Shown: positions 1 through 64,000 of the stretch, in pieces | Layout: each line of letters opens with the position of its first letter | How positions within the stretch are numbered: the first letter of the stretch is position 1 | Assembly (NCBI GenBank): GCA_014879535.1 | Contig: JACSRX010000037.1 | Location: forward strand, 32,629-96,628 | From: Chthoniobacterales bacterium | GTDB lineage: Bacteria; Verrucomicrobiota; Verrucomicrobiia; Chthoniobacterales; JACTMZ01 | Direction of reading: 5' to 3' | DNA length: 64,000 nucleotides | Made by a program: the position numbers and the translations under genes | Notes under the pieces: model-generated | The model's database searches: none | Told to the model about the DNA's origin: nothing | The model's input: only the letters and a program-made list of their open reading frames with translations

Positions 1-185
1 AAGAGAAACACGGGTGAGAGCGCCGCCACGGGAACGAGCGAAACGATGAGCGGGGAAAGCGTCAGCGAGGTCATGACCCATGCAACCCCCACGGCCTGCA
101 TGAGGGTTCCGAGGTTCGAGACCAGTGACGCCAGCCAGAGGGAGCGGTAGACAGGCGACCGGAGCGGGGCCAGGAGATCGCGCAT
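1..185 (-). CDS. MFS transporter, N-terminal part (gene runs out of the window start)
   Basis: Own minus-strand translation from ATG at 185-183 gives MRDLLAPLRSPVYRSLWLASLVSNLGTLMQAVGVAWVMTSLTLSPLIVSLVP... This looks like the N-terminus and TM1-2 of ENTS/MFS_3-type transporters. It is truncated, so it is absent from the ORF track. Confidence 0.5.
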   Translation of the reverse strand, partial: MRDLLAPLRSPVYRSLWLASLVSNLGTLMQAVGVAWVMTSLTLSPLIVSLVPVAALSPVFL

Positions 186-296
186 CAGGTCCGGCCTTCG
201 TTCCGGGCACCGGCGGGGATGTTCAAATCATCAGCTTTGGCCACGCGGGAATTTTTGCTCGTTCCCTCCGCGGCGTGGAAGCGCTAAAAGAAGCGG

Positions 297-1331
297 ATGC
301 AAAAAGTGCGGACAGCCATTGTCGGTGCGAGCGGCTACTCGGGAGAGGAGCTGGTCTCGCTGCTGGGCCGCCATCCGCAGGTCGAGCTTGTTGCGCTGAC
401 CTCGCGGCAGTCCGCTGGAAAATCCGTGGCGGAAGTCATGCCCCGGCTGGCCGGACTGCCGGTCGGGAATGCGATATTCGTCGAGCCCTCAGCCGCGTCC
501 TTGACGGAGTCCGGGGCGACCACGGTCTTTCTCGCATTGCCGCACGGCTTGGCAGCGGAGTTTGCAGCACCGCTCCGGAAGGAGGGCCTCCAAGTCGTCG
601 ATCTCAGCGCCGACTTCCGGCTCCGGTCGGCGGGCATTTTCGAGGAATTCTACGGCGGTCCCCATCCGGCGCCCGATTTGCTTCCCGAGGCGGTGTATGC
701 GCTGCCCGAGATTTGCGGTGACGCGGCCCTCAAGGGCGCCGGGCTTCTTGCCTGCCCCGGTTGCTATCCCACAAGCATCCTGGTGCCGCTCGTTCCCTTG
801 CTCCGGCGGGGGCTCGTGCGGACGGACTCCATCGTGATCAATAGCCTCAGCGGGGTGAGCGGAGCTGGCAGAAAGGCGGACATCCCGCTGCTTTTCGCCG
901 AGTGCAACGAAAGTCTGCGGGCTTACGGGGCGCCGAAGCACAGGCATCTCTCGGAGGTCGAACAGGAGCTTTCCGCCGCGGCAGGGACCAACATCGCCGT
1001 GACTTTCACTCCCCACCTCGTGCCGGTCACGCGGGGGATGCTTTCCACCATCGTGGTGCAACCGGTCGGCGGGGCCGATTCCGGCAAGGTCGCCGCGGCG
1101 TGGGCTGAGGAATATGCGGGGCGTCCCTTCGTGCGGCTCGTTCCGCATTTGCCGGATTCCAAGCATGTCACTGGCACCAATTGCATCGACATCGCCGTGC
1201 GGGAGGATGCCCGGACCGGGAGGATCCTGCTTTTCAGTGCCTTGGACAACCTGATGAAGGGGGCGGCAGGGCAGGCGGTCCAAGCTTTCAACATTTCCCA
1301 GGGATGGGACGAGCGGGCGGGGCTTCCATGA
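297..1331 (+). CDS. argC: N-acetyl-gamma-glutamyl-phosphate reductase
   Basis: 344 aa. N-terminal Rossmann motif VGASGYSGEEL. Full-length resemblance to ArgC. First gene of an argC-argJ-argB cluster. Confidence 0.95.
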   Translation: MQKVRTAIVGASGYSGEELVSLLGRHPQVELVALTSRQSAGKSVAEVMPRLAGLPVGNAIFVEPSAASLTESGATTVFLALPHGLAAEFAAPLRKEGLQVVDLSADFRLRSAGIFEEFYGGPHPAPDLLPEAVYALPEICGDAALKGAGLLACPGCYPTSILVPLVPLLRRGLVRTDSIVINSLSGVSGAGRKADIPLLFAECNESLRAYGAPKHRHLSEVEQELSAAAGTNIAVTFTPHLVPVTRGMLSTIVVQPVGGADSGKVAAAWAEEYAGRPFVRLVPHLPDSKHVTGTNCIDIAVREDARTGRILLFSALDNLMKGAAGQAVQAFNISQGWDERAGLP

Positions 1332-2539
1332 GCGTGATGAAATCCATCAAGGGCGGCGTGACCGCGTCCAAGGGGTTCCGGGCGGCGGCTGTTTTCGCCG
1401 GGATCAAGGCGAGCAACAAGGGGCGCGATGACATGGCCCTGGTCGCCTCCGAGGTTCCCGCGGTGGGGGCGGGCGTGTTCACGACGAACCGGGTCAAGGC
1501 GGCGCCGGTGCGGGTGTCCCGGGCGCACCTGCGCGCACCGCATGCCTGCGCCGTCCTGCTCAACAGCGGCAACGCCAATGCATGCACCGGGCCTTGCGGC
1601 ATCTCGGCCGCCAAGAAACTGGCCGTCGCCACGGCCGATGTCCTCGATTGCGGCCTGCGCCGCGTGCTTGTCTGCTCGACCGGGCGCATCGGGGTGCCGC
1701 TGCCGGTCGAGAAAATGGTCTCCAAGCTGCCCGAGTTGGCGGCGCGGTTGTCCGCAAAGAACGGGGGTGCCGCGGCGCGGGCGATCATGACAAGCGACAC
1801 CTTCGTCAAGGAATACGCCGTCGAGGTGAAGGCCTCCGGGGGCACCTTCCGACTCGGTGGAATGGCCAAGGGTGCCGGCATGATCGACCCGAACATGGCC
1901 ACGATGCTCTGCGTCGTCACCACCGACGCGAAAATTAGCAAGGGAACCCTGCAGAACGCGCTGCACACAGCCGTCGAACGCACCTTCAACCGCATCACGG
2001 TCGATGGCGACATGAGCACGAATGACACCGTGCTTGCCCTCGCCAACGGCGCCTCCGGCGGCGTGTCGATCAAGGCGGGGTCCGCGGACCACCAGCTTTT
2101 TGCCGATGCCCTGCACGAAGTTTGCCTGAAGCTCGCCCACATGATCGTGGAGGACGGCGAGGGGGTTTCCAAATTCGTCACCGTGCAGGTGCGCGGGGCC
2201 TCCAGCCTGCAGGCCGCGCGCAAGGTGGCCGAGGCCGTCGCCAACTCCACGCTGGTCAAGTGCGCCTGGGCCGGGAACGACCCGAACTGGGGACGCATCC
2301 TGGATGCGGCGGGCTATTGCGGCGTGCGCATCCGGGAGGAACTCGTGGACATCTACTACGACGGCGTGGCGGCGGTGCGCGGTGGGACCGCGGCGCCGAC
2401 GCCGAAGCAGCAGCTTGTCGCGGCGGTTTCCGGCAAGCGTTTCACGGTCACCATCGACCTGCATCAGGGCCGCGCCTTTTACACGGTTTACACCACGGAC
2501 CTGACGGAGAAATACGTGGAGTTGAACCTGAGCGAGTAG
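1328..2539 (+). CDS. argJ: bifunctional ornithine acetyltransferase / N-acetylglutamate synthase
   Basis: Start placed at the internal ATG at 1328 (MSVMKSIKGGVTASKGFRAAAV...), which overlaps the argC stop as ATGA. Typical ArgJ sequence including the TTDA autoprocessing-region context (CVVTTDA). Confidence 0.93.
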   Translation: MSVMKSIKGGVTASKGFRAAAVFAGIKASNKGRDDMALVASEVPAVGAGVFTTNRVKAAPVRVSRAHLRAPHACAVLLNSGNANACTGPCGISAAKKLAVATADVLDCGLRRVLVCSTGRIGVPLPVEKMVSKLPELAARLSAKNGGAAARAIMTSDTFVKEYAVEVKASGGTFRLGGMAKGAGMIDPNMATMLCVVTTDAKISKGTLQNALHTAVERTFNRITVDGDMSTNDTVLALANGASGGVSIKAGSADHQLFADALHEVCLKLAHMIVEDGEGVSKFVTVQVRGASSLQAARKVAEAVANSTLVKCAWAGNDPNWGRILDAAGYCGVRIREELVDIYYDGVAAVRGGTAAPTPKQQLVAAVSGKRFTVTIDLHQGRAFYTVYTTDLTEKYVELNLSE

Positions 2540-2540
2540 C

Positions 2541-3419
2541 ATGAGCCTCCACGATGCCGCCCTGCGCGCCGCCACCCTCATCGAGGCGCTTCCCTTCCTG
2601 CAGAAATTCCGAGGGTGCACCTTTGTCATCAAATACGGGGGCAGCGCCATGGAGGACGAAGACGTGGTGGAGCGCCTCCTGCGTGATGTCGTGTTCCTTG
2701 AGGCGGTCGGCATCAATCCTGTCCTCGTCCACGGCGGCGGCAAGGCGATCAGCGCGAGCATGCGCGCGGCCGGACTCACTACGCGCTTCGTCAACGGGCT
2801 GCGCGTGACCGACGAGGCGTCAGTCCGCATCGTCGAGGACGTGCTCGACCGCACCGTCAATCCGAAGCTCGTGGAGACGATCAACGAGTTCGGCGGCCGT
2901 GCGCAGGGGTTCTCCGGACGCGAGGTGCTGCGGGCGGACAAACTGCCGCCAGTGGATGACGGGCAGGGTGGCACCGAGGACATCGGTTTCGTCGGACGCG
3001 TGACCGGTGTGGAGACGGCCGGGTTGGAAAAAGTCCTGAATGAGGAACGGGTGCCGGTTGTTTCGCCCGTGGCAACGGCCCCGGATGGCCACACGCTCAA
3101 CACCAATGCCGACGAGGCGGCGGCAGCCATCGCCGGGGCCCTGCGTGCGACAAAGCTGATCTTCCTCAGCGATGTTCCGGGGATCATGCGGGACCGCGAC
3201 GACGAGGACTCGCTGATCCCGACCGTGCATGCCGACCAAGTCGAGGGGTTGATCCGCCAGAAGGTCATCGAAGGCGGGATGATCCCCAAGGTTCAGGGCG
3301 CGGTGGCTGCGTTGCGCAAGGGAGTGCAGAAGACACATATGATTGACGGGCGTCTTCCGCATGGTTTGCTTCTGGAAATTTTCACGAATGAAGGCGTTGG
3401 CACCGAGATTGTGGCTTAG
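2541..3419 (+). CDS. argB: acetylglutamate kinase
   Basis: 292 aa. Amino-acid kinase family with the FVIKYGGSAM motif. Position after argJ. Confidence 0.95.
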   Translation: MSLHDAALRAATLIEALPFLQKFRGCTFVIKYGGSAMEDEDVVERLLRDVVFLEAVGINPVLVHGGGKAISASMRAAGLTTRFVNGLRVTDEASVRIVEDVLDRTVNPKLVETINEFGGRAQGFSGREVLRADKLPPVDDGQGGTEDIGFVGRVTGVETAGLEKVLNEERVPVVSPVATAPDGHTLNTNADEAAAAIAGALRATKLIFLSDVPGIMRDRDDEDSLIPTVHADQVEGLIRQKVIEGGMIPKVQGAVAALRKGVQKTHMIDGRLPHGLLLEIFTNEGVGTEIVA

Positions 3420-4539
3420 TGTTGTGGCAGCCGCGGCGCTTCTCGCGCCGGCGCATGCCGAGTTCCGCGGCGCGTGGATTTCCACGGTGCACAATCTGGA
3501 TTGGCCCTCGAAAGGGGCCTCGGCCTCCCAGCAGAAGGCTGAGTTGGTGCGGTTGCTCGATTCCGCCAGGAACCTCGGCCTCACCGACGTGTTCCTGCAG
3601 GTGCGGCCGGAGGGCGACGCGTTCTACCGCTCTTCGTTGGAGCCTTGGAGCCGGTTCCTCACCGGAACGCAGGGGAAGGACCCGGGATGGGACCCCTTGG
3701 CGTTCGCCATCACCGAGGGCAAGAAACGCGGCATCGGCATCCACGCGTGGTTCAACCCCTACCGAGCTTCCGTCAAGGCCGGCGCCCCGCTTGCCTCGAA
3801 CCACATGGCGCGACGTTTCAGCCCGTATGCCTACAAGGTCGGCTCGATCCTCTGCATGGACCCCGGATCCCGCGAGGTGCAGGACCATGTGGTGCGGGTG
3901 GTGGCCGATGTGGCGCGCCGCTACGACGTGGCCGGGATCCATTTCGACGATTATTTTTACCCATACCCTCCATCGGGCGGGTCCGTGAACTTTCCCGACT
4001 CGAAGACCTACCAGCGCTACTGCTCCGCCGGTGGAAAGCTCGAACTCGCCGACTGGCGTCGTGACAATGTGAACCGCCTCATCGCAAGGGCCTCGAAGGA
4101 GGTGAAAAGTGCGCGCCCCAACGCCATCTTCGGGGTCAGCCCCTTCGGCATCTACACCAAGGGCCAGCCGCCCACGGTCAAGGCCGGCCTCGACCAATAC
4201 AACAGCATTTACGCCGATCCGGTCCGGTGGATGCGGGCCGGGTGGGTCGATTACATCGCCCCCCAGCTTTACTGGAAGGACCAGTCACCGCAGAGCTTCA
4301 CCGAATTGCTGAAGTGGTGGCGCAGCCCGGCAGTGAATCCTCGTGGCGTTCCCGTCTATCCCGGCATCGCCGCCTACCGCATGAGCGAACAAGGCTGGCA
4401 GGCCGAGGAAATTGTCAGGCAGGTCGCCCTTTCCCGCACCGTCGGGGATGGCCGTCGGGGCCACGTTTTTTTCCGCATGGGCACTCTCGCGGGGAACACC
4501 AAGGGCATCACCACGATGCTCAAAAAATCCGGCTACTGA
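3388..4539 (+). CDS. glycoside hydrolase-like family 10 (GHL10/DUF187, YngK-like) secreted protein
   Basis: Start moved to ATG 3388, giving the signal peptide MKALAPRLWLSVVAAAALLAPAHA. The mature part begins EFRGAWISTVHNLDWPS and contains VFLQVRPEGDAFY, both typical of GHL10 proteins. Confidence 0.7.
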   Translation: MKALAPRLWLSVVAAAALLAPAHAEFRGAWISTVHNLDWPSKGASASQQKAELVRLLDSARNLGLTDVFLQVRPEGDAFYRSSLEPWSRFLTGTQGKDPGWDPLAFAITEGKKRGIGIHAWFNPYRASVKAGAPLASNHMARRFSPYAYKVGSILCMDPGSREVQDHVVRVVADVARRYDVAGIHFDDYFYPYPPSGGSVNFPDSKTYQRYCSAGGKLELADWRRDNVNRLIARASKEVKSARPNAIFGVSPFGIYTKGQPPTVKAGLDQYNSIYADPVRWMRAGWVDYIAPQLYWKDQSPQSFTELLKWWRSPAVNPRGVPVYPGIAAYRMSEQGWQAEEIVRQVALSRTVGDGRRGHVFFRMGTLAGNTKGITTMLKKSGY

Positions 4540-5372
4540 ATTCCGGTGAGAGCCTTCGCGGCAGCGGCCGATTTTTCCAAGGCGCTCAGCCGGCATCGCT
4601 TTTCAAGCGCCATCAGGCCCTCACGCTGCATTTTACGGAGCAGCGTGAGGTATATGGCGGCCATGACCCGCGCCGGACGCAGCGCGGCCCGGTCTTCCCG
4701 GGGTAGCAGCGATGCAGCGCGGGTGAACAGTTGTGCGGTATCCGCCGCGAACTTCGCCAGAAAATCGCGCCGGCCACCATGCTCCCGGTGGAAGTTGCCG
4801 GCATCCAGACCGGACGCTGCAAGTTCGTCCAGCGGATAATAAAGGCGCCCCCGTGCCAGATCGGACCCCGTGTCGCGCAGAATGTTGGTGTATTGCAGGG
4901 CGCGCCCGAGCGCTTCGGCGTAGTCCGCCGCCCGGGCGGAGTCCGCGCCGAAAATCGGCAGACACATCTGTCCGACGACCCCGGCCACACGGTGGCAGTA
5001 GAGATCGAGATCGGCGCGCGTGGCCATGCGCACCGGCGCGTTGATGTCGCTGGCCACGCCGTCCAGGAGTTCGAGGAACAGCTGCGGGTCCAGGGACCGC
5101 CGCTTGATCAGCCCGCGCAGGTTGTCAGGCAGTCCGGCAAGTTCCGGATCGCGGAAACCCTCGCGCCATGCCTCGAGAGCCTCGAGCCGGGTTGCCGGGG
5201 CATGGTCTCCCGCGTCCGCAAGGTCATCGGCCACGCGGCACAAGGCGTAGAATGTCTCCAAGTCGCTCCGCCGGTCGGCGCGAAGCAGGAGGAAGGCCGG
5301 GAGGAAACTCGATTTGCTCGCACGCACGATGCCTGCGACGTCGAGGTGCGCCGGCGGGAGCAGGGGATTCAT
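4533..5372 (-). CDS. squalene/phytoene synthase family protein (HpnD/HpnC-like)
   Basis: 279 aa. Two Asp-rich motifs are present: CRVADDLAD and NILRDTGSDLARGRLYYP. Confidence 0.8.
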   Translation of the reverse strand: MNPLLPPAHLDVAGIVRASKSSFLPAFLLLRADRRSDLETFYALCRVADDLADAGDHAPATRLEALEAWREGFRDPELAGLPDNLRGLIKRRSLDPQLFLELLDGVASDINAPVRMATRADLDLYCHRVAGVVGQMCLPIFGADSARAADYAEALGRALQYTNILRDTGSDLARGRLYYPLDELAASGLDAGNFHREHGGRRDFLAKFAADTAQLFTRAASLLPREDRAALRPARVMAAIYLTLLRKMQREGLMALEKRCRLSALEKSAAAAKALTGIQ

Positions 5373-6034
5373 GAAACAAGCCGGCCGTCCTCCATGGACA
5401 GCACGCGATCCGCCGCGGCGGCGGCTTGACCGCCGGTTTGAGTGCCCCAGACCACGGTCAGGCCGAGATCATCCACCGCACGGCGTCCCAGCGCGACGAG
5501 CGTCTCCGCTTCCGTTGGGGACTCGGCGATGATCACGCGCGGACGGTGGACGATCGCGCGGGCGAACGACACGAGGGACTGGCGCTCCGGGGTGAGGGTG
5601 CCGGTCACCGATTGGGCGTCGTCCTCCAAGCCGCAGAATTGCAGCGCGAAGAGCGTGTGCTCCGCCTGATCCGCCTCGCTGAGGCCGCCGGTTTTGAGCA
5701 CCGGGAAGGCGATGTTTTCCAGAACCGTGAGCGATGGCAGGAGGGCGCAGGCAGGAAACAGGAAGCCGAAATTTTCCTGACGGAGGCCGTCGCGGGCCGT
5801 GTCTTCAAGCGACGTGGCGACGATATCACCCACCAGAACTTCCCCGAGGTCGGGCTGTTCGAGCAGTCCGAGCAGGTGCAGGAGCAGGTTGTGACCGCAT
5901 CCGTCGGTGCCCGTGATGGCATGGAAACGGCCGGGGTCGAATTCCATGCTGATGCCACGCACCGCCGAGGCGCCTTGGCGCCAGAGCGGGCGCCGGCAAT
6001 GGAGGTTGCGGCAGCGAAGGGGGGGGGCGGTCAT
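5369..6034 (-). CDS. ABC-transporter ATPase-like protein with degenerate catalytic motifs
   Basis: Start placed at ATG 6034 (MTAPPLRCRNL...). ABC-ATPase-like layout, but Walker A reads GTDGCGHN, the signature region reads LTPERQS, and Walker B reads VIIAESPT. The stop overlaps the start of the squalene-synthase-like gene (TCAT on the plus strand). Confidence 0.6.
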   Translation of the reverse strand: MTAPPLRCRNLHCRRPLWRQGASAVRGISMEFDPGRFHAITGTDGCGHNLLLHLLGLLEQPDLGEVLVGDIVATSLEDTARDGLRQENFGFLFPACALLPSLTVLENIAFPVLKTGGLSEADQAEHTLFALQFCGLEDDAQSVTGTLTPERQSLVSFARAIVHRPRVIIAESPTEAETLVALGRRAVDDLGLTVVWGTQTGGQAAAAADRVLSMEDGRLVS

Positions 6035-6124
6035 TGCGCGTTTGCCTGATGGTGTCTGGCGCCACCCGAAATTGCAGGAAGAATCTGTTGCGCGCCGCGC
6101 AGGCCGACGGCACGCTGGCACAGC

Positions 6125-6694
6125 ATGACGCTGGCCAACCAAATCACCATGGTGCGGATTCTGCTCATCCCCGTTTTCGTGGTGTTTGCGGTGTATTACG
6201 CCACGAGTGTGGGCGAGGGCTCCCCGCAGGAATGGCTGCGCTGGAGTGCGGTGGCTGTGTTCGTGGTCGCCGCAGGCAGTGACGCCCTCGACGGTTGGAT
6301 CGCGCGGCGCTTCAACCAGCGCAGCGCCCTCGGCGTCGTCCTCGATCCCATTGCCGACAAGGGCCTCCTGCTTACCGCCATCATCACGCTCAGCGTTTAT
6401 CCGTGGAAAGTCAGCCTGCCACTCTGGTTCCCGGTCCTCGTGATCGCGCGTGATCTCGTCATTCTTCTCGGCTGCGCCCTGCTGAAGTTTTTCACCGGGG
6501 ATATCGAGGTTCGTCCAAGCATGCTCGGAAAGGTGGCCACCGCCCTGCAGATGGCGGCCGTGGCCTGGGTGCTGCTGCAGATCCCCGAGGAGCGCTGGGT
6601 GGTCTGGTGTGCCGGTCTCTTCACGCTGCTCAGCGGCATCGGCTATGTCTGGCGCGGGATGACCGCGCTCGGCGGGGCTCCCCGCGCCGCCTGA
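6125..6694 (+). CDS. pgsA: CDP-diacylglycerol--glycerol-3-phosphate 3-phosphatidyltransferase
   Basis: 189 aa. CDP-alcohol phosphatidyltransferase motif [27 protein letters not shown]. Multi-TM profile. Confidence 0.85.
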
Positions 6695-6699
6695 ACACC

Positions 6700-8112
6700 A
6701 TGAAAAGAGCCGTCCTTGTCGGCCGACCCAATGTCGGCAAATCCGCCCTCTTCAACCGGCTTGCCGGGCGGCGCATTTCCATCGTGCACGACCAGCCCGG
6801 CGTGACGCGCGACCGCATCGAGGCGGTGTGCCGCACCGGCGCGTCGCCGTTCGGCATCGTGGATACGGGGGGCATCGGCGCAGCGCCCGATCCGGATTTC
6901 GCCGAGGCGACGCACCGTGCGGCGGACGATGCCTTGGACGATGCCGATGCCGTGCTCTTCGTGGTGGACGGCAAGGACGGGCTCCTGCCGCTCGATCGGG
7001 AATTGGCGGCGAAGTTGCGCCGTGCCTCCCCGCCGGTGATTCTCGTGGTCAACAAGCTGGACACCCCGAAACACGACGACCGCGAGGCGGATTTCACGGC
7101 CCTCGGGTTTTCCAAGGTTGTAGGCGTCAGCGCCGCGCATGACCGCGGGATGGATGACCTGCTCTCTGCGGTGCAGGAGGCCTTTGGCGAAGAGACAGCC
7201 GTTGCGCCGGTGCCCGAGTTGACCATCCCGCCGCGCATCGTCATCATCGGCCGTCCGAACGTCGGGAAGTCCTCGTTGACCAATGCGCTCCTCGGGGATG
7301 AGCGGGCCATTGTCAGTGATATTGCCGGCACCACGCGGGATGCCTTGGAGGTGCCCTGCGAACTCGGCGGCCGTCCCTACCTCCTGCTCGACACGGCAGG
7401 CATCCGCCACCGCTCCAAACATAGCACCTCCGTGGAAGTGTTCAGCGTCATGCGCTCCGAAGAGGCCATCCGCATGGCCGACGTCTGCGTGCTGGTCGTC
7501 GATGCCGCGGCCGGCGTGACCGAGCAGGACAAGCGCATCGCCGGTCTCATCCAGAAGGCCCGCAAGGCCGTGGTCGTCGTGGTGAACAAGGCCGACCTGT
7601 TGCCGGAGGAAACGCACGGACGCGAGGGGCTCAAGGAGGCCTTGGAGTCATGGAGATCCCAGCTCTTCTTTCTGCCCCACGCCCCGTTGGTCCTGCTCTC
7701 GGCCAAGACGGGGGACAACCTCCGGCGCCTTGGCACCGTTCTCGAGAAGGTGCGCCAGCATGCCACGCGGCGTCTCGGCACGGGCGAACTCAACCGTGTG
7801 ATCCGCGATGCGATGACCCTGCATCCCCCGCCGGCGAAGGGAACGCGGCGCCTCAAGGTTTTCTACGCCACGCAACTCGAGGAGTCCAATCCCCGTCCAT
7901 TCGTGCCGGTGCGCTTCCTCCTTTTCGTCAATTCTCCCGGTCTCCTCACGCCGACCTACGAGACCTATCTCATCGCGCAGTTGCGCCGCGTGCGCGAGTA
8001 TCCGGGGATTCCCGTGCTCCTCGACCTGCGGGCGCGCCCGGAGTCCGAAAAGCGCGTCCGCGGGCGCCGGGGACGGGCACCTGAAACCCGCCCCGCGCGG
8101 CGCCGCAAATAG
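6700..8112 (+). CDS. der: ribosome-associated GTPase Der/EngA
   Basis: Start at ATG 6700 ([21 protein letters not shown]). Two tandem GTPase domains (second P-loop [14 protein letters not shown]) plus a KH-like C-terminus. Confidence 0.95.
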
Positions 8113-8240
8113 TCCGCCCCGGCGGACTTTGGCACGGACGCTGCTCTTTCTGTGGCGGGAGGGGGCAAATTTTCTTTGCGCCCCCCGTCGATTTCCCTAA
8201 ATTTTCCCGTTCGGCCAAACTTTATTCCACTGAAGCGCCC

Positions 8241-11200
8241 ATGAAGCAGCCCGCACGCCAAGGACTCTACGACCCGCAATTCGAGCACGAATCGTGCGGT
8301 GTCGGCTTTGTTGTCAACATGAAGGGCACGGCGTCCCACGAAATCGTGGGACAGGGGCTCCAGATTCTGGTCAATTTGGAACACCGTGGCGCCTGCGGGT
8401 TCGAGGAAAACACCGGTGACGGTGCGGGCATCCTCCTCCAGCTGCCCCACAAATTCCTCAGCGAGGTGGCCAAGGAGGAGCACATCACGCTGCCGCCCCC
8501 GGGCGAATACGGCGTGGCCATGGTTTTCCTGCCGCCGGACAAGCAGTTGCGCGACCAGATCGAGAAGCGCTTCGAGCGTGTCGTCCGTGCCGAGGGCCAG
8601 AAATTCCTCGGCTGGCGCTCCGTTCCCACCGACAACTCCACCCTCGGCGAGACCGCGAAGTCCGAGGAGCCCGAGGTGCGCATGGCATTCGTCGGACGCA
8701 ACCCGGCGATCAAGGATGAACTGGCGTTCGAACGGAAGCTCTTCGTCATCCGTCGCCGCCTCTTCAACGAAATCCGCTACAGCGGCACACCCGGCGGCAG
8801 TTTCTTCTACGTGCCGAGCTTCTCGTCGCGCACGATCGTTTACAAGGGGATGCTCACACCCCCCCAGGTCGCCGGGTATTATCCGGACTTGGCTGATCCG
8901 CGGATGGAAAGCGCGTTGGCCCTCGTCCACTCGCGTTTCAGCACGAACACCTTCCCGAGTTGGGACCGTGCGCATCCCTACCGTTATGTCGCGCACAACG
9001 GAGAGATCAACACGCTGCGCGGGAACGTCAACTGGATGCATGCCCGCGAGGCCCAGTTGGCTTCGCCCCTCTTCGGGGACGACATCGAGAAGATCAAACC
9101 CATCATCCACCAGGACGGCAGCGACTCGGCGATGTTCGACAACTGCTTCGAGTTTCTCGTCCTTTCCGGACGGCCGCTGGCGCATGCCGCGGTCATGATG
9201 ATTCCCGAGCCTTGGGCCAACCACAACGAGATGCCGGCGGATCTCCGGGATTTCTACGAATACCATGCCAGCCTCATGGAGCCGTGGGACGGCCCGGCGG
9301 CGGTCGCGTTCACCGACGGCACCCAGATCGGCGCGGTCCTCGACCGCAACGGCCTGCGTCCCTGCCGGTATTACGTCACCAAGGACGACCTTGTCATCAT
9401 GGCGTCCGAGGTCGGCGTTCTCGACATCGACCCCGAACGCGTCGAGTCGAAGGGCCGCCTCCAGCCCGGCCGCATCTTCCTGGTGGACACCAAGGAGGGG
9501 CGCATCATCGCCGACGAGGAAATCAAGGCGGAACTGGCCAAGGCCGAACCCTACGGCGGGTGGATCAAGGAGAACCTGGTCACGATCGAGGACCTTCCGG
9601 ACGGTGCCGAGCCCGCGCATCCGGACCACGACACGGTCACGACCAAGCAGTTCGCCTTCGGCTACACGCAGGAGGACCTCAACCTGATCATCGAGCCGAT
9701 GGCGCGCACCGCCGTCGAGCCGATCGGATCGATGGGCAACGACTCGCCCTTGGCCACGCTCTCGGACAAGCCGCAGTTGCTCTACAACTATTTCAAGCAG
9801 CTCTTCGCGCAGGTGACCAACCCGCCGATCGATTCGATCCGCGAGGAGATCGTCACCTCGACGATCACCACGCTCGGCTCCGAGGGCAACCTCCTCGATC
9901 CGACCCCCGAAAGCTGCCGCCAGATCCAGTTGGCATCGCCGGTGCTCAGCAACGAAGAGCTTGAAAAACTGCGCGCCCTCGACCGCCCCGGATTCAAATC
10001 CGCAACCCTGCCGATCCTCTACGACGTGGCCGGCGGAGGCGCCGCCTTGGCCAAGGCGTTGGAAGGTCTTTTCAAGGAGGCCGACCGCCAGATCGCCTCA
10101 GGCGTCAACATCCTCATTCTTTCCGACCGCGGGCTCGGCGAAGCGCAGGCGGCCATCCCAGCCTTGCTCGCGGTGTCCGGCCTGCACCATCACCTCATCG
10201 AGAACGGCACACGCACGAAGATCGGACTCGTCCTCGAGTCCGGCGAGCCCCGCGAGGTGCACCACTTCGCCCTGCTCACCGGTTACGGGGCCGGTGCGGT
10301 CAACCCTTATCTCGTGTTCGAGTCCATCGAGGACGTCATCAGCCGCGGCAAGCTCGCCGGAATCGACCCGAAGAAAGCGGTCAAGCAATACATCAAGGCC
10401 GCGGTCAAGGGCATCGTGAAGACGATGTCGAAAATGGGCATTTCGACGATCCAAAGCTACCGCGGTGCGCAGATCTTCGAGGCCGTCGGCCTCAACAGCG
10501 AAGTGGTGGACAAGTATTTCAAATGGACCGCCTCCCGCATCGAGGGACTCGACCTCGAAGGCATCGCCCGCGAGGTGGAGATGCGCCACCGGCGCGCGTG
10601 GCCCGGCCGCGACTACCGCGACGAGGTGCTCGATCCGGGCGGCGTTTACAAGTGGCGCCACGACGGCGAGCACCATGCCTTCAACCCGACCACGATCCAC
10701 CTGCTGCAGCACGCCTGCCGCACGGGCGACATGGACGTGTTCCGCAAATACTCCGCCTCGGTCAACGACCAGTCGCGCAAACTGTCGACCCTGCGCGGGC
10801 TCATCGACTTCGAGTTTCCCGAGGATGGGGGGATCCCCATCGAGCAGGTCGAATCCGTCGAGTCGATCATGAAGCGCTTCAAGACCGGCGCCATGTCCTA
10901 CGGGTCGATCAGCTCCGAGGCGCACGAGACCTTGGCCATCGCCATGAACCGCATCGGCGGCAAGAGCAACACGGGTGAGGGGGGCGAAGACCCCGGCCGC
11001 TACACCGTGATGCCCAACGGCGATTCGAAGAACAGCGCCATCAAGCAGGTTGCATCCGGCCGCTTCGGCGTCACCAGCTACTACCTCTCCCAGGCCAGGG
11101 AACTGCAGATCAAGATCGTGCAGGGGGCCAAGCCCGGCGAGGGAGGACAGCTTCCCGGCACCAAGGTCTATCCTTGGATCGCCAAGGTGCGGCATTCCAC

Positions 11201-12833
11201 ACCGGGTGTCGGCCTGATTTCGCCGCCACCGCACCACGACATCTACTCGATCGAGGACCTCGCCGAGCTGATCCACGACCTCAAGAACTCCAACCGCCAC
11301 GCCCGCGTTTCGGTCAAGCTCGTCAGCGAGGTCGGTGTCGGCACCGTCGCCGCCGGCGTCTCCAAGGCGCATGCCGACGTCGTGCTCATCAGCGGCTACG
11401 ACGGGGGCACCGGGGCTTCGCCGCTTTCCAGCGTCCAGCATGCCGGCATGCCGTGGGAACTCGGCCTGGCCGAGACGCACCAGACCCTGCTTCTCAACAA
11501 CCTCCGCAGCCGCATCGTGGTCGAGGTGGATGGTCAGCTGAAAACCGGCCGTGACGTGGTCATCGGCGCCCTCCTCGGCGCCGAGGAGTTCGGCTTCGCC
11601 ACGGCGCCGCTCGTCGTCATGGGCTGCATCATGATGCGCGCCTGCCACCTCAACACCTGCCCGGTCGGCGTGGCCACGCAGGACCCCGAGCTGCGCAAGA
11701 AATTCACCGGCGATGCCGACCATGTCGTCAACTTCATGCGCTTCATCGCCACCGAGGTGAGGGAACTCATGGCCAAACTCGGGTTCCGCACGATCAACGA
11801 AATGGTCGGCCAGGTGGACCGCCTCGCCATGCGCAAGGCCGTGGACCACTGGAAGGCCGCGGGCCTCGACTACTCCCGGATTCTCTACGCGCCGGATGTT
11901 CCGGACGATGTGGGGCGTTACTGCACCATGAAGCAGGATCACGGGATCGAGAAGTCGCTCGACATCACGACGCTGCTCAAGATTTGCGAGCCGGCCATCT
12001 CGCGGGGCAGGAAGGTGCACTCGCGGCTCCCGATCAAAAACGTGAACCGCGTGACCGGCACGATCCTCGGCTACGAGATTTCCAAGGCCCACGGCATGGA
12101 GGGTCTCCCCGAGGACACCATCACGCTCGATTTTGTCGGCTCGGCCGGGCAGAGCTTCGGGGCCTTTGCGCCGCGCGGCCTGACCATGCGCCTCGAGGGG
12201 GATGCCAACGATTACGTCGGCAAGGGTCTCAGTGGCGGCAAGATCATCGTCTATCCGCCGTCCGATGCCACGTTTGTCGCCGAGGAGAACATCATCATCG
12301 GCAACGTCGCCTTCTACGGCGCGACAGGGGGCGAGGCCTACATCCGCGGCATGGCCGGCGAGCGGTTCTGCGTCCGCAACAGCGGCGTGAAGGCCGTCGT
12401 TGAGTCCGTGGGCGACCACGGCTGCGAATACATGACCGGCGGGCGTGTCGTCGTGCTCGGCCCGACCGGGCGCAACTTCGCGGCCGGCATGTCCGGAGGC
12501 ATTGCCTACGTCCTCGACACCGCCGGCAATTTCCACACCCGCTGCAATGCCGCCATGGTCGATCTCGATCGTCTCTCCGACCCGCAGGAAATCGCCGAGG
12601 TGAGGGAAATGGTGTCGCGCCATGCCGACCTCACGGGGAGCAAGCGGGCCCACGAGGTGCTCGCTTCCTGGGATGATTTCACGCCGAAATTCGTCAAGGT
12701 GCTGCCCAAGGACTACAAGCGCGTGCTCATGGCCATGGACCGCGTCATTGCCGCCGGTCTCAGCGGCGACGAGGCCGTGATGGCCGCCTTCGAGGAAAAC
12801 GCCCGCGACCTGGCCCGCGTGGGCGGCAACTGA
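8241..12833 (+). CDS. gltB: glutamate synthase large subunit
   Basis: 1530 aa. Begins with the Ntn amidotransferase region (CGVGFV), followed by FMN and GXGXG domains. Full-length GltB-like. Confidence 0.97.
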
Positions 12834-12841
12834 TTCACCAC

Positions 12842-14326
<1,485 letters not shown>

Positions 14327-14443
14327 GGAGTTGAGAGATGACAGTTGAGGGTTGAGGGCAAGCCGCTTGTCGCGATGCCGTGCAACCTGGCGAGATTGGC
14401 TTTGCCCTGCGCGGGCGATTGCCTGATGGTTCCAGCCATGCCC

Positions 14444-14528
14444 GCCGGCGTGGCGAAATGGCAGACGCAACGGACTTAAAATCCGTTGGGAGGAAACTCC
14501 CGTGCGGGTTCAAGTCCCGCCGCCGGCA
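14444..14528 (+). tRNA. tRNA-Leu (anticodon TAA), class II with long variable arm
   Basis: Hand fold. Acceptor GCCGGCG/CGCCGGC. Anticodon stem ACGGA/TCCGT with loop CTTAAAA. Variable arm GGGAG-GAAA-CTCCC. T-arm GCGGG-TTCAAGT-CCCGC. Discriminator A. CCA is not encoded. Confidence 0.9.
14461..14528 (+). repeat. attL-side direct repeat (3' 68 nt of tRNA-Leu)
   Basis: Recurs at 44016-44083 with 2 mismatches (positions 14465 and 14474). 14475-14528 is identical to 44030-44083. Confidence 0.85.
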
Positions 14529-14595
14529 CTGTATTTATCAGGGTTTACGGGCGTTTTTGGTGGTCGAGTTAAAGGAAATTTTCGGGGGTATGTTT

Positions 14596-14612
14596 TTCCA
14601 CTTTTTTCCACT
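14596..14612 (+). promoter_or_regulatory. putative integrase arm-type site (TTCCACTTTTTTCCACT), left arm
   Basis: This 17-nt motif holds a tandem TTCCACT. It recurs 16/17 at 43982-43998 in the same orientation. Both copies lie within 70 nt of the att core. Confidence 0.4.
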
Positions 14613-14932
14613 CAAGAAACCGCACCTAGTGACCAAAGCCCAAGGGCTTGCGGCTACAATGAATCTGCAAAAAATCAGGCGAACGGGGGTGCCCATGGTT
14701 AAGGCCGCTCCCTTGCCGTGACGATGGGGCTCACTTGAAGTTTGTTTGTCTGAACTTTGCGGTTCGCCCGAGGATGGCCGTGAGGCTGTGATAGCTTGCC
14801 TCGGTCGTTTTCGGGAGATTGACTCTTTACTGCCGTTCACGGCCGGCCCCCCCGTCTCCATTGTGGGAGCGGGGCCTTCTTCATGCGGGAAATTTGTGGT
14901 TGGGCATGTGGATCGCGGAGGCCGAGGAATTG

Positions 14933-15904
14933 CTATCGGCCTTCCTCGAAGTCGAGGTGGGTGTCAGAGCGTGCAACAGGCAGGTCGAAGACGGACTTGA
15001 GCTGCACCTCTAACTCCAGCACTCCATGAGAGACCAGTTTTCTTGTGGTCTCGGCCAAGGGGTCCAGAGTTGTGACGTGGGTGGTTGTCAGGAGGATGTG
15101 GATGGTTTCTGATTTGGGCGGCATCTCGCCTGTGAGGGGAGTAAACTCGCCATCGAAGACCATTTTCCACGAATCGACCTTGGCGACCCCTTGGGCTTGG
15201 TCGAAGAGACCCTCGAACTGAAGGCGACCGCGCTTGTAGCCTCTTGTTTTTTTCGAGATTGCGCCGAGTTGAAGCTTGGCGCCGTGCGGCTCTTCTGGGG
15301 ATGAGCAGTCGAACTCCACTTGCCAAGCTCGGTCGTATTTCTCGGCCTCATCGAGGCTGTCCCAAGTTTTCCTCAATATAGTGGCTAAAGGTAGCTTTTG
15401 TTTGCTCCGGATGTCATGGAAAGTGTCTTCGTCGGTGATTTGGCATTTTGTCCCATCCTTGAGAACCAGTTGAGCGAGCGTTGGAGTCAAGTCCCAGATT
15501 TCAAAGACTGCATGGGTAAGAAGTCCGCTTGGCCACCTAGGGGTGAGGGTGTCCTCGTATTTGTAGAGGGTGATGCCAAGTGCATCTGCCGTGGCAAATG
15601 CGGCCTTGGAGAAGCCCTTGGTGGAAACCATGATGGCCGCGTGTGCGCCGACATCTGCCTTGACGGAGTTGAAGGCTTCAACGGCTTTGACATCGACCTT
15701 CCGAGTCCATTTCTTGCATTCGACGATGATCAAAATTTTCTCGGTTCCGATGGTTGCCCGGATGGTTGCGTCAATCTGTCGCTTGGTCTTGGAGTTTTTG
15801 CCTTGTATGTGCTCGTTTTTGGTGACTTTGCCCGTAGTGGCGAAGTTCTTCTGGAGGCGAGCAACGAGAGCCTCGAATTGTTGCCAAGAGATGCCGCCCG
15901 CCAT
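14933..15904 (-). CDS. Mrr-like (PD-(D/E)xK) restriction endonuclease domain protein with unknown C-terminal domain
   Basis: 323 aa. The N-terminal third carries the Mrr_cat pattern: QIDATIR ... ILIIVECKKW ... AAIMVSTKGFSKAAFATADALGITLY. I did not recognise the C-terminal ~200 aa. Confidence 0.65.
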   Translation of the reverse strand: MAGGISWQQFEALVARLQKNFATTGKVTKNEHIQGKNSKTKRQIDATIRATIGTEKILIIVECKKWTRKVDVKAVEAFNSVKADVGAHAAIMVSTKGFSKAAFATADALGITLYKYEDTLTPRWPSGLLTHAVFEIWDLTPTLAQLVLKDGTKCQITDEDTFHDIRSKQKLPLATILRKTWDSLDEAEKYDRAWQVEFDCSSPEEPHGAKLQLGAISKKTRGYKRGRLQFEGLFDQAQGVAKVDSWKMVFDGEFTPLTGEMPPKSETIHILLTTTHVTTLDPLAETTRKLVSHGVLELEVQLKSVFDLPVARSDTHLDFEEGR

Positions 15905-15916
15905 ACGACTTCAACC

Positions 15917-16081
15917 TCACTTCCGTTTGGTCTTCAACGTCTTGGTCGTCGGGGCCAAAGGTGTAACTACCTGCTGACGGTCGACTCCGTAGGTGGTGAA
16001 AAGCTCGCCCCAGAATGATTTGGCCTCTGCTTCTTCCCATTTCTCAGCGAAGTGGGCCAACCGGTCGTGGATTTCGTTCAT
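15917..16081 (-). pseudogene. N-terminal remnant of an MmeI/PglX-type (type IIG/L) restriction-modification enzyme
   Basis: Own translation of a 54-codon ORF gives MNEIHDRLAHFAEKWEEAEAKSFWGELFTTYGVDRQQVVTPLAPTTKTLKTKRK*. Compare my recollection of the MmeI N-terminus: WNEIRRKAIEFSKRWEDA..QAKPFLIDFFEVFGI..RV. The ORF is followed by two in-frame stops and then the Mrr-like start. Confidence 0.45.
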
Positions 16082-16326
16082 TAAAAGCGTGGATGGTATA
16101 ACGACGCAGCGTGTTTTACGGGGCCATTGTCGTTTCTCAGGCCTGCATTCCTATCGGTCAAGGGTTAGCGGTCGTATGGCATACTTTTTCATTCCGTTTG
16201 GCGCTTGGGAGCTTTGATGGTGACGATGGCTTTGTATCCGCGTTCGGCGATCGTTAGCCAACTTTTCGGGACTGCCATGGTGAGATTCCCTTTCGGGGCC
16301 AGCAACCAGAGGTTTTGGGAAGGGTT

Positions 16327-19300
16327 CTAGTCGGTTGCCGTGGGGTTCTGGCCATCTTCAAGGAGTCGGTATTCCAGTCGTCCGAGGCGGATAAGATGGT
16401 CCTGCACTTCTCTGGCTTTGTGCACGACATCCGGAAGCCCGCTATTGAGAGCGATGCGCAGGATGGTCTTGGCCTTGTCTTCCTGACCCCACCAAGGTGG
16501 AGTTTTCTTGGGGCCGAACGTCAGCATGTGTAGGCAGGCCAAAGCCTGAACCGGATGCGTCGAGACCTGCTTGGCCAAAAAATCGAAAGGCAACAACTGG
16601 TGTTCAAAATCTGAACCAGAGAGCAGAGTCAAAACTTGCAATAGTCTCCGTAGCGTCCATTCCGGCGGCAGCTTCTCAGAATCTGCCCAACGCACGATGC
16701 CTCGGAGTTCCCGCGTCTCGGGGGAGTGGGGCTGCTCGTCTTTGAGTGCGGCGATACGCCAATCGGCGAGGTCCATGAACCGCTTGGCTACCGGCGCGGG
16801 CAATGGCCCTTCCGTCTTGTGAAGGACCCGTGCGATGTAACGAAAAACGTATTCCCGTAGGCTCGTGGTGGCAGTCTCGAAGAAGGTGGTAAGCAGCGAG
16901 GGAGAGTCAATCGGTTCGTATCCCCACCAATAGTAGGCGCAAAGGTGGTGTATCAAACCCTTCTGTGGGCACCAATCGGAACTTGGCTTATCTACCAACT
17001 CAGATCGGCATGCTTCGATGGCGCGCCCATATTCGGATCGAAGGACTTCCAAGGCAGCTTTGGAAGGTCTGCACATGGTGACGAAACAGTTCCAGATGGC
17101 GTCACGTTTATCCGAGTCGGCCCGAGGGAAGAATGACGCCAGACGACTTTCGAGCCACATGCGGTGGTGTCTGAGGAACCAGTTCATCCGCTCCCCGAAC
17201 ACGCTTCGGCCGCCTAAGGACGGTTCCTTGCGGAGGACTTTTTCCAGAGTTTGCAGCACTTCCGACGAGTCAGTGATCTCCCCTCGACGCAGCCACCGGT
17301 CGTAGGCGAAGACGCACCGCAGGGCAATGGGACGGGGGGTGTTGAGCGAGGTCGAGGATAGCTGTTCTGGGAGGGGTTCTTTCTCTTCTGCCTTGGGAGT
17401 CGGGTCAGGATGCTTCAAGAATGCCTCAATGCACTTGAAGACGAGCGACCGATGATCACGAGGAGGCCGATTATTGTCCAAGGCAACCTCAATGGCGCGG
17501 ATAAGAGTTATGCCGAGGCTTTTTTCACGATCATTGGCGTCCCCCTCTGCATGCGGGATGACCTTTTCCTGCACCGCTTTCTCCGTCGCCTCAAGTAATA
17601 CCATCCAATCAACCGATAAGTCTTCGTTGGCAACTTCCCAGAGGCCTTCGAGAAGAGCGGCATAGCGCGCGGGACTCAATTTATCGTATTCATTAATTTG
17701 CGCCAAAATCTTCGCTGAATGTTGCTTGGAGGCCGCTTTGAGAGCTCCTAAAAGTCCCGCTTCGGAGGGGCCATCATAAGGGTCTTTCTCGCGCCAGTGC
17801 GCCAACTCTCCGACGAGACTTGCAGCTGGCATCTTCACAATTTCTTCAGCCGTTTTGGGGCTGTGTTGCTGGACGATCCACGTTCCCCCGGACGACTGGT
17901 AGTGAAATTCGATGGGCTCCACGCTATTCAGTCCTTCACAGAGATCCGGGTGCGCGGCCTTCCAGTCCACCGGTATGCTGTCCTTGATGATCGCGAGCTT
18001 TTGGCGCCAGCGGTCTGCTTTCCACTGATCTAGTTCTTGAGACGTCGGACTCCGGCCATGGTTGACATCCTTGTAGTAGCTGATCGCCACCGAAAGGTCC
18101 GGCTCTGTAATGATCCAGTCTAGGATAGCGTGTTGGTCTCCTTTGGAAAGATGGCGAAATTGCTCGCGGAGTAGAAGCGACCACTCGTGCCAAGCTTCGG
18201 TGCCATTTCTTACCTCATTGTCAAATAGGCAACTTCGGATCTGCTCTCTTCCTGCCGCCTCTGGATTTGTGCGAAGCAGATGAATGCGGATGCGTTTGAA
18301 AATCATCCAATGAGAGACCGTAAGCACTTCCTCGATTGTCGAGAACTCCACCTGCTGCTGAGAGAGAGTTGCCTCCGCTAGATCGCGGATGGCTGAAATC
18401 AAGATTCCTCTTTGATCCTCGTGGTGATTCTGCTCGCTGTCCTCAACGGAACCTCGCCAGAATACGGATCCATCGTAGCTGCCCCGCTCTTCCATCTCGT
18501 CTGGCCAAGTCCTGTTTCGGATGTTCTCGGAAAGAGCAACGACGAAGAGGCGGAGCAGCGACAGACGGTCTTGGGGCTGGACGAAGTTGAGTAGCTGGGT
18601 GACGAAATCCTGCGTGGAATCTGAGTCTAGCGTGGGTTCCGGCTCGGGCGAAAGCAGGCTCAATGCCATCTGCTCTGTCTCGCGCTGAGTCTCCTTCTCC
18701 TCCAGCCGAGGATCAGGATGGGCTTTGAGCGCAGCACCGATGAGCCGCTCGACCTCTGGGGTGATCCCTCCTTGCACGATTGGTCCAACGAATTCAACCA
18801 AGGCGCGACTGAGAATAAAGGATCCTCGCCTTGCCTCGATCCACGTTGTTGCCAAACCGACGAAGGTTTCGCGGCTTTGATCAGGAAGTTTCAGTGCGAG
18901 GTGCAAGAGCTGATGGCGAACCCAGTCATCATCCAGTTTCGCAAGCAGGAGTGCCGCCTCGGCAACATCATCAGTGGCGTCAGCCACAAGTCTGAGGAGG
19001 AGGTCCACTTCAGGGGTGCCCGCGTTGGAATGATCGACTTGGGGACCATTCGGTGATTCGGGATCGAACCATCCGGCCTCAACAAGTATCGGCAGCCATG
19101 AGGCGTTCCGTATGGCCGCGAAGAAAGCGGAGCGGTCGTGGTGGCCGTCCACCATCGTCCGGATGATGTGGAGAGTCTCCGGTGTGGGATTTCTGCCAGT
19201 CTCTGCCACGACCCTTTCGATTTGTTGAAGTTTCTCCGGCTCACTGGGGCGGAGGTAACGAAGCAGCAGCAGCTCCAATTGGTCTAGCAGTCGCAGCAGC

Positions 19301-19878
19301 TCTTCCTCAGTAGAGGCTTTGTGGTGTGCAATTGGTTTGAGGCTGGAGAGGATCTCATGCCATTCTTGTCGATCCCGCTCGAATGTATTTGGAGGTTTTC
19401 TCCGGCGCTGGAGACGATCAAGAGCCGTGCCAGCTCGCTCGATCCCAAGAGGACGATGTGTATCAAACCATTCAATAAATTGGCCAAAGTTTGCCACGAA
19501 AGGCTCAAGTGAGGGGGCATCTCCAATTGTATGACCCTCTTGGGCCTCCTTTTGGAGATTTAGCCATGGCTTCCTGACAAGTCTCTCCAACTGCTCATGC
19601 ATCTTTAGGTTGCTTTTCGAAGGACCTTTCGACCATGTGAATGCCAGATCCATCACTTCCCGCAGGCAGTGAGCTGCTATTGCGATGTAGTCGTGCGATT
19701 TGTCATGAAGCGCCCCAAGAGCGCCGAGATAGATTTTAGGGAGCCTTTCATCATGGGCTTCAAGAAGGCGGAGAAGGACTAGCTGCCGGGGAGTGAGGAC
19801 ATGTGAACCGAGTCTGACTTCGTGGTTAGCTTCCGGTGTGGGGAAGCTGCTCTCTGCGTCTTCTTCGGGGGCGGTCAT
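16327..19878 (-). CDS. large (1183 aa) predicted all-alpha protein, function unknown
   Basis: Long uninterrupted ORF with an ATG start. Helix-rich, Leu/Arg/Glu-rich sequence with no enzymatic motif I can assign. Sits between the XRE regulator and the nuclease genes on the same strand. Confidence 0.7.
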   Translation of the reverse strand: MTAPEEDAESSFPTPEANHEVRLGSHVLTPRQLVLLRLLEAHDERLPKIYLGALGALHDKSHDYIAIAAHCLREVMDLAFTWSKGPSKSNLKMHEQLERLVRKPWLNLQKEAQEGHTIGDAPSLEPFVANFGQFIEWFDTHRPLGIERAGTALDRLQRRRKPPNTFERDRQEWHEILSSLKPIAHHKASTEEELLRLLDQLELLLLRYLRPSEPEKLQQIERVVAETGRNPTPETLHIIRTMVDGHHDRSAFFAAIRNASWLPILVEAGWFDPESPNGPQVDHSNAGTPEVDLLLRLVADATDDVAEAALLLAKLDDDWVRHQLLHLALKLPDQSRETFVGLATTWIEARRGSFILSRALVEFVGPIVQGGITPEVERLIGAALKAHPDPRLEEKETQRETEQMALSLLSPEPEPTLDSDSTQDFVTQLLNFVQPQDRLSLLRLFVVALSENIRNRTWPDEMEERGSYDGSVFWRGSVEDSEQNHHEDQRGILISAIRDLAEATLSQQQVEFSTIEEVLTVSHWMIFKRIRIHLLRTNPEAAGREQIRSCLFDNEVRNGTEAWHEWSLLLREQFRHLSKGDQHAILDWIITEPDLSVAISYYKDVNHGRSPTSQELDQWKADRWRQKLAIIKDSIPVDWKAAHPDLCEGLNSVEPIEFHYQSSGGTWIVQQHSPKTAEEIVKMPAASLVGELAHWREKDPYDGPSEAGLLGALKAASKQHSAKILAQINEYDKLSPARYAALLEGLWEVANEDLSVDWMVLLEATEKAVQEKVIPHAEGDANDREKSLGITLIRAIEVALDNNRPPRDHRSLVFKCIEAFLKHPDPTPKAEEKEPLPEQLSSTSLNTPRPIALRCVFAYDRWLRRGEITDSSEVLQTLEKVLRKEPSLGGRSVFGERMNWFLRHHRMWLESRLASFFPRADSDKRDAIWNCFVTMCRPSKAALEVLRSEYGRAIEACRSELVDKPSSDWCPQKGLIHHLCAYYWWGYEPIDSPSLLTTFFETATTSLREYVFRYIARVLHKTEGPLPAPVAKRFMDLADWRIAALKDEQPHSPETRELRGIVRWADSEKLPPEWTLRRLLQVLTLLSGSDFEHQLLPFDFLAKQVSTHPVQALACLHMLTFGPKKTPPWWGQEDKAKTILRIALNSGLPDVVHKAREVQDHLIRLGRLEYRLLEDGQNPTATD

Positions 19879-19963
19879 CTTAAGCCAAGAATAAGGGAAG
19901 TTCCGGGATTTGGGAAATGCTCAGACCTCCCTTAGCCAACTCCTCGGGAATCTTTGTCAGATT

Positions 19964-20209
19964 CTAACTCTCAAGAATTAGAAGCCTCGCCCGCAGGACT
20001 TTCAACAGAGCAAGCAGCTCCAAATCGGTCAGTGTCCGGCGTTGAGCCTCGATGTGGCCAAGGTTAGTTTCCGACAGCTCCCACCCTTGAACGCCAAGCT
20101 TGGCAGCAACTTGGGCTTGCGTCAGGCCCTTTGCCCGCCGCAGGGCTTTCAACTTCGGGCCGAACGCATTTTTCTTGCCGGTCTCCTTGCCAACAGGTTT
20201 GCGAGGCAT
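19964..20209 (-). CDS. XRE-family helix-turn-helix transcriptional regulator
   Basis: HTH_3 pattern: LKALRRAKGLTQAQVAAKLGVQGWELSETNLGHIEAQRR. ATG at 20209 is preferred over the TTG at 20230 given in the track. Confidence 0.75.
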   Translation of the reverse strand: MPRKPVGKETGKKNAFGPKLKALRRAKGLTQAQVAAKLGVQGWELSETNLGHIEAQRRTLTDLELLALLKVLRARLLILES

Positions 20210-20273
20210 CCTCTTAAGCCTACCTGTCAACTTCCTTCTTGAGCCTATTCATGGATAGGGTAAGAAACGCCGG

Positions 20274-21164
20274 ATGCAAAAGGGCTTGTCGGCGTTGTCT
20301 CTGGCATTGTGGGCCTGTTTATCAGCTTTCCCGGCATTGTCGGCGGGAGCCGAGAAATGGGAGAAGCTTGAAAGCTGCCGCCTGAACGAAACCGCATATT
20401 TTGACGGCGATTCGTTCAGCGTGTTTCACGCAGGCGGCGAACTCATCGTGCGTCTGTATTTTGTGGACTCCCCGGAGACGGACGAAAGCTTTCCCGACCG
20501 TGTAAGGACGCAGGCCGGGCACTTTGGCAAGAGCGTCGAGGAAACTCTCCATGTCGGCAGCTACGCGAAGCAAGCCACAGCACAGCTCCTTTCCCGCCCC
20601 TTCACGGTCTTGACCAAATACCAAGATGCAAAAGGCCAAAGCGCCATGCCTCGACACTTCGCCTTTGTCACTACCGCAGACGGGAAGGACCTCGCTGAGA
20701 TCCTCGTGGCAAACGGGCTGGCGCGTTCGTATGGAGAGATTGCGGCGCCGCAGGGAAAGAACGCGGCCGCGCTGAAAGCCAAATATGATCGTTTGGATGA
20801 CAAGGCGAGGCGGTCAAAGTTTGGGCTTTATTCCCCACAGCCACTAACGGCGATTTCCCACGGGAAAGATCTTCAACTCGACAAACTGACCTTGGCGGAA
20901 GCGCAGGCGAAGGCGGCACCAATCCCGGCGCCTCAGGTTGCCAAGGCGCCTATGTCTGCGTCCGTCGGAATATCGCCGTCCACAGTTCCGGCTTCCGCGC
21001 CGAACCACGGCATGCCGTGGACAGCGGAGCAGGAGCAGACCTTGAGGGATTGCCTCGGCAAAGGCGTAACGGTTGAAGACATAGCCGCCGAGCTTGGTCG
21101 GACGCCCGTGGCCATCCTCGCCCGAATCCGCAAGTTGGGACTGCCGGAGCCGGGCCTTCCATGA
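20274..21164 (+). CDS. secreted staphylococcal-nuclease (SNase)-like protein with C-terminal GcrA-like HTH domain
   Basis: Signal peptide MQKGLSALSLALWACLSAFPALSAGA. SNase pattern DGDSFSV...VRLYFVDSPET. The C-terminus MPWTAEQEQTLRDCLGKGVTVEDIAAELGRTPVAILARIRKLGL aligns with my recollection of the GcrA N-terminal domain (MSWTDERV..LKKLW..GLSASQIA..LGGVTRNAVIGKVHRLGL). Confidence 0.65.
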   Translation: MQKGLSALSLALWACLSAFPALSAGAEKWEKLESCRLNETAYFDGDSFSVFHAGGELIVRLYFVDSPETDESFPDRVRTQAGHFGKSVEETLHVGSYAKQATAQLLSRPFTVLTKYQDAKGQSAMPRHFAFVTTADGKDLAEILVANGLARSYGEIAAPQGKNAAALKAKYDRLDDKARRSKFGLYSPQPLTAISHGKDLQLDKLTLAEAQAKAAPIPAPQVAKAPMSASVGISPSTVPASAPNHGMPWTAEQEQTLRDCLGKGVTVEDIAAELGRTPVAILARIRKLGLPEPGLP

Positions 21165-21183
21165 CCAAACACGACCCGAATTG

Positions 21184-24100
21184 ATGATCAACCCATTCCA
21201 ACCCGCCATGTCTGTTCAATTGAGAACAATCGCTGCCTCCGCAGCATTCTTGATTCTTGCTCTGCCCGCATGGGCTGATCCGTTCGATTCCGCCAATCCC
21301 CGCTCAACCGTGGAGGACGTTTTGAAAATGGAGCCCGAACCCCAAGGAACTTTGCATGCTTTGGTGCGGGGCAGACTTTTGGGTGTGACGGGGCTAAAGA
21401 TGACGGAGGGATCGGTTTCAAGATACAAGATGTGGCTGACCACCATGGGAGCAAATCCATCGGTCCACGTGAGGGAGGGGACGGATGAGAAAGTGCCTCC
21501 GCCTGAAGAACTTCAGGCCTGGATTGGCAAGGAAATCGAAGTGTCTGTAAATGTGCAGAAGTGGGATGACGCAGGCTTCTCCCTTCACAGATGGAGAGAT
21601 GGCCATGAACCGCGTCTGGCCGGACAGGAATCCGGGGACAAACCGACCGCCGACATTCACCCGTTGGCGATCTTTGCAGACCTTCCGAGGGTTTCTGTGA
21701 AGGAACTTAGGAAGAAGGATATTTCAAAGGACTTCGGCGCATTCTCCGGTCACCCAGTCCTTATCATTGGAAAGTTGTACTCAGTCGTCGGCGAGGGCCT
21801 TAGCACTCGGAATTTCTGGATGACTCAAAATTCAGGCAAGGGATCGGTCTCTTTCTCTATGGACCCTGGCAGAGATGCCGATGAAATTAAAAAACTGGTA
21901 GGAAAGGAGATAGCGATCTTAGCCGGCAATGTTGGCAAACTGCCAAGCGAACTGCGATCGGCTGTTGAGTTTGACATCAGCGCTGAAAATTTTCTCGATC
22001 AAGGCCGCGTGCGCCCTGCCGTGTTTCTCTCAGCTGATATTCCCGCAGCAGGCGCTCCTTCAGTTCCGCAACACAAGGTTCTTCCGGCAGCGCCCGCAGG
22101 TTCCACGGCAAATCTCCAGCCAGCTAGAAATATCCCTCGACAAGTATCCTCGCAACAAACTGGCACGCTGCTTGCCCCGCTGCGGGTCGAACTCAAACAC
22201 AATGGAAAGGCCGTTGGTTCGACGACACTTCAGCCGGGCACCTCGTTGCCGATTGTGAAGTCGGATGGGGCGCGTGCCTTGGTCAAACACGCCGGAGGGG
22301 AAAGCTGGGTGCAAGCGGCGAGCGAGTGGGATGTTACCCAAATCGCCGACCTCACCGCTGATCTGTCTGGAGGGCGTGAGTTAATGGCCAGCGTGAAAGC
22401 CAGCCTCGTGATCACCAACGATGAGCCACGCGTTGCATGGATCACACCCAGCGGTTTGTTTTTCGCGGAGCGCAAAGCCAACCAATGGGAGGTGGAGAAG
22501 ATCGATGGATGGAACCTCGATCCGGAAGGAGAGAGGCGGGTAAACTGCCAGCTTTACCTCGATAGCGATGGCAAACCCCACATTGCCTATACCTCTTCCG
22601 AAAGCCCGGGTTTCTTGAAATATGCGGTGCGCGGCAGCAACGGCTGGAGCATCGACACGGTGTTCAGAGCGGATTCGTATGGGAAAAATGGCACTGCTGG
22701 TGCTCGTTTGGCTGTGGGGGAGTGGAAGGGTGCCATCGCGATAGCATCATGGAATGCCCCCAGAGCCAGCAGGGGAGAGCCCTCGTTGTGGACCTCGGTC
22801 GACGAATCTTGGGTTGAGCAGGATCTTGACGCAGAAAGCCGCGGTGGCATTCGCACAATCCCAAGGGACGTCTTGTTCTCCCGGGGCAATGCACTCGATC
22901 TCTTGGGGTTAAGCTGGCTTGATAAGAAGGTTGGGGAGGGGGGTGACACCAAGTGGTGGCCAAGTTTTGGTCAATCAGACGGCCAGAAATGGGTTGATCA
23001 GAAAATCCAAGCCCCCCAACAGCAAGACGTGGCCCCGCATTTTCTGGCGAGCCATGGGGAGCAGGTTTACGCCTCCTTCTCCACGGCTTTCAACAATTGC
23101 CTGAACCTTGCACGGCGATCAGGCGCTTCCTGGGAGATCATGTCGTTGGATCCCGCAAAGCTTTTGGATATGGCTTCCGAGGGTGCTCCGAAGTGGAGTT
23201 GGTTGATCTGGGATTCTCTTCCATTTCTCGGGGGGAGAAGGGACGCGCTTCTCGCGGGGATGGATGCATTCGCTGAGAACAGAATCGGATTGCTCATGGC
23301 AAATGGAGTGGGCGATTCGGAGGGGGAACATGCCGTTTATTACGGCGATGTCATCTTCCCGAGTCGTTGCCTTTCCGAAAAGGTCGCAGCAGGCTTCCCC
23401 TGCGCTTTCGCATTCGACGAGGGCGCAACGCCGCACATCGTTTTCGTGAATGCAGGCGAGTTGTGCCTCGCCACGCGCAAAAGTGCTGCCCAAATCGCGG
23501 CAGGCAAGCAGGAGGGAGCGGGGCTCCGGCTTCCGGAGGCCGTGCAGAATGTCCGGCCGGCCACCGCCAAAGTTCTTCCAGAAAAAATCCGCCCGGGCTC
23601 AGAGCTAGAGCGGATGCAACGTATCGCGGCCTTGGGGGAGCCTCAGAAGTTCACGCTTCCTGTCGCCGGCGAGAATGCCCAGTTCATTCGCTGGGGCAGT
23701 GGAGACAAAGCCATTGTTTTTTTCACGCAAACTCCGAAGTGGACCGAAACACGCAGTGTCGGCAGGGATGGAGAAAAAAAGGGGTTCGTAAAACGCTTTA
23801 ATGAATCCCCGTCTGCCATTGCCTCCCAGATCGATGCCTATGCCCCTTGGCTCGAAAATGGCTACTCGGTGATTGCTTGGGATTACCCGCGCGACCCGCA
23901 ACGCGACAATCGCAAGGAGGGCGAAATCGACGAAGCGCAACTTCACCCCGACCATTCAGGAGCTGCAAAATCCATGATCGAAGCCCTGCGCGAGAAAGCG
24001 GGGCTGACCGAGTTGATTCTTATTGGCAACACAGACGGAGCGGAACTGCTGCTCTGGGATTTGGCGGCGCTTGAGGGAGATCAAGAGGCCAAGGTCATAC

Positions 24101-24342
24101 TCGTGGCTCCGAAATTTCACCACCTGCCCGATATTTCGAAACTGCCTGATCAGGCAAAGGCTGTGATCATCGATAACACCGATTCCATGTATTATACCCA
24201 ACACCATCCGGAAGCAGGAGCTTGGGTCAAGGCCCATCGTTCCGATGCCACCGATACGCTCGCCCCGGGTGGGGGGCACCCGGCGGTTGGCGCTGATATT
24301 GGTCATGAAACCTTTGCCCAATGGCTTTTGAATTCGAAATGA
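21184..24342 (+). CDS. large secreted protein, unknown function
   Basis: Start at ATG 21184. Signal-like segment RTIAASAAFLILALPAWADP. An SH3b-like stretch is followed by repeated beta-rich segments (HIAYTSSESPGFLKYAVRGSNGWS). The C-terminal part resembles an alpha/beta-hydrolase (LILIGNTDGAELL). Confidence 0.6.
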   Translation: MINPFQPAMSVQLRTIAASAAFLILALPAWADPFDSANPRSTVEDVLKMEPEPQGTLHALVRGRLLGVTGLKMTEGSVSRYKMWLTTMGANPSVHVREGTDEKVPPPEELQAWIGKEIEVSVNVQKWDDAGFSLHRWRDGHEPRLAGQESGDKPTADIHPLAIFADLPRVSVKELRKKDISKDFGAFSGHPVLIIGKLYSVVGEGLSTRNFWMTQNSGKGSVSFSMDPGRDADEIKKLVGKEIAILAGNVGKLPSELRSAVEFDISAENFLDQGRVRPAVFLSADIPAAGAPSVPQHKVLPAAPAGSTANLQPARNIPRQVSSQQTGTLLAPLRVELKHNGKAVGSTTLQPGTSLPIVKSDGARALVKHAGGESWVQAASEWDVTQIADLTADLSGGRELMASVKASLVITNDEPRVAWITPSGLFFAERKANQWEVEKIDGWNLDPEGERRVNCQLYLDSDGKPHIAYTSSESPGFLKYAVRGSNGWSIDTVFRADSYGKNGTAGARLAVGEWKGAIAIASWNAPRASRGEPSLWTSVDESWVEQDLDAESRGGIRTIPRDVLFSRGNALDLLGLSWLDKKVGEGGDTKWWPSFGQSDGQKWVDQKIQAPQQQDVAPHFLASHGEQVYASFSTAFNNCLNLARRSGASWEIMSLDPAKLLDMASEGAPKWSWLIWDSLPFLGGRRDALLAGMDAFAENRIGLLMANGVGDSEGEHAVYYGDVIFPSRCLSEKVAAGFPCAFAFDEGATPHIVFVNAGELCLATRKSAAQIAAGKQEGAGLRLPEAVQNVRPATAKVLPEKIRPGSELERMQRIAALGEPQKFTLPVAGENAQFIRWGSGDKAIVFFTQTPKWTETRSVGRDGEKKGFVKRFNESPSAIASQIDAYAPWLENGYSVIAWDYPRDPQRDNRKEGEIDEAQLHPDHSGAAKSMIEALREKAGLTELILIGNTDGAELLLWDLAALEGDQEAKVILVAPKFHHLPDISKLPDQAKAVIIDNTDSMYYTQHHPEAGAWVKAHRSDATDTLAPGGGHPAVGADIGHETFAQWLLNSK

Positions 24343-24566
24343 ATTTCGGAGAACAATCACAACGTCTCTCCCGGGTGGATGTTTCGGAGAGACAGAGGGA
24401 ACCGGCTGGAGGAGATCCGGTTTATGACCGCTGCGCTGTTGAGGAGTTTGCGGCCAAGGCTTGGCGCACAGATGCACTCTGGTTTGGCAGCAGTCAGCAA
24501 ACAACCTCGACTCTTTGTGATGACGAAGTCACACTTCGATGCGATGCAAAGGGTGCGCATGCGGCA

Positions 24567-25292
24567 ATGAGGACCCGGAGCGACACCATTTTTGGAGGTC
24601 GTTCCATCGCCGTCGGATTTATCGCGCTGCTGGCCTTGGGCGCCGTTTCTTCAGCCCAGGTCATTCGGGACAGCGTGGAGGTGGACATGGGGCCTCGCTC
24701 CATTTTCTACAACAGGATCGAGCCGCCGGTTCTCAAGCCGCAGCCGACGCCTGCTCCTGTCTCCCGCGCCGCGCTGGAGGTGGAGCCGACAGCGGAGGAG
24801 TTGGCCGAGCTGGCGGCATGGAACGCCAAGACCGACGTCTATCTGTTCCTGTCCTGCACGGTTTTCGATCACTCGGTGACCGAGGTGCGGTGGTGGCGCG
24901 AGGAGGGGGAGTATGTTTTCTGGAGCGGGATCGACTTCAACCACCTGCGTGGGGCGTGGGGTCTGGAGACCAACCGCACCCGGTTCACCCTCATCCTCGG
25001 CATCGGGGACGAATCCTCCGAGGAAACGGGTGCGGTGGTTCCCAAAGTGCCAGTCGGGGAATACCGGATCGTGGGCTTCCCGAAGACCGGCATTTCTCCG
25101 GAGGTGGTGGCGGCCCTTGATGATCTGCACGCCTGCTACATGGCCAACCGCGAATCCTTCAGACTGGCCTTCGAGGCTTCCGAGGCGAAACGGTTGGAGG
25201 ACGAGGCGTGGCAGAGGGCGAATCCCCCGGTGCCCAAAGACACTGTCATCAACTACTTCCCGATCCGCAGTTCCCAAGGAGGTTCCCGGTGA
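24567..25292 (+). CDS. secreted hypothetical protein
   Basis: Start at internal ATG 24567 (MRTRSDTIFGGRSIAVGFIALLALGAVSSAQV, a signal/anchor). Same strand as the Rhs operon and tightly packed with it. Confidence 0.5.
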   Translation: MRTRSDTIFGGRSIAVGFIALLALGAVSSAQVIRDSVEVDMGPRSIFYNRIEPPVLKPQPTPAPVSRAALEVEPTAEELAELAAWNAKTDVYLFLSCTVFDHSVTEVRWWREEGEYVFWSGIDFNHLRGAWGLETNRTRFTLILGIGDESSEETGAVVPKVPVGEYRIVGFPKTGISPEVVAALDDLHACYMANRESFRLAFEASEAKRLEDEAWQRANPPVPKDTVINYFPIRSSQGGSR

Positions 25293-25990
25293 GGCAGCTT
25301 TGGGTCTTTCTTGCCGCCATCTTGGCCGCTGTTCCCTGTAGTCGGGCACAAGCCCCGGACGAACTCAACGAAGGCTCGAAAGTCGAATGGGACTCGACCA
25401 ACGCGATATGGCGGTTGAAGTGGTGGGGACAGGCTGGGCATACCTACTTCATCCGACACAACGAGGACCCGAGGGAGCCATGGCTATGGATTCCGGTGAT
25501 CGAAAGCGGGGATGACTCTATAAAAGAGTGGGGTTTCACGTCCACCGGGGACCGGTTCTTCGTGAGGTTCAAATACACCGATATTCCAACCACCGATCCC
25601 GAATTGGCCGACTTCGACGGTGACGGCATCGGGAACATGGCGGAGTTGCTGCAGGGGACGGATCCATTGTCGGCGGTTGATCTTGATGCCAATGGATTGC
25701 CCGATGACTGGGAAATCTACTATTTCGGGGAAACGGGTCAGGATCCCTCGGGCCACTCGGATGATGACGGTCTGACCAACTTGGAGGAATTCTATGCGGG
25801 GACGGACCCGACCGAGAGAGACACCGACGGGGACGGGGTGGATGATGGAACCTTGAGGTTGAAATTCGAATACGACCTTGTTGGACGGCTTGAGGAGGCG
25901 CGGGAGGGTGCGGGAGACTCTGAGGGTTTCGGTTACGATGACGGAGGCAATGTCGAAGCGGGCACGGGACTGAGGGCAGGAAACCCTTAG
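25289..25990 (+). CDS. secreted protein with thrombospondin type-3-like calcium-binding repeats
   Basis: GTG start at 25289 overlaps the upstream stop (GTGA). Signal VRQLWVFLAAILAAVPCSRAQA. Asp-rich repeats DFDGDGIGNMAE, DLDANGLPDDWE, SDDDGLTNLEE, DTDGDGVDDG. Confidence 0.6.
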   Translation: MRQLWVFLAAILAAVPCSRAQAPDELNEGSKVEWDSTNAIWRLKWWGQAGHTYFIRHNEDPREPWLWIPVIESGDDSIKEWGFTSTGDRFFVRFKYTDIPTTDPELADFDGDGIGNMAELLQGTDPLSAVDLDANGLPDDWEIYYFGETGQDPSGHSDDDGLTNLEEFYAGTDPTERDTDGDGVDDGTLRLKFEYDLVGRLEEAREGAGDSEGFGYDDGGNVEAGTGLRAGNP

Positions 25991-25998
25991 ACGCCTTG

Positions 25999-28900
25999 AT
26001 GAAGACCTACATGAGAAGCAGAGTGGCGGGATGGGGGCTGGCAATGCTGACCGTCTGTTGCCCGCGTGTGGTTGCGGAGATTCCCTATCCTGTATGGGAG
26101 AGCGTTCCTGTGGACCCCTCGGCAATGCCCGTGATTTTGGACATGAACGACCCCCTGCCTCCCGAAGAGGAGGTGCATTCGCTGATGTTGCAGAGTTGGA
26201 GTGAAGAGAGTTTTGATGAGGAGATCGTTGCGCTCGCCACCGCGCTGGGGGATGGCAGTGCGGCCAGTGGTGAAAACGCGGAGGCCAAAGCGGTCCGGGT
26301 GTTCAACTGGGTTCGCAACAACATTGACTACGATTACTATTACGGATTGCGCAAAGGGGCGGCCCTCACCCTCCTTGAGAGTTCCGGCAATGATTTCGAC
26401 CAATCGGCATTGCTGGCTGAGTTGCTGGTGGCGTCAGGTTATCCGGCATCGGACGTGAAGCTGCTGCTCACCTCGCAGCCGGTGGACTACGTCGATCTTG
26501 TGGAATGGATGGGACTTGCTGAGGAGCCCTATCCGGGCAAGACCTTCCTAGAGGCGAACGGGGTGTCAATAACCAGCGTCGGCTTCCCGGCTGGCACCAG
26601 CGACTTGGTTGCCAAGCAGGCGTTGTTCGGTTGGCAGTTTCTTAACAGTCGTGGACCCGGTAATGACGTATTCCCCAATGGCTCAGAACTTCCCAGCAAG
26701 GCGAACTTGGTCTTCCGACGGATGTTTGTGCGTCTCACCGTGGGAAGTGTGACTTACGATCTCGATCCATCTCGCAAGGTCTATGAGAAGATCACAGCCG
26801 CCAATGCCCTGCCAGCCGCCATCGGGTATGATCGCTCGTCGCTGCTCTCGGCCGCCGGGGGCACCGGTGATTCCAATTCCACGTCCGGGCTCAACCAGAC
26901 CAATATCGCCACGCACTTAACAGCGCGAACCACGCAGCTTCTGGACGAGTTGAGCGGCGCGTGGTCGGGTCTTTCCATGGAGGAGGTGATCAATGGTCGC
27001 CGGATCGTCCGGCAGGATGTTTCCAATCTCGCCGACGCCTCCACTGTGCCCGGCGACTATTACGGTGCAGCGACGCTCTTCGCTTCGGCATCGGACTCCG
27101 CGTTGGCAGGTTACAAGACGACTGTGAATTTCAAGTCCACGGAGGCGGCAGGCTTGGACTACACGATTGCGACCGCGGATTTGAAGGGCCGCAAAATCAC
27201 GCTGACCTTCAGCGGAAACAACGCCGAGTTGCGGCTGGACGATGACGAGGTGGCCGACACCGGGGCTCTGGGGTCCGCGACGGTTATGAACCTTTCGATC
27301 ACGGTGACGCATCCGGGGATGGGGGCGATCAGTAATCCGCCAGCCACCTACCGGAAGACGACCTCGGCGTCGGAGCTATGCTCCTATGCAATCATCTACG
27401 GATTCAACGCTTCGGAGCGGCTGCTGGCCAAACGGCAGGAGCGGCTCAAGGCCTACAAGGATGCCGGGCTGCCCGATGATTCCCGCGAAGTCCGCACGGA
27501 GCTTCTCAACATCATGGGGCTGACTTGGCTTCGCCAGACCGGGATATGCACCCGCGCGCTGTCGGCGCAGAACAACGTGCTGTCTCTCGCGCATCACCGG
27601 TTCGGACGGATGGCGCAGGAGGCGGGTTTCTATGTGGACGTCGGCATCCAGCTTTCCAGTAATTTCCCAGACGACGCCATTCCCGGCCCGAACCATCCCT
27701 CGGCATCCGCTCGCTTCGGTAATGTGTTTCATCTGGGCGCGATGTTCGCGAGTGCGATGGAGCACGGGATCATCGAGCAGATGCAGCCCGGCAGCTCAGC
27801 CGTCTCGACTGTGAACATCCTGAGGCTGGCCAACAGCACATCCGGCAATGCCCTGTATCTTGCCACTTCCTCGAATTGGAGCACCGTTTCACCAATCCTC
27901 GCGACGAACGGTTATACCACAGCGCAGATCAGCGACTTCAATGCCCGCATCAGCGGAGGTGCGCGGATTTTTCTGCCGAAAAACGCGGGCGTCTCCCAGG
28001 GCATCTGGGACGGTTCCGGCTGGGCGATTCGCTCTCCCACCAACGCGGGCATGATCATCAGCGGGGGCTACAGCGGAGGGTATTCGACGACCCCCAGCGT
28101 GGTCAGCTACTCCCCGATCAACACGAGTTATGCATTCAGTCCGGCCTCGATCTATTTCACACCGTCTATTCCTGTAAGCCTGCCTCCCCCGCCCGTATCG
28201 ACGCCAAAGTTCTACGGAAGCGATCCCGTGGACATGGCTACGGGCGCCTTCGTTTATGCCTCGGAGGACCTGGCGACGGGTCTGGAGGCAGCGCCGCGAG
28301 GGCTGGCGTTCTCGCGGTATTATTCCTCGGGCCAATCGGCCCGCGACGAGCAGAACATGGGCCATGGGTGGACGCACAACTTGCACATCCAAGCCGAACC
28401 TCGCACCGCGTCCGACGAGGCGTTGGGGATGGGTTCCCCACAGCAGGCCGCGGCGTTCCTTGTGGCGATGACCGCGGGTGCCGATCTTTACCGGGAGGGC
28501 GCCACCCCCAAGGAATGGGGCGTGGCGGCGCTGGTTGTGGGCTGGTTCGTGGACCAGATGCGCGACAATGCGGTCTCCGTGCGCATGGGCAAGGATGTGT
28601 TCCAGTTCGTAGCTCAGCCCGACGGGAGCTACACGCCACCGCCCGCTTCCACCATGACCTTGGGCAAAACGACGAACTCCACCTACTTCCTGCAGCAGCG
28701 TTTGGGCAATACAGTCCATTTCGATGCCCGGGGCAAGGCATCAAAAATTGTGGATGTTGACGGACGGGAAATGACCTTCATCTACAACTCCAGCACCAAC
28801 TTGGATTACGTGCAGGATCATGTGGGCCGCAGGTTCACCTTCGGCTACGATGGCAACAAGCGCATCACCTCAATTGCCGATTCGACCACCCCGTCGCGCA

Positions 28901-31900
28901 GCGTAAGCTTCGGCTACGACACCAACGGCAACCTCATCACCGCCAGCGACCCAGAGGGCAAGGTTTCGCACTTCGACTACGAGGTGGAAGGCGATCCCGG
29001 CAACACGGTGGCCTCCGAGCACCGCATTGTGCGGCTGCGCAACGACGACGACGAAACCATCACGCAGAACGTCTACGACGCTCTCGGGCGGGTCGAGCGC
29101 CAGTTCCTGCACGGGGACACGAATAAGACATTCCACCTCTTCTACACGGGCAGGGACAACTTCGAGGTGAACCCGGAAGGGGGTGCCACCCACTACTACT
29201 ACGACGAGCGCGGTCGGGCGTCCGGCAGCCGTGACGCCGAAGGCAATGTCACCTCGATGACTTATGATGGCCAAGACCGGATCGTGACTAGAACCTCGGG
29301 GGCCGGGGAAACCACTGTTTACACCCACGACGCCAACCACAACATCACCCGTATCGACCATCCGCGCGGCGGCGGTTCAACATTGTTGGATTACGACAGC
29401 CTCAATCGTCTGGACCTCGCCACCGATCCCAATGGCGTGCAGACCGATTACGTCTATTTTTCCAGCGGCGCCAACGCGGACAAGGACCGGCCGCAAAACG
29501 TGATCCATGCCAAGGGCACGGCGGATCAGTCCACGACCACGTTCTCCTATGTGGCCAGCGGCCCTGCGGTCGGGCGCGTGCAAACAATCAACGATGGCGA
29601 CGGGCTGCTCACGACCAAGACGTATGACTCCAATGGTCACCCGGATGTGACGACCGCCCCGGGCGGATTCGTCACCGATCAGAACTACGATGATAGGGGT
29701 GATCTCTTTTCTGTTACCGATCCGCGCAACAGCACGACAACGCGCACCTACAACAAGCGCCGTCAGGTCACCTCCACGGTTGCAGACTCGGGCGGCATCT
29801 CCGCATCGTCCGATGTGACCTACGACAATCAGGCCCGGGTGGAGACAGTGACGGCCCCGGCGCACAATGGCGGGCAGCGGTCGCAAACTGGCACAACGTA
29901 TTCGCCCACCGACAAGGTGCAGGTGGAGAAGCTCAATACGGTGACCATGGCGGAGACGATCTACGACAGCCGCGATTGGGCGGCGAGTGCCAAGGACGCC
30001 GCCAACCGCACGACCATCTTTGTGCGTGAGGCGAACGGCAATTTGCAGGAGGTCCAGAAGCCCGGCGCGCGCACGACGGCATTTACCTATGATGGCGACC
30101 GCCGTCTGCTGGGGACCTCCAATCCGGGGGCAAACTCCGGTGTGCGGGTTGAGGAGTTCGCCTATGACACCACCTCCGGCGGGCTGCCCCGCACGGTGAA
30201 GACCGAAGCGGACAACTTGACTGTGGTGCAGGAGTTTGACGCCAAGGGGCAGCTCCGCTTCCTCAAGGACCGCAAGGGAGCCACCTTCGAGTTTCGCTAC
30301 GGTGGCTTGGGGCGTCGCACGCATGTGATCCCTCCCGGCAGCGTGGGCACCGTGACCTCCTACACGAAGAACGGCCGCGTGGATGAGATCACCGAACCCA
30401 GCGGGGACACGGCCACGTTCAGCTACAACGCGACCACCGGACGGCTGCAGAGCGTGGCGTATTCCGGCGGAGCGACCGTCAATTACACCAGCTACGACAA
30501 CAACGGCAATCTCCTCGTTCTCAATGAAAACGGGAGCAACCAAATCACGCGGACCTACGACGGGCTCAACCGTGTGATGAGCTACACCGAGGGCGGACAG
30601 ACCATCGGGTATCGGTATTACCCGAACGGGAAGTTGGCCAAGCTCATCTATCCCGGCGGGACGGAAAACGGCGTGGGGCATGTGGAATACCTCTACAATG
30701 CTGAAGGGCGGCTCTGGCAGGTGATCGACAAACTCGACAGCACGGCAAGCCCGAGGGTCACCACCTATGGGTGGAATGACGACGGGAGCTTGGACTCGAT
30801 CACGCGGCCCAACAACACCGTGCGGTCGATCGGCTACGACAGCGTCGGGCGCCCCGAGACCATCGGAGAGAGTGCGGGTGCCGTATCCCTGCTTGCCTTG
30901 GGAATAACGTATTACCCGAGCGATGAAATCAAGACGCTGGACGTGACCCCAGCGCCGCCGATCCGCAAGACGAAGGCAATTCCCGAAGTGGCAATGACCT
31001 TTGGCGCGGCCAACCGTATTCTCACGTTCAACGGGCAATCGGTGAGCCACGATGACGATGGGAACCTGACCGGCGGCCCGCTTCCCGCAACCGGGGCGAT
31101 GACGAGCTACGGCTACGATACACGCAACCGCCTGACCGGCGCAGGCGGCCTCACTTACACCTACAACGCCGAGAACAACCGCGTGGGGATCGGCGGCACC
31201 GAAACCACGACGCTGGTGGTCGATTCGCAGAGCGCCTTGCCCAAGGTGCTCGTGCGGACCAAGAATGGAGTGACCACGCGGTATGTTTACGGTGTCGGGC
31301 TGCAATACGAAGTGAGCAGTGCGGGGGATGCCACCTACTACCACTACGACCAAAGCGGCAACACGGCGGTTCTCACGGACCAATCGGGCGCGGTGGTGGA
31401 CCGGATCACGTATTCGTCTTACGGCACCATCCGCTACCGGCTGGGCAGCTTCGACACGCCATTCCTCTACGGCGGGTTCTTCGGGGTGATGACCGACAGC
31501 AACGGCCTCATCGCCATGCGGGCGCGCTACTACAACCCGCTGACCAAGCGCTTCCTCACCAGCGACCCGGCCTTGGACGGCCTCAACTGGTATGCCTACG
31601 CCGAGGGTAACCCCATCAACTTCGCTGACCCAACGGGGCTGGGGGCGGCCAGTGTCACGGCGGCGTTGAATAGCAGCCTCAATTATCTGGGGATGGTAGG
31701 CGGCGGGGTTGCTTCAGGTCTCAGTCAGGGCTTGGACAACTTCAACAACACGGTGACCTTTGGTTTGTATGACCATCTGGGCTGGTCAAACTCGGGAGCG
31801 AATACCGGGTGGGAACACGATCTGAGCCGTTCGCTTGCGACAATCCCGAGGGATGTTGCTCTCGGAGCCGGGGTTGCCGCTGCCTATCAAAGCATCACCA

Positions 31901-32208
31901 CAACAGCGGCAAGCGTAGTAAATTCTTTGACCACAAGGACGACACTTCAAACTACAATACACGGCGCGGAACGCATTGCAGGAGCAGCTGCAACACGCGG
32001 AGGAGTTCTTAGCGAAGCTGGGGTCGCAGCCGTGCGGCAAGGGGGTCAGGTTATGACGCAGGCCGATGGCGCGACAGTAAGAGTTCTACAGAATCAAACA
32101 GGACGTTTCAACGTTGTAGTTGAAGGTGAACGCGGCATCATAACAACTTTCGAAAATCTTTCTCAAAAATCACTTGATCGTCTCAGTAAAAGTTATGGAT
32201 GGAAATAA
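25999..32208 (+). CDS. Rhs/YD-repeat polymorphic toxin with N-terminal transglutaminase-like region and variable C-terminal toxin domain
   Basis: About 2069 aa. N-terminal signal. Transglutaminase-like segment (VRVFNWVRNNIDYDYYYG...SGNDFDQSALLAELLVASGYPA). Many YD repeats. Conserved Rhs core end: RARYYNPLTKRFLTSDPALDGLNWYAYAEGNPINFADPTGLG. A 187-aa tail follows (31645-32205). Confidence 0.9.
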   Translation: MKTYMRSRVAGWGLAMLTVCCPRVVAEIPYPVWESVPVDPSAMPVILDMNDPLPPEEEVHSLMLQSWSEESFDEEIVALATALGDGSAASGENAEAKAVRVFNWVRNNIDYDYYYGLRKGAALTLLESSGNDFDQSALLAELLVASGYPASDVKLLLTSQPVDYVDLVEWMGLAEEPYPGKTFLEANGVSITSVGFPAGTSDLVAKQALFGWQFLNSRGPGNDVFPNGSELPSKANLVFRRMFVRLTVGSVTYDLDPSRKVYEKITAANALPAAIGYDRSSLLSAAGGTGDSNSTSGLNQTNIATHLTARTTQLLDELSGAWSGLSMEEVINGRRIVRQDVSNLADASTVPGDYYGAATLFASASDSALAGYKTTVNFKSTEAAGLDYTIATADLKGRKITLTFSGNNAELRLDDDEVADTGALGSATVMNLSITVTHPGMGAISNPPATYRKTTSASELCSYAIIYGFNASERLLAKRQERLKAYKDAGLPDDSREVRTELLNIMGLTWLRQTGICTRALSAQNNVLSLAHHRFGRMAQEAGFYVDVGIQLSSNFPDDAIPGPNHPSASARFGNVFHLGAMFASAMEHGIIEQMQPGSSAVSTVNILRLANSTSGNALYLATSSNWSTVSPILATNGYTTAQISDFNARISGGARIFLPKNAGVSQGIWDGSGWAIRSPTNAGMIISGGYSGGYSTTPSVVSYSPINTSYAFSPASIYFTPSIPVSLPPPPVSTPKFYGSDPVDMATGAFVYASEDLATGLEAAPRGLAFSRYYSSGQSARDEQNMGHGWTHNLHIQAEPRTASDEALGMGSPQQAAAFLVAMTAGADLYREGATPKEWGVAALVVGWFVDQMRDNAVSVRMGKDVFQFVAQPDGSYTPPPASTMTLGKTTNSTYFLQQRLGNTVHFDARGKASKIVDVDGREMTFIYNSSTNLDYVQDHVGRRFTFGYDGNKRITSIADSTTPSRSVSFGYDTNGNLITASDPEGKVSHFDYEVEGDPGNTVASEHRIVRLRNDDDETITQNVYDALGRVERQFLHGDTNKTFHLFYTGRDNFEVNPEGGATHYYYDERGRASGSRDAEGNVTSMTYDGQDRIVTRTSGAGETTVYTHDANHNITRIDHPRGGGSTLLDYDSLNRLDLATDPNGVQTDYVYFSSGANADKDRPQNVIHAKGTADQSTTTFSYVASGPAVGRVQTINDGDGLLTTKTYDSNGHPDVTTAPGGFVTDQNYDDRGDLFSVTDPRNSTTTRTYNKRRQVTSTVADSGGISASSDVTYDNQARVETVTAPAHNGGQRSQTGTTYSPTDKVQVEKLNTVTMAETIYDSRDWAASAKDAANRTTIFVREANGNLQEVQKPGARTTAFTYDGDRRLLGTSNPGANSGVRVEEFAYDTTSGGLPRTVKTEADNLTVVQEFDAKGQLRFLKDRKGATFEFRYGGLGRRTHVIPPGSVGTVTSYTKNGRVDEITEPSGDTATFSYNATTGRLQSVAYSGGATVNYTSYDNNGNLLVLNENGSNQITRTYDGLNRVMSYTEGGQTIGYRYYPNGKLAKLIYPGGTENGVGHVEYLYNAEGRLWQVIDKLDSTASPRVTTYGWNDDGSLDSITRPNNTVRSIGYDSVGRPETIGESAGAVSLLALGITYYPSDEIKTLDVTPAPPIRKTKAIPEVAMTFGAANRILTFNGQSVSHDDDGNLTGGPLPATGAMTSYGYDTRNRLTGAGGLTYTYNAENNRVGIGGTETTTLVVDSQSALPKVLVRTKNGVTTRYVYGVGLQYEVSSAGDATYYHYDQSGNTAVLTDQSGAVVDRITYSSYGTIRYRLGSFDTPFLYGGFFGVMTDSNGLIAMRARYYNPLTKRFLTSDPALDGLNWYAYAEGNPINFADPTGLGAASVTAALNSSLNYLGMVGGGVASGLSQGLDNFNNTVTFGLYDHLGWSNSGANTGWEHDLSRSLATIPRDVALGAGVAAAYQSITTTAASVVNSLTTRTTLQTTIHGAERIAGAAATRGGVLSEAGVAAVRQGGQVMTQADGATVRVLQNQTGRFNVVVEGERGIITTFENLSQKSLDRLSKSYGWK

Positions 32209-32389
32209 GCCTCAACAATACGTCTGTTGCTTTTGCGGGGAAAGCATTCCATCTCAGGAATTGCTTTCATTAACTCTCGGTGCGCCGCTTGAAAATTCCG
32301 AAACACAGAATTTATACGCCCATCGCCTATGTCTAAAAACACGGATTCTAAATTCAATTCCCCTTCATCCTGATTTTAACGCCGATTAG
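32195..32389 (+). CDS. candidate Rhs immunity protein (64 aa, Cys/His-containing)
   Basis: ATG at 32195 overlaps the Rhs stop by 14 nt. Sequence: MDGNKPQQYVCCFCGESIPSQELLSLTLGAPLENSETQNLYAHRLCLK... Position and size are typical for cognate immunity genes. Confidence 0.55.
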   Translation: MDGNKPQQYVCCFCGESIPSQELLSLTLGAPLENSETQNLYAHRLCLKTRILNSIPLHPDFNAD

Positions 32390-32495
32390 TTGCCGTAAGG
32401 ACGGGTGAGGTGGGAAATCGAAAGCCTAACCTCCCCAGAACGAGGTCGCAGCGCCCGGGAAAAAGTCGAGAACTACTAACTGTGGGTGCCGTCGT

Positions 32496-32877
32496 ATGAA
32501 AAGTGCTTTGAAGATTTTGCTGGCAGGCATCATTGGCGTCGTGGTCATGGGGGCCTCTTTGCTTGCTAACCCTATGAAAATGGATCCATCAGAGATTGAG
32601 CAGATGTTGCTTCGCGAAAAGCCGCTCGGAACCCAAAAGGCTGAGATTGAACGCTGGTTGATCCACGAGAAGAAGCTGGCTCCTGTCTCATCGAACGTCG
32701 GTTTCCTACGTCAGGCCCCCGCCAAGCCGCGTGGTCGGTGTGAAGTCGATAAAAGCGAAGCTCGGAGATTACTGGAGTTTTCCATTCCTGAGCACGTCTG
32801 TCGTGGCCTATTGGGGATTCAATGAAAGGGATGAGTTAATTGGAATTTGGGTTTGGAAAACCACGGACGCGCCATAG
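32496..32877 (+). pseudogene. small secreted/anchored protein interrupted by a +1 frameshift at a C5 run
   Basis: The N-terminal frame (MKSALKILLAGIIGVVVMGASLLA...GFLRQAP) degenerates after 32716-32720 (CCCCC). The next frame continues as the plausible sequence VVGVKSIKAKLGDYWSFPFLSTSVVAYWGFNERDELIGIWVWKTTDAP*, ending at 32877. Confidence 0.5.
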
Positions 32878-32961
32878 CTGCCATATCAGCGAACGAGGCC
32901 AAGGGAGATTGACGCCCTCCTCTCGGCACGATGGTGATGTGATAATCAAGACGACTTGGCC

Positions 32962-33255
32962 ATGACCTTAGCTCTATCAATAATCTTGGCGACTTTCTGT
33001 GGGTATATGTTGGGACATCCTCGGGTAGCCCGTTTTGGAAGAATTTTTGGGCTTTTGGGTATTTTTCTGTTAGCGAACCTCCTGAACTGCTTGCCGTTCT
33101 TTACTGCTGATCCGCTTTCTTGGTGGAGAACCTTTTACACCGGCATGATCCAAATAGGTATAGCACTGCTCCTGTTCTTCGTTTTGCCTGCAGCGATCGC
33201 TTGTTGGGCGCGAATAAGAATCCGCACACGAAAAGCCGAAACAGCTTCGCCGTAA
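32962..33255 (+). CDS. small integral membrane protein (about 3 TM), possible orphan immunity protein
   Basis: ATG at 32962. Hydrophobic segments LALSIILATFCGYML, IFGLLGIFLLANLLNCLPFF and IQIGIALLLFFVLPAAIACWA. Basic tail. Confidence 0.45.
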   Translation: MTLALSIILATFCGYMLGHPRVARFGRIFGLLGIFLLANLLNCLPFFTADPLSWWRTFYTGMIQIGIALLLFFVLPAAIACWARIRIRTRKAETASP

Positions 33256-33364
33256 AACGTGCAGAAAACCGAGCGTCAGGGAACCTGCGGTTCCACCCGG
33301 GGACTCCGCCCATCGTCCCAACGCTCAGCGGCGGTCTCTTGGACTGGACTGATAGTGTGTAGAT

Positions 33365-34393
33365 CTAGGTGTTGCTTTCCAGTCCTACTGACACGCTGGC
33401 GGCAGCCCGGGCGAACCCAATAGGAAATTGGGTGTATGTTCGGTAGAGGGTGTCCAAGGGATCAAGGGCAAATGCGCTCTCGATATGTTCTTTTGATTTC
33501 CGGGCTCGGATGAAGTATCGCGGGAGTTGTTGAGATTGAGGAGGATTCCAAGGGCACCAGAGAATGATGGCATCTACGTTGGTGGATTTATCTTCCTTCG
33601 GCTTTCTGTCGGAGGTCTCTCTGGTTGACTGCTCGGTTTCTCCTAATAGTTCCGAATTGCGAGGAGCGAAGTAGTCATCAAGGCAGCGGAGGACTGCGTC
33701 CGTAATACCCCCATAGATAGTGACGGTGCCGACGTTGACTTCGTTTGGTCCGCTCTTGGCAAACCGATGGGAGACTTTGTCGAACAGGCCTTGAACTGGG
33801 AACATCGGATCGACGGCTCTCCTGACATCATTCTTTCGGCGTTTGACTTGGAGGTTCAGGGAGAAACCGTCATCAAAAATGAGGCGCCAGTCATTGTTTC
33901 CGCCGCTCACGGCTTTTGGAGAGGTGTCGACTTTGAATGTTCCCCTCCAACACCCCAACCACCAAATCTCATTTAAGACATTCAGCAGATCCTCTCGGTT
34001 TCGCAGGCGCTTCTTGAAAATTTCGACCCAGTTGTTCCCCAGCTTCTGTTGGCCGATGTCGCAAACTCTGGCGAGGTAGGTGAGCGGCGCGGTATCCAGC
34101 CAGGTGCCTCCATGCCATGCCGTTTTGGAGGGCGGATCAATGACGAGGGAATCTAGGTCGGCATTGTCGATCGAGGAGCTTTCGTCGCCAGTAAAAAACT
34201 CAATCTGCCTAGGGGCAGGCCAAGGGTGGTGCGTGAGGCGTTTTTCGAGTCCGACTCTTTCCATGAAGTCGATAACCAGGGGAGCGCGAGCAGCGGCGAT
34301 TTCCCTGTCGTAGCCGTTATGGGTCAGGGCGGCGATGATGATCTCCTCGCTGGGAATCGAGCCTGAGTCGCCATCTGTGGAAGATTGTTCCAT
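33365..34393 (-). CDS. hypothetical protein (342 aa), possible PD-(D/E)xK-like core
   Basis: Clean ORF with ATG in an AT-richer patch. The segment NNDWRLIFDDGFSLNLQVKRRK resembles a D...(E/Q)xK nuclease core, but this is weak. No other motif recognised. Confidence 0.5.
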   Translation of the reverse strand: MEQSSTDGDSGSIPSEEIIIAALTHNGYDREIAAARAPLVIDFMERVGLEKRLTHHPWPAPRQIEFFTGDESSSIDNADLDSLVIDPPSKTAWHGGTWLDTAPLTYLARVCDIGQQKLGNNWVEIFKKRLRNREDLLNVLNEIWWLGCWRGTFKVDTSPKAVSGGNNDWRLIFDDGFSLNLQVKRRKNDVRRAVDPMFPVQGLFDKVSHRFAKSGPNEVNVGTVTIYGGITDAVLRCLDDYFAPRNSELLGETEQSTRETSDRKPKEDKSTNVDAIILWCPWNPPQSQQLPRYFIRARKSKEHIESAFALDPLDTLYRTYTQFPIGFARAAASVSVGLESNT

Positions 34394-34526
34394 CGGGTGG
34401 TGTCAAAGACTCAACCTGTTAATTGGGGCTCGGATGAGTCAGGTCGGTCTGACCCCGATAGAGGGAACAGATCAAAATGAAGAGTTCAGTTGATCGTGGG
34501 TGATCGAGAAGGAGAAGCAGTGATCT

Positions 34527-34859
34527 TCACGTCACGAAGGTTTTCACCCCTCGCATCGGGTTCAAAACGCTCCCGTCCGGCTGCGGGGCTGGGTTGCAGA
34601 GACGAAGCTCAACAACATCTCGGTCGTCGATGAACAGCGTTGAGAGAGACCTCTTCAAATCCAAATGGCCATCAATCAGCGAGCCTCTCGAGGAGTTGAC
34701 GAAAAAGAAATATTTCAGGGCGCCAAAACCTTCAGGCGAGATATTCGAGTCGTCGAAATTATCCTGAGCAAGCGAGATCAACTCGCCGAGTGTTAAGTCA
34801 AACTCCTCAAGATATACCTCGAGTCCTGATGGAAGAAGTAATGTGGCTTTTTTTTCCAT
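34527..34859 (-). CDS. small protein (110 aa) with ubiquitin-like beta-grasp sequence pattern
   Basis: Start at ATG 34859 (MEKKATLLLPSGLEVYLEEFDLTLGELISLAQ...). It threads onto ubiquitin by eye: PSG.EV.LE, ISPEGF vs IPPDQQ, LIDGHLDL vs [15 protein letters not shown] vs LHLVLRL. It has a 23-aa tail instead of RGG. Confidence 0.45.
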   Translation of the reverse strand: MEKKATLLLPSGLEVYLEEFDLTLGELISLAQDNFDDSNISPEGFGALKYFFFVNSSRGSLIDGHLDLKRSLSTLFIDDRDVVELRLCNPAPQPDGSVLNPMRGVKTFVT

Positions 34860-35631
34860 TGTGGACTTCGTTCCTAAGGAGATTGAATCTTTTCGCTCTT
34901 TTTTGGGCACATTTAGTGCCGATTGACGCCAATTCTTTCCTGCGATCCCATTTCGTCTCCGTTCACTTGTCCGTGGCTTTATTTTACTGCACGCCGATAG
35001 CCACTTGCAAGTGGAACTTGTGTGACCTGCTGCACCATCAACGATCCAGATCATTCGGGTATAACCACTCCAAATTCATTATATTTCCTTTCTTAGCTTT
35101 CGTCAGCTTGTATTGCCGCCATGTCCCCGATACGCGGCTTTTGATCCGCTGGGCTTTCGAGGCTTTCGATTTTCCATCTCACCCGGCCGCATCCGAGGCG
35201 GACTTGGTCGCCCACCTTGAGTGGGTTCTTCGTGAATTTCCGTGGGGCGGCCCCGGCACGGATTGGAGGCTGGCTGGCGGGGGCTCCCGCGACGGGCGCG
35301 AGTTGCTCCCGAACCCTCCAATTTGGAGGGCGGGGGGCGACAGTTGCTCCTCTGCACAATCCCCTCACGCTCAGTGGCTAAGGGTTTGTGCGCCGGATCA
35401 ACTGCCGCCGGAAGTTGGCAGGCGCTCACGCGCATCATGGGCGACGCAAGCGCCTCGCCTCGCTCCGCTTGCTTCGATCTGTTCGTCTCTGTAAGTCTCA
35501 TCCCACGCTTTTTCACGAAGAGCCCTTGAGTGGGGCTGGGCTGACCAGCCCCGAAACGCTTTGCGTGGTCGAGCGTTTGCCCTTCTTCTCATGCTTCAAG
35601 GCTGCGTTGTAGCGGTATGCTTTCATAACTT

Positions 35632-36252
35632 TTACCAAGTGCTGTCTGCCACCAACATCACACCCGGGATTTCGTCGCCGTCGGCTGGTAGCTGCCAGCC
35701 GTGCTCGTCTCGGATTTTTTCACGCGCGGCGAGATCAGTCAAAAACCCGTATCGCTCATCCTCTGACCAGTCCTTGGGCGGGCGTTTGGTCACGGCTTCC
35801 CAAAACCCAGAGATTGCATTCTTGATGGCCTTAGCCGCCGAGGCTGCATTGTCCTTCTTAACTGCCTTAGCCTTGTCGTTCTTCTTCCCAGCCTCCGCCG
35901 TCTCCTGCAGGGTGTCGTAAAGAGCCCGGATCGACGAGAGTCTGTCAGGTAGCTGAGGGCTATTCCCACGGGAATAACGCGCGCTTATTGTCATCAGTCG
36001 TGATGCCGTCGGTTGTGAAATCTCCGGACAATTTTCCGCGAGCCAGCGCAACCAGTCGGTTTTGATCTCATCGCGTTTTGCGCGCAGCATGCTGCCCGCC
36101 GTCACGCACGCCGCGACGAATTGCTCGCTCGCGGTGGCGACCCCAACGAGGGAATGCGCCGCTTTCGCGTAGGCCTCGGAAATCTCCGCCGCGGTTACAG
36201 TTGTGACAGCAGCGTTGCCGCTGCTCGTTGTTGGTGTGTGCTTGTCTTGCAT
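35632..36252 (-). CDS. DUF3102-like plasmid/phage-associated protein
   Basis: 206 aa. The pattern GSMLRAKRDEIKTDWLRWLAENCPEISQPTASRLMTISARY resembles DUF3102 proteins found in mobile elements. Confidence 0.45.
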   Translation of the reverse strand: MQDKHTPTTSSGNAAVTTVTAAEISEAYAKAAHSLVGVATASEQFVAACVTAGSMLRAKRDEIKTDWLRWLAENCPEISQPTASRLMTISARYSRGNSPQLPDRLSSIRALYDTLQETAEAGKKNDKAKAVKKDNAASAAKAIKNAISGFWEAVTKRPPKDWSEDERYGFLTDLAAREKIRDEHGWQLPADGDEIPGVMLVADSTW

Positions 36253-36662
36253 AATTCTTTTCGCTCCCTGTGAACCCGCGTCGCCCGGATGCGCGCGCGT
36301 TCGCTGTCCTCGCGCCGGCCGCCGAAAAAGAACATTTCTAAGTCGCCTAAAAATCGCCCTTTTCGCATATCCCGCAGGCGCTTGGAAATTGCCGCGCGAG
36401 AAAGGCCGTGCTTGCGGCCAATCGCGGCTTGGGACTTCTCGTCCGAGCGGTTCACAAGCGCCAGTAGGCAGTCAGCTGAGAGCTTCAAGCCCGGATGCCG
36501 CGCGTTGCACAGGACCTGAAGAACACGCAGGACCGCGTCTGCAGCTGCAATTTCCGCGGCTTCCCCAGCCTGCGGCGGGTCGTCGAAAAAGCAAAAGTCT
36601 TGGTTCCCGTTTTTCGGGTCGTTCGAGGCCTGAGCGGCCGCGTCGTAAGTCTGTCTGTCCAT
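36195..36662 (-). CDS. HTH DNA-binding protein (sigma-70 region-4/LuxR-like HTH)
   Basis: Start at ATG 36662 (MDRQTYDAAAQ...). HTH segment SQAAIGRKHGLSRAAISKRLRDMRK. Confidence 0.45.
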   Translation of the reverse strand: MDRQTYDAAAQASNDPKNGNQDFCFFDDPPQAGEAAEIAAADAVLRVLQVLCNARHPGLKLSADCLLALVNRSDEKSQAAIGRKHGLSRAAISKRLRDMRKGRFLGDLEMFFFGGRREDSERARIRATRVHRERKELCKTSTHQQRAAATLLSQL

Positions 36663-36770
36663 TGAGGCCCCGGCCAAGGTTTCCCCCAGCCGGAGCAGTT
36701 GCGTGGGCAACCCAATCAACCCCGCGGGTTGGCGCTCACCCAAGAGCCAAGATCTTGTATATTTTTTGCT

Positions 36771-37352
36771 TCATAGCTCTCGACTTGTGGCTTTTTGGCC
36801 TAGTATTTTTCTGGCCATACGATCCTTGAGCCTTTGGATTTTGTCCTCTTCGGCTATGACCTCACTGGGCTTGAAGCAGAGGGGGATTTCGACCGTGGTG
36901 TTGCAGAGGTTAATCTTGTAGCCGCCTGCCTCGGGAGCTGTGACGGTGAGGTTTTCGATCCGTTCAATGCCGCTTTCTGCGAAGCTGACGAATCCCGGGT
37001 AGGTGCCTGTGGCAACTTTGAGGTTTTCGCACCCTCGGAAGCTGGCAGCTTCTCCATCGCAGTCGGTTTTAGTGACGGTGAGATTTTCGATCCGTTCGAT
37101 GCCGCTTTCTACGAAGCAGACCCACCCATGGAAGGTGCCGGTGGCAACTTTGAGGTTTTTGCACCCCCAAAAGCCGGCAGCGCTGTCATACTCATTTCTT
37201 CCTGTGAAGTGGAGTAGTGGGTTGAGGTGGGTGATTTTTGAGCCCGCCATGCCGCAGTAGGTAGTAATCTCCACGGGCTCTGTGAGCTTGGAAGCCCAAG
37301 AAGGGTCTTCCTCAATTAGAGCTTTGAACTCTTCTGCGGTAAGCTTTTTCAT
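36771..37352 (-). CDS. BspA-type LRR-like repeat protein
   Basis: 193 aa holding two 44-aa repeats: F(W/R)GC(K/E)NLKVATGT..G.V.F.ESGIERIENLTVT. The FxGCxxL motif is typical of BspA-like LRRs. Confidence 0.5.
   Translation of the reverse strand: MKKLTAEEFKALIEEDPSWASKLTEPVEITTYCGMAGSKITHLNPLLHFTGRNEYDSAAGFWGCKNLKVATGTFHGWVCFVESGIERIENLTVTKTDCDGEAASFRGCENLKVATGTYPGFVSFAESGIERIENLTVTAPEAGGYKINLCNTTVEIPLCFKPSEVIAEEDKIQRLKDRMARKILGQKATSREL
36940..37203. repeat. 2 x 132-bp tandem duplication inside the LRR-like gene
   Basis: GTGACGGTGAG(G/A)TTTTCGATCCGTTC(A/G)ATGCCGCTTTCT(G/A)CGAAGC... starts at both 36940 and 37072. The period of 132 bp equals 44 codons. Confidence 0.75.
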
Positions 37353-37702
37353 AGCTGCATCCCATCTAGCCCCGACTTTTTCTTGAGGAGCTCCGCGCGT
37401 TTTGCCGCGTTCTCAGCTAGGTCTGCGTAGGCCTGCTGTTTAAGCCTATAATCCCACCAGCCGTCGGGGTCGGAGGTTTCTAGCGACTTCTCGCAAACAG
37501 CGTGGGCCGCGGGGGCCTCGAGCTGCGGGGGCAGTGCGCGGGGACGCATCGCCTTGCCCGCAAACAAATCCGAATCATCCTCGTTGAGCTTCTTTGCAAG
37601 CCTCCGAATCATGCGGTTTTGCGCGGCTAGCAGGTCTAGCGTCGCTGCGAGGGAGGTTTCCAAAACGCCAACGCGTTTTCGTAGTTTTCGTATCTCTTCC
37701 AT
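37349..37702 (-). CDS. coiled-coil hypothetical protein
   Basis: 117 aa with a heptad-like N-terminus (MEEIRKLRKRVGVLETSLAATLDLLAAQNRMIRRLAKKL). The stop overlaps the start of the LRR-like gene. Confidence 0.5.
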   Translation of the reverse strand: MEEIRKLRKRVGVLETSLAATLDLLAAQNRMIRRLAKKLNEDDSDLFAGKAMRPRALPPQLEAPAAHAVCEKSLETSDPDGWWDYRLKQQAYADLAENAAKRAELLKKKSGLDGMQL

Positions 37703-37759
37703 GTTACTCTCGTTCTAGGCCCCACCGTCGAGGAAAGCCACATGTAATTTTATTTTTAT

Positions 37760-38989
37760 TTATAGTTGCGGCATGCGGATTTTTTCTAAAGGGCTCTTCT
37801 CTATGGCCGTCAGCTGTTGAGCGAGGCGGCGAATGTCCTGCAGGCTTCGCAAGGGCTGTTCGACAATTTGTGTCGCTCGAATTGAGATCATAATTCCCGC
37901 GCGAAGCTCCCGCGGGATCAAGCGCCAAGCGGTCAGCTTCATCGCCCGGTAAGCTAGAGGCCAAAGCCCCGTGCGGTGGTGGTAGGAGAGACCAGCCTTA
38001 ATGAGCCTTCGCTGCGGCTCTTGCTCTTCCTCTTTTCGCTTCCAGCCAGCATACCTTTTCTTGGCCTGCTCGTATTTTGCGCAAAGACCTTCTTGGCGGA
38101 AAAAGGTTTCGAGCTCGCGATCCATTACCCGCTGAATTTCGAGGTCAATGACGGGGCGGTCTCCTTTTTTCTCCAAGTTTCGCCTAGCGTTCGCAACCTT
38201 CCCCTCGGACAATAGGCCCGGGAAGTGCTGCTCGATTCGAAGCGTGTTGGCCGTCCAATCATCAGTGGTTATAAAGCTAGCCTTGGGGTATGGGGTGCCG
38301 TCCCCACTCACTTTGGGGATGTGGAGGTGAAGATGCGGGAAAAATGAATCGTTAGAGTTTGCATCGTAATGCACCCCGCCGCCCCAAGTTTCCCTGCCGC
38401 TGATTTCTTGGATCCTGGCCGCCGCCTTCTCGGCGAGGCAAAGCATGAGGTGGTCTCGCTGGCTCGCCGGCATTTCCTTTAGCAACCCCCAAGACCATGG
38501 CGGCGCTGTTGCCAAAAGACTTTGCGCACCACACCTATATCTGACGGTGTCTCTACGCTCCTTGCCTTCGCGAATGCGAATACGCACCCCGCGACGGCGC
38601 GTTCTCTCCATCGCCTTGGTTGCCGAGGTGTATTCATCACCAGCCGCGCGGCAGGCTTCTCTGCGTCTCATTTTGAAACAGAAGCCCACCGCGGGCACCG
38701 GCGTGATGCCTTCGACAATCCGCCCCCGCGCCGCCGAAAGCGTCGGCACCGGTTCCCAAGTGGTCTGGCCGCGCTCGCGCTTCTCCTTCTTGTCCTTTGC
38801 GTGCTGCTTTGAAGCAGGATCGTCATGGTCTACCGCGTGCTGCGTTAAATTCCTCATACCCCCAGAGGGCGGGTCAACCATGCAGAGGGAGGCGAGATGG
38901 GTTTTCTGGGCTGCGCCCACGAAAACAGGAAAAAAAGCCGGGCAGAGCCCAGCTTGTAATGGGACACATGGGATACTTGTATCCGGCAC
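37760..38989 (-). CDS. HUH-motif protein, putative Mob/Pre-type relaxase or Rep initiator (start uncertain)
   Basis: The motif GGVHYDANSNDSFFPHLHLHIP resembles the HxDE...PHxH / HUH metal-binding motif of Mob_Pre relaxases. The track start at 38989 is GTG. ATG alternatives are at 38881 and 38857. An oriT-like region adjoins the gene. Confidence 0.4.
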   Translation of the reverse strand: MPDTSIPCVPLQAGLCPAFFPVFVGAAQKTHLASLCMVDPPSGGMRNLTQHAVDHDDPASKQHAKDKKEKRERGQTTWEPVPTLSAARGRIVEGITPVPAVGFCFKMRRREACRAAGDEYTSATKAMERTRRRGVRIRIREGKERRDTVRYRCGAQSLLATAPPWSWGLLKEMPASQRDHLMLCLAEKAAARIQEISGRETWGGGVHYDANSNDSFFPHLHLHIPKVSGDGTPYPKASFITTDDWTANTLRIEQHFPGLLSEGKVANARRNLEKKGDRPVIDLEIQRVMDRELETFFRQEGLCAKYEQAKKRYAGWKRKEEEQEPQRRLIKAGLSYHHRTGLWPLAYRAMKLTAWRLIPRELRAGIMISIRATQIVEQPLRSLQDIRRLAQQLTAIEKSPLEKIRMPQL

Positions 38990-39020
38990 TTTTCCCTATA
39001 TTTCTCCCGTGCGCGCGCCC

Positions 39021-39120
39021 GCGGGGGATAGATATATGGGGTATAAGGTGCGGGGAGTAGTCTCCCATTTGTCCCACGGGGGGTAACAAATGGGGAAAAG
39101 AGTGCGGAGGGATATATCCC
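39021..39120. repeat. two imperfect ~46-bp direct repeats (iteron/oriT-like) ending in a 12-bp perfect palindrome
   Basis: 39021-39066 vs 39075-39120 match at 27/46 positions by hand alignment, sharing the core ATGGGG-N7-GTGCGG. GGGATATATCCC at 39109-39120 is a perfect palindrome. Confidence 0.5.
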
Positions 39121-39160
39121 ACACATCCCAAAGACGCATAAAAAATACTAAAAACAATTC

Positions 39161-39189
39161 TTGACAAATTTCGGAGGTTGCCCTAAATA
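39161..39189 (+). promoter_or_regulatory. sigma-70-like promoter (TTGACA-N17-TAAATA)
   Basis: TTGACA at 39161-39166, a 17-nt spacer, then TAAATA at 39184-39189. Lies in the AT-rich divergent intergenic region upstream of the xis-like/primase operon. Confidence 0.5.
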
Positions 39190-39273
39190 GATGGCGAGGC
39201 GCGAATAGTGCCTTACCCACTTGGGAAATAAGTGCCCAAGGGAAAGACTAGAGGAGACGGGGTGACACCACGC

Positions 39274-39304
39274 GCTAGGCCACCAAAACGGCCTAGCCTT
39301 TTTT
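39274..39304 (+). terminator. intrinsic-terminator-like hairpin with T-tract
   Basis: Stem GCTAGGCC (39274-39281) pairs with GGCCTAGC (39290-39297). 8-nt loop. Followed by C and then TTTTTT (39299-39304). Confidence 0.5.
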
Positions 39305-39355
39305 ATGCCCTCGTTAGGGGGTGGGGGTTGGGTCGAGAAACCAAAAACTCGACCA

Positions 39356-39613
39356 ATGAACAATACAAAATGCGGCCCCGGGAAAGCCGTAATTTCCCAA
39401 GAGACGGGGAGGGTAGTCGCCCTCGCCACCGACATTGCTGTGGCAATGGGAATTAACCCTGCCGTGCTCACGCTAGGCGTGCAGCGGGGTAACATTCGAC
39501 GCGAAGGCCGCTTCCTCGATGTAGATGACGCGGGGCGATATATCGCTTCCCGCGGCCCGGTCGGGCGGCCGCCGAAACAAAAACAGCAACCAGCGGAGGA
39601 GATACAGCCATGA
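39356..39613 (+). CDS. excisionase/AlpA-like small HTH protein
   Basis: Start at ATG 39356. Sequence ALATDIAVAMGINPAVLTLGVQRGNIRREGRFLDVDDAGRYI resembles excisionase-family HTH proteins. The stop overlaps the primase start (ATGA). Confidence 0.5.
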   Translation: MNNTKCGPGKAVISQETGRVVALATDIAVAMGINPAVLTLGVQRGNIRREGRFLDVDDAGRYIASRGPVGRPPKQKQQPAEEIQP

Positions 39614-41214
39614 GCACCCCCGCAAAATTCGCCCGCTTCCTCGGATCCCCCCGAGAGCGCGCCTATGTGCTCGCGGAAGCGAAGGGGCAGAAAACCGACA
39701 AGGCCCCTGAGCCTACAGACAACATCATTCAGGCAACGGAGGAGTTGAGGGCGGCCGTGGGTGAGGCGCGACAAATGCGCGAGCTCGGCGACCGCACGGG
39801 CTGGCTACGCAACGCGCACGGCCAGCCGACTGCACCATCTGAAAAATACTGGATAGACCGACTCGCTCAGACGGGGGACTACATATATGACCCCTTGGTG
39901 GACGCGTTTTTCGTCTTCTCGGGTGGTCTGTGGTCTCGCAGGACGCGGGCAGAAACCCGCGAGACAATCGACGCATTCATTCGCGTCGAAGTTGGTGAGG
40001 ACGACACCCTCAACCTCGACAAACTCCTAGGAAAAAAACACCTCGACGTCCTAACCGAGAGGCTTACCGGCCACCGCTGCGTGGTGCGCAGGGATGCTTT
40101 CTCGAGTCCTCCTCATGGGGTGGTCTTGTGCGAAAATGGGCGTTTGCAAATCTCCTCAGAGGGCGAGATTGCCTTCGCCGAGGGCAACCCCGGCGAACGG
40201 GGGGACATGCAGCAAGTCCGCTTGCCGCTTGTTTACGACCCGTCGGCGCGGGCAGAACGGTTCGAGGGTTGGCTCTCTCGCATTTTTTGCGGGCGCGAAG
40301 ATGACACCCAAGCCGTCGCCAAGATGTATGGTGCCGCCCTGTGGGGGAGTTGCAGGTGGAAAAAGATGGTGGTGGTCCATGGGCCCTCCAACCTCGGCAA
40401 ATCCCAAATCCCGCTGATAACTGAGAGGCTGATCGGCCGCCAGCGTGTGGCAGAATTTGAAACGCGACGCCTCGGTGAGAAATTTGAAATGCGCCGATTC
40501 GTGTCGAAGGTATTCCTTCGCGCCGAGGATGTTGATGCGGACTTTATGACGCGTGGATATGCGGATGTGCTAAAGCAACTCACCGGGTTTGGCAGCCTGC
40601 GCGTCGAGGGGAAAAACTCACACGAGGAATTCGAGCTCCGCGGTGATAAGATAATCTGCGCCACCTCAAATTTCCGGCTGCGCGTCCGAACGGACGTGGA
40701 CCGGTCAGCGTGGGAAGAGCGCCTCGTCTACCTCGAATGCGACGGCGAACCCTACAGACGAGAGGAGCAAGACACCTACTACGTTGATTCGCTGTTTTCC
40801 AACAGGGAAGAGGCTGCGGGCATTCTCAACTTTGCGTTGAATGGTCTGCGTGAATTGCTGCTCCACGGTTGGGCGAGGTCGGAACTCCAAATGGGCCGCG
40901 TCCGGCGCGTGATGGAGCAAGGCGAGAGCGTGGCGGAATTTGTCCGCGGGTGCATGACTCCGTCGGGGCCGGAGGAAGATCCCGCGAGGCCGGGGACAAC
41001 GATTTCCGAGGCGTGGGCTTGCTACCTCGAATGGGCAGACACCCACAGGGCGGAGAAATGGCCGGAACGCATTTGGCGTGAAATGATCGTCGAAGCGGTC
41101 GAGCAAGTCCGCGGAAAGACCACGTGCAACAACCTGCCACGCGGAGGCACCGCACAGAGGGGTTGGCGGGGAATCACGCTTCGGCGAAGGGAAACCAAAA
41201 AGGAGGAAGCATGA
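39610..41214 (+). CDS. phage/plasmid primase-helicase, P4/D5 family (SF3 NTPase)
   Basis: 534 aa. D5_N-like region followed by Walker A (VVVHGPSNLGKSQ) and the C-terminal P4-family domain pattern. Confidence 0.8.
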   Translation: MSTPAKFARFLGSPRERAYVLAEAKGQKTDKAPEPTDNIIQATEELRAAVGEARQMRELGDRTGWLRNAHGQPTAPSEKYWIDRLAQTGDYIYDPLVDAFFVFSGGLWSRRTRAETRETIDAFIRVEVGEDDTLNLDKLLGKKHLDVLTERLTGHRCVVRRDAFSSPPHGVVLCENGRLQISSEGEIAFAEGNPGERGDMQQVRLPLVYDPSARAERFEGWLSRIFCGREDDTQAVAKMYGAALWGSCRWKKMVVVHGPSNLGKSQIPLITERLIGRQRVAEFETRRLGEKFEMRRFVSKVFLRAEDVDADFMTRGYADVLKQLTGFGSLRVEGKNSHEEFELRGDKIICATSNFRLRVRTDVDRSAWEERLVYLECDGEPYRREEQDTYYVDSLFSNREEAAGILNFALNGLRELLLHGWARSELQMGRVRRVMEQGESVAEFVRGCMTPSGPEEDPARPGTTISEAWACYLEWADTHRAEKWPERIWREMIVEAVEQVRGKTTCNNLPRGGTAQRGWRGITLRRRETKKEEA

Positions 41215-41567
41215 GCACCCCACAAAAACCTGTCCACGCGGTCTGGAGAGCCGACAAGAAGAACCCGGGACAATGGCTCGTCTTCGGTCCGGCTTGGCTT
41301 TTGAAAGCGCTGGGAGTCGTTCCGATCCAGAAGGCGGATGGTAGCGTCGAACATCGCCGGCTCATTTGGACGTCCATCCCATTTGACGTGGATGGGGTGC
41401 CGCATTGTTACGGGCGCCCTGCTCCCAAACGGTTTTGCGATCACTGTGGGCAGTTCCACAGCCGCGAGGAAGTCCGCGCGGTATTTGGGGGAGCCCCCGG
41501 CACCGGGGCATATTGGAGGCATGGGGAGGAAACCTGCTCCTGTGGCGGGAAGCTCGGAAAAGCGTAG
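41211..41567 (+). CDS. small Cys/His-rich hypothetical protein
   Basis: RBS-like AGGAGGA lies upstream of ATG 41211, which overlaps the primase stop. CDHCGQFH ... CSCGG suggests a zinc ribbon. Confidence 0.5.
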   Translation: MSTPQKPVHAVWRADKKNPGQWLVFGPAWLLKALGVVPIQKADGSVEHRRLIWTSIPFDVDGVPHCYGRPAPKRFCDHCGQFHSREEVRAVFGGAPGTGAYWRHGEETCSCGGKLGKA

Positions 41568-41700
41568 GGAGCAAATGCAAAATTATGGACAGGGCGGTCC
41601 AAGTTGCCTTGTAGAGAGAGTCAAGCCTCCTGCTTATCCGCGGCACTTGCTTTGCCTCCGCAAGGAGGCAGTCCATGCCCCGTGGCCCCGTGGGTAAGGG

Positions 41701-42144
41701 TTAATGAAGCCCAAGATCGCATGGGCGAGTCGACAGTGTGCTGCTTCGAACGATCCCGTTCATGCTGTTGATGTTGGTGAAAGTCTGCCAACCGTGCCCC
41801 GTGAATACCGCCGCACGTCCGGGATCAGGAACAAAGAGAATTAGTTCTTCACCGTCTGTTCTGGGGGTGATGTCGAGAAGTTGACCACCTTGGGAGATCA
41901 CTGAGTGAAATTCAGCTTCGATAAACCGTAGCCGACGCAACTCCCAAATCATCCACCCATAGACCACCGTTCCAAGCCCAGCATTCGCTGCATGTGCGCA
42001 GTTATCGAGGCAATAAGCAGGGCGATAGCGCTTATCAATGCATGTGAATGGAAGGTGAACCGGCTCCTCCTCATTGAGCCCAGCATCACGCAGGAACGCC
42101 CGCACCCTTCCATCAACTTTTATCGGTGTAGTCTGGTGCGCCAT
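41701..42144 (-). CDS. hypothetical protein
   Basis: Start at ATG 42144 (MAHQTTPIKVDGRV...). Lies 11 nt downstream of the preceding minus-strand ORF. No motif recognised. Confidence 0.4.
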   Translation of the reverse strand: MAHQTTPIKVDGRVRAFLRDAGLNEEEPVHLPFTCIDKRYRPAYCLDNCAHAANAGLGTVVYGWMIWELRRLRFIEAEFHSVISQGGQLLDITPRTDGEELILFVPDPGRAAVFTGHGWQTFTNINSMNGIVRSSTLSTRPCDLGLH

Positions 42145-42155
42145 GGGGCTGGTGC

Positions 42156-42494
42156 CTACGAAGCGGAACATCGAAGCTCGAAATCGTATTCTCGGCTGGG
42201 TGTGAGGCTCTGAATCTGCGCAGGAATGAGGTAACGAGACCAATACTGGATTTGAGACGTCGGGATCTTAGAAGGGCCAGTCGGGGCCACTGGCATAGGC
42301 CATGATTGCCACACAACTACGGCGATTTTGCCGACATGAGGACCATCCGGGTCGGCATCTCTGACACGGATGTGGCACGGTCTCCCATGTGGGCTCTCAT
42401 CGTCCACTAGGAGAAGGGTTTTATCGTGAAGGTCACGAATTGCAGTCGTGGGCTCAACCCATACTTCGGCCGTGGAGAGTTGCTGGAGATTCAT
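42156..42494 (-). CDS. hypothetical protein
   Basis: Start at ATG 42494 (MNLQQLSTAEVWVEPTTAIRDLHDKTLLLVDDE...). No motif recognised. Confidence 0.4.
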   Translation of the reverse strand: MNLQQLSTAEVWVEPTTAIRDLHDKTLLLVDDESPHGRPCHIRVRDADPDGPHVGKIAVVVWQSWPMPVAPTGPSKIPTSQIQYWSRYLIPAQIQSLTPSREYDFELRCSAS

Positions 42495-42762
42495 GGGTTC
42501 TATCGTGGGGTAGCGGCATGCGCTGACAACACAAAAGTCGGCTAAACCTGAGGTTTTGGCAGGTGCTCCGACGAGTTGTTGTGTTGCCCATTCTCGCACC
42601 CGGCGCGATCGGGCATGGCGGGGCTCCTTCCGTCCTCGTTCGCCTCGGACGGCTCGGCGTAGGAAAGAGCTGGCAGGCAAGCTGCCGCCATGCCCTCAAA
42701 GCGACCGAGACGACGAAGACAATTTCTCCGGGTCTTCGACCGCTTCGGCATTGTCTCCGCGC

Positions 42763-43938
42763 TCAGTCGCGAGAGTCGGGTGCAAGCGCCCAAAAGGCTG
42801 CGGCGTCGCGATCGCTGACCGCATCCGCGTAGCTCGCGGCGACCACGGCGGGGGAATTACCCATCTCGAACGCGGTGCGGGCCGTGTCTTTCAATTTTTG
42901 GTGCAAGTAGGTGCCGTAGGAGTGACGCAAGGCGTTCTGTGGTATCTTCGCTCCAGCCAAGTTTTCCAACTTGGCGAGCTCTTCGAGCCATGCCCATACG
43001 CGAGCCTTGAACGCGGGTCGCGCGGCGAAGATCGGGCCGGTTTTCGGCCGCTTGCTTGGCAACCAACGGAGCAAGGCCGGCTCGACGGAAACCGACCTCG
43101 GGCGGCCGGTCTTGGTGCGTTGCACGCGGAGGGTGTCGGCCTTGAGGTCTTCCCACTTCGCCAGGGCCATTTCATCGTTTCTGAGGCCAGCGAAAAGTTT
43201 AAGGGCGAGGGCGGGGAGAAGATCGGGGCGCTGTTTCTTGGCTGCGAGCAGCAGCGCACGGCACTGGGGAACGGTGAGGATTTCGGGGCGGCCGCGGACA
43301 ACGCGTGGGCGCGTGATTGCCTCGGCGGGGTTGCGGGTGAGCCAGCCTTGCTTTTTGGAAAACTCGGCCAAGACGGAAAAATACCGCAACCGCTTGACAC
43401 GTTGCGATTGGCTTGGCGCCTTGCCCTTCGCGTCTTTGCCGTCCACGGTGATCCGCAGTTCTTCGGCGGTGAGGGCGGACAAGCTTTTCTTTTCATGCCC
43501 GCGTAGCAGGCGGGCGAGCTTGGCTTTGAGCTCGAGACAATGGCGGCGCGAGAGGCCGGCGTCGAGGCGATCCGCGTAGAGTGCGGCGATTGCTTCGGCA
43601 ACCGTTTTGGATTCGCCTGCCGCGTGTTGGCTCTCCCAAAAAAATGCCGCCTCAACCAACGAAGCGCGGCCGCTGAGTTTCGCCAAGGCGGCCTTGGCGT
43701 CGGCAATTTGGAGGGGGGAGAGTTCGGCGGCGACGGCCTCCGCTTGTAAAGGGTGCAGCTCTGCCCACCGTTCATCAATCCAAGCGCGGGCGGCGTCGAG
43801 TGAAGCGAAGCCGCGCCGTTCCGGGGCCATGCCGGGGCCGAGGAACTTGGCGGAGAGCCAGACGCGATAGACAGTGCGGGATGGCGTCGGGTGCTCGATG
43901 AAGATACGCGAGCCGAGGGGGAGCTTGCGCTTTGCCAT
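42763..43938 (-). CDS. int: tyrosine recombinase / phage-type integrase
   Basis: 391 aa. The C-terminal catalytic region shows GLRNDEMALAKWEDL (Arg), ALRHSYGTYLH (His-x-x-Arg-region context) and AASYAD (Tyr). Lies next to the right att repeat. Confidence 0.85.
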   Translation of the reverse strand: MAKRKLPLGSRIFIEHPTPSRTVYRVWLSAKFLGPGMAPERRGFASLDAARAWIDERWAELHPLQAEAVAAELSPLQIADAKAALAKLSGRASLVEAAFFWESQHAAGESKTVAEAIAALYADRLDAGLSRRHCLELKAKLARLLRGHEKKSLSALTAEELRITVDGKDAKGKAPSQSQRVKRLRYFSVLAEFSKKQGWLTRNPAEAITRPRVVRGRPEILTVPQCRALLLAAKKQRPDLLPALALKLFAGLRNDEMALAKWEDLKADTLRVQRTKTGRPRSVSVEPALLRWLPSKRPKTGPIFAARPAFKARVWAWLEELAKLENLAGAKIPQNALRHSYGTYLHQKLKDTARTAFEMGNSPAVVAASYADAVSDRDAAAFWALAPDSRD

Positions 43939-43981
43939 GGGCGGAAGAAAACTTCCCCCAAATGGAAAAGAAAAGGTTTTT

Positions 43982-43998
43982 CTCCACTTTTTTCCACT
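43982..43998 (+). promoter_or_regulatory. putative integrase arm-type site, right arm
   Basis: CTCCACTTTTTTCCACT is 16/17 identical to 14596-14612. It lies between the int start (43938) and the att repeat (44016). Confidence 0.4.
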
Positions 43999-44015
43999 TT
44001 CTTTTCTTTACCTAC

Positions 44016-44083
44016 GCAGGCGCAACGGCCTTAAAATCCGTTGGGAGGAAACTCCCGTGCGGGTTCAAGTCCCGCCGCCGGCA
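44016..44083 (+). repeat. attR-side direct repeat (partial tRNA-Leu 3' copy)
   Basis: 68 nt matching 14461-14528 with 2 mismatches. It lacks the acceptor 5' strand and D-arm. One mismatch would disrupt the anticodon stem. Confidence 0.85.
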
Positions 44084-44098
44084 GCCGGCAATTGCACG

Positions 44099-44830
44099 AT
44101 GTCCAACACTCCCATGAACCGACGCACATATCTTCTCCGCAGGAGCAGACACCTGCTGCCAATCTGCGGTGTCCTGCTCCTGTGCATATGCCCCGCGAGC
44201 CTGTTGGCGGGTAGCAGATGGAAGGAACTGACCGACTGCCGGTTGATTCCACAGGATTACAACGACGGCGACTCCTTTCATGTGGATTGCCAAGGCAAGG
44301 AATACATCTTCCGCCTGTATTTCGTGGATGCACCCGAGAGTGATGACTCCATTCCAAGCCGGGTCGCTGAGCAGGCGGCTCACTTCAAGAAGTCCGCTTC
44401 AAGAATGCTGGAGGTGGGGCAACATGCAAAAAAAGTCACGGCGCAGTTGCTTTCCCGTCCATTCACGGTCTTGACGACATTCGAGGACGCCAAGGGGCGC
44501 AGTCAGCTCCCGCGTGAGTTTGCTTTCGTGACCACCGGGGACGGCAAGGATTTGGGCGAGGTTTTGGTGAGCCAGGGTCTGGCCCGCTCCTTTGGTGCCC
44601 CGGCGAGCCCCCCCGGAAAGACGGAGGAGGAACTCCGCTCGAAATACGACCACCTCGAACGGACCGCGCGGCGCGAAAGACTGGGCGCATGGGGCAACGG
44701 GGACGAGTTTCGTGGGGATCAGCCGGCCGAGGCCAAAGCGGCGGAGGACAAACCGGGCGAGACTCATGAGGATTTCACGGACAAAACCATGGACAAGCTC
44801 CAGTCCATGACACAGGAGTTTGTTGAGTAG
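44099..44830 (+). CDS. SNase-like (thermonuclease family) exported protein, chromosomal paralog of 20274-21164
   Basis: Start at ATG 44099. Signal/anchor LLPICGVLLLCICPASLLAG. SNase pattern DGDSFHV...FRLYFVDAPES. By hand alignment about 79/126 core positions are identical to the island copy. No GcrA-like tail. Confidence 0.65.
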   Translation: MSNTPMNRRTYLLRRSRHLLPICGVLLLCICPASLLAGSRWKELTDCRLIPQDYNDGDSFHVDCQGKEYIFRLYFVDAPESDDSIPSRVAEQAAHFKKSASRMLEVGQHAKKVTAQLLSRPFTVLTTFEDAKGRSQLPREFAFVTTGDGKDLGEVLVSQGLARSFGAPASPPGKTEEELRSKYDHLERTARRERLGAWGNGDEFRGDQPAEAKAAEDKPGETHEDFTDKTMDKLQSMTQEFVE

Positions 44831-44951
44831 CAGTGGATGGCGACCGGGGTGGTGGTCGCTGCCGGATCCTTGTGCAGATTGACGTTGGGCGTGGGCACCG
44901 GTATACCTTTCCCCCTCGCAAGACGGGGCATTTCCCGTCCTGCGTCCTGTC

Positions 44952-45024
44952 GCCGACGTAGCTCAGCTGGTAGAGCAGCTGATTCGTAATCAGCAGGTCA
45001 CGGGTTCGAGTCCCGTCGTCGGCT
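44952..45024 (+). tRNA. tRNA-Thr (anticodon CGT)
   Basis: Hand fold. Acceptor GCCGACG/CGTCGGC. D-arm GCTC-AGCTGGTA-GAGC. Anticodon stem GCTGA/TCAGC with loop TTCGTAA. T-arm ACGGG-TTCGAGT-CCCGT. Confidence 0.9.
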
Positions 45025-45039
45025 TTTTCCCAATCGCCT

Positions 45040-45582
45040 TTACGCGGCAGCGCGGCCCAATGCGGCGAGTTTTCGGACGGTGTTCCAATTCCGTGCCGTG
45101 TTTTCCACGCCGATCCATGGGTCGAATTTCCCGGCCATCTTGCTGCGTCCGAAGCCATGGGGCGTGTGAAGGTAGGCCACGCGGCCGATGATCTCCAGTG
45201 CCTCGCCCTTGACCGCACGCTCGCGGATGCGTCCGACATCCTCCGGCTTCGGGGCGCTTTCGAGCACCGCGGCATGGACGCTGGTTGGTGCGGCATTGGC
45301 GGCGTCGGCAAACGGGTTGCGCGCGATCAAAGCCTCCCATTCGGCGAGCGTCGGTGCGAAGATCGCCTTGTGGAAATCGAAATGAACCCGGCAGATTTCC
45401 GCAATGGTGGCGATGACCTTCTCCCGGCCCAGGGGGCTGCGGACAACCGCGTTGCCGCTGTTGATGCAGGTGGCGGCATGTTCAAATCCCGCCGCGGTGA
45501 GTTTCTCGCGGAGGGCCTTGACGGGCAGCTGTGTCTTACCGCCGACACCGCGGAAGAGAATGAGGTAAACCGTGCGTTTCAT
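45040..45582 (-). CDS. DUF1697 family protein
   Basis: Start at ATG 45582 (MKRTVYLILFRGVGGKTQLPVKALREKL...NSGNAVV), which matches the characteristic DUF1697 N-terminus. Confidence 0.7.
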   Translation of the reverse strand: MKRTVYLILFRGVGGKTQLPVKALREKLTAAGFEHAATCINSGNAVVRSPLGREKVIATIAEICRVHFDFHKAIFAPTLAEWEALIARNPFADAANAAPTSVHAAVLESAPKPEDVGRIRERAVKGEALEIIGRVAYLHTPHGFGRSKMAGKFDPWIGVENTARNWNTVRKLAALGRAAA

Positions 45583-45628
45583 TGGTGAATCCATCACGCC
45601 CTCCGAGGGGCGGTTTGACACGGCCGGC

Positions 45629-45910
45629 ATGGCGCGTGGCGAGCCGGGTGTGCCGGCTTCCTTTCGATGGCGCGATCGGGAATGGGAGGTGGCCGAGGTG
45701 CTGGAGACGTGGAAGGAGCACGGGGACTGCACACACGGCAGCGGGGAGCGTTACGTGAGGAAACATGGATTCCGCCTGCGCACGACGGATGGCGCGGTGT
45801 TCAAGGTGTATTTCCAGAGACACTTCGGGAAAGCCAGACGCGGGGGGCGCTGGTGGATTCAAAGCATGGCGGACCAAGCGCCGCCAGCAAAAGGGAACCA
45901 GAGGCAATAG
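45629..45910 (+). CDS. small conserved hypothetical protein
   Basis: ATG 45629 is preferred because it avoids overlap with the divergent gene. The sequence FRWRDREWEVAEVLETWKE...RWWIQS looks like a real conserved small protein, but I cannot name the family. Confidence 0.4.
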   Translation: MARGEPGVPASFRWRDREWEVAEVLETWKEHGDCTHGSGERYVRKHGFRLRTTDGAVFKVYFQRHFGKARRGGRWWIQSMADQAPPAKGNQRQ

Positions 45911-46052
45911 TCGTGCAGGCGGCCGGATCCGGGAGAGATCTTTCGTGGAAGCGCAATGCCTTGACGATAAACGTGTTGCCATTGCGCCAAATGACAAGGT
46001 CGGCGGCATTGGAATTCGGCCCCGAATGCCGCTATCATGAAGCTCAACCAGC

Positions 46053-48434
46053 TTGAACAACGAGCACTTCGTTTTTCTGGACGTTTCGGGGCGGCGGTGG
46101 CCGCGACTGCGCCGAATTCTGCTGGTTTTGCTGGTGGTGCTGTTGGCGGCCACGGTCGTTTTTGTGCGGTTCCTTTTCGTGGTGCCCCACCTCGACATGC
46201 CGGTGCTGATGCGCGACCTCCGCACAAGCTTCCGTGCCGTTGATGGGAAACAAGGGGCTTCCCCGCGCCAGACGGACAATCTCTGGGACAAGTATCTCGG
46301 GAGGAACCGGCCATCGGGGGGGGCGGTAGTGCAGCCGCGATCGCCGGGGAGGCCATCCGCACGTTACAAGGGGGAGGAAGTTCGTGCCGCTTATTGCCCG
46401 GCGGGCAGCGCGTCGGCGTTGGTTGATCTGGCAAAGCATGGAGATCAGCTCACCCACCTGCTTCCGGAATGGGGCACATTGTCCGCGGATGGCGGCCTCG
46501 AGGCTGAAATGGACGAGGCGGTGCAAGGTTTGGCTGCCGACAACCGTTTGCTGCTCATCCCGGTGCTGGGCAATCTGCAGGGCGACCGATGGGCACCGGA
46601 AAATGTCGAGCGCTTGATGGCATCACCGCGAGCGGAGGGGCAACTGACCCGACTGTTGATAGACGGCCTCCACAAAGTCGATGCCGCCGGTGTTCTGCTG
46701 GATTGGCAGGAGTTGCCAGCCCCCCGGCGGGACGGTCTTACGAAGCTGATCGGGAGGCTGGCCGTCCGACTTCACGACGCGGGATTTCAGTTGTGGCTTT
46801 CCGTGCCCATGGGGGAGGAGATGGAGGTCTTCGATCTGCAGGCTTTGTCGGCCTCGGTGGACCGATTTGTGGCCCAACTGCACGACGAGAATTCCGAGTC
46901 GGACAAACCGGGGCCCGTGGCCTCGCAGGATTGGTTCGAGGGTTGGCTGCAGGTGGCGGCGTCGTATGGGCGCCCGGAACAGTGGGTCGCCGCCATCGGT
47001 GCTTACGGTTACGATTGGCCGGCCGGGCGCCACGGAAACACCATCGGATTCCTCGATGCCATGACGCTGGCCCGCTATGCGGATGTGCCGGACATCCGGG
47101 TGGAGTCTCCGCTCTTCAATCCTCATTTCGAATACCTGGATGACAACATCGGCCATGAGGTGTGGTTCCTCGATGCCACGACCTTCCTCAACCAGCGCCG
47201 TTCCGCAGCATGGATGGGACTGGGCGGATTCGCGCTGGACTCCCTCGGCTTGGAGGATCCCTCCGTCTGGCAGACATTCGACACGGCCTTGAAGGACAAA
47301 GTCACGGCTGCCGACCTCGTGCCGCTCAAGGGTTTGTCCTCAGGAGTGAACATAGCGCACATTGGCAACGGGGAATTCCTGACCGCGGATTTGTTCCGGC
47401 AGGATGGCGAACGCGACCTGTGGGCGGACACCGGGGATCGTTTCGGTGCCTCCTACCGCAAGTTGCCCGCCTACGCCATGCTCTATCACAGCGGAGGTGG
47501 CGAGGCGCACGAGGTGGCGATCACCTTTGATGACGGTCCCGACCCGGAATGGACGCCCCGGGTGCTTGACATCCTCAAAGGCGAAGGGGTCACCGCGGCG
47601 TTTTTCATCGTCGGCCGCAATGGCGAAAGTTATCCGGAATTGCTGCAGCGGATCGTAGAGGAGGGGCATGAGATCGGCGTCCACACCTACACGCATGCCA
47701 ACCTTTCGGAGAGTTCGCCGCAGCACGAGCTCCTGGAGCTCAATGCGACGCAGCGGCTGATCCAGGTGACCACGGGCGTGTCCACGGCACTTTTCCGTCC
47801 GCCCTACAATGCCGACACCCGGCCGGGCAGCTTCGATGACATCGTGCCCATCGGCATGGCAGGTCAGCTCGGATACATCACGGTGTGCGAGAACATAGAT
47901 CCCGAGGATTGGAGTCTTCCCGGGGCGGAGGCCATCGTGAGCCGCGTGCTCCGCCAGCGCACGGATGGAAGCATCGTCCTGCTCCATGATGCCGGGGGCG
48001 ATCGTCAGCAGACGATCGAGGCGCTGCCGGACTTGATCAAGGCCTTGAAGGCGCGCGGGGACAAGATCGTGCCTCTGTCGCAGCTTGTCGGGATTCCGAG
48101 GGGGGAATTGATGCCGCGTGTGGAGACGAACGCGGAGTTCATGCCGCTGCTTGTCAGCGGGGCCGGGTTCGGGGTGTGGCGTGCCATGGAGGAGTTCCTG
48201 TGGGCTTTCATGATCGTCGCAACGATCTTGGTGGCGGTCCGCACGATCTTCGTCGTGGTGCTGGCGCTGATGCATTCGCGTCGAATGGGCCGCGGAGCCG
48301 CGCCCAGCGATTCCGCGCCCGGTGTTTCGGTGATCATCGCCGCCTACAACGAGTCGAAAGTCATCGAAGCCACCGTGCGCTCGGTGCTTGCCACGGATTA
48401 CCGGGGGGGGGCTCGAGGTGATCGTGGTGGATGA
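46053..48434 (+). CDS. membrane-anchored GH18-like / NodB polysaccharide deacetylase protein; N-terminal fragment of a deacetylase-glycosyltransferase fusion (frameshifted)
   Basis: TTG start and N-terminal TM segment. NodB motif AITFDDGPDPEWTPRVLDIL...HEIGVHTYTH. A C-terminal TM is followed by the start of GT2 (VSVIIAAYNESKVIEATVRSVLATDY), which is then lost at the G9 run. Confidence 0.8.
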   Translation: MNNEHFVFLDVSGRRWPRLRRILLVLLVVLLAATVVFVRFLFVVPHLDMPVLMRDLRTSFRAVDGKQGASPRQTDNLWDKYLGRNRPSGGAVVQPRSPGRPSARYKGEEVRAAYCPAGSASALVDLAKHGDQLTHLLPEWGTLSADGGLEAEMDEAVQGLAADNRLLLIPVLGNLQGDRWAPENVERLMASPRAEGQLTRLLIDGLHKVDAAGVLLDWQELPAPRRDGLTKLIGRLAVRLHDAGFQLWLSVPMGEEMEVFDLQALSASVDRFVAQLHDENSESDKPGPVASQDWFEGWLQVAASYGRPEQWVAAIGAYGYDWPAGRHGNTIGFLDAMTLARYADVPDIRVESPLFNPHFEYLDDNIGHEVWFLDATTFLNQRRSAAWMGLGGFALDSLGLEDPSVWQTFDTALKDKVTAADLVPLKGLSSGVNIAHIGNGEFLTADLFRQDGERDLWADTGDRFGASYRKLPAYAMLYHSGGGEAHEVAITFDDGPDPEWTPRVLDILKGEGVTAAFFIVGRNGESYPELLQRIVEEGHEIGVHTYTHANLSESSPQHELLELNATQRLIQVTTGVSTALFRPPYNADTRPGSFDDIVPIGMAGQLGYITVCENIDPEDWSLPGAEAIVSRVLRQRTDGSIVLLHDAGGDRQQTIEALPDLIKALKARGDKIVPLSQLVGIPRGELMPRVETNAEFMPLLVSGAGFGVWRAMEEFLWAFMIVATILVAVRTIFVVVLALMHSRRMGRGAAPSDSAPGVSVIIAAYNESKVIEATVRSVLATDYRGGARGDRGG

Positions 48435-49395
48435 TGGATCGCAGGATGGCACCGCGGAGAAGGTGCGCACGATGATGCCGGGTGACAGGCGTTTGAGGGT
48501 TCTGAGCCAGGCGAATCAAGGCAAGGCGCGCGCTTTGGAGCGGGGTTTCCGCGATGCCTCCTTCGGGGTTTTGGTGACTCTGGATGCCGACACGCAGTTC
48601 CAGCGCGACACGGTGGCCGAGCTCGTCGCGCCCTTTGTTGATGGCCGCGTCGGGGCCGTCAGCGGGCATGCCAAGGTGGGCAACCGCCGCCGGTTCATCG
48701 CGCGTTGCCAGGCGCTCGAATATGCCTGCGGCTTCAATCTCGACCGCCAGGCCTATGCCGCCCTGAATTGCATCACGGTCGTGCCCGGGGCGGTTGGTGC
48801 GTATCGGCGAGAGGCGGTGAGGGCGATCGGGGGAATGAAGTCCGATACGCTTGCAGAGGACACGGATCTGACGCTGGAGTTGCACCGGGCGGGCTATCGC
48901 GTCGATTACGCCCCGCGGGCCATTGCCTGGACGGAGGCGCCCGAGACGTTTTCCGCCCTTGCCCGGCAGAGGTTCCGTTGGTGCTTCGGAACGATGCAGT
49001 GCCTCTGGAAGCACCGGGACATGGTGTTCGATCCGCGCCGCGGCGCCCTCGGGAACTTCAGCCTGCCCGGCATCTGGTTCTTCCAAGTCGTGCTGGTGGC
49101 CTTGGTTCCACTCGTTGACGTGCTGTTGCTGATCTCGATCATTGCCGGTGATGGTGGCGCCATGCTGATCTATTTTCTCGTGTTCCTGCTCGCGGATTTC
49201 ATTCTGGCGCTGCTTGGTTGCCTTCTTGAGAAGGAGCCTTGGCATCGCTCACTGCTCATCCTTCCGATGAGGGTTCTCTATCGGCCCCTGTTGAGCTGGG
49301 TCGTGTGGAAGTCCCTGCACCGCGCTCTCCAGGGGGTGTTCGTGGAATGGGGGAAACTCGAACGGAAAGGAACTGTGGAGGTCCAAGGCGTATGA
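48388..49395 (+). CDS. family-2 glycosyltransferase (PgaC/IcaA/cellulose-synthase-like); C-terminal fragment of the same gene
   Basis: Continues as LEVIVVDDGSQDGT..., with DADT and the QRFRW motif plus C-terminal TMs. Removing one G from the 48403-48411 run joins it in frame with the upstream ORF. Confidence 0.8.
   Translation: MPRITGGGLEVIVVDDGSQDGTAEKVRTMMPGDRRLRVLSQANQGKARALERGFRDASFGVLVTLDADTQFQRDTVAELVAPFVDGRVGAVSGHAKVGNRRRFIARCQALEYACGFNLDRQAYAALNCITVVPGAVGAYRREAVRAIGGMKSDTLAEDTDLTLELHRAGYRVDYAPRAIAWTEAPETFSALARQRFRWCFGTMQCLWKHRDMVFDPRRGALGNFSLPGIWFFQVVLVALVPLVDVLLLISIIAGDGGAMLIYFLVFLLADFILALLGCLLEKEPWHRSLLILPMRVLYRPLLSWVVWKSLHRALQGVFVEWGKLERKGTVEVQGV
48403..48411. repeat. G9 homopolymer at the frameshift site
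   Basis: The sequence CCGGGGGGGGGCTC contains nine consecutive G. With eight G the reading is DYRGGLEVIVVDDGS. Confidence 0.9.
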
Positions 49396-50504
49396 TCAGG
49401 AAAATCCATCCAAACTCGGACGGTCCCCGAATCCCGGGTGCCTCGAAGGCAACACGCCCGCCCGCCATGGGGCTGGCCTTGGCGGCGATGTTGCTTCTGG
49501 CGTCTCTTCCCTGCCGGGCGGAGCCTTTGCCCAAACTGGCCGTTCCCTCCGAAGGCGCCTACACGGGCGCCTATGTGGATTTCGGCGATACCGAGGATGA
49601 TGTGACACGCGACGCCATCGACCGTTTCGCGGAGATGACAGGGAAAAAACCGGCCATCGTGGCTTCGTCGAGTTATTGGGGCCGCCAGGATTTCCCGACG
49701 AGGAACGTGAAGGTCATCACGAAGGCCGGGGCGGTGCCCCTCATCTACTGGTCCCCGTGGGACAAGCCCTATGTCGAGGACCGGTTGCCGGATCGCTTCA
49801 GCCTGACGAGCATCCTTGATGGCAAATGGGACGCCTACATTGATTCGTGGGCCGATGCGGCGAAGGCGACCGGTGTTCCGATCCTGGTTTCCTTCTGCAA
49901 CGAGATGAACGGGAACTGGTTTCCATGGAGCGGAATCTACTACGGAAAGGGCAGGCTGAAGGACGGAAAGCCCCGGGGACCCGAGACATTCAAAAAGGCA
50001 TGGCGTCACGTGGTGGACCGGGTCCGGGCGAGGGGAGCGACGAACATCTCCTGGGTTTTCCATGTGATGGACTATCCGTATCCCAACACGAAATGGAACA
50101 TGATGGGGATGTATTATCCCGGGAGCGATTATGTGGACTGGTTGGGATTGAGCGTTTACGGGAAGCAATTCGGCAATGAGCCCTGGGTGAGTTTTGCCGA
50201 TGTGATGGATTATCCGTTCGGGGAAATCGCACGTCTCGATCCGGACAAGCCGATCATGCTTGCGGAATGGGGGATCGGGGAGTTCCCGGAAGCGGGGAGC
50301 AAGGCGGACTGGATCGCCGAGGCGTTCCGTTCGATGACCGGCCGCGACAGGCTGAAGGCCGCGGTGTTCTGGCACGAGAGGTGGCAGAACGAGGACGAAT
50401 CCTACAGCAACCTGCGCGTGAATTCCTCCCCGGGGGCGCTGGAAGCCTACCGGCGGGGTGTGGCTTCGCCATTCTGGCTCTCGAAGCCGCGGCTTCGAGA
50501 ATGA
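49392..50504 (+). CDS. GH26-like glycoside hydrolase (secreted)
   Basis: ATG 49392 overlaps the upstream stop (ATGA). Signal MGLALAAMLLLASLPCRA. Motif FCNEMNGNWFPWSG, comparable to the GH26 hEMNGxWFWWG motif. Confidence 0.65.
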   Translation: MIRKIHPNSDGPRIPGASKATRPPAMGLALAAMLLLASLPCRAEPLPKLAVPSEGAYTGAYVDFGDTEDDVTRDAIDRFAEMTGKKPAIVASSSYWGRQDFPTRNVKVITKAGAVPLIYWSPWDKPYVEDRLPDRFSLTSILDGKWDAYIDSWADAAKATGVPILVSFCNEMNGNWFPWSGIYYGKGRLKDGKPRGPETFKKAWRHVVDRVRARGATNISWVFHVMDYPYPNTKWNMMGMYYPGSDYVDWLGLSVYGKQFGNEPWVSFADVMDYPFGEIARLDPDKPIMLAEWGIGEFPEAGSKADWIAEAFRSMTGRDRLKAAVFWHERWQNEDESYSNLRVNSSPGALEAYRRGVASPFWLSKPRLRE

Positions 50505-50552
50505 CCGCAAGAATCGGGTGGGGAAGTCCGGCGGTGCGCTTAGAATGGGGCC

Positions 50553-51386
50553 ATGGACGATTTCACGCGCGTGGCCCGGGTCATTCGCCATCTCGACGAG
50601 CATCGGGACGATCAACCGTCGCTGGGTGAACTGGCCGCCGTGGCGGGGTTGGGGGAGTCGCATTTCCACCGGCTCTTCCGTCGCTGGGCCGGGGTGACTC
50701 CGAAGGACTTCCTGCAATGCCTCACGGTTGAGCATGCCAAGCGCCGTCTGGAGGACTCGGCGAGCGTGCTCGACGCCGCGCTCGATGCCGGGCTTTCCGG
50801 CCCGGGGCGCCTGCATGATTTGTTCGTTGCGCTCGAGGCGGCATCGCCGGGGGAATACAAGAGCGGCGGTCGCGGATTGTCCGTCGAATGGGGGTTTGCG
50901 CCGAGTCCGTTCGGCCCGTGCAGTCTCGGGTGGACCGCGCGCGGGGTCTGCCATCTGGCATTCCACGACGGCAAGGGTGCCGATCTGCCGGAGGCGTTGC
51001 GCCGCGCGTGGCCGCATGCGGACCTGCGGCGCAATGATCGCGGGGCGGCCGTGCGGGCACATGCCATTTTCCAACACGATGGGAGGGCGGGTGAGCCGTT
51101 GAAGGTTTTTGTGAGGGGGACGCCGTTCCAAGTGCGGGTATGGCGGGCGCTGCTGTGCATTCCCGAGGGGGCGGTGGCCAGCTACGGGCGGATCGCGCAG
51201 AGCATGGAATCCGGCAACGCGGTGCGCGCCGTGGGGACTGCCTGCGGGGCGAATCCGGTTGCCTGGCTCATCCCGTGCCACCGTGTCATCCGGGAGACGG
51301 GGGTCGTCGAGGGCTATCGCTGGGGGACGGATCGCAAGAAGGCGATGCTGGCGCGGGAAGCGCGGGGTTCGGGAAGGAATGGGTGA
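50553..51386 (+). CDS. AraC-type HTH / methylated-DNA-protein-cysteine methyltransferase fusion (Ada-like)
   Basis: AraC HTH segment (LAAVAGLGESHFHRLFRRWAGVTPKDF) plus the MGMT active site IPCHRVI. Confidence 0.8.
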   Translation: MDDFTRVARVIRHLDEHRDDQPSLGELAAVAGLGESHFHRLFRRWAGVTPKDFLQCLTVEHAKRRLEDSASVLDAALDAGLSGPGRLHDLFVALEAASPGEYKSGGRGLSVEWGFAPSPFGPCSLGWTARGVCHLAFHDGKGADLPEALRRAWPHADLRRNDRGAAVRAHAIFQHDGRAGEPLKVFVRGTPFQVRVWRALLCIPEGAVASYGRIAQSMESGNAVRAVGTACGANPVAWLIPCHRVIRETGVVEGYRWGTDRKKAMLAREARGSGRNG

Positions 51387-51427
51387 CGGCTTGCCGGCCT
51401 GTGGCGAACGGCTTAGCGTCCGCGCTT

Positions 51428-51880
51428 ATGAGTTCGAAGACGGCTGGGTTTGTTCCTGCGGGGGAGGTCCGTGTCTTCCGCGCTTTCGGCGAGGAGATTC
51501 ATTTTCATCTCACCGGGGCGCAGACGGGAGGGTTGCTCGCACAATGGTTGGAAATCACGCCACCGGGGGGCGGACCGCCGCCGCATTACCACACGGGGGA
51601 AGACGAATGGTTCTGCGTGCTTGAAGGCAAGATGAGCTTCCTGCTGGACGGGGTGTGGAGGGAGGCGGAACCGGGCGCCGGGGTGTTTGCGCCGAAGAAC
51701 AGCATCCACGCGTTCAAGAACACCGGTGATACGCCCTCGCGGATGCTCGTCGCGGCGTCACCCGCGGGCTTCGAGGACTTCTTCGAGCGCGCGGCCGCCG
51801 AGTTCGCCCGGCCGGACGGACCCGACATGGACCGCGTGACACAGATCGCCGCCGACCAAGGCATCCACTTCGTGGAATAG
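51428..51880 (+). CDS. cupin domain protein
   Basis: Start at ATG 51428. Cupin motifs PPHYHTGEDEWFCVLEG and SIHAFKNTG. Confidence 0.7.
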   Translation: MSSKTAGFVPAGEVRVFRAFGEEIHFHLTGAQTGGLLAQWLEITPPGGGPPPHYHTGEDEWFCVLEGKMSFLLDGVWREAEPGAGVFAPKNSIHAFKNTGDTPSRMLVAASPAGFEDFFERAAAEFARPDGPDMDRVTQIAADQGIHFVE

Positions 51881-51888
51881 AAGCCGTC

Positions 51889-52983
51889 TTACCGGGCCGG
51901 CTTCAGCGGCACAGCGCGTCCGGATTTCGCCGAAGCGCGGGCGGCGTCGAGGATTTCCATCACGATCACGTTGTTTTCCAGCGACGACAGGCTTCCCTCG
52001 GGATCGGCTTTGCCGCGCACCACGGCGGCGAGGTAGGCGAAGGGATCGTTGTAGGGGGCTTCCGCCGGCGGGAGCTGCGAGGTCTTTTCGGATTCTCCAT
52101 GGCGCTGGCGGAGGCGCGTCCGATCGTCCGCGAACACGGCGCCCTTCGTGCCATACACATCGAGGTCCTTGCGGCTGTAGGGCCAGTTCCACGAGGCCTG
52201 GATGATGCCTTGGGCCTTCGGATACACGAGCAGGATGGTGGCCTCGTCATCGACGCGGGCGTAAAGCGGGTTGGTCTTGAGTTGCTGGGTGACGGCGAGG
52301 ACGGACTCCGGCCGCTCGTTGTCCATGAGCCATGTCATGAGGTTGGCCCCGTAGCAGCCGAAGTCGATGATGGCGCCGCCGCCGTTGCGGTCGGGATCGG
52401 TGAGCCATGCGAGGAATTCCTCGCCGGCTCCGAGTTCCTTCGGCCCTTGGTGGCCGTCGCGGGCGATCATCTTGCGGATGTCGCCGACGGCGCCGTCTTG
52501 GACGACGCGGCGGGTCGCTTGGACGGAGGGATACCATGTCGTTTCGTAGTTCGTGAGCACGTGGATGCCGTGCTTTTCGGCCAGCGCGGCGATGGCGCGC
52601 GCCTGTTCGGCATCGAGGGCGAGGGGTTTCTCGACCATCACATGGATGCCCCGCGCGGCGCAGGCGCGGACGGCGTCGAGGTGCTGGTCGATGGAGGTGA
52701 ACACGACCACGGCCTCCGGTTTCGCCGCCTCGAGCATGGCTTCCAGCGAAGGATGCACCAGCGCCGGGTCAATGTGGTAGCGTTCGCACTTGGCGCGGGC
52801 CAGGGCCTCGTCCGCCTCGGCGAGGCCGACGATCGTGAAGTCGGGGCGGTTCTTGTCGGACAGGATCCAGTCCACATGTCCGTGTTCGAGACCGGCCACG
52901 CCGATGCGCACGGGTGGGTCTTGTGAGTGGGAGGGAGTCATGGGGGCCAAGGTGATGAGTGCGGAGAGAAGGGGGAGGCGCAT
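51889..52983 (-). CDS. Gfo/Idh/MocA family oxidoreductase (exported)
   Basis: 364 aa. N-terminal signal-like segment followed by a Rossmann region (VRIGVAGLEHGHV) and a family-typical C-terminal domain. Confidence 0.8.
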   Translation of the reverse strand: MRLPLLSALITLAPMTPSHSQDPPVRIGVAGLEHGHVDWILSDKNRPDFTIVGLAEADEALARAKCERYHIDPALVHPSLEAMLEAAKPEAVVVFTSIDQHLDAVRACAARGIHVMVEKPLALDAEQARAIAALAEKHGIHVLTNYETTWYPSVQATRRVVQDGAVGDIRKMIARDGHQGPKELGAGEEFLAWLTDPDRNGGGAIIDFGCYGANLMTWLMDNERPESVLAVTQQLKTNPLYARVDDEATILLVYPKAQGIIQASWNWPYSRKDLDVYGTKGAVFADDRTRLRQRHGESEKTSQLPPAEAPYNDPFAYLAAVVRGKADPEGSLSSLENNVIVMEILDAARASAKSGRAVPLKPAR

Positions 52984-53040
52984 GGAACAAGACGTAGCGT
53001 TGCGGCGTCCGGACGGAAAGTTTCTCCTGAGGGGCCCAAC

Positions 53041-55479
53041 TCAAGCGGGTCGGCCGATCTTCACAGTGCGGGGTGTTCCGGACCAATCGATGGTGACGCT
53101 CAGGGTGCGGTCGTTTTTGTTCCAGACGGCCGAGGCGGCGGGATTTTTTGACGGGCCATCGGTGACGGGAATGGGGCGTCCGTCCACGGAGACCGACTGC
53201 GGCTTGGCGCCGAGCGCGTGGATGACATAGCGGATGGTGCGGTTCTCCGGCATGCCGTCGTAGGTGTGGCGTTCGCCGTCGAGGTGGAGTTCGAGCGTGC
53301 CGTCGTCGGGACGCAAGGAACGGAATTGGAGGAGCTCGTATTTTTTCTTCCCGTGGGCGTCGAAGGTTTCGCCGTCATCGTCGTAGAGCGATCCGGTGGA
53401 TTCCTTCACCGAGGGGTCGGCGTAAAAATGAACCTGCAGCGATTTCGGATCGTATTTCGCGGTGGTCGGGATGGGGTCGATCATGGGGATGAACGAGCCG
53501 GCCTTCACGAACACGGGGATGTCCTGGACGGTGACGGGGGTGGTGATGGTCTGTCCGCCCTCGTGCCGGTCGCCGTTCCAATAATCGAACCAGACGCTGC
53601 CTTCCGGCAGGGGCACTTCGCGTTCGGCGGCTTTGTTTTCGAGGATCGGTGCGACGAGGAAGGCGTCGCCCCACAGGTAGGCGTCCATGCGGTCCGCCAT
53701 TTCCGGGCGGTCGTCGAGGAATGCGAGCGGACGCATCAGCGGGATCCCGGTCGTCGAGTTCTCGAACATGAGGGTGTAGTTGTAGGGGAGGAGACGGTAG
53801 CGGAGGTCGAGGTAGCGGCGGACGATGTCCTTGGTCTTCTTGTCCTGAAGCGAGGGTTCGACCGGGGCGTCCTCGTTGCCGTGCGGGCGGTAGATCGGCT
53901 GGAAGGTGCCGAACTGGAGCCAACGCACATAGAGTTCGGGATCGGGTGGTTTGCCTGTGAAGCCGCCGAGGTCGGAGTGCATGTAGGGAACGCCCTGGAG
54001 GCCCATCTGCAGCGTGATTTCGATCTGGGATTTGAGTCCGCCCCAGTTCCGGCTCACGTCGCCGCTCCATGGGACGATGCCGTAGCGCTGGGTGCCGACG
54101 AAGCCGGAGCGCATGAGCAGGAACGGCCGTTTGTCGGGCTGGAGTTCGCGCAGTCCCTCGAAAATGAGGCGCGTCCATTCATGGCCGTAGGCGTTGTGGA
54201 GATCCTCGCCGCGGCCGGTGGCGTGGAGGATGTCGTCGGGATGGGTCTCGGGTTCGCCGAGGTCGCCCCACCATCCGGCCACGCCGGATTCCGTGTGCTT
54301 GCGGTAATATTCCCAGAACCAGTCGCGCCCGGCCGGGGCGAAGACATCGATGATGCCCGCCGGACCGAAGAAGATGTCGAACACCATCGGTTTGCCGTCG
54401 GCGTCCGTGGCGAGGACTTTTTTCTCGCCGGCCTCCTTCCAGTTTTTCGAGGCCGTGAGGATGAAGGGCTCGGTGATCAGGATGGTTTTCACGCCACGCT
54501 GCGAGAGCTTCTGCATCATGGCTTCGGGGTTCGGGAAAGCCTTGCGGTCCCAGTCGAGGTTTCCCATATACCCCTGCAATTCGGGGCCGAACCAATACAA
54601 ATCCAGGATCATCGCATCGAGCGGCATCTTCTCGCGGGTGAAACCCTCCGCGATCTTCTCGACCTCGCGCTGGTTGCGGTAGCCGAAACGCGAGGAGAGG
54701 TGTCCGAGTGCCCACCGCGGCAGCATCGGCTGCGTGCCGGTCGTGTCCGCGATCTTCGCCGAAAGGCGGGCCCACGAGTCCGAGGCGATCAGCAGGTAGG
54801 CCATGCGTCCGCCGACGGCCTCGAACTGCAGGATGCCGTCGCCCTTGGAATCCGCATCCAGCCAACCGCGGGCGGAGTTGTCGAAGACGAGCATGTATTT
54901 CTCGGACGAGACAACCGCCGGCATCGAGTAATACATGCTCCGCGCTTCGCCGCCGTAGCCGTAGGGCGCCGAGCTGTAGAGTTCGAGGTGCTCGCCCCGG
55001 CGGTTCATCTTGCCCAGCGCGCGGGAACCGCCGCCGAAAAGTTTTTCGTCCCCCGAAAGCAGGCGGAACCGGAAGCCGCTCTTCCCGTCATGCTCAAAAA
55101 AGCCGGCCTCTTCCCCGATCAGGTCCCGGTCCTTGTATCGGTAGGAAATTTGGAATGGCTGCCTGCGGATCACCGCGTCCAAACCGCCGGTTTCGAGGCG
55201 CAATTCGTCCGCGGATTCCGTCAGCTTGGCATCCACCGGGCCCGGCTTGCGTCCGATCGCGTAGGACGGCTGAGATGGAGCCGTCTCGTCCTTTCGCATG
55301 AACACGGCCTCGATGGCGTTTGCCGAATACGGCGTGAGCCTCATCGTGCCGTCGCTCAGTTCGAGCCGCAGCACACCGTCGGTGAATGTGTGGTTGAGCA
55401 GCTCACGGGTCGGTTCGGCGGCGCAAAGCGTCCAACCGAGGCCGAGGAGCAGCAGGGAAATGCGGAGGGATTGTTTCAT
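53041..55479 (-). CDS. glycoside hydrolase family 31 (alpha-glucosidase/alpha-xylosidase-like), secreted
   Basis: Start at ATG 55479 (MKQSLRISLLLLGLGWTLCA). GH31-type motifs GWWGDLGEPE and MHSDLGGF. Confidence 0.8.
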   Translation of the reverse strand: MKQSLRISLLLLGLGWTLCAAEPTRELLNHTFTDGVLRLELSDGTMRLTPYSANAIEAVFMRKDETAPSQPSYAIGRKPGPVDAKLTESADELRLETGGLDAVIRRQPFQISYRYKDRDLIGEEAGFFEHDGKSGFRFRLLSGDEKLFGGGSRALGKMNRRGEHLELYSSAPYGYGGEARSMYYSMPAVVSSEKYMLVFDNSARGWLDADSKGDGILQFEAVGGRMAYLLIASDSWARLSAKIADTTGTQPMLPRWALGHLSSRFGYRNQREVEKIAEGFTREKMPLDAMILDLYWFGPELQGYMGNLDWDRKAFPNPEAMMQKLSQRGVKTILITEPFILTASKNWKEAGEKKVLATDADGKPMVFDIFFGPAGIIDVFAPAGRDWFWEYYRKHTESGVAGWWGDLGEPETHPDDILHATGRGEDLHNAYGHEWTRLIFEGLRELQPDKRPFLLMRSGFVGTQRYGIVPWSGDVSRNWGGLKSQIEITLQMGLQGVPYMHSDLGGFTGKPPDPELYVRWLQFGTFQPIYRPHGNEDAPVEPSLQDKKTKDIVRRYLDLRYRLLPYNYTLMFENSTTGIPLMRPLAFLDDRPEMADRMDAYLWGDAFLVAPILENKAAEREVPLPEGSVWFDYWNGDRHEGGQTITTPVTVQDIPVFVKAGSFIPMIDPIPTTAKYDPKSLQVHFYADPSVKESTGSLYDDDGETFDAHGKKKYELLQFRSLRPDDGTLELHLDGERHTYDGMPENRTIRYVIHALGAKPQSVSVDGRPIPVTDGPSKNPAASAVWNKNDRTLSVTIDWSGTPRTVKIGRPA

Positions 55480-55653
55480 GGGGGTGGGGAAGCCGCGGTC
55501 CGGGTAAACGCGCGCAAGGGCGGCGAGCGTAGGGAAGTGAAAATGGCTTGGCCAGTGACGAATTTCCGGGCCGATTCCTGTGCATCGTGGAACGGAACGC
55601 CAGAGGTGTTGGTTTGACGGGGGGTGGATGCACTTGCTACACTGAATGCTGCA

Positions 55654-58600
55654 ATGATTCCCCGGCCTCGTCGCGTGACGGTCGATGGCAACGAAGCCAC
55701 GGCCGCCGTGGCATACGCCTTGGCGGAAACCATCGCGATCTATCCGATCACCCCTTCGTCGCCGATGGCGGAGTCCTGCGACGAATGGTCGGCCAAGGGC
55801 CGGAAGAACCTGTGGGGGACGGTGCCGCGCATCATGGAGATGCAGAGCGAGGCGGGTGCGGCCGGCGCGGTGCACGGGATGCTGCAGGCGGGGAGCCTTT
55901 CGACGACGTTCACCGCGTCGCAGGGGCTGCTCCTCATGATCCCGAATCTCTACAAGATCGCGGGCGAGCTGCATCCGTTCGTGATCCATGTCGCCGCCCG
56001 GACGCTGGCGACCCATGCGCTTTCGATCTTCGGGGATCATTCCGACGTGATGGCGTGCCGTCAGATCGGCCTGGCCATGCTCTGCTCGGCGACGGTGCAG
56101 GAGGCGCAGGACATGGCGGCCATCGCGCACGCGGCGACGCTCCGCTCGCGCATTCCGTTCATGCATTTCTTCGACGGTTTCCGCACGTCGCACGAGGTGG
56201 GGAAGATCGGGCCCTTGGGGGATGATGTTCTCCGGGCGCTGGTGCGCGAGGAGGATGTTGCGGCGTTCCGTTCACGGGCGCTCACGCCGGATGCGCCGGT
56301 GATCCGCGGGACGGCGCAGAATCCCGACACGTTTTTCCAGGCGCGCGAGGCGTGCAATCCGTTCTACGCGGCCGTGCCGGGGGTGGTGGATGATCTGTTC
56401 GCGGAGTTTGCCGCACTCACGGGCCGGGTTTACCGGCCGTTTGAATACGAGGGCGATCCGGCGGCGGAGCAGGTGATCGTCATCATGGGATCGGGTGCCG
56501 AGGCCGTGGCGGAATGTTCCGCGCGTCTCAACAACGAAGGCGCCAAGACCGGGGTGCTGAAAGTGCGCTTGTTCCGTCCGTGGTCGGTGGCCGCGTTCGC
56601 CGGGGCGCTGCCGGACACCGTGCGCAGCATCGCCGTGCTCGACCGCACGAAGGAACCGGGGGCGGTCGGCGAACCGCTTTACCAGGATGTTGTCACGGCG
56701 CTTGCGGAGGCCCGCTGCTGCGGCCTGCTGCCTCGAAGTTGCGATCCCGTGGTCGTCGGCGGCCGTTACGGCCTTTCGTCGAAGGAGTTCACCCCCGCGA
56801 TGGCGCGGGGTGTCTTCGAGGAGCTGCGGTCCGAAGTCCCGCGCAACCACTTCACCGTCGGCATCGTGGATGACGTCAGCGGAGCCTCGCTGCCATGGGA
56901 TCGTTCGTGGGACATCGAGCCGGACGATGTGACGCGCGCCGTGTTCTTCGGGCTGGGGTCGGACGGCACGGTCGGGGCGAACAAGAACACCATCAAGATC
57001 ATCGGCGAGGAGACGGACAACTTTGCGCAGGGGTATTTCGTTTACGACTCGAAGAAGGCCGGGGCGGTCACGATCTCGCACCTGAGGTTCGGTCCGCGTC
57101 CGATCCGCAGCACGTATCTCGTGGGGCGCGCGAATTTCGTCGGTGTCCACCAATGGGAATTCTTCGACCGCATGGACGTGCTCGACGTCGCGGCGCCGGG
57201 GGCGGTGGTGCTGGTCAATTCGGTGCACGGTCCGGAAACCGTGTGGGCGGCGCTGCCGCGCGAGGCGCAGGAGATGATCGTCGCGCGGAAGCTGAAGCTG
57301 TTCACCATCGACGCCTACCGCGTGGCGCGGGAAAGCGGCATGGGCGGACGCATCAACACGATCATGCAGACGTGCTTCTTCGCCATTTCCGGCGTGCTCC
57401 CGCGGGAGGAGGCCATCGCCCAGATCAAGAAGGCGATCGAGAAGACCTATGCCCGCAAGGGCTCCGGGGTGGTTCAGAAAAATTTTGCCGCGGTGGATGC
57501 GACGCTGGCTGCTTTGCACGAGGTCGTGGTTCCGGAGGTGGCGGACTCCCCGAGGCGCCGTCCGCCGGTCGTTCCCGGGGAAGCCCCGGATCTGGTCCGC
57601 CGCGTCACCGCGCTCATGCTTGCCGGGCAGGGGGACATGCTGCCGGTGAGCGCATTCCCGGTGGACGGAAGCTGGCCGCTCGGCACCACGAAATGGGAGA
57701 AGCGCAACCTGGCGCAGGAGATTCCCGTCTGGGATGCCGGGCTTTGCATCCAGTGCAACAAATGCGTGCTCGTCTGCCCGCATGCCGCCGTGCGGGCGAA
57801 GTTCTACGACAAGTCCGGGTTGTCCGCCGCGCCGGAGACCTTCAAGGCCGTCGATTTCCGGTCGGCGACAGCCAAGGGGATGTCCTACACGATCCAGATC
57901 GCGCCCGAGGATTGCACGGGGTGCACGCTGTGCGTGCAGGTCTGTCCGGCGAAGGACAAGGCCAACCCGCGTCACAAGGCCCTCGACATGGCGCCGCAGC
58001 TCCCGCTGCGCGATGCGGAGCGCGCGAACTACGAATTCTTCCTCGGCCTTCCCGAGCCCGACCGGCAGACGATGAAGGCGGAGGTGAAGGCGACGCAGTT
58101 CTTCCGTCCGCTCATCGAGTATTCCGGCGCGTGCGCGGGCTGCGGCGAGACGCCGTATCTGAAGCTGCTCACGCAGATGTTCGGCGACCGGCTCCTTATC
58201 GCCAATGCGACGGGATGCTCGTCCATTTACGGCGGCAATCTGCCGACGACGCCCTACACGACCGGCGGCGACGGACGCGGTCCGGCGTGGTCGAATTCGC
58301 TCTTCGAGGACAATGCGGAATACGGCCTCGGCATGCGCATCGCGCTCGACAAGCACCATGAGCAGGCGTGCGAGCTGCTGCGGGGCATGGGCGCCGACCT
58401 CGGCGATGATCTGGTGACGGCGCTGATCGGCGGGTATGCCGGCGACGGGGCGTCCATCGTGGCCCAGCGCGAACGGGTGATCGCGCTTCGTGAAAAATTG
58501 CAAGGACGCACCGACGAGGCCGCGCGGAGGCTGGCCCTGCTCGCCGATTACCTCGTGAAGAAGTCCGTCTGGATCGTCGGTGGTGACGGATGGGCGTATG

Positions 58601-59232
58601 ACATCGGGTTCGGCGGCTTGGACCATGTTCTTTGGAGCGGCTGCGATGTGAACATCCTCGTCATGGACACCGAGGTGTATTCCAACACCGGCGGCCAGTC
58701 GTCGAAGGCGACGCCGCTCGGGGCGTCGGCCAAGTTCGCGGTGTCCGGCAAGGAGCTGCCGAAGAAGGACCTTGCGCTTTACGCCATGATGAACGGCACG
58801 GCCTATGTGGCCCGGGTGGCGTTCGGCGCGAAGGACAGCCAGACGGTGCAGGCCTTTGCCGAGGCGGAGGACTTCCCGGGCGTCTCGCTGGTTGTCGCCT
58901 ACAGCCATTGCATCGCTCACGGCTACGGGATGCACCACGGGCTGGAGCAGCAGAAGCTGGCGGTGGAATCCGCCTACTGGCCGCTGTTCCGCTTCAACCC
59001 GCGGCGCACCGCGCCCGGCGACGAGCCGCTCAAGCTCGATTCCGGGGCGGCCAAGGTTCCGCTGTCGAAATACCTGGCCAATGAGATGCGCTACCGGATC
59101 CTGGAGCGATCCGACCCGGACCATGCAAAGATGCTGCAGGAGGCCGCCCAGCGGCATGTGACCGGCCATTTTGCCGAATACGAGCGGCTGCGCGACGCGA
59201 TGCGCGTCCCGCCGGAACCTTCCACCAACTGA
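55654..59232 (+). CDS. nifJ: pyruvate:ferredoxin (flavodoxin) oxidoreductase
   Basis: ATG 55654 gives MIPRPRRVTVDGNEATAAVAYALAETIAIYPITPSSPMAE. Two 4Fe-4S ferredoxin motifs (CIQCNKCVLVCP, CTGCTLCVQVCP). TPP-binding domain with GDGWAYDIG. Confidence 0.95.
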   Translation: MIPRPRRVTVDGNEATAAVAYALAETIAIYPITPSSPMAESCDEWSAKGRKNLWGTVPRIMEMQSEAGAAGAVHGMLQAGSLSTTFTASQGLLLMIPNLYKIAGELHPFVIHVAARTLATHALSIFGDHSDVMACRQIGLAMLCSATVQEAQDMAAIAHAATLRSRIPFMHFFDGFRTSHEVGKIGPLGDDVLRALVREEDVAAFRSRALTPDAPVIRGTAQNPDTFFQAREACNPFYAAVPGVVDDLFAEFAALTGRVYRPFEYEGDPAAEQVIVIMGSGAEAVAECSARLNNEGAKTGVLKVRLFRPWSVAAFAGALPDTVRSIAVLDRTKEPGAVGEPLYQDVVTALAEARCCGLLPRSCDPVVVGGRYGLSSKEFTPAMARGVFEELRSEVPRNHFTVGIVDDVSGASLPWDRSWDIEPDDVTRAVFFGLGSDGTVGANKNTIKIIGEETDNFAQGYFVYDSKKAGAVTISHLRFGPRPIRSTYLVGRANFVGVHQWEFFDRMDVLDVAAPGAVVLVNSVHGPETVWAALPREAQEMIVARKLKLFTIDAYRVARESGMGGRINTIMQTCFFAISGVLPREEAIAQIKKAIEKTYARKGSGVVQKNFAAVDATLAALHEVVVPEVADSPRRRPPVVPGEAPDLVRRVTALMLAGQGDMLPVSAFPVDGSWPLGTTKWEKRNLAQEIPVWDAGLCIQCNKCVLVCPHAAVRAKFYDKSGLSAAPETFKAVDFRSATAKGMSYTIQIAPEDCTGCTLCVQVCPAKDKANPRHKALDMAPQLPLRDAERANYEFFLGLPEPDRQTMKAEVKATQFFRPLIEYSGACAGCGETPYLKLLTQMFGDRLLIANATGCSSIYGGNLPTTPYTTGGDGRGPAWSNSLFEDNAEYGLGMRIALDKHHEQACELLRGMGADLGDDLVTALIGGYAGDGASIVAQRERVIALREKLQGRTDEAARRLALLADYLVKKSVWIVGGDGWAYDIGFGGLDHVLWSGCDVNILVMDTEVYSNTGGQSSKATPLGASAKFAVSGKELPKKDLALYAMMNGTAYVARVAFGAKDSQTVQAFAEAEDFPGVSLVVAYSHCIAHGYGMHHGLEQQKLAVESAYWPLFRFNPRRTAPGDEPLKLDSGAAKVPLSKYLANEMRYRILERSDPDHAKMLQEAAQRHVTGHFAEYERLRDAMRVPPEPSTN

Positions 59233-59236
59233 CGCC

Positions 59237-60250
59237 ATGGACCTGACCACGGATTACCTCGGGCTGCGTCTGAAAAATCCGCTGCTGCCGGGGGCTTCGC
59301 CGCTGGTGGACGATCTCGACGCCGTGCGTCGCCTCGAGGATGCGGGGGCGCCGGCTCTCGTGATGCATTCGCTGTTCGAGGAGCAGATCACGCTCGAGGA
59401 AGCGGCCGAAATGGCCGACGTGGATGCGCATGAATATTCGTTCGCCGAGGCGGCGACGTATCTGCCGACGGCGGGCGATTTCACCCTCGGCCCCGACCGC
59501 TACCTCGACCAGATCGGGCGCATCAAGCGCGCGGTCGATATTCCGGTCATCGCCTCGCTCAATGGCACGACGCCGGGCGGATGGACCGGCTACGCGCAGC
59601 TCATGGAGGAAGCGGGCGCCGATGCGCTGGAGATCAATGTTTACTTCCTGCCGACCGATCCCGCGGAGACCTCGGCCGATGTCGAGGCGCGCCTGGTGGA
59701 TGTCGTGCGGCGCGTGTCCGGGGCGGTGTCCATCCCCGTGGCCGCGAAGCTTTCGCCGTTCTTCAGCGCCCTGCCGAACCTTGCCCGGCAGCTTCACGAT
59801 GCCGGGGCGAGGGGATTGGTGCTCTTCAACCGTTTCTACCAACCGGATCTGGACCCCGAGGAATTGCAGGTGAAGCCGACGCTTGAGTTGTCTGACGCCT
59901 ACGAGCTGCGCCTGCGGCTGCGCTGGCTCGCGATCCTGAGCGCCTGCAACCCCGCTGATCTTTCCGCCAGCGGCGGTGTCCACACCGGCTTGGATGCCGT
60001 CAAAGCCGTCATGGCCGGCGCAACGACCGTGCAGATGGTGTCCGCCCTCCTGCGCCAAGGGCCCGGTCACTTCGCCGAAGTGCTGGGATTCTTCAACCGC
60101 TGGCTCGAGGAGCACGAATACGAAAGCCTCGCGCAGCTGCGTGGCAGTCTGAATCTCAGCACATGCCCGGACCCCGCCGCGTTCGAGCGGGCGAACTACC
60201 TCAAGGTTTTGCAGAGCTGGGACGGCCGCCCGACGTCCGCGAAGGGTTGA
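59237..60250 (+). CDS. dihydroorotate dehydrogenase-like protein
   Basis: Start at ATG 59237. DHOD-family TIM-barrel pattern (LKNPLLPGASPL..., SGGVHTGLDAVKAVMAGATTVQM). Confidence 0.7.
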   Translation: MDLTTDYLGLRLKNPLLPGASPLVDDLDAVRRLEDAGAPALVMHSLFEEQITLEEAAEMADVDAHEYSFAEAATYLPTAGDFTLGPDRYLDQIGRIKRAVDIPVIASLNGTTPGGWTGYAQLMEEAGADALEINVYFLPTDPAETSADVEARLVDVVRRVSGAVSIPVAAKLSPFFSALPNLARQLHDAGARGLVLFNRFYQPDLDPEELQVKPTLELSDAYELRLRLRWLAILSACNPADLSASGGVHTGLDAVKAVMAGATTVQMVSALLRQGPGHFAEVLGFFNRWLEEHEYESLAQLRGSLNLSTCPDPAAFERANYLKVLQSWDGRPTSAKG

Positions 60251-60257
60251 CGCCGGC

Positions 60258-60680
60258 TCAGGCGAGCCGGGCGTCCATGGTGATCTCGGCGTTGAGAACC
60301 TTCGAGACGGGGCAGCCGGCCTTCGCCTGCGCGGCGAGTTCCTGGAACTTCGCGTCGTCGATGCCGGGGATGCTGGCGGTGACATCGAGGTGGCTCGCGG
60401 TGATGGCAAAGCCGCCATCCTTGGGCTCCAGCGAGACCGTGGCCGTCGTGGCGATCTTGTCCGGCGTGAATCCCGCGAGGCCGAGGATCATCGAGAACGC
60501 CATCGAGAAACAGCCCGCGTGGGCCGCGCCGATGAGTTCCTCCGGATTCGTGCCCGGCTCACCCTCGAAACGGGTCTTGAACGAGTAGGGCTTGTCCACG
60601 AGCGCACCGGAGCCGGTGCTGAGCGTTCCGGCCCCCTCCTTGAGGGAACCGTTCCATTGGGCAGATGCTTTGTGTTTCAT
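60258..60680 (-). CDS. osmC: OsmC family peroxiredoxin
   Basis: 140 aa. Conserved AAHAGCFSMA and AKAGCPVSKVL cysteine motifs. Confidence 0.9.
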   Translation of the reverse strand: MKHKASAQWNGSLKEGAGTLSTGSGALVDKPYSFKTRFEGEPGTNPEELIGAAHAGCFSMAFSMILGLAGFTPDKIATTATVSLEPKDGGFAITASHLDVTASIPGIDDAKFQELAAQAKAGCPVSKVLNAEITMDARLA

Positions 60681-60794
60681 GATGGGTTTGGGAGTGGGGT
60701 GAGGACTGCGGTGTTGTTGTCCGCAGCTTTGTAGTGGATGCCCTGAGGTGTTGGCGAGAATTTGGGCAGAAGATGTGTATTTGCTCCGGTTAGA

Positions 60795-63362
60795 CTAACC
60801 GACAGCGACTGCAGGGCGAATGCGGGCTGCAATCTCTTCATAAACTGGAATTCGCAATTCTTCGGCCACTTCAACCGAGACAACCAGCCCATATCGAATG
60901 GTGCCTTCAAGCGAGCTTGCATCAGCGCGGCAATTCACGCGAATCACCATCGTTGCGTCTTCGGCAAATGCCGCTGCACGCTCGCCTTCAAAGATCTCGT
61001 GCTGAACCGTGCCGTTTCTGGCGGAACGCCATTCGGCGTCTTCGCGCTTTGTCGCGAGTTTTCCATTTTCGATGTTGAACCAGAGCGCCGCACCGCGGTA
61101 GTTCCGATGTCGCGGATGAATTGGGGTGAGCCAGGCCAAAGTGACGACCACGCGGCGAAGCCCACGAACGCCACTCAGGCTCGGTGGCAGGGGAATGCAA
61201 TACTCATGCGCCGCATCGCTGGCGAGCGTTCCACACCCGAGCATCGTCGCCCGATGGTCGGCACCAACCAGCGATTCAACCGGCTCCACAAAACCGAAGC
61301 CGAGAAACCTCGCAGCAATCCGCTTGAACTTGTCCTCCCGCATGGCAGCGGGCTTCAGGACACCTTTCAGGTGGTCGTAGGCGGCACCCCAAGCGGCTGT
61401 GTGAATCAACATCGCCTTCAACAATACCGCAGCAAACTCGTCGGTGAGTCTGTCGCCGCCCGGCTCCGCGCGCAAAGTGACCAACTGCTCGTAGAGGAAA
61501 GCCGCTGAACGCGTAGCGAGCGCCGTCGCGTTGCTCGTTCCTCGGGTGTGCTTCTCCCTGTCCGCCTGACCGGGGACGGCGCTTGGGGATGCTGCCAAAA
61601 TACCAGGCGCGACAGTAGCGGGTGCGATGTCCAGCGTTGCATTGGTGTGGCTGTTCCCGAGTCGTTCCGAATAAAACTGCCTGCCACCTGGAAGTAGAAT
61701 GTCCGGCTTGGTGGCGTTCCGAAATCCGCAGCCGAGTCCGCTGACAGGACTTGGAAGCGGCTCAGTGAGCAGCGGATTCACTCGGTGTGGCAGGTTCAAG
61801 ACTGCACCAAAATCATGATGCCATGCGCCGATCGTCACGGCGTTGACGGAGTCAGCCGGGGCGAGAATCCGCCTCAGCCTCAAGTCGCGTTGCAGAACCT
61901 TCAAAGTCTCCGCTTCCCGAGCCTGCGGCGACAGCCCCGCGAAGGCAGTGCGAGGGACATTCAACTCCAGCGCGCCAGCGTGGTTTCCTGCGCTCACGCA
62001 GATGAGCACGTTGTATTTGGCCGCCAGCCAATCGAGCAGCCTGCCCCATGCGCTGACCGCTGAATGAAACTGCTGAAGAGGATCCCCGATGGAGAAATTG
62101 ATGACGCGCACAGTTGGCGCGACTGGCGGTGTCGCTCCTTCCGGCTCAAATAGTCGTCTTATGGCTCTGTGCGTCAGATCGAGAGGATTGACCCCATAGG
62201 GTATCCGCTCATCGCGCGCATTGTTCCAAGGCTGAGGATCAGGTCGGAGAATCGGCCGCTGATAAAGCGGGCGTGGCAAGGCAGCGCGCGGCGCATTCAA
62301 GTCACCATGCAGGATGATTGAAGCCATCGTTGTCCCGTGTTCGCGTCCGCTCGCCGTGTAGGCGGAAGCGTATCCGTCCGGGTCGTCCACGCGCAAACGA
62401 CCGACGAGCCGCGCGTGGTTTTCAAGTGGGAGGCCATCGAGCAGCGCAACCGTTGGGTCGCCGGTGGGCGTCCCCGTGGGTAGAGCAGCTACAGGCGACT
62501 GCAAATCCGGTTGGCCATGTCCCGGCATCACCGATTGTCCCGAGGGACGGAAGAACATGACCACACTTTCTCCGAGCAACTCGACCTCTTGGCGGTTCAC
62601 AAGGCGACGAACTTCGGATGCGGGCAAAGTCACTACCGCTGCGTGGTAGCAGATGGCATCCAGTTCGCAGACGGAGGCGACCTGTCCTCGAAGTCGGGTG
62701 ACAATTCGACGGATTCGGTCAACGGATGCCGCTCGTTGCTGCGCTGTCTGCCGGAACCACAACTCCACCTCGAAAGGAATGACGGTTTGGTCGCCCGATT
62801 CCGCCGCATCTTTCCAGTATTCGATGACGCCGGTTTCCAGAAGGCGGTCTTCGGGGGACCAACGGCGAACATCGCGGAGGTGCCGGAACAATTCGAAGAA
62901 AGGAGAAAGGCCGCGCGCTGCGGCTCTGCCCGTTTGGAACGACTGCCAAAGACCCAGCAACTGCTGGAGCGCCTGCTGGTTAGTCATGACCAGGAAAACT
63001 CGTCCAGAGAGGTGCGAATCCTCGCGTGCCTCGTTGTAGAAGTCGTCGTCGGGTGCGATGTCTTCAATATCCCACTCAGCGAGAAAGTCGAGGCCGGGGA
63101 CGAGTCTTGCAGCATTGAGGAAGTTGGCAACGGAGCCAACGGTATCAAATACGATTACTTCCTCTGGAACCTGCCCAGCGGCGGAGGCCCTGAGTTCAAC
63201 TGCCCTCTGCTCGAAATACACCTTGAGTGTCTCGAACTTCGGACCAATCCGCTCCCCCTGCCGCGCCCTGCTCGGAAGATGAGGCGAACCGCCGCCGCCG
63301 GGCGGACGACCGCGAGATGCGGTGGCAGGCGATGGCAATACAATTAGCGGGCGGCCCGGCAT
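60795..63362 (-). CDS. S8 (subtilisin-like) serine peptidase with ~300-aa N-terminal unknown domain; IetS-like
   Basis: 855 aa. Catalytic triad contexts VALLDGLP (Asp), REHGTTMASIILHG (His) and HTRGTSNATALA (Ser). Starts 3 nt after the stop of the upstream AAA ATPase gene. Confidence 0.75.
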   Translation of the reverse strand: MPGRPLIVLPSPATASRGRPPGGGGSPHLPSRARQGERIGPKFETLKVYFEQRAVELRASAAGQVPEEVIVFDTVGSVANFLNAARLVPGLDFLAEWDIEDIAPDDDFYNEAREDSHLSGRVFLVMTNQQALQQLLGLWQSFQTGRAAARGLSPFFELFRHLRDVRRWSPEDRLLETGVIEYWKDAAESGDQTVIPFEVELWFRQTAQQRAASVDRIRRIVTRLRGQVASVCELDAICYHAAVVTLPASEVRRLVNRQEVELLGESVVMFFRPSGQSVMPGHGQPDLQSPVAALPTGTPTGDPTVALLDGLPLENHARLVGRLRVDDPDGYASAYTASGREHGTTMASIILHGDLNAPRAALPRPLYQRPILRPDPQPWNNARDERIPYGVNPLDLTHRAIRRLFEPEGATPPVAPTVRVINFSIGDPLQQFHSAVSAWGRLLDWLAAKYNVLICVSAGNHAGALELNVPRTAFAGLSPQAREAETLKVLQRDLRLRRILAPADSVNAVTIGAWHHDFGAVLNLPHRVNPLLTEPLPSPVSGLGCGFRNATKPDILLPGGRQFYSERLGNSHTNATLDIAPATVAPGILAASPSAVPGQADREKHTRGTSNATALATRSAAFLYEQLVTLRAEPGGDRLTDEFAAVLLKAMLIHTAAWGAAYDHLKGVLKPAAMREDKFKRIAARFLGFGFVEPVESLVGADHRATMLGCGTLASDAAHEYCIPLPPSLSGVRGLRRVVVTLAWLTPIHPRHRNYRGAALWFNIENGKLATKREDAEWRSARNGTVQHEIFEGERAAAFAEDATMVIRVNCRADASSLEGTIRYGLVVSVEVAEELRIPVYEEIAARIRPAVAVG

Positions 63363-63365
63363 GAT

Positions 63366-64000
63366 TTAGCGGGCCTTCCTCCGCGTTCGCATCTTCCATT
63401 GCTCAATTCTTTCGCCAAGGATCGACGCAGACTCTTTCTGTCCTTGAGAGAGAATCGTGCGACGAACGACATCCAGCGCGAAATCCTCCATCTCAGCAAA
63501 GCTCTCAAACTTCACCCTCTGGGCGATGCTCTTCGGTGACAAATCCGCTGGTAGTTTCCATCGCTCGCCTGCCAGTCGGAACCATTCGGCAACCTGCGCC
63601 GCTGTCGGTGGTGGCAATTCGAGCCGGAGCTGAAACCGACGCCAGACTGCGCGGTCGAGCAACTCTTGGTGGTTGGTCGCCGCCACTACCACGACGTAAC
63701 TCGGGAGGCGGTCAATTTGGAGCAACAGCGAACTGACCACCCGCTTGATTTCGCCGGTGTCGTGAACGTCGCCACGCTCTTTGCCCAGCGTATCGAACTC
63801 ATCGAAAAACAGGACACATGGCCGAGTGGTTACATGCTCAAAGAGCTTGTTAAGACGACCGGCTGTCTCCCCAAGGAAACTCCCGACAACGCCTTCATAG
63901 CGCACGGACAACAGCGCCACGCCAAGCGACTGCGCCAATGTTTCAGCGAGGCATGTCTTTCCGTTGCCGGGAGGCCCAATCAACAAGACACGATGCCGAG
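63366..64000 (-). CDS. AAA+ ATPase (5' end beyond the window); IetA-like
   Basis: Walker A LLIGPPGNGKT. Walker B VLFFDEFD. Sensor region VVVAATN. The reading frame stays open to the window edge (...RHRVLLIGPPG), so the TTG start in the track is an artefact. Confidence 0.75.
   Translation of the reverse strand, partial: RHRVLLIGPPGNGKTCLAETLAQSLGVALLSVRYEGVVGSFLGETAGRLNKLFEHVTTRPCVLFFDEFDTLGKERGDVHDTGEIKRVVSSLLLQIDRLPSYVVVVAATNHQELLDRAVWRRFQLRLELPPPTAAQVAEWFRLAGERWKLPADLSPKSIAQRVKFESFAEMEDFALDVVRRTILSQGQKESASILGERIEQWKMRTRRKAR

Follow-up and report, generated by a model that had tools for sequence, protein, structure and literature searches.

The locus considered here raises the question of whether two adjacent genes, carried by a mobile island in a soil Verrucomicrobium (a Chthoniobacterales MAG), form a new conflict module built around a ubiquitin-like (Ubl) protein, or are neighbours with separate histories. 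Bacterial Ubls are now understood through conjugation machinery, as in the Bil, Bub and CBASS type II systems. In the window, by which we mean the whole 64,000-nt stretch of DNA that was analysed, the initial annotation had taken the two genes for a possible new conflict module. The reading that we prefer, with about an even chance of being right, is that the patch consists of two accessory genes, each mobile in its own right, lying side by side as island cargo; the small gene would encode the free-standing form of a Ubl-plus-tail module that regulates effectors and is not conjugated, the large gene would encode a nuclease, and the two would not be a conserved pair.

Both genes are carried by a 29.6-kb integrative island at a tRNA-Leu(TAA) gene (14444-14529), bounded by an exact direct repeat of 54 bp, or of about 68 bp if 2-3 mismatches are allowed. 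Its main features are as follows.
14475-14528, plus strand: attL, the left island end, in the 3' part of tRNA-Leu(TAA)
25996-32208: Rhs gene
33365-34393, minus strand: large gene (open reading frame, 342 aa), assigned to the QVK subfamily of an uncurated nuclease-like family of PD-(D/E)xK type
34527-34859, minus strand: small gene (110 aa), predicted ubiquitin fold (beta-grasp) with a family-specific C-terminal extension, from the open reading frame, homologues, AF2 and Foldseek
39610-41214: D5-type primase, among the mobility genes
42763-43938, minus strand: integrase gene, next to attR
44030-44083, plus strand: attR, the right island end, a repeat of the tRNA-Leu 3' part adjoining the integrase gene

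GC content falls from 0.65 to 0.57 at attL, and the two genes form the lowest-GC patch of the island (49.5% in the small gene and 53.8% in the large, whereas the island around them has 57.2% and the chromosome on either side 63-65%), as the original description of an AT-richer patch had it. The position of both reading frames on the minus strand, between the Rhs gene and the mobility genes (which include an HTH protein), likewise stands as annotated. Both are genuine genes under purifying selection, because their dN/dS values against the orthologues at locus L001 are low (0.020/0.52, or 0.04, for the small gene; 0.073/0.289, or 0.18-0.25, for the large gene). The start of the small gene at 34859 is correct because 18 of 20 homologues are about 110 aa long and begin M-x-KKATLLLP, and because homology in the fusion proteins described below begins at the same point; a 175-aa reading, the mechanical extension of the frame up to 35054, was ruled out by these lengths and fusion boundaries.

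The small protein has 20-40 homologues, all from Verrucomicrobiota or metagenomes, and on this sampling the module is restricted to that phylum. A genome scan for the module found one locus in each of three genomes, and a metagenome scan found three loci; there were no relatives in viral contigs, and plasmids held no relatives of either protein. The small protein has no match in Pfam, NCBIfam, PADLOC or PHROGs, PDB sequence searches with the family profile returned nothing, and the literature holds no characterised or named member of either the small- or the large-protein family. The predicted structure shows a ubiquitin-like beta-grasp fold, in line with the original call. The AF2 model (pLDDT 83.4) has the order b-b-a-b-b-(a)-b that defines this fold, with a mixed sheet of five strands (5-8, 14-17, 51-55, 60-62 and 82-87) grasping a helix (24-35), and the threading onto ubiquitin that had been done by hand agrees with these strands and this helix. 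Foldseek returned 92 PDB structural matches at E <= 1e-3, the best of them (E about 1e-4, probability 1.00) being ubiquitin, SUMO, UBX and the bacterial Ubl 8tyx_A, with TM scores, target-normalised, of 0.63-0.77 against single-domain ubiquitin-like chains.

Beyond the last core strand the protein carries a tail, which is the best-conserved stretch of the family.
34530-34598, minus strand: coding region of the 23-aa tail (C88-T110: CNPAPQPDGSVLNPMRGVKTFVT), coordinates checked

Within it P90 is invariant and C88, P92, D95, G96, L99, N100, P101, M102, R103, G104 and V105 are nearly so, a proline-rich linker leading into the pattern PxPxPDG-x-VLNPMRGV-x-x-FV-x. The AF2 model gives the tail two short strand bridges (98-99 and 108-109; pLDDT 59-71) and suggests that it forms a hairpin.

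A protein of this fold could be a conjugatable modifier like those of Bil, Bub and CBASS type II, in which case the tail would be a propeptide cut after R103-G104 to expose a C-terminal glycine and the fusions would be cargo domains brought to their targets. The ubiquitin-like fold itself speaks for this, as do the invariant R86 in an ELRL strand that recalls the LRL of ubiquitin, the nearly invariant RG six residues before the end (...RGVKTFVT) and the extreme C-terminal position of the module in every case, which conjugation chemistry needs. The Bil and Bub systems (Corbett and Sorek laboratories) offer the closest comparison: they too have a single C-terminal ubiquitin-like beta-grasp, 8tyx_A being among the top structural matches, they too occur in mobile or defence contexts, and members of their Ubl family likewise place diverse N-terminal domains before it (PMC11601603). 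However, Bil and Bub operons encode an E1, an E2 and a deubiquitinase, and such linkage, the mark of conjugatable Ubl systems (the Aravind-type Ubl operons and CBASS type II included), is missing across the 11 contexts of the module. No E2 or JAB gene was found in the Pfam lists of the ten other loci or in Pfam scans of the larger island ORFs of the window, where their absence, and that of an E1, had already been remarked. The one ThiF-family gene, of 481 aa in L010, sits on the other strand, three genes and 2.5 kb away from the small gene, and tblastn with its product found no match in the window or at any other locus. The small protein, moreover, shares no detectable sequence similarity with the Bil and Bub Ubls and has no terminal glycine; G104 lies inside the conserved segment, 17 residues past the last core strand (4 in ubiquitin), in an NPMRG loop between the predicted tail strands that suggests a structural turn instead of a cleavage site, and the residues after it (V-x-x-F/Y-V/I) are conserved, which we judge odd for a discarded propeptide. 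The small protein is thus probably not a conjugated modifier, and we consider the alternative very unlikely. Nor does it look like a ThiS or MoaD sulfur carrier: there is no terminal GG, no Pfam ThiS or MoaD match even at E <= 1, and no thiamine, molybdopterin, ThiF or MoeB neighbour at any locus.

The architectures in which the module recurs point elsewhere. Eight fusion proteins (seven from protein searches and one ORF at L013) carry it at their extreme C-terminus with the tail intact, behind N-terminal parts that differ from one to the next: a Cap12/Pycsar-type TIR, a TM-anchored domain, which occurs by itself as well, and two unknown domains. The TIR of fusion protein P0122 matches PF10137 (E 1e-30), Cap12 TIR models (5e-33) and the PADLOC CBASS TIR and PycTIR models (1e-35 to 5e-49). 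At L022 a distinct Cap12-like TIR gene comes 97 bp after a fusion gene, with an integrase alongside; read by eye, the product of this TIR gene seems closely to resemble the TIR half of P0122. The fusion gene of L013 adjoins genes for a Trypsin_2 protein, a UvrD helicase and a PIN-PhoH protein, and at L026 the neighbourhood includes genes for an Mtase/Mrr protein, a Y1 transposase and a nucleotidyltransferase. For P0126, SAAH and GISGG motifs had suggested a trypsin-like protease by eye; Pfam, NCBIfam, PADLOC and the PDB did not confirm it, and the domain is counted among the unknown ones.

From these architectures we propose that the Ubl module would serve for protein interaction or regulation, controlling or targeting the toxic effector domains of conflict systems, and that its position would correspond to that of the SAVED, STING or cNMP-binding sensors in CBASS and Pycsar TIR effectors. 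The Cap12 and PycTIR effector models are matched strongly by the TIR half of P0122 and by that of the L022 neighbour, and the layout, as in those effectors, joins a toxic TIR to a non-catalytic domain in one polypeptide; here, however, the partner is an unknown middle region followed by Ubl and tail in place of STING, SAVED or a cNMP-binding domain, no cyclase gene lies nearby, and the small protein of the window has no TIR. A conflict-system role is plausible because the module is fused or adjacent to Cap12/Pycsar-type TIR domains elsewhere, and this much of the proposed new conflict module holds up, whereas a conserved two-gene cassette does not. The regulatory role, which is argued from domain architecture in about 40 sequences from uncultured bacteria, appears more likely than that of a conjugated modifier. 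The fusions, lying away from conjugating enzymes, hint that the ubiquitin fold has a regulatory use not described before; if the module does recur on immune effectors without E1, E2 or DUB, that fold would have been recruited also as a non-covalent regulatory or sensing domain.

A comparison may also be made with EADs, which are likewise small non-catalytic modules, found at the termini of interchangeable effectors (TIR, TM and others) and also free-standing, and which are defined by paired copies on a core NTPase/vWA component and an effector, mostly encoded by neighbouring genes (Kaur, Burroughs, Iyer and Aravind 2020, PMC7159879). An EAD-type paired adaptor was ruled out by the single copy of the module per locus: a module HMM run over every ORF in the window and in 26 loci found exactly one copy per locus, where an EAD system has at least two, in a core component and an effector. 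The module also lacks a core component and has a beta-grasp fold as against the death-like fold of EADs.

The free-standing small genes have varied neighbours, which lend some colour to a role outside inter-genomic conflict, with the small protein as a stress-response or regulatory accessory factor and the large gene as an unrelated neighbour. At L024 the small gene has a 4-bp overlap with the end of a lexA-like gene, at its stop codon, beside three genes (no-hit, IMS and DNA-pol-III-alpha Pfam profiles) that may be read as an imuA-imuB-dnaE2 cassette; at L001 it follows two STAS genes after 12 bp, at L025 it is divergent from an HTH_3 regulator, and at L010 it comes after a spermine-synthase-like gene. 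The small genes of L024, L010 and L001 stand without an obvious effector nearby. The LexA box is TGTTC-N4-GAACA; none was found upstream of the small gene, nor at L024 beside its own lexA. The contexts have no pathway in common, the small gene is lower in GC than its surroundings at every locus and travels in gene-sized blocks, as mobile accessory DNA does, and the TIR fusions indicate conflict functions. We regard the stress-response alternative as distinctly unlikely and retain an effector-regulating module as the preferred reading of the small protein.

For the large protein no match was found in Pfam, NCBIfam, PADLOC, PHROGs or PDB sequences, even with the family profile. It has 11 close homologues, and an exhaustive profile search gathered 90 cluster representatives. 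The initial annotation had pointed to a weak D...QVK core, and this proves to be a variant (D168, Q182-V-K184) of a family-wide E-D-ExK signature.
33719-33997, minus strand: predicted nuclease core, residues ~133-225, from AF2 secondary structure and the family alignment
33968-33970, minus strand: codon of E142
33890-33892, minus strand: codon of D168
33848-33850, minus strand: codon of Q182
33842-33844, minus strand: codon of K184

In the family alignment this putative catalytic signature is conserved throughout (E142 in 58/59 sequences, D168 in 57/59, E182 in 56/59 and K184 in 57/59), and E142, D168 and K184 do not vary among members of the QVK subfamily as distant as 48% identity. The AF2 secondary structure (H133-146, E153-156, E169-173, E178-185, H187-194, E218-225) places E142 in a helix, D168 at the start of a strand, Q182-V-K184 in the strand after it and, beyond a further helix, N220 in the last strand. 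The predicted order is a-b-b-b-a-b, with D opening strand 2 and Q-x-K in strand 3, and in the canonical PD-(D/E)xK arrangement strand 2 likewise begins with D and strand 3 carries (D/E)-x-K (PMC7026639). The Foldseek matches of the large protein are weak and mostly to PD-(D/E)xK nucleases (best E 0.026, none significant), and its model is mediocre (pLDDT 63.6).

The acidic helix, three strands and (E/Q)-x-K motif, together with these weak fold matches and the presence of relatives in defence islands, liken the large protein to the PD-(D/E)xK nucleases (type II and type IV restriction endonucleases, NucS/EndoMS, Cas4, McrC). It differs from them in that its sequence matches no curated family or solved structure, and in having a helical region at its N-terminus and a long insert modelled with low confidence. 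The window subfamily, moreover, lacks two family-wide residues, H136 being replaced by L/F and E182 by Q, the latter in this subfamily only; its members could be catalytically altered or inactive. Variants with Q for E can be active, as in BtgZI (PMC4081073). On its motifs, the large protein is most likely a Mg2+-dependent nuclease of restriction or defence type, with E142, D168, Q182 and K184 as its presumed active-site residues. Its relatives are found singly in defence islands and integrative elements: Hachiman, Mrr and NERD genes lie nearby at L007, while the neighbours at L004 are an integrase, a DEAD/MZB helicase and an SNF2 protein, and the gene has no conserved methyltransferase or other partner. 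The known contexts cover 5 of the 11 relatives, P0004-P0008 and the identical P0001 being left out. Two families absent from Pfam, NCBIfam, PADLOC and PHROGs are thereby defined, a Ubl-plus-tail family apparently restricted to Verrucomicrobiota and a PD-(D/E)xK-type family of about 90 clusters.

Whether the two genes work together depends on how far they keep company. The relevant stretches of the patch are the following.
33272-34862, no strand assigned: 1.59-kb block common to the window and L001 (blastn, 87.8% nucleotide identity), containing exactly the two genes
34394-34526, minus strand: 133-nt spacer between the genes, conserved in L001 (131 nt)
34981-35106, minus strand: two sigma-70-like promoter candidates upstream of the small gene (35106-35078 and 35010-34981), from a consensus scan only

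The pair could be a working two-gene defence or abortive-infection module, in which the Ubl protein would sense or gate and the nuclease-like protein would be the effector, as a split-gene equivalent of the effector-Ubl fusions found elsewhere. The genes share a strand, no promoter-like or terminator-like site was found in the spacer, and they are probably co-transcribed. Homology with L001 starts 3 nt upstream of the small-gene ATG and stops 93 nt beyond the large-gene stop, with unrelated DNA on either side, and Mrr, SNase and Rhs genes are found on the mobile island around them. The module is, in addition, fused or adjacent to effector-type domains at other loci, and at L014 a 344-aa gene lies 40 bp after the small gene, with a homologue 1.3 kb from the small gene at L009; this 344-aa protein is unrelated to the 342-aa protein, a relationship ruled out by BLAST and the family HMM. 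Against a working pair, and contrary to the expectation that the homologues co-localise, the two genes occur together only in the window and one close relative (L001-L003; 96% and 85% identity). Among the other loci with sufficient flanking DNA, the small gene is missing at four large-gene loci, including L004, the next relative (large gene at 75% identity), and the large gene is missing at nine other Ubl-module loci, HMM searches included. Each gene also moves as a gene-sized block of its own, L004 sharing with the window just 33411-34416 (the large gene) and L024 and L014 just the small gene; of the spacer, only the last ~45 nt before the ATG of the large gene are conserved in L004, where they accompany the large gene. 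In PADLOC-DB 2.0 neither window protein finds a match at E <= 1, and only the TIR halves of the distant fusions match CBASS or Pycsar models.

A conserved Ubl-plus-partner cassette is not supported. The pairing is confined to one lineage and is at most a recent combination, and we hold a working two-gene module to be rather unlikely. If the genes are mere neighbours, the gain is one of routine annotation in an under-studied phylum. A further extension, which we consider unlikely, would make the beta-grasp and its tail a new use of the ubiquitin fold in bacterial immunity, independent of conjugation, as a sensor or gate that restrains suicide effectors (a TIR NADase, a membrane-active domain or, in split form, a PD-(D/E)xK nuclease) until an invader supplies a trigger, such as a binding event or a cut in the conserved tail; the two window genes would then be its minimal two-gene version.

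The neighbouring Rhs gene suggests one other origin for the patch, namely that the genes are orphan immunity or toxin cassettes of this polymorphic-toxin locus. The pair lies just past the Rhs 3' end both in the window and at L001, where the gene upstream of Rhs is conserved too, and toxin and immunity modules that are swapped are typically low in GC. Immunity cassettes lie directly downstream of their toxin on the same strand and co-vary with its toxin domain, whereas the pair is on the strand opposite Rhs, Rhs or another polymorphic toxin adjoins either gene at 0 of 13 other distinct loci (Pfam lists), and the C-terminal position of the module behind effector-like domains in the fusions is unlike the layout of immunity proteins. 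We find this origin extremely improbable. The place directly downstream of Rhs is occupied by three other small ORFs, all on the Rhs strand, and the 3' end of Rhs and the 71-aa ORF that follows it are likewise low in GC.

The analysis centres on two neighbouring genes, which lie where the initial annotation had placed them:

34859 to 34527, minus strand: small gene, 110-aa ORF
34393 to 33365, minus strand: large gene, 342-aa ORF

The mechanical ORF of the small gene reaches 35054, but the resulting 175-aa version is ruled out by homologue lengths and fusion boundaries. The 110-aa reading is correct because a length of about 110 aa and a start M-x-KKATLLLP are shared by 18 of 20 homologues, and similarity in the fusion proteins described below starts at the same residue. 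The patch had been described as AT-richer than its surroundings, and it is in fact the GC minimum of the window, with 49.5% in the small gene and 53.8% in the large gene, against 57.2% in the surrounding island and 63-65% in the flanks. Relative to their orthologues at a second locus, L001, both genes are under purifying selection (dN/dS of 0.020/0.52 for the small gene and 0.073/0.289 for the large gene); for the large gene the comparison with locus L004 gives 0.145/0.81. The encoded proteins are identical to the hypothetical proteins IAE97_07465 and IAE97_07460 of a Chthoniobacterales MAG.

The small protein has no match in the curated libraries searched (Pfam, NCBIfam, PADLOC and PHROG), and its family profile found nothing among PDB sequences. 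A confident AlphaFold2 model built from 20 homologues (pLDDT 83.4, pTM 0.75) places its elements in the order strand 5-8, strand 14-17, helix 24-35, strand 51-55, strand 60-62, short helix 72-75 and strand 82-87. Foldseek returned 92 PDB matches at E <= 1e-3, led by ubiquitin, designed ubiquitin variants, SUMO, a UBX domain and the Ubl domains of USP11 and TBCE, with the bacterial Ubl 8tyx_A, from a Ubl-deubiquitinase complex, among the leading matches; the probability is 1.00, and single-domain ubiquitin-like chains reach target-normalised TM scores of 0.63-0.77. The model thus confirms the predicted ubiquitin-like beta-grasp fold, and the threading onto ubiquitin that had been made by hand corresponds to its elements segment by segment. 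The best-conserved part of the family is the 23-residue extension past the last strand (C88, P90, P92, D95, G96, L99, N100, P101, M102, R103, G104 and V105), in which two short strand bridges, 98-99 and 108-109, modelled with moderate confidence, suggest a hairpin. The small protein represents a new sequence family in the ubiquitin-like beta-grasp superfamily.

The same ubiquitin-like domain with its tail (the Ubl module) recurs without the large gene, as is seen among the contexts collected for every reachable relative of either gene.

Genomic contexts of relatives of the two genes
L001-L003: both genes (96% and 85% identity), in the order and spacing of the window; convergent with a different Rhs gene
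L004-L006: large gene only; integrative element with DEAD/MZB helicase and SNF2 gene
L007/L008: large gene only; adjoins Hachiman, Mrr and NERD genes
L017/L018: large gene only, truncated; carbohydrate-utilisation genes
L019: large gene only, truncated; amid transposases
L009: small gene only; array of small unknown genes
L010 = L012: small gene only; downstream of spermine-synthase-like gene
L014: small gene only; then an unrelated 344-aa gene
L024: small gene only; overlaps lexA-like gene
L025: small gene only; divergent from HTH_3 gene
L011 = L026: Ubl fusion; Mtase/Mrr, Y1 transposase, nucleotidyltransferase
L013: Ubl fusion; Trypsin_2 protein, UvrD, PIN-PhoH
L020: Ubl fusion (TIR); housekeeping genes
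L022: Ubl fusion; then Cap12-like TIR gene, with an integrase near

The proposal of a conserved cassette of Ubl and partner, judged by the refuting condition of the initial annotation, fails on this comparison, as tblastn and HMM searches of all ORFs of the loci found both families together nowhere but in the window and L001-L003. The DNA common to the window and L001 is a block of 1.59 kb (33272-34862, 87.8% identity) holding exactly the two genes, while L004 shares with the window only the large gene and some 23-45 nt upstream, and L024 and L014 share only the small gene. Given the loci without a partner and these gene-sized blocks, we conclude that the genes behave as separately mobile, gene-sized units. 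In the window, their co-transcription is tentatively judged likely because the spacer is 133 nt, promoter-like sites occur solely upstream of the small gene and no terminator lies between the genes. The view that the pair provides immunity to the Rhs protein is unlikely, since the genes lie on the strand opposite Rhs and the other loci are without toxins. A second recurrent neighbour of the Ubl gene belongs to an unrelated family (about 340 aa) for which Pfam, NCBIfam and PADLOC give no match; it follows the small gene at a distance of 40 bp in L014 (8599-9633), and a homologue of 53% identity lies 1.3 kb upstream of the small gene in L009 (5647-6669).

Profile searches also find the module in longer proteins, where it forms the extreme C-terminus behind N-terminal parts of at least four unrelated kinds. 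In P0122 a Cap12/Pycsar-type TIR domain and a middle region precede it (PF10137, E 1e-30; NCBIfam Cap12, 5e-33; PADLOC CBASS TIR effector and PycTIR models, 1e-35 to 5e-49). P0123, P0124 and the L011 and L013 proteins carry a TM-anchored domain of about 190 aa, which is also found free-standing without the module in metagenomic proteins of about 235 aa (P0128-P0140); P0028, P0121 and P0125 carry a beta-rich domain of about 170 aa, and P0126 one of about 290 aa. A protease-like reading of this last domain was set aside, its motifs being confirmed by none of the searches. The P0126 gene is part of a cluster at L022:

10001-13585 of L022: three genes beside an HTH gene and an integrase gene

Here the P0126 gene is followed, after a gap of 97 bp, by a separate gene for a Cap12-like TIR protein of 294 aa, and then by a 461-aa unknown gene. 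The TIR protein closely resembles the TIR half of P0122 when the sequences are compared by eye, without alignment, and the arrangement is a fusion/fission link between the module and the Cap12-like TIR domain. The cluster is a candidate self-contained defence system without a cyclase. Ubl-encoding genes have a GC content below that of their own locus in every case, and the majority of module neighbourhoods are of mobile or defence type.

A constant C-terminal module combined with interchangeable effector-type N-terminal domains is a pattern typical of conflict systems, and the TIR effectors of CBASS and Pycsar likewise combine a TIR domain of this kind with a controlling sensor. Because of the exchange of effector domains and this parallel, our preferred reading is that the module has a regulatory or interaction function without covalent attachment; the conserved tail would be a candidate binding element, and the target of the window's free-standing form may be either the adjacent nuclease-like protein or a partner provided in trans. 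The alternative of a conjugated Ubl modifier keeps some weight, as the module is always C-terminal, like the beta-grasp domain of the Bil and Bub Ubls (PMC11601603), R86 in the ELRL strand is invariant and an RG dipeptide near the end is nearly so; yet the terminus is not Gly, the residues past G104 are conserved and the neighbourhoods lack conjugation enzymes. Their Pfam annotation contains no E2 or JAB gene, and the sole ThiF-family (E1-like) gene among the contexts, at L010, has no counterpart in the window or the other loci and lies 2.5 kb from the Ubl gene on the opposite strand:

10867-12710 of L010, minus strand: ThiF-family gene, 481 aa, preceded by a 118-aa gene without family match

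Mg-chelatase-like fragments, a DUF2806 gene and a Peptidase_M78 gene lie near it. The small protein is like the Bil/Bub Ubls in fold and in the logic of its architecture, but its family lacks the operon that defines them. The domain architecture would also fit an EAD-type adaptor (PMC7159879), whose defining paired copies are lacking; tblastn and HMM searches of all ORFs found no second copy of either family at any locus, leaving one module per locus. The lexA and STAS contexts suggest a role in stress regulation, though no common thread runs through them. A search for LexA boxes gave no match ahead of the small gene, nor in L024 beside its own lexA, so that the motif does not discriminate. 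The lexA context is that of L024:

7162-8333 of L024: Ubl gene and LexA-like gene, with a 4-bp overlap at the LexA-like stop codon

The LexA-like protein (280 aa) has LexA_DNA_bind and Peptidase_S24 domains. The pair is divergent from genes for a 167-aa protein with no Pfam match, a 501-aa IMS-family polymerase and a 1050-aa DNA-pol-III-alpha protein, which can be read as an imuA-imuB-dnaE2 cassette and suggest SOS-coupled expression of the Ubl gene in that genome. A limited literature search turned up no account of a Ubl module joined to Cap12-type TIR effectors where conjugation enzymes are missing. Both families have few members and are restricted to uncultured bacteria, and every functional statement made here is inferred; the fold prediction proved right and opens up a testable idea.

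The large protein, which is unrecognised by the curated libraries searched, has only 11 close relatives. An exhaustive profile search extends the family to 90 cluster representatives, mostly of 300-340 aa, which align across the central 200 residues. Nearly invariant positions in a 59-sequence alignment include H136, E142 (58/59), W145, D168 (57/59), W169, E182 (56/59), K184 (57/59), F211 and N220. In the structural model (pLDDT 63.6 for the whole protein, with better values in the core) helix 133-146 carries E142, D168 comes just ahead of strand 169-173 and strand 178-185 contains Q182-V-K184; a helix and strand 218-225 follow. In the canonical PD-(D/E)xK core a helix precedes three strands, of which the second starts with D and the third ends with K (PMC7026639), and the modelled placement of the key residues is this arrangement. 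Foldseek searches of PDB and BFVD gave no significant match; both non-significant lists consist mostly of PD-(D/E)xK proteins (EcoO109I, NucS/EndoMS, BsmI, Mus81, Exo5, Can2, McrC and a Cas4-like protein, as well as LmuA, MmcB-like proteins, Mrr, Exo VIII and RecU). The weak D...QVK nuclease-like core suspected by the initial annotation is thus upheld at the family level by the conserved E-D-E/Q-x-K columns. Two family residues are replaced in the window:

33986-33988 and 33848-33850: large-gene codons 136 and 182

Throughout the window subfamily position 182 is Q and L or F stands in place of H136, while E142, D168 and K184 do not vary even among members of only 48% identity, which speaks for continuing selection on the site. 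The active enzyme BtgZI carries a Q-for-E variant of the motif (PMC4081073); the replacements could reflect altered chemistry or substrate, or partial inactivation. With the large protein, the PD-(D/E)xK superfamily gains a new, uncurated family that includes a QxK subfamily; the protein's enzymatic activity is inferred. Among longer members, P0039 (618 aa) and P0069 (740 aa; a cluster from Prosthecobacter sp. named 'predicted AAA+ superfamily ATPase') have the nuclease-like match at the C-terminus, and in a scan of 59 members two match DUF4143 and one AAA_14, the members being unspecified; this points to possible ATP-dependent versions of the domain.

Both genes are cargo of a 29.6-kb integrative island, as deduced from tRNA repeats, the adjacent integrase and a fall in GC at the first repeat copy:

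14475-14528: attL-side exact direct repeat, 3' 54 bp of tRNA-Leu(TAA)
44030-44083: second copy of the tRNA-Leu(TAA) 3' part, exact 54-bp match
42763-43938, minus strand: tyrosine-recombinase (integrase) gene, abutting the repeat copy at 44030-44083
14933-15904: Mrr-type endonuclease gene
16327-19878, minus strand: 1183-aa ORF, no Pfam or PHROG match
20274-21164, plus strand: SNase-domain gene with GcrA-like C-terminus
21094-24342, plus strand: 1082-aa ORF, no Pfam or PHROG match
43874-44830, plus strand: second SNase-domain ORF, spanning or abutting attR at the right edge of the island

The repeat extends to about 68 bp when 2-3 mismatches are tolerated. Further cargo comprises a TSP3-repeat protein, an HTH gene, a DUF3102-like gene, a D5-type primase and an Rhs protein with transglutaminase-like, DUF6531 and RHS repeats; the gene order agrees with the earlier placement of the pair between the Rhs locus and the mobility backbone. 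The two very large ORFs sit between the Mrr-type gene and the Rhs cluster, adjoining the SNase-domain gene, and their region is a possible defence or conflict locus, as yet uncharacterised. The second SNase-domain ORF is listed with a start upstream of the att repeat, so that its true start is uncertain. Three small ORFs and a repeat protein lie towards the pair and beyond it:

32174-32389: 71-aa ORF overlapping the Rhs stop, GC 41%
32496-32825: small ORF on the Rhs strand, after the 71-aa ORF
32956-33255: small hydrophobic ORF on the Rhs strand, after the 71-aa ORF
36771-37352, minus strand: 193-aa ORF with two tandem copies of a motif of about 40 aa

Over its final 600 nt (within 31609-32389) the Rhs gene has a GC of 53.5% and a GC3 of 49.5%, against a GC of 60% in the Rhs body; this stretch and the 71-aa ORF together have the look expected of a swapped C-terminal toxin and immunity module. 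The 193-aa ORF is without a family match, and its repeat motif reads GC-x-NLKVATGT-x-x-G-[WF]V-x-F-x-ESGIERIENLTVT.
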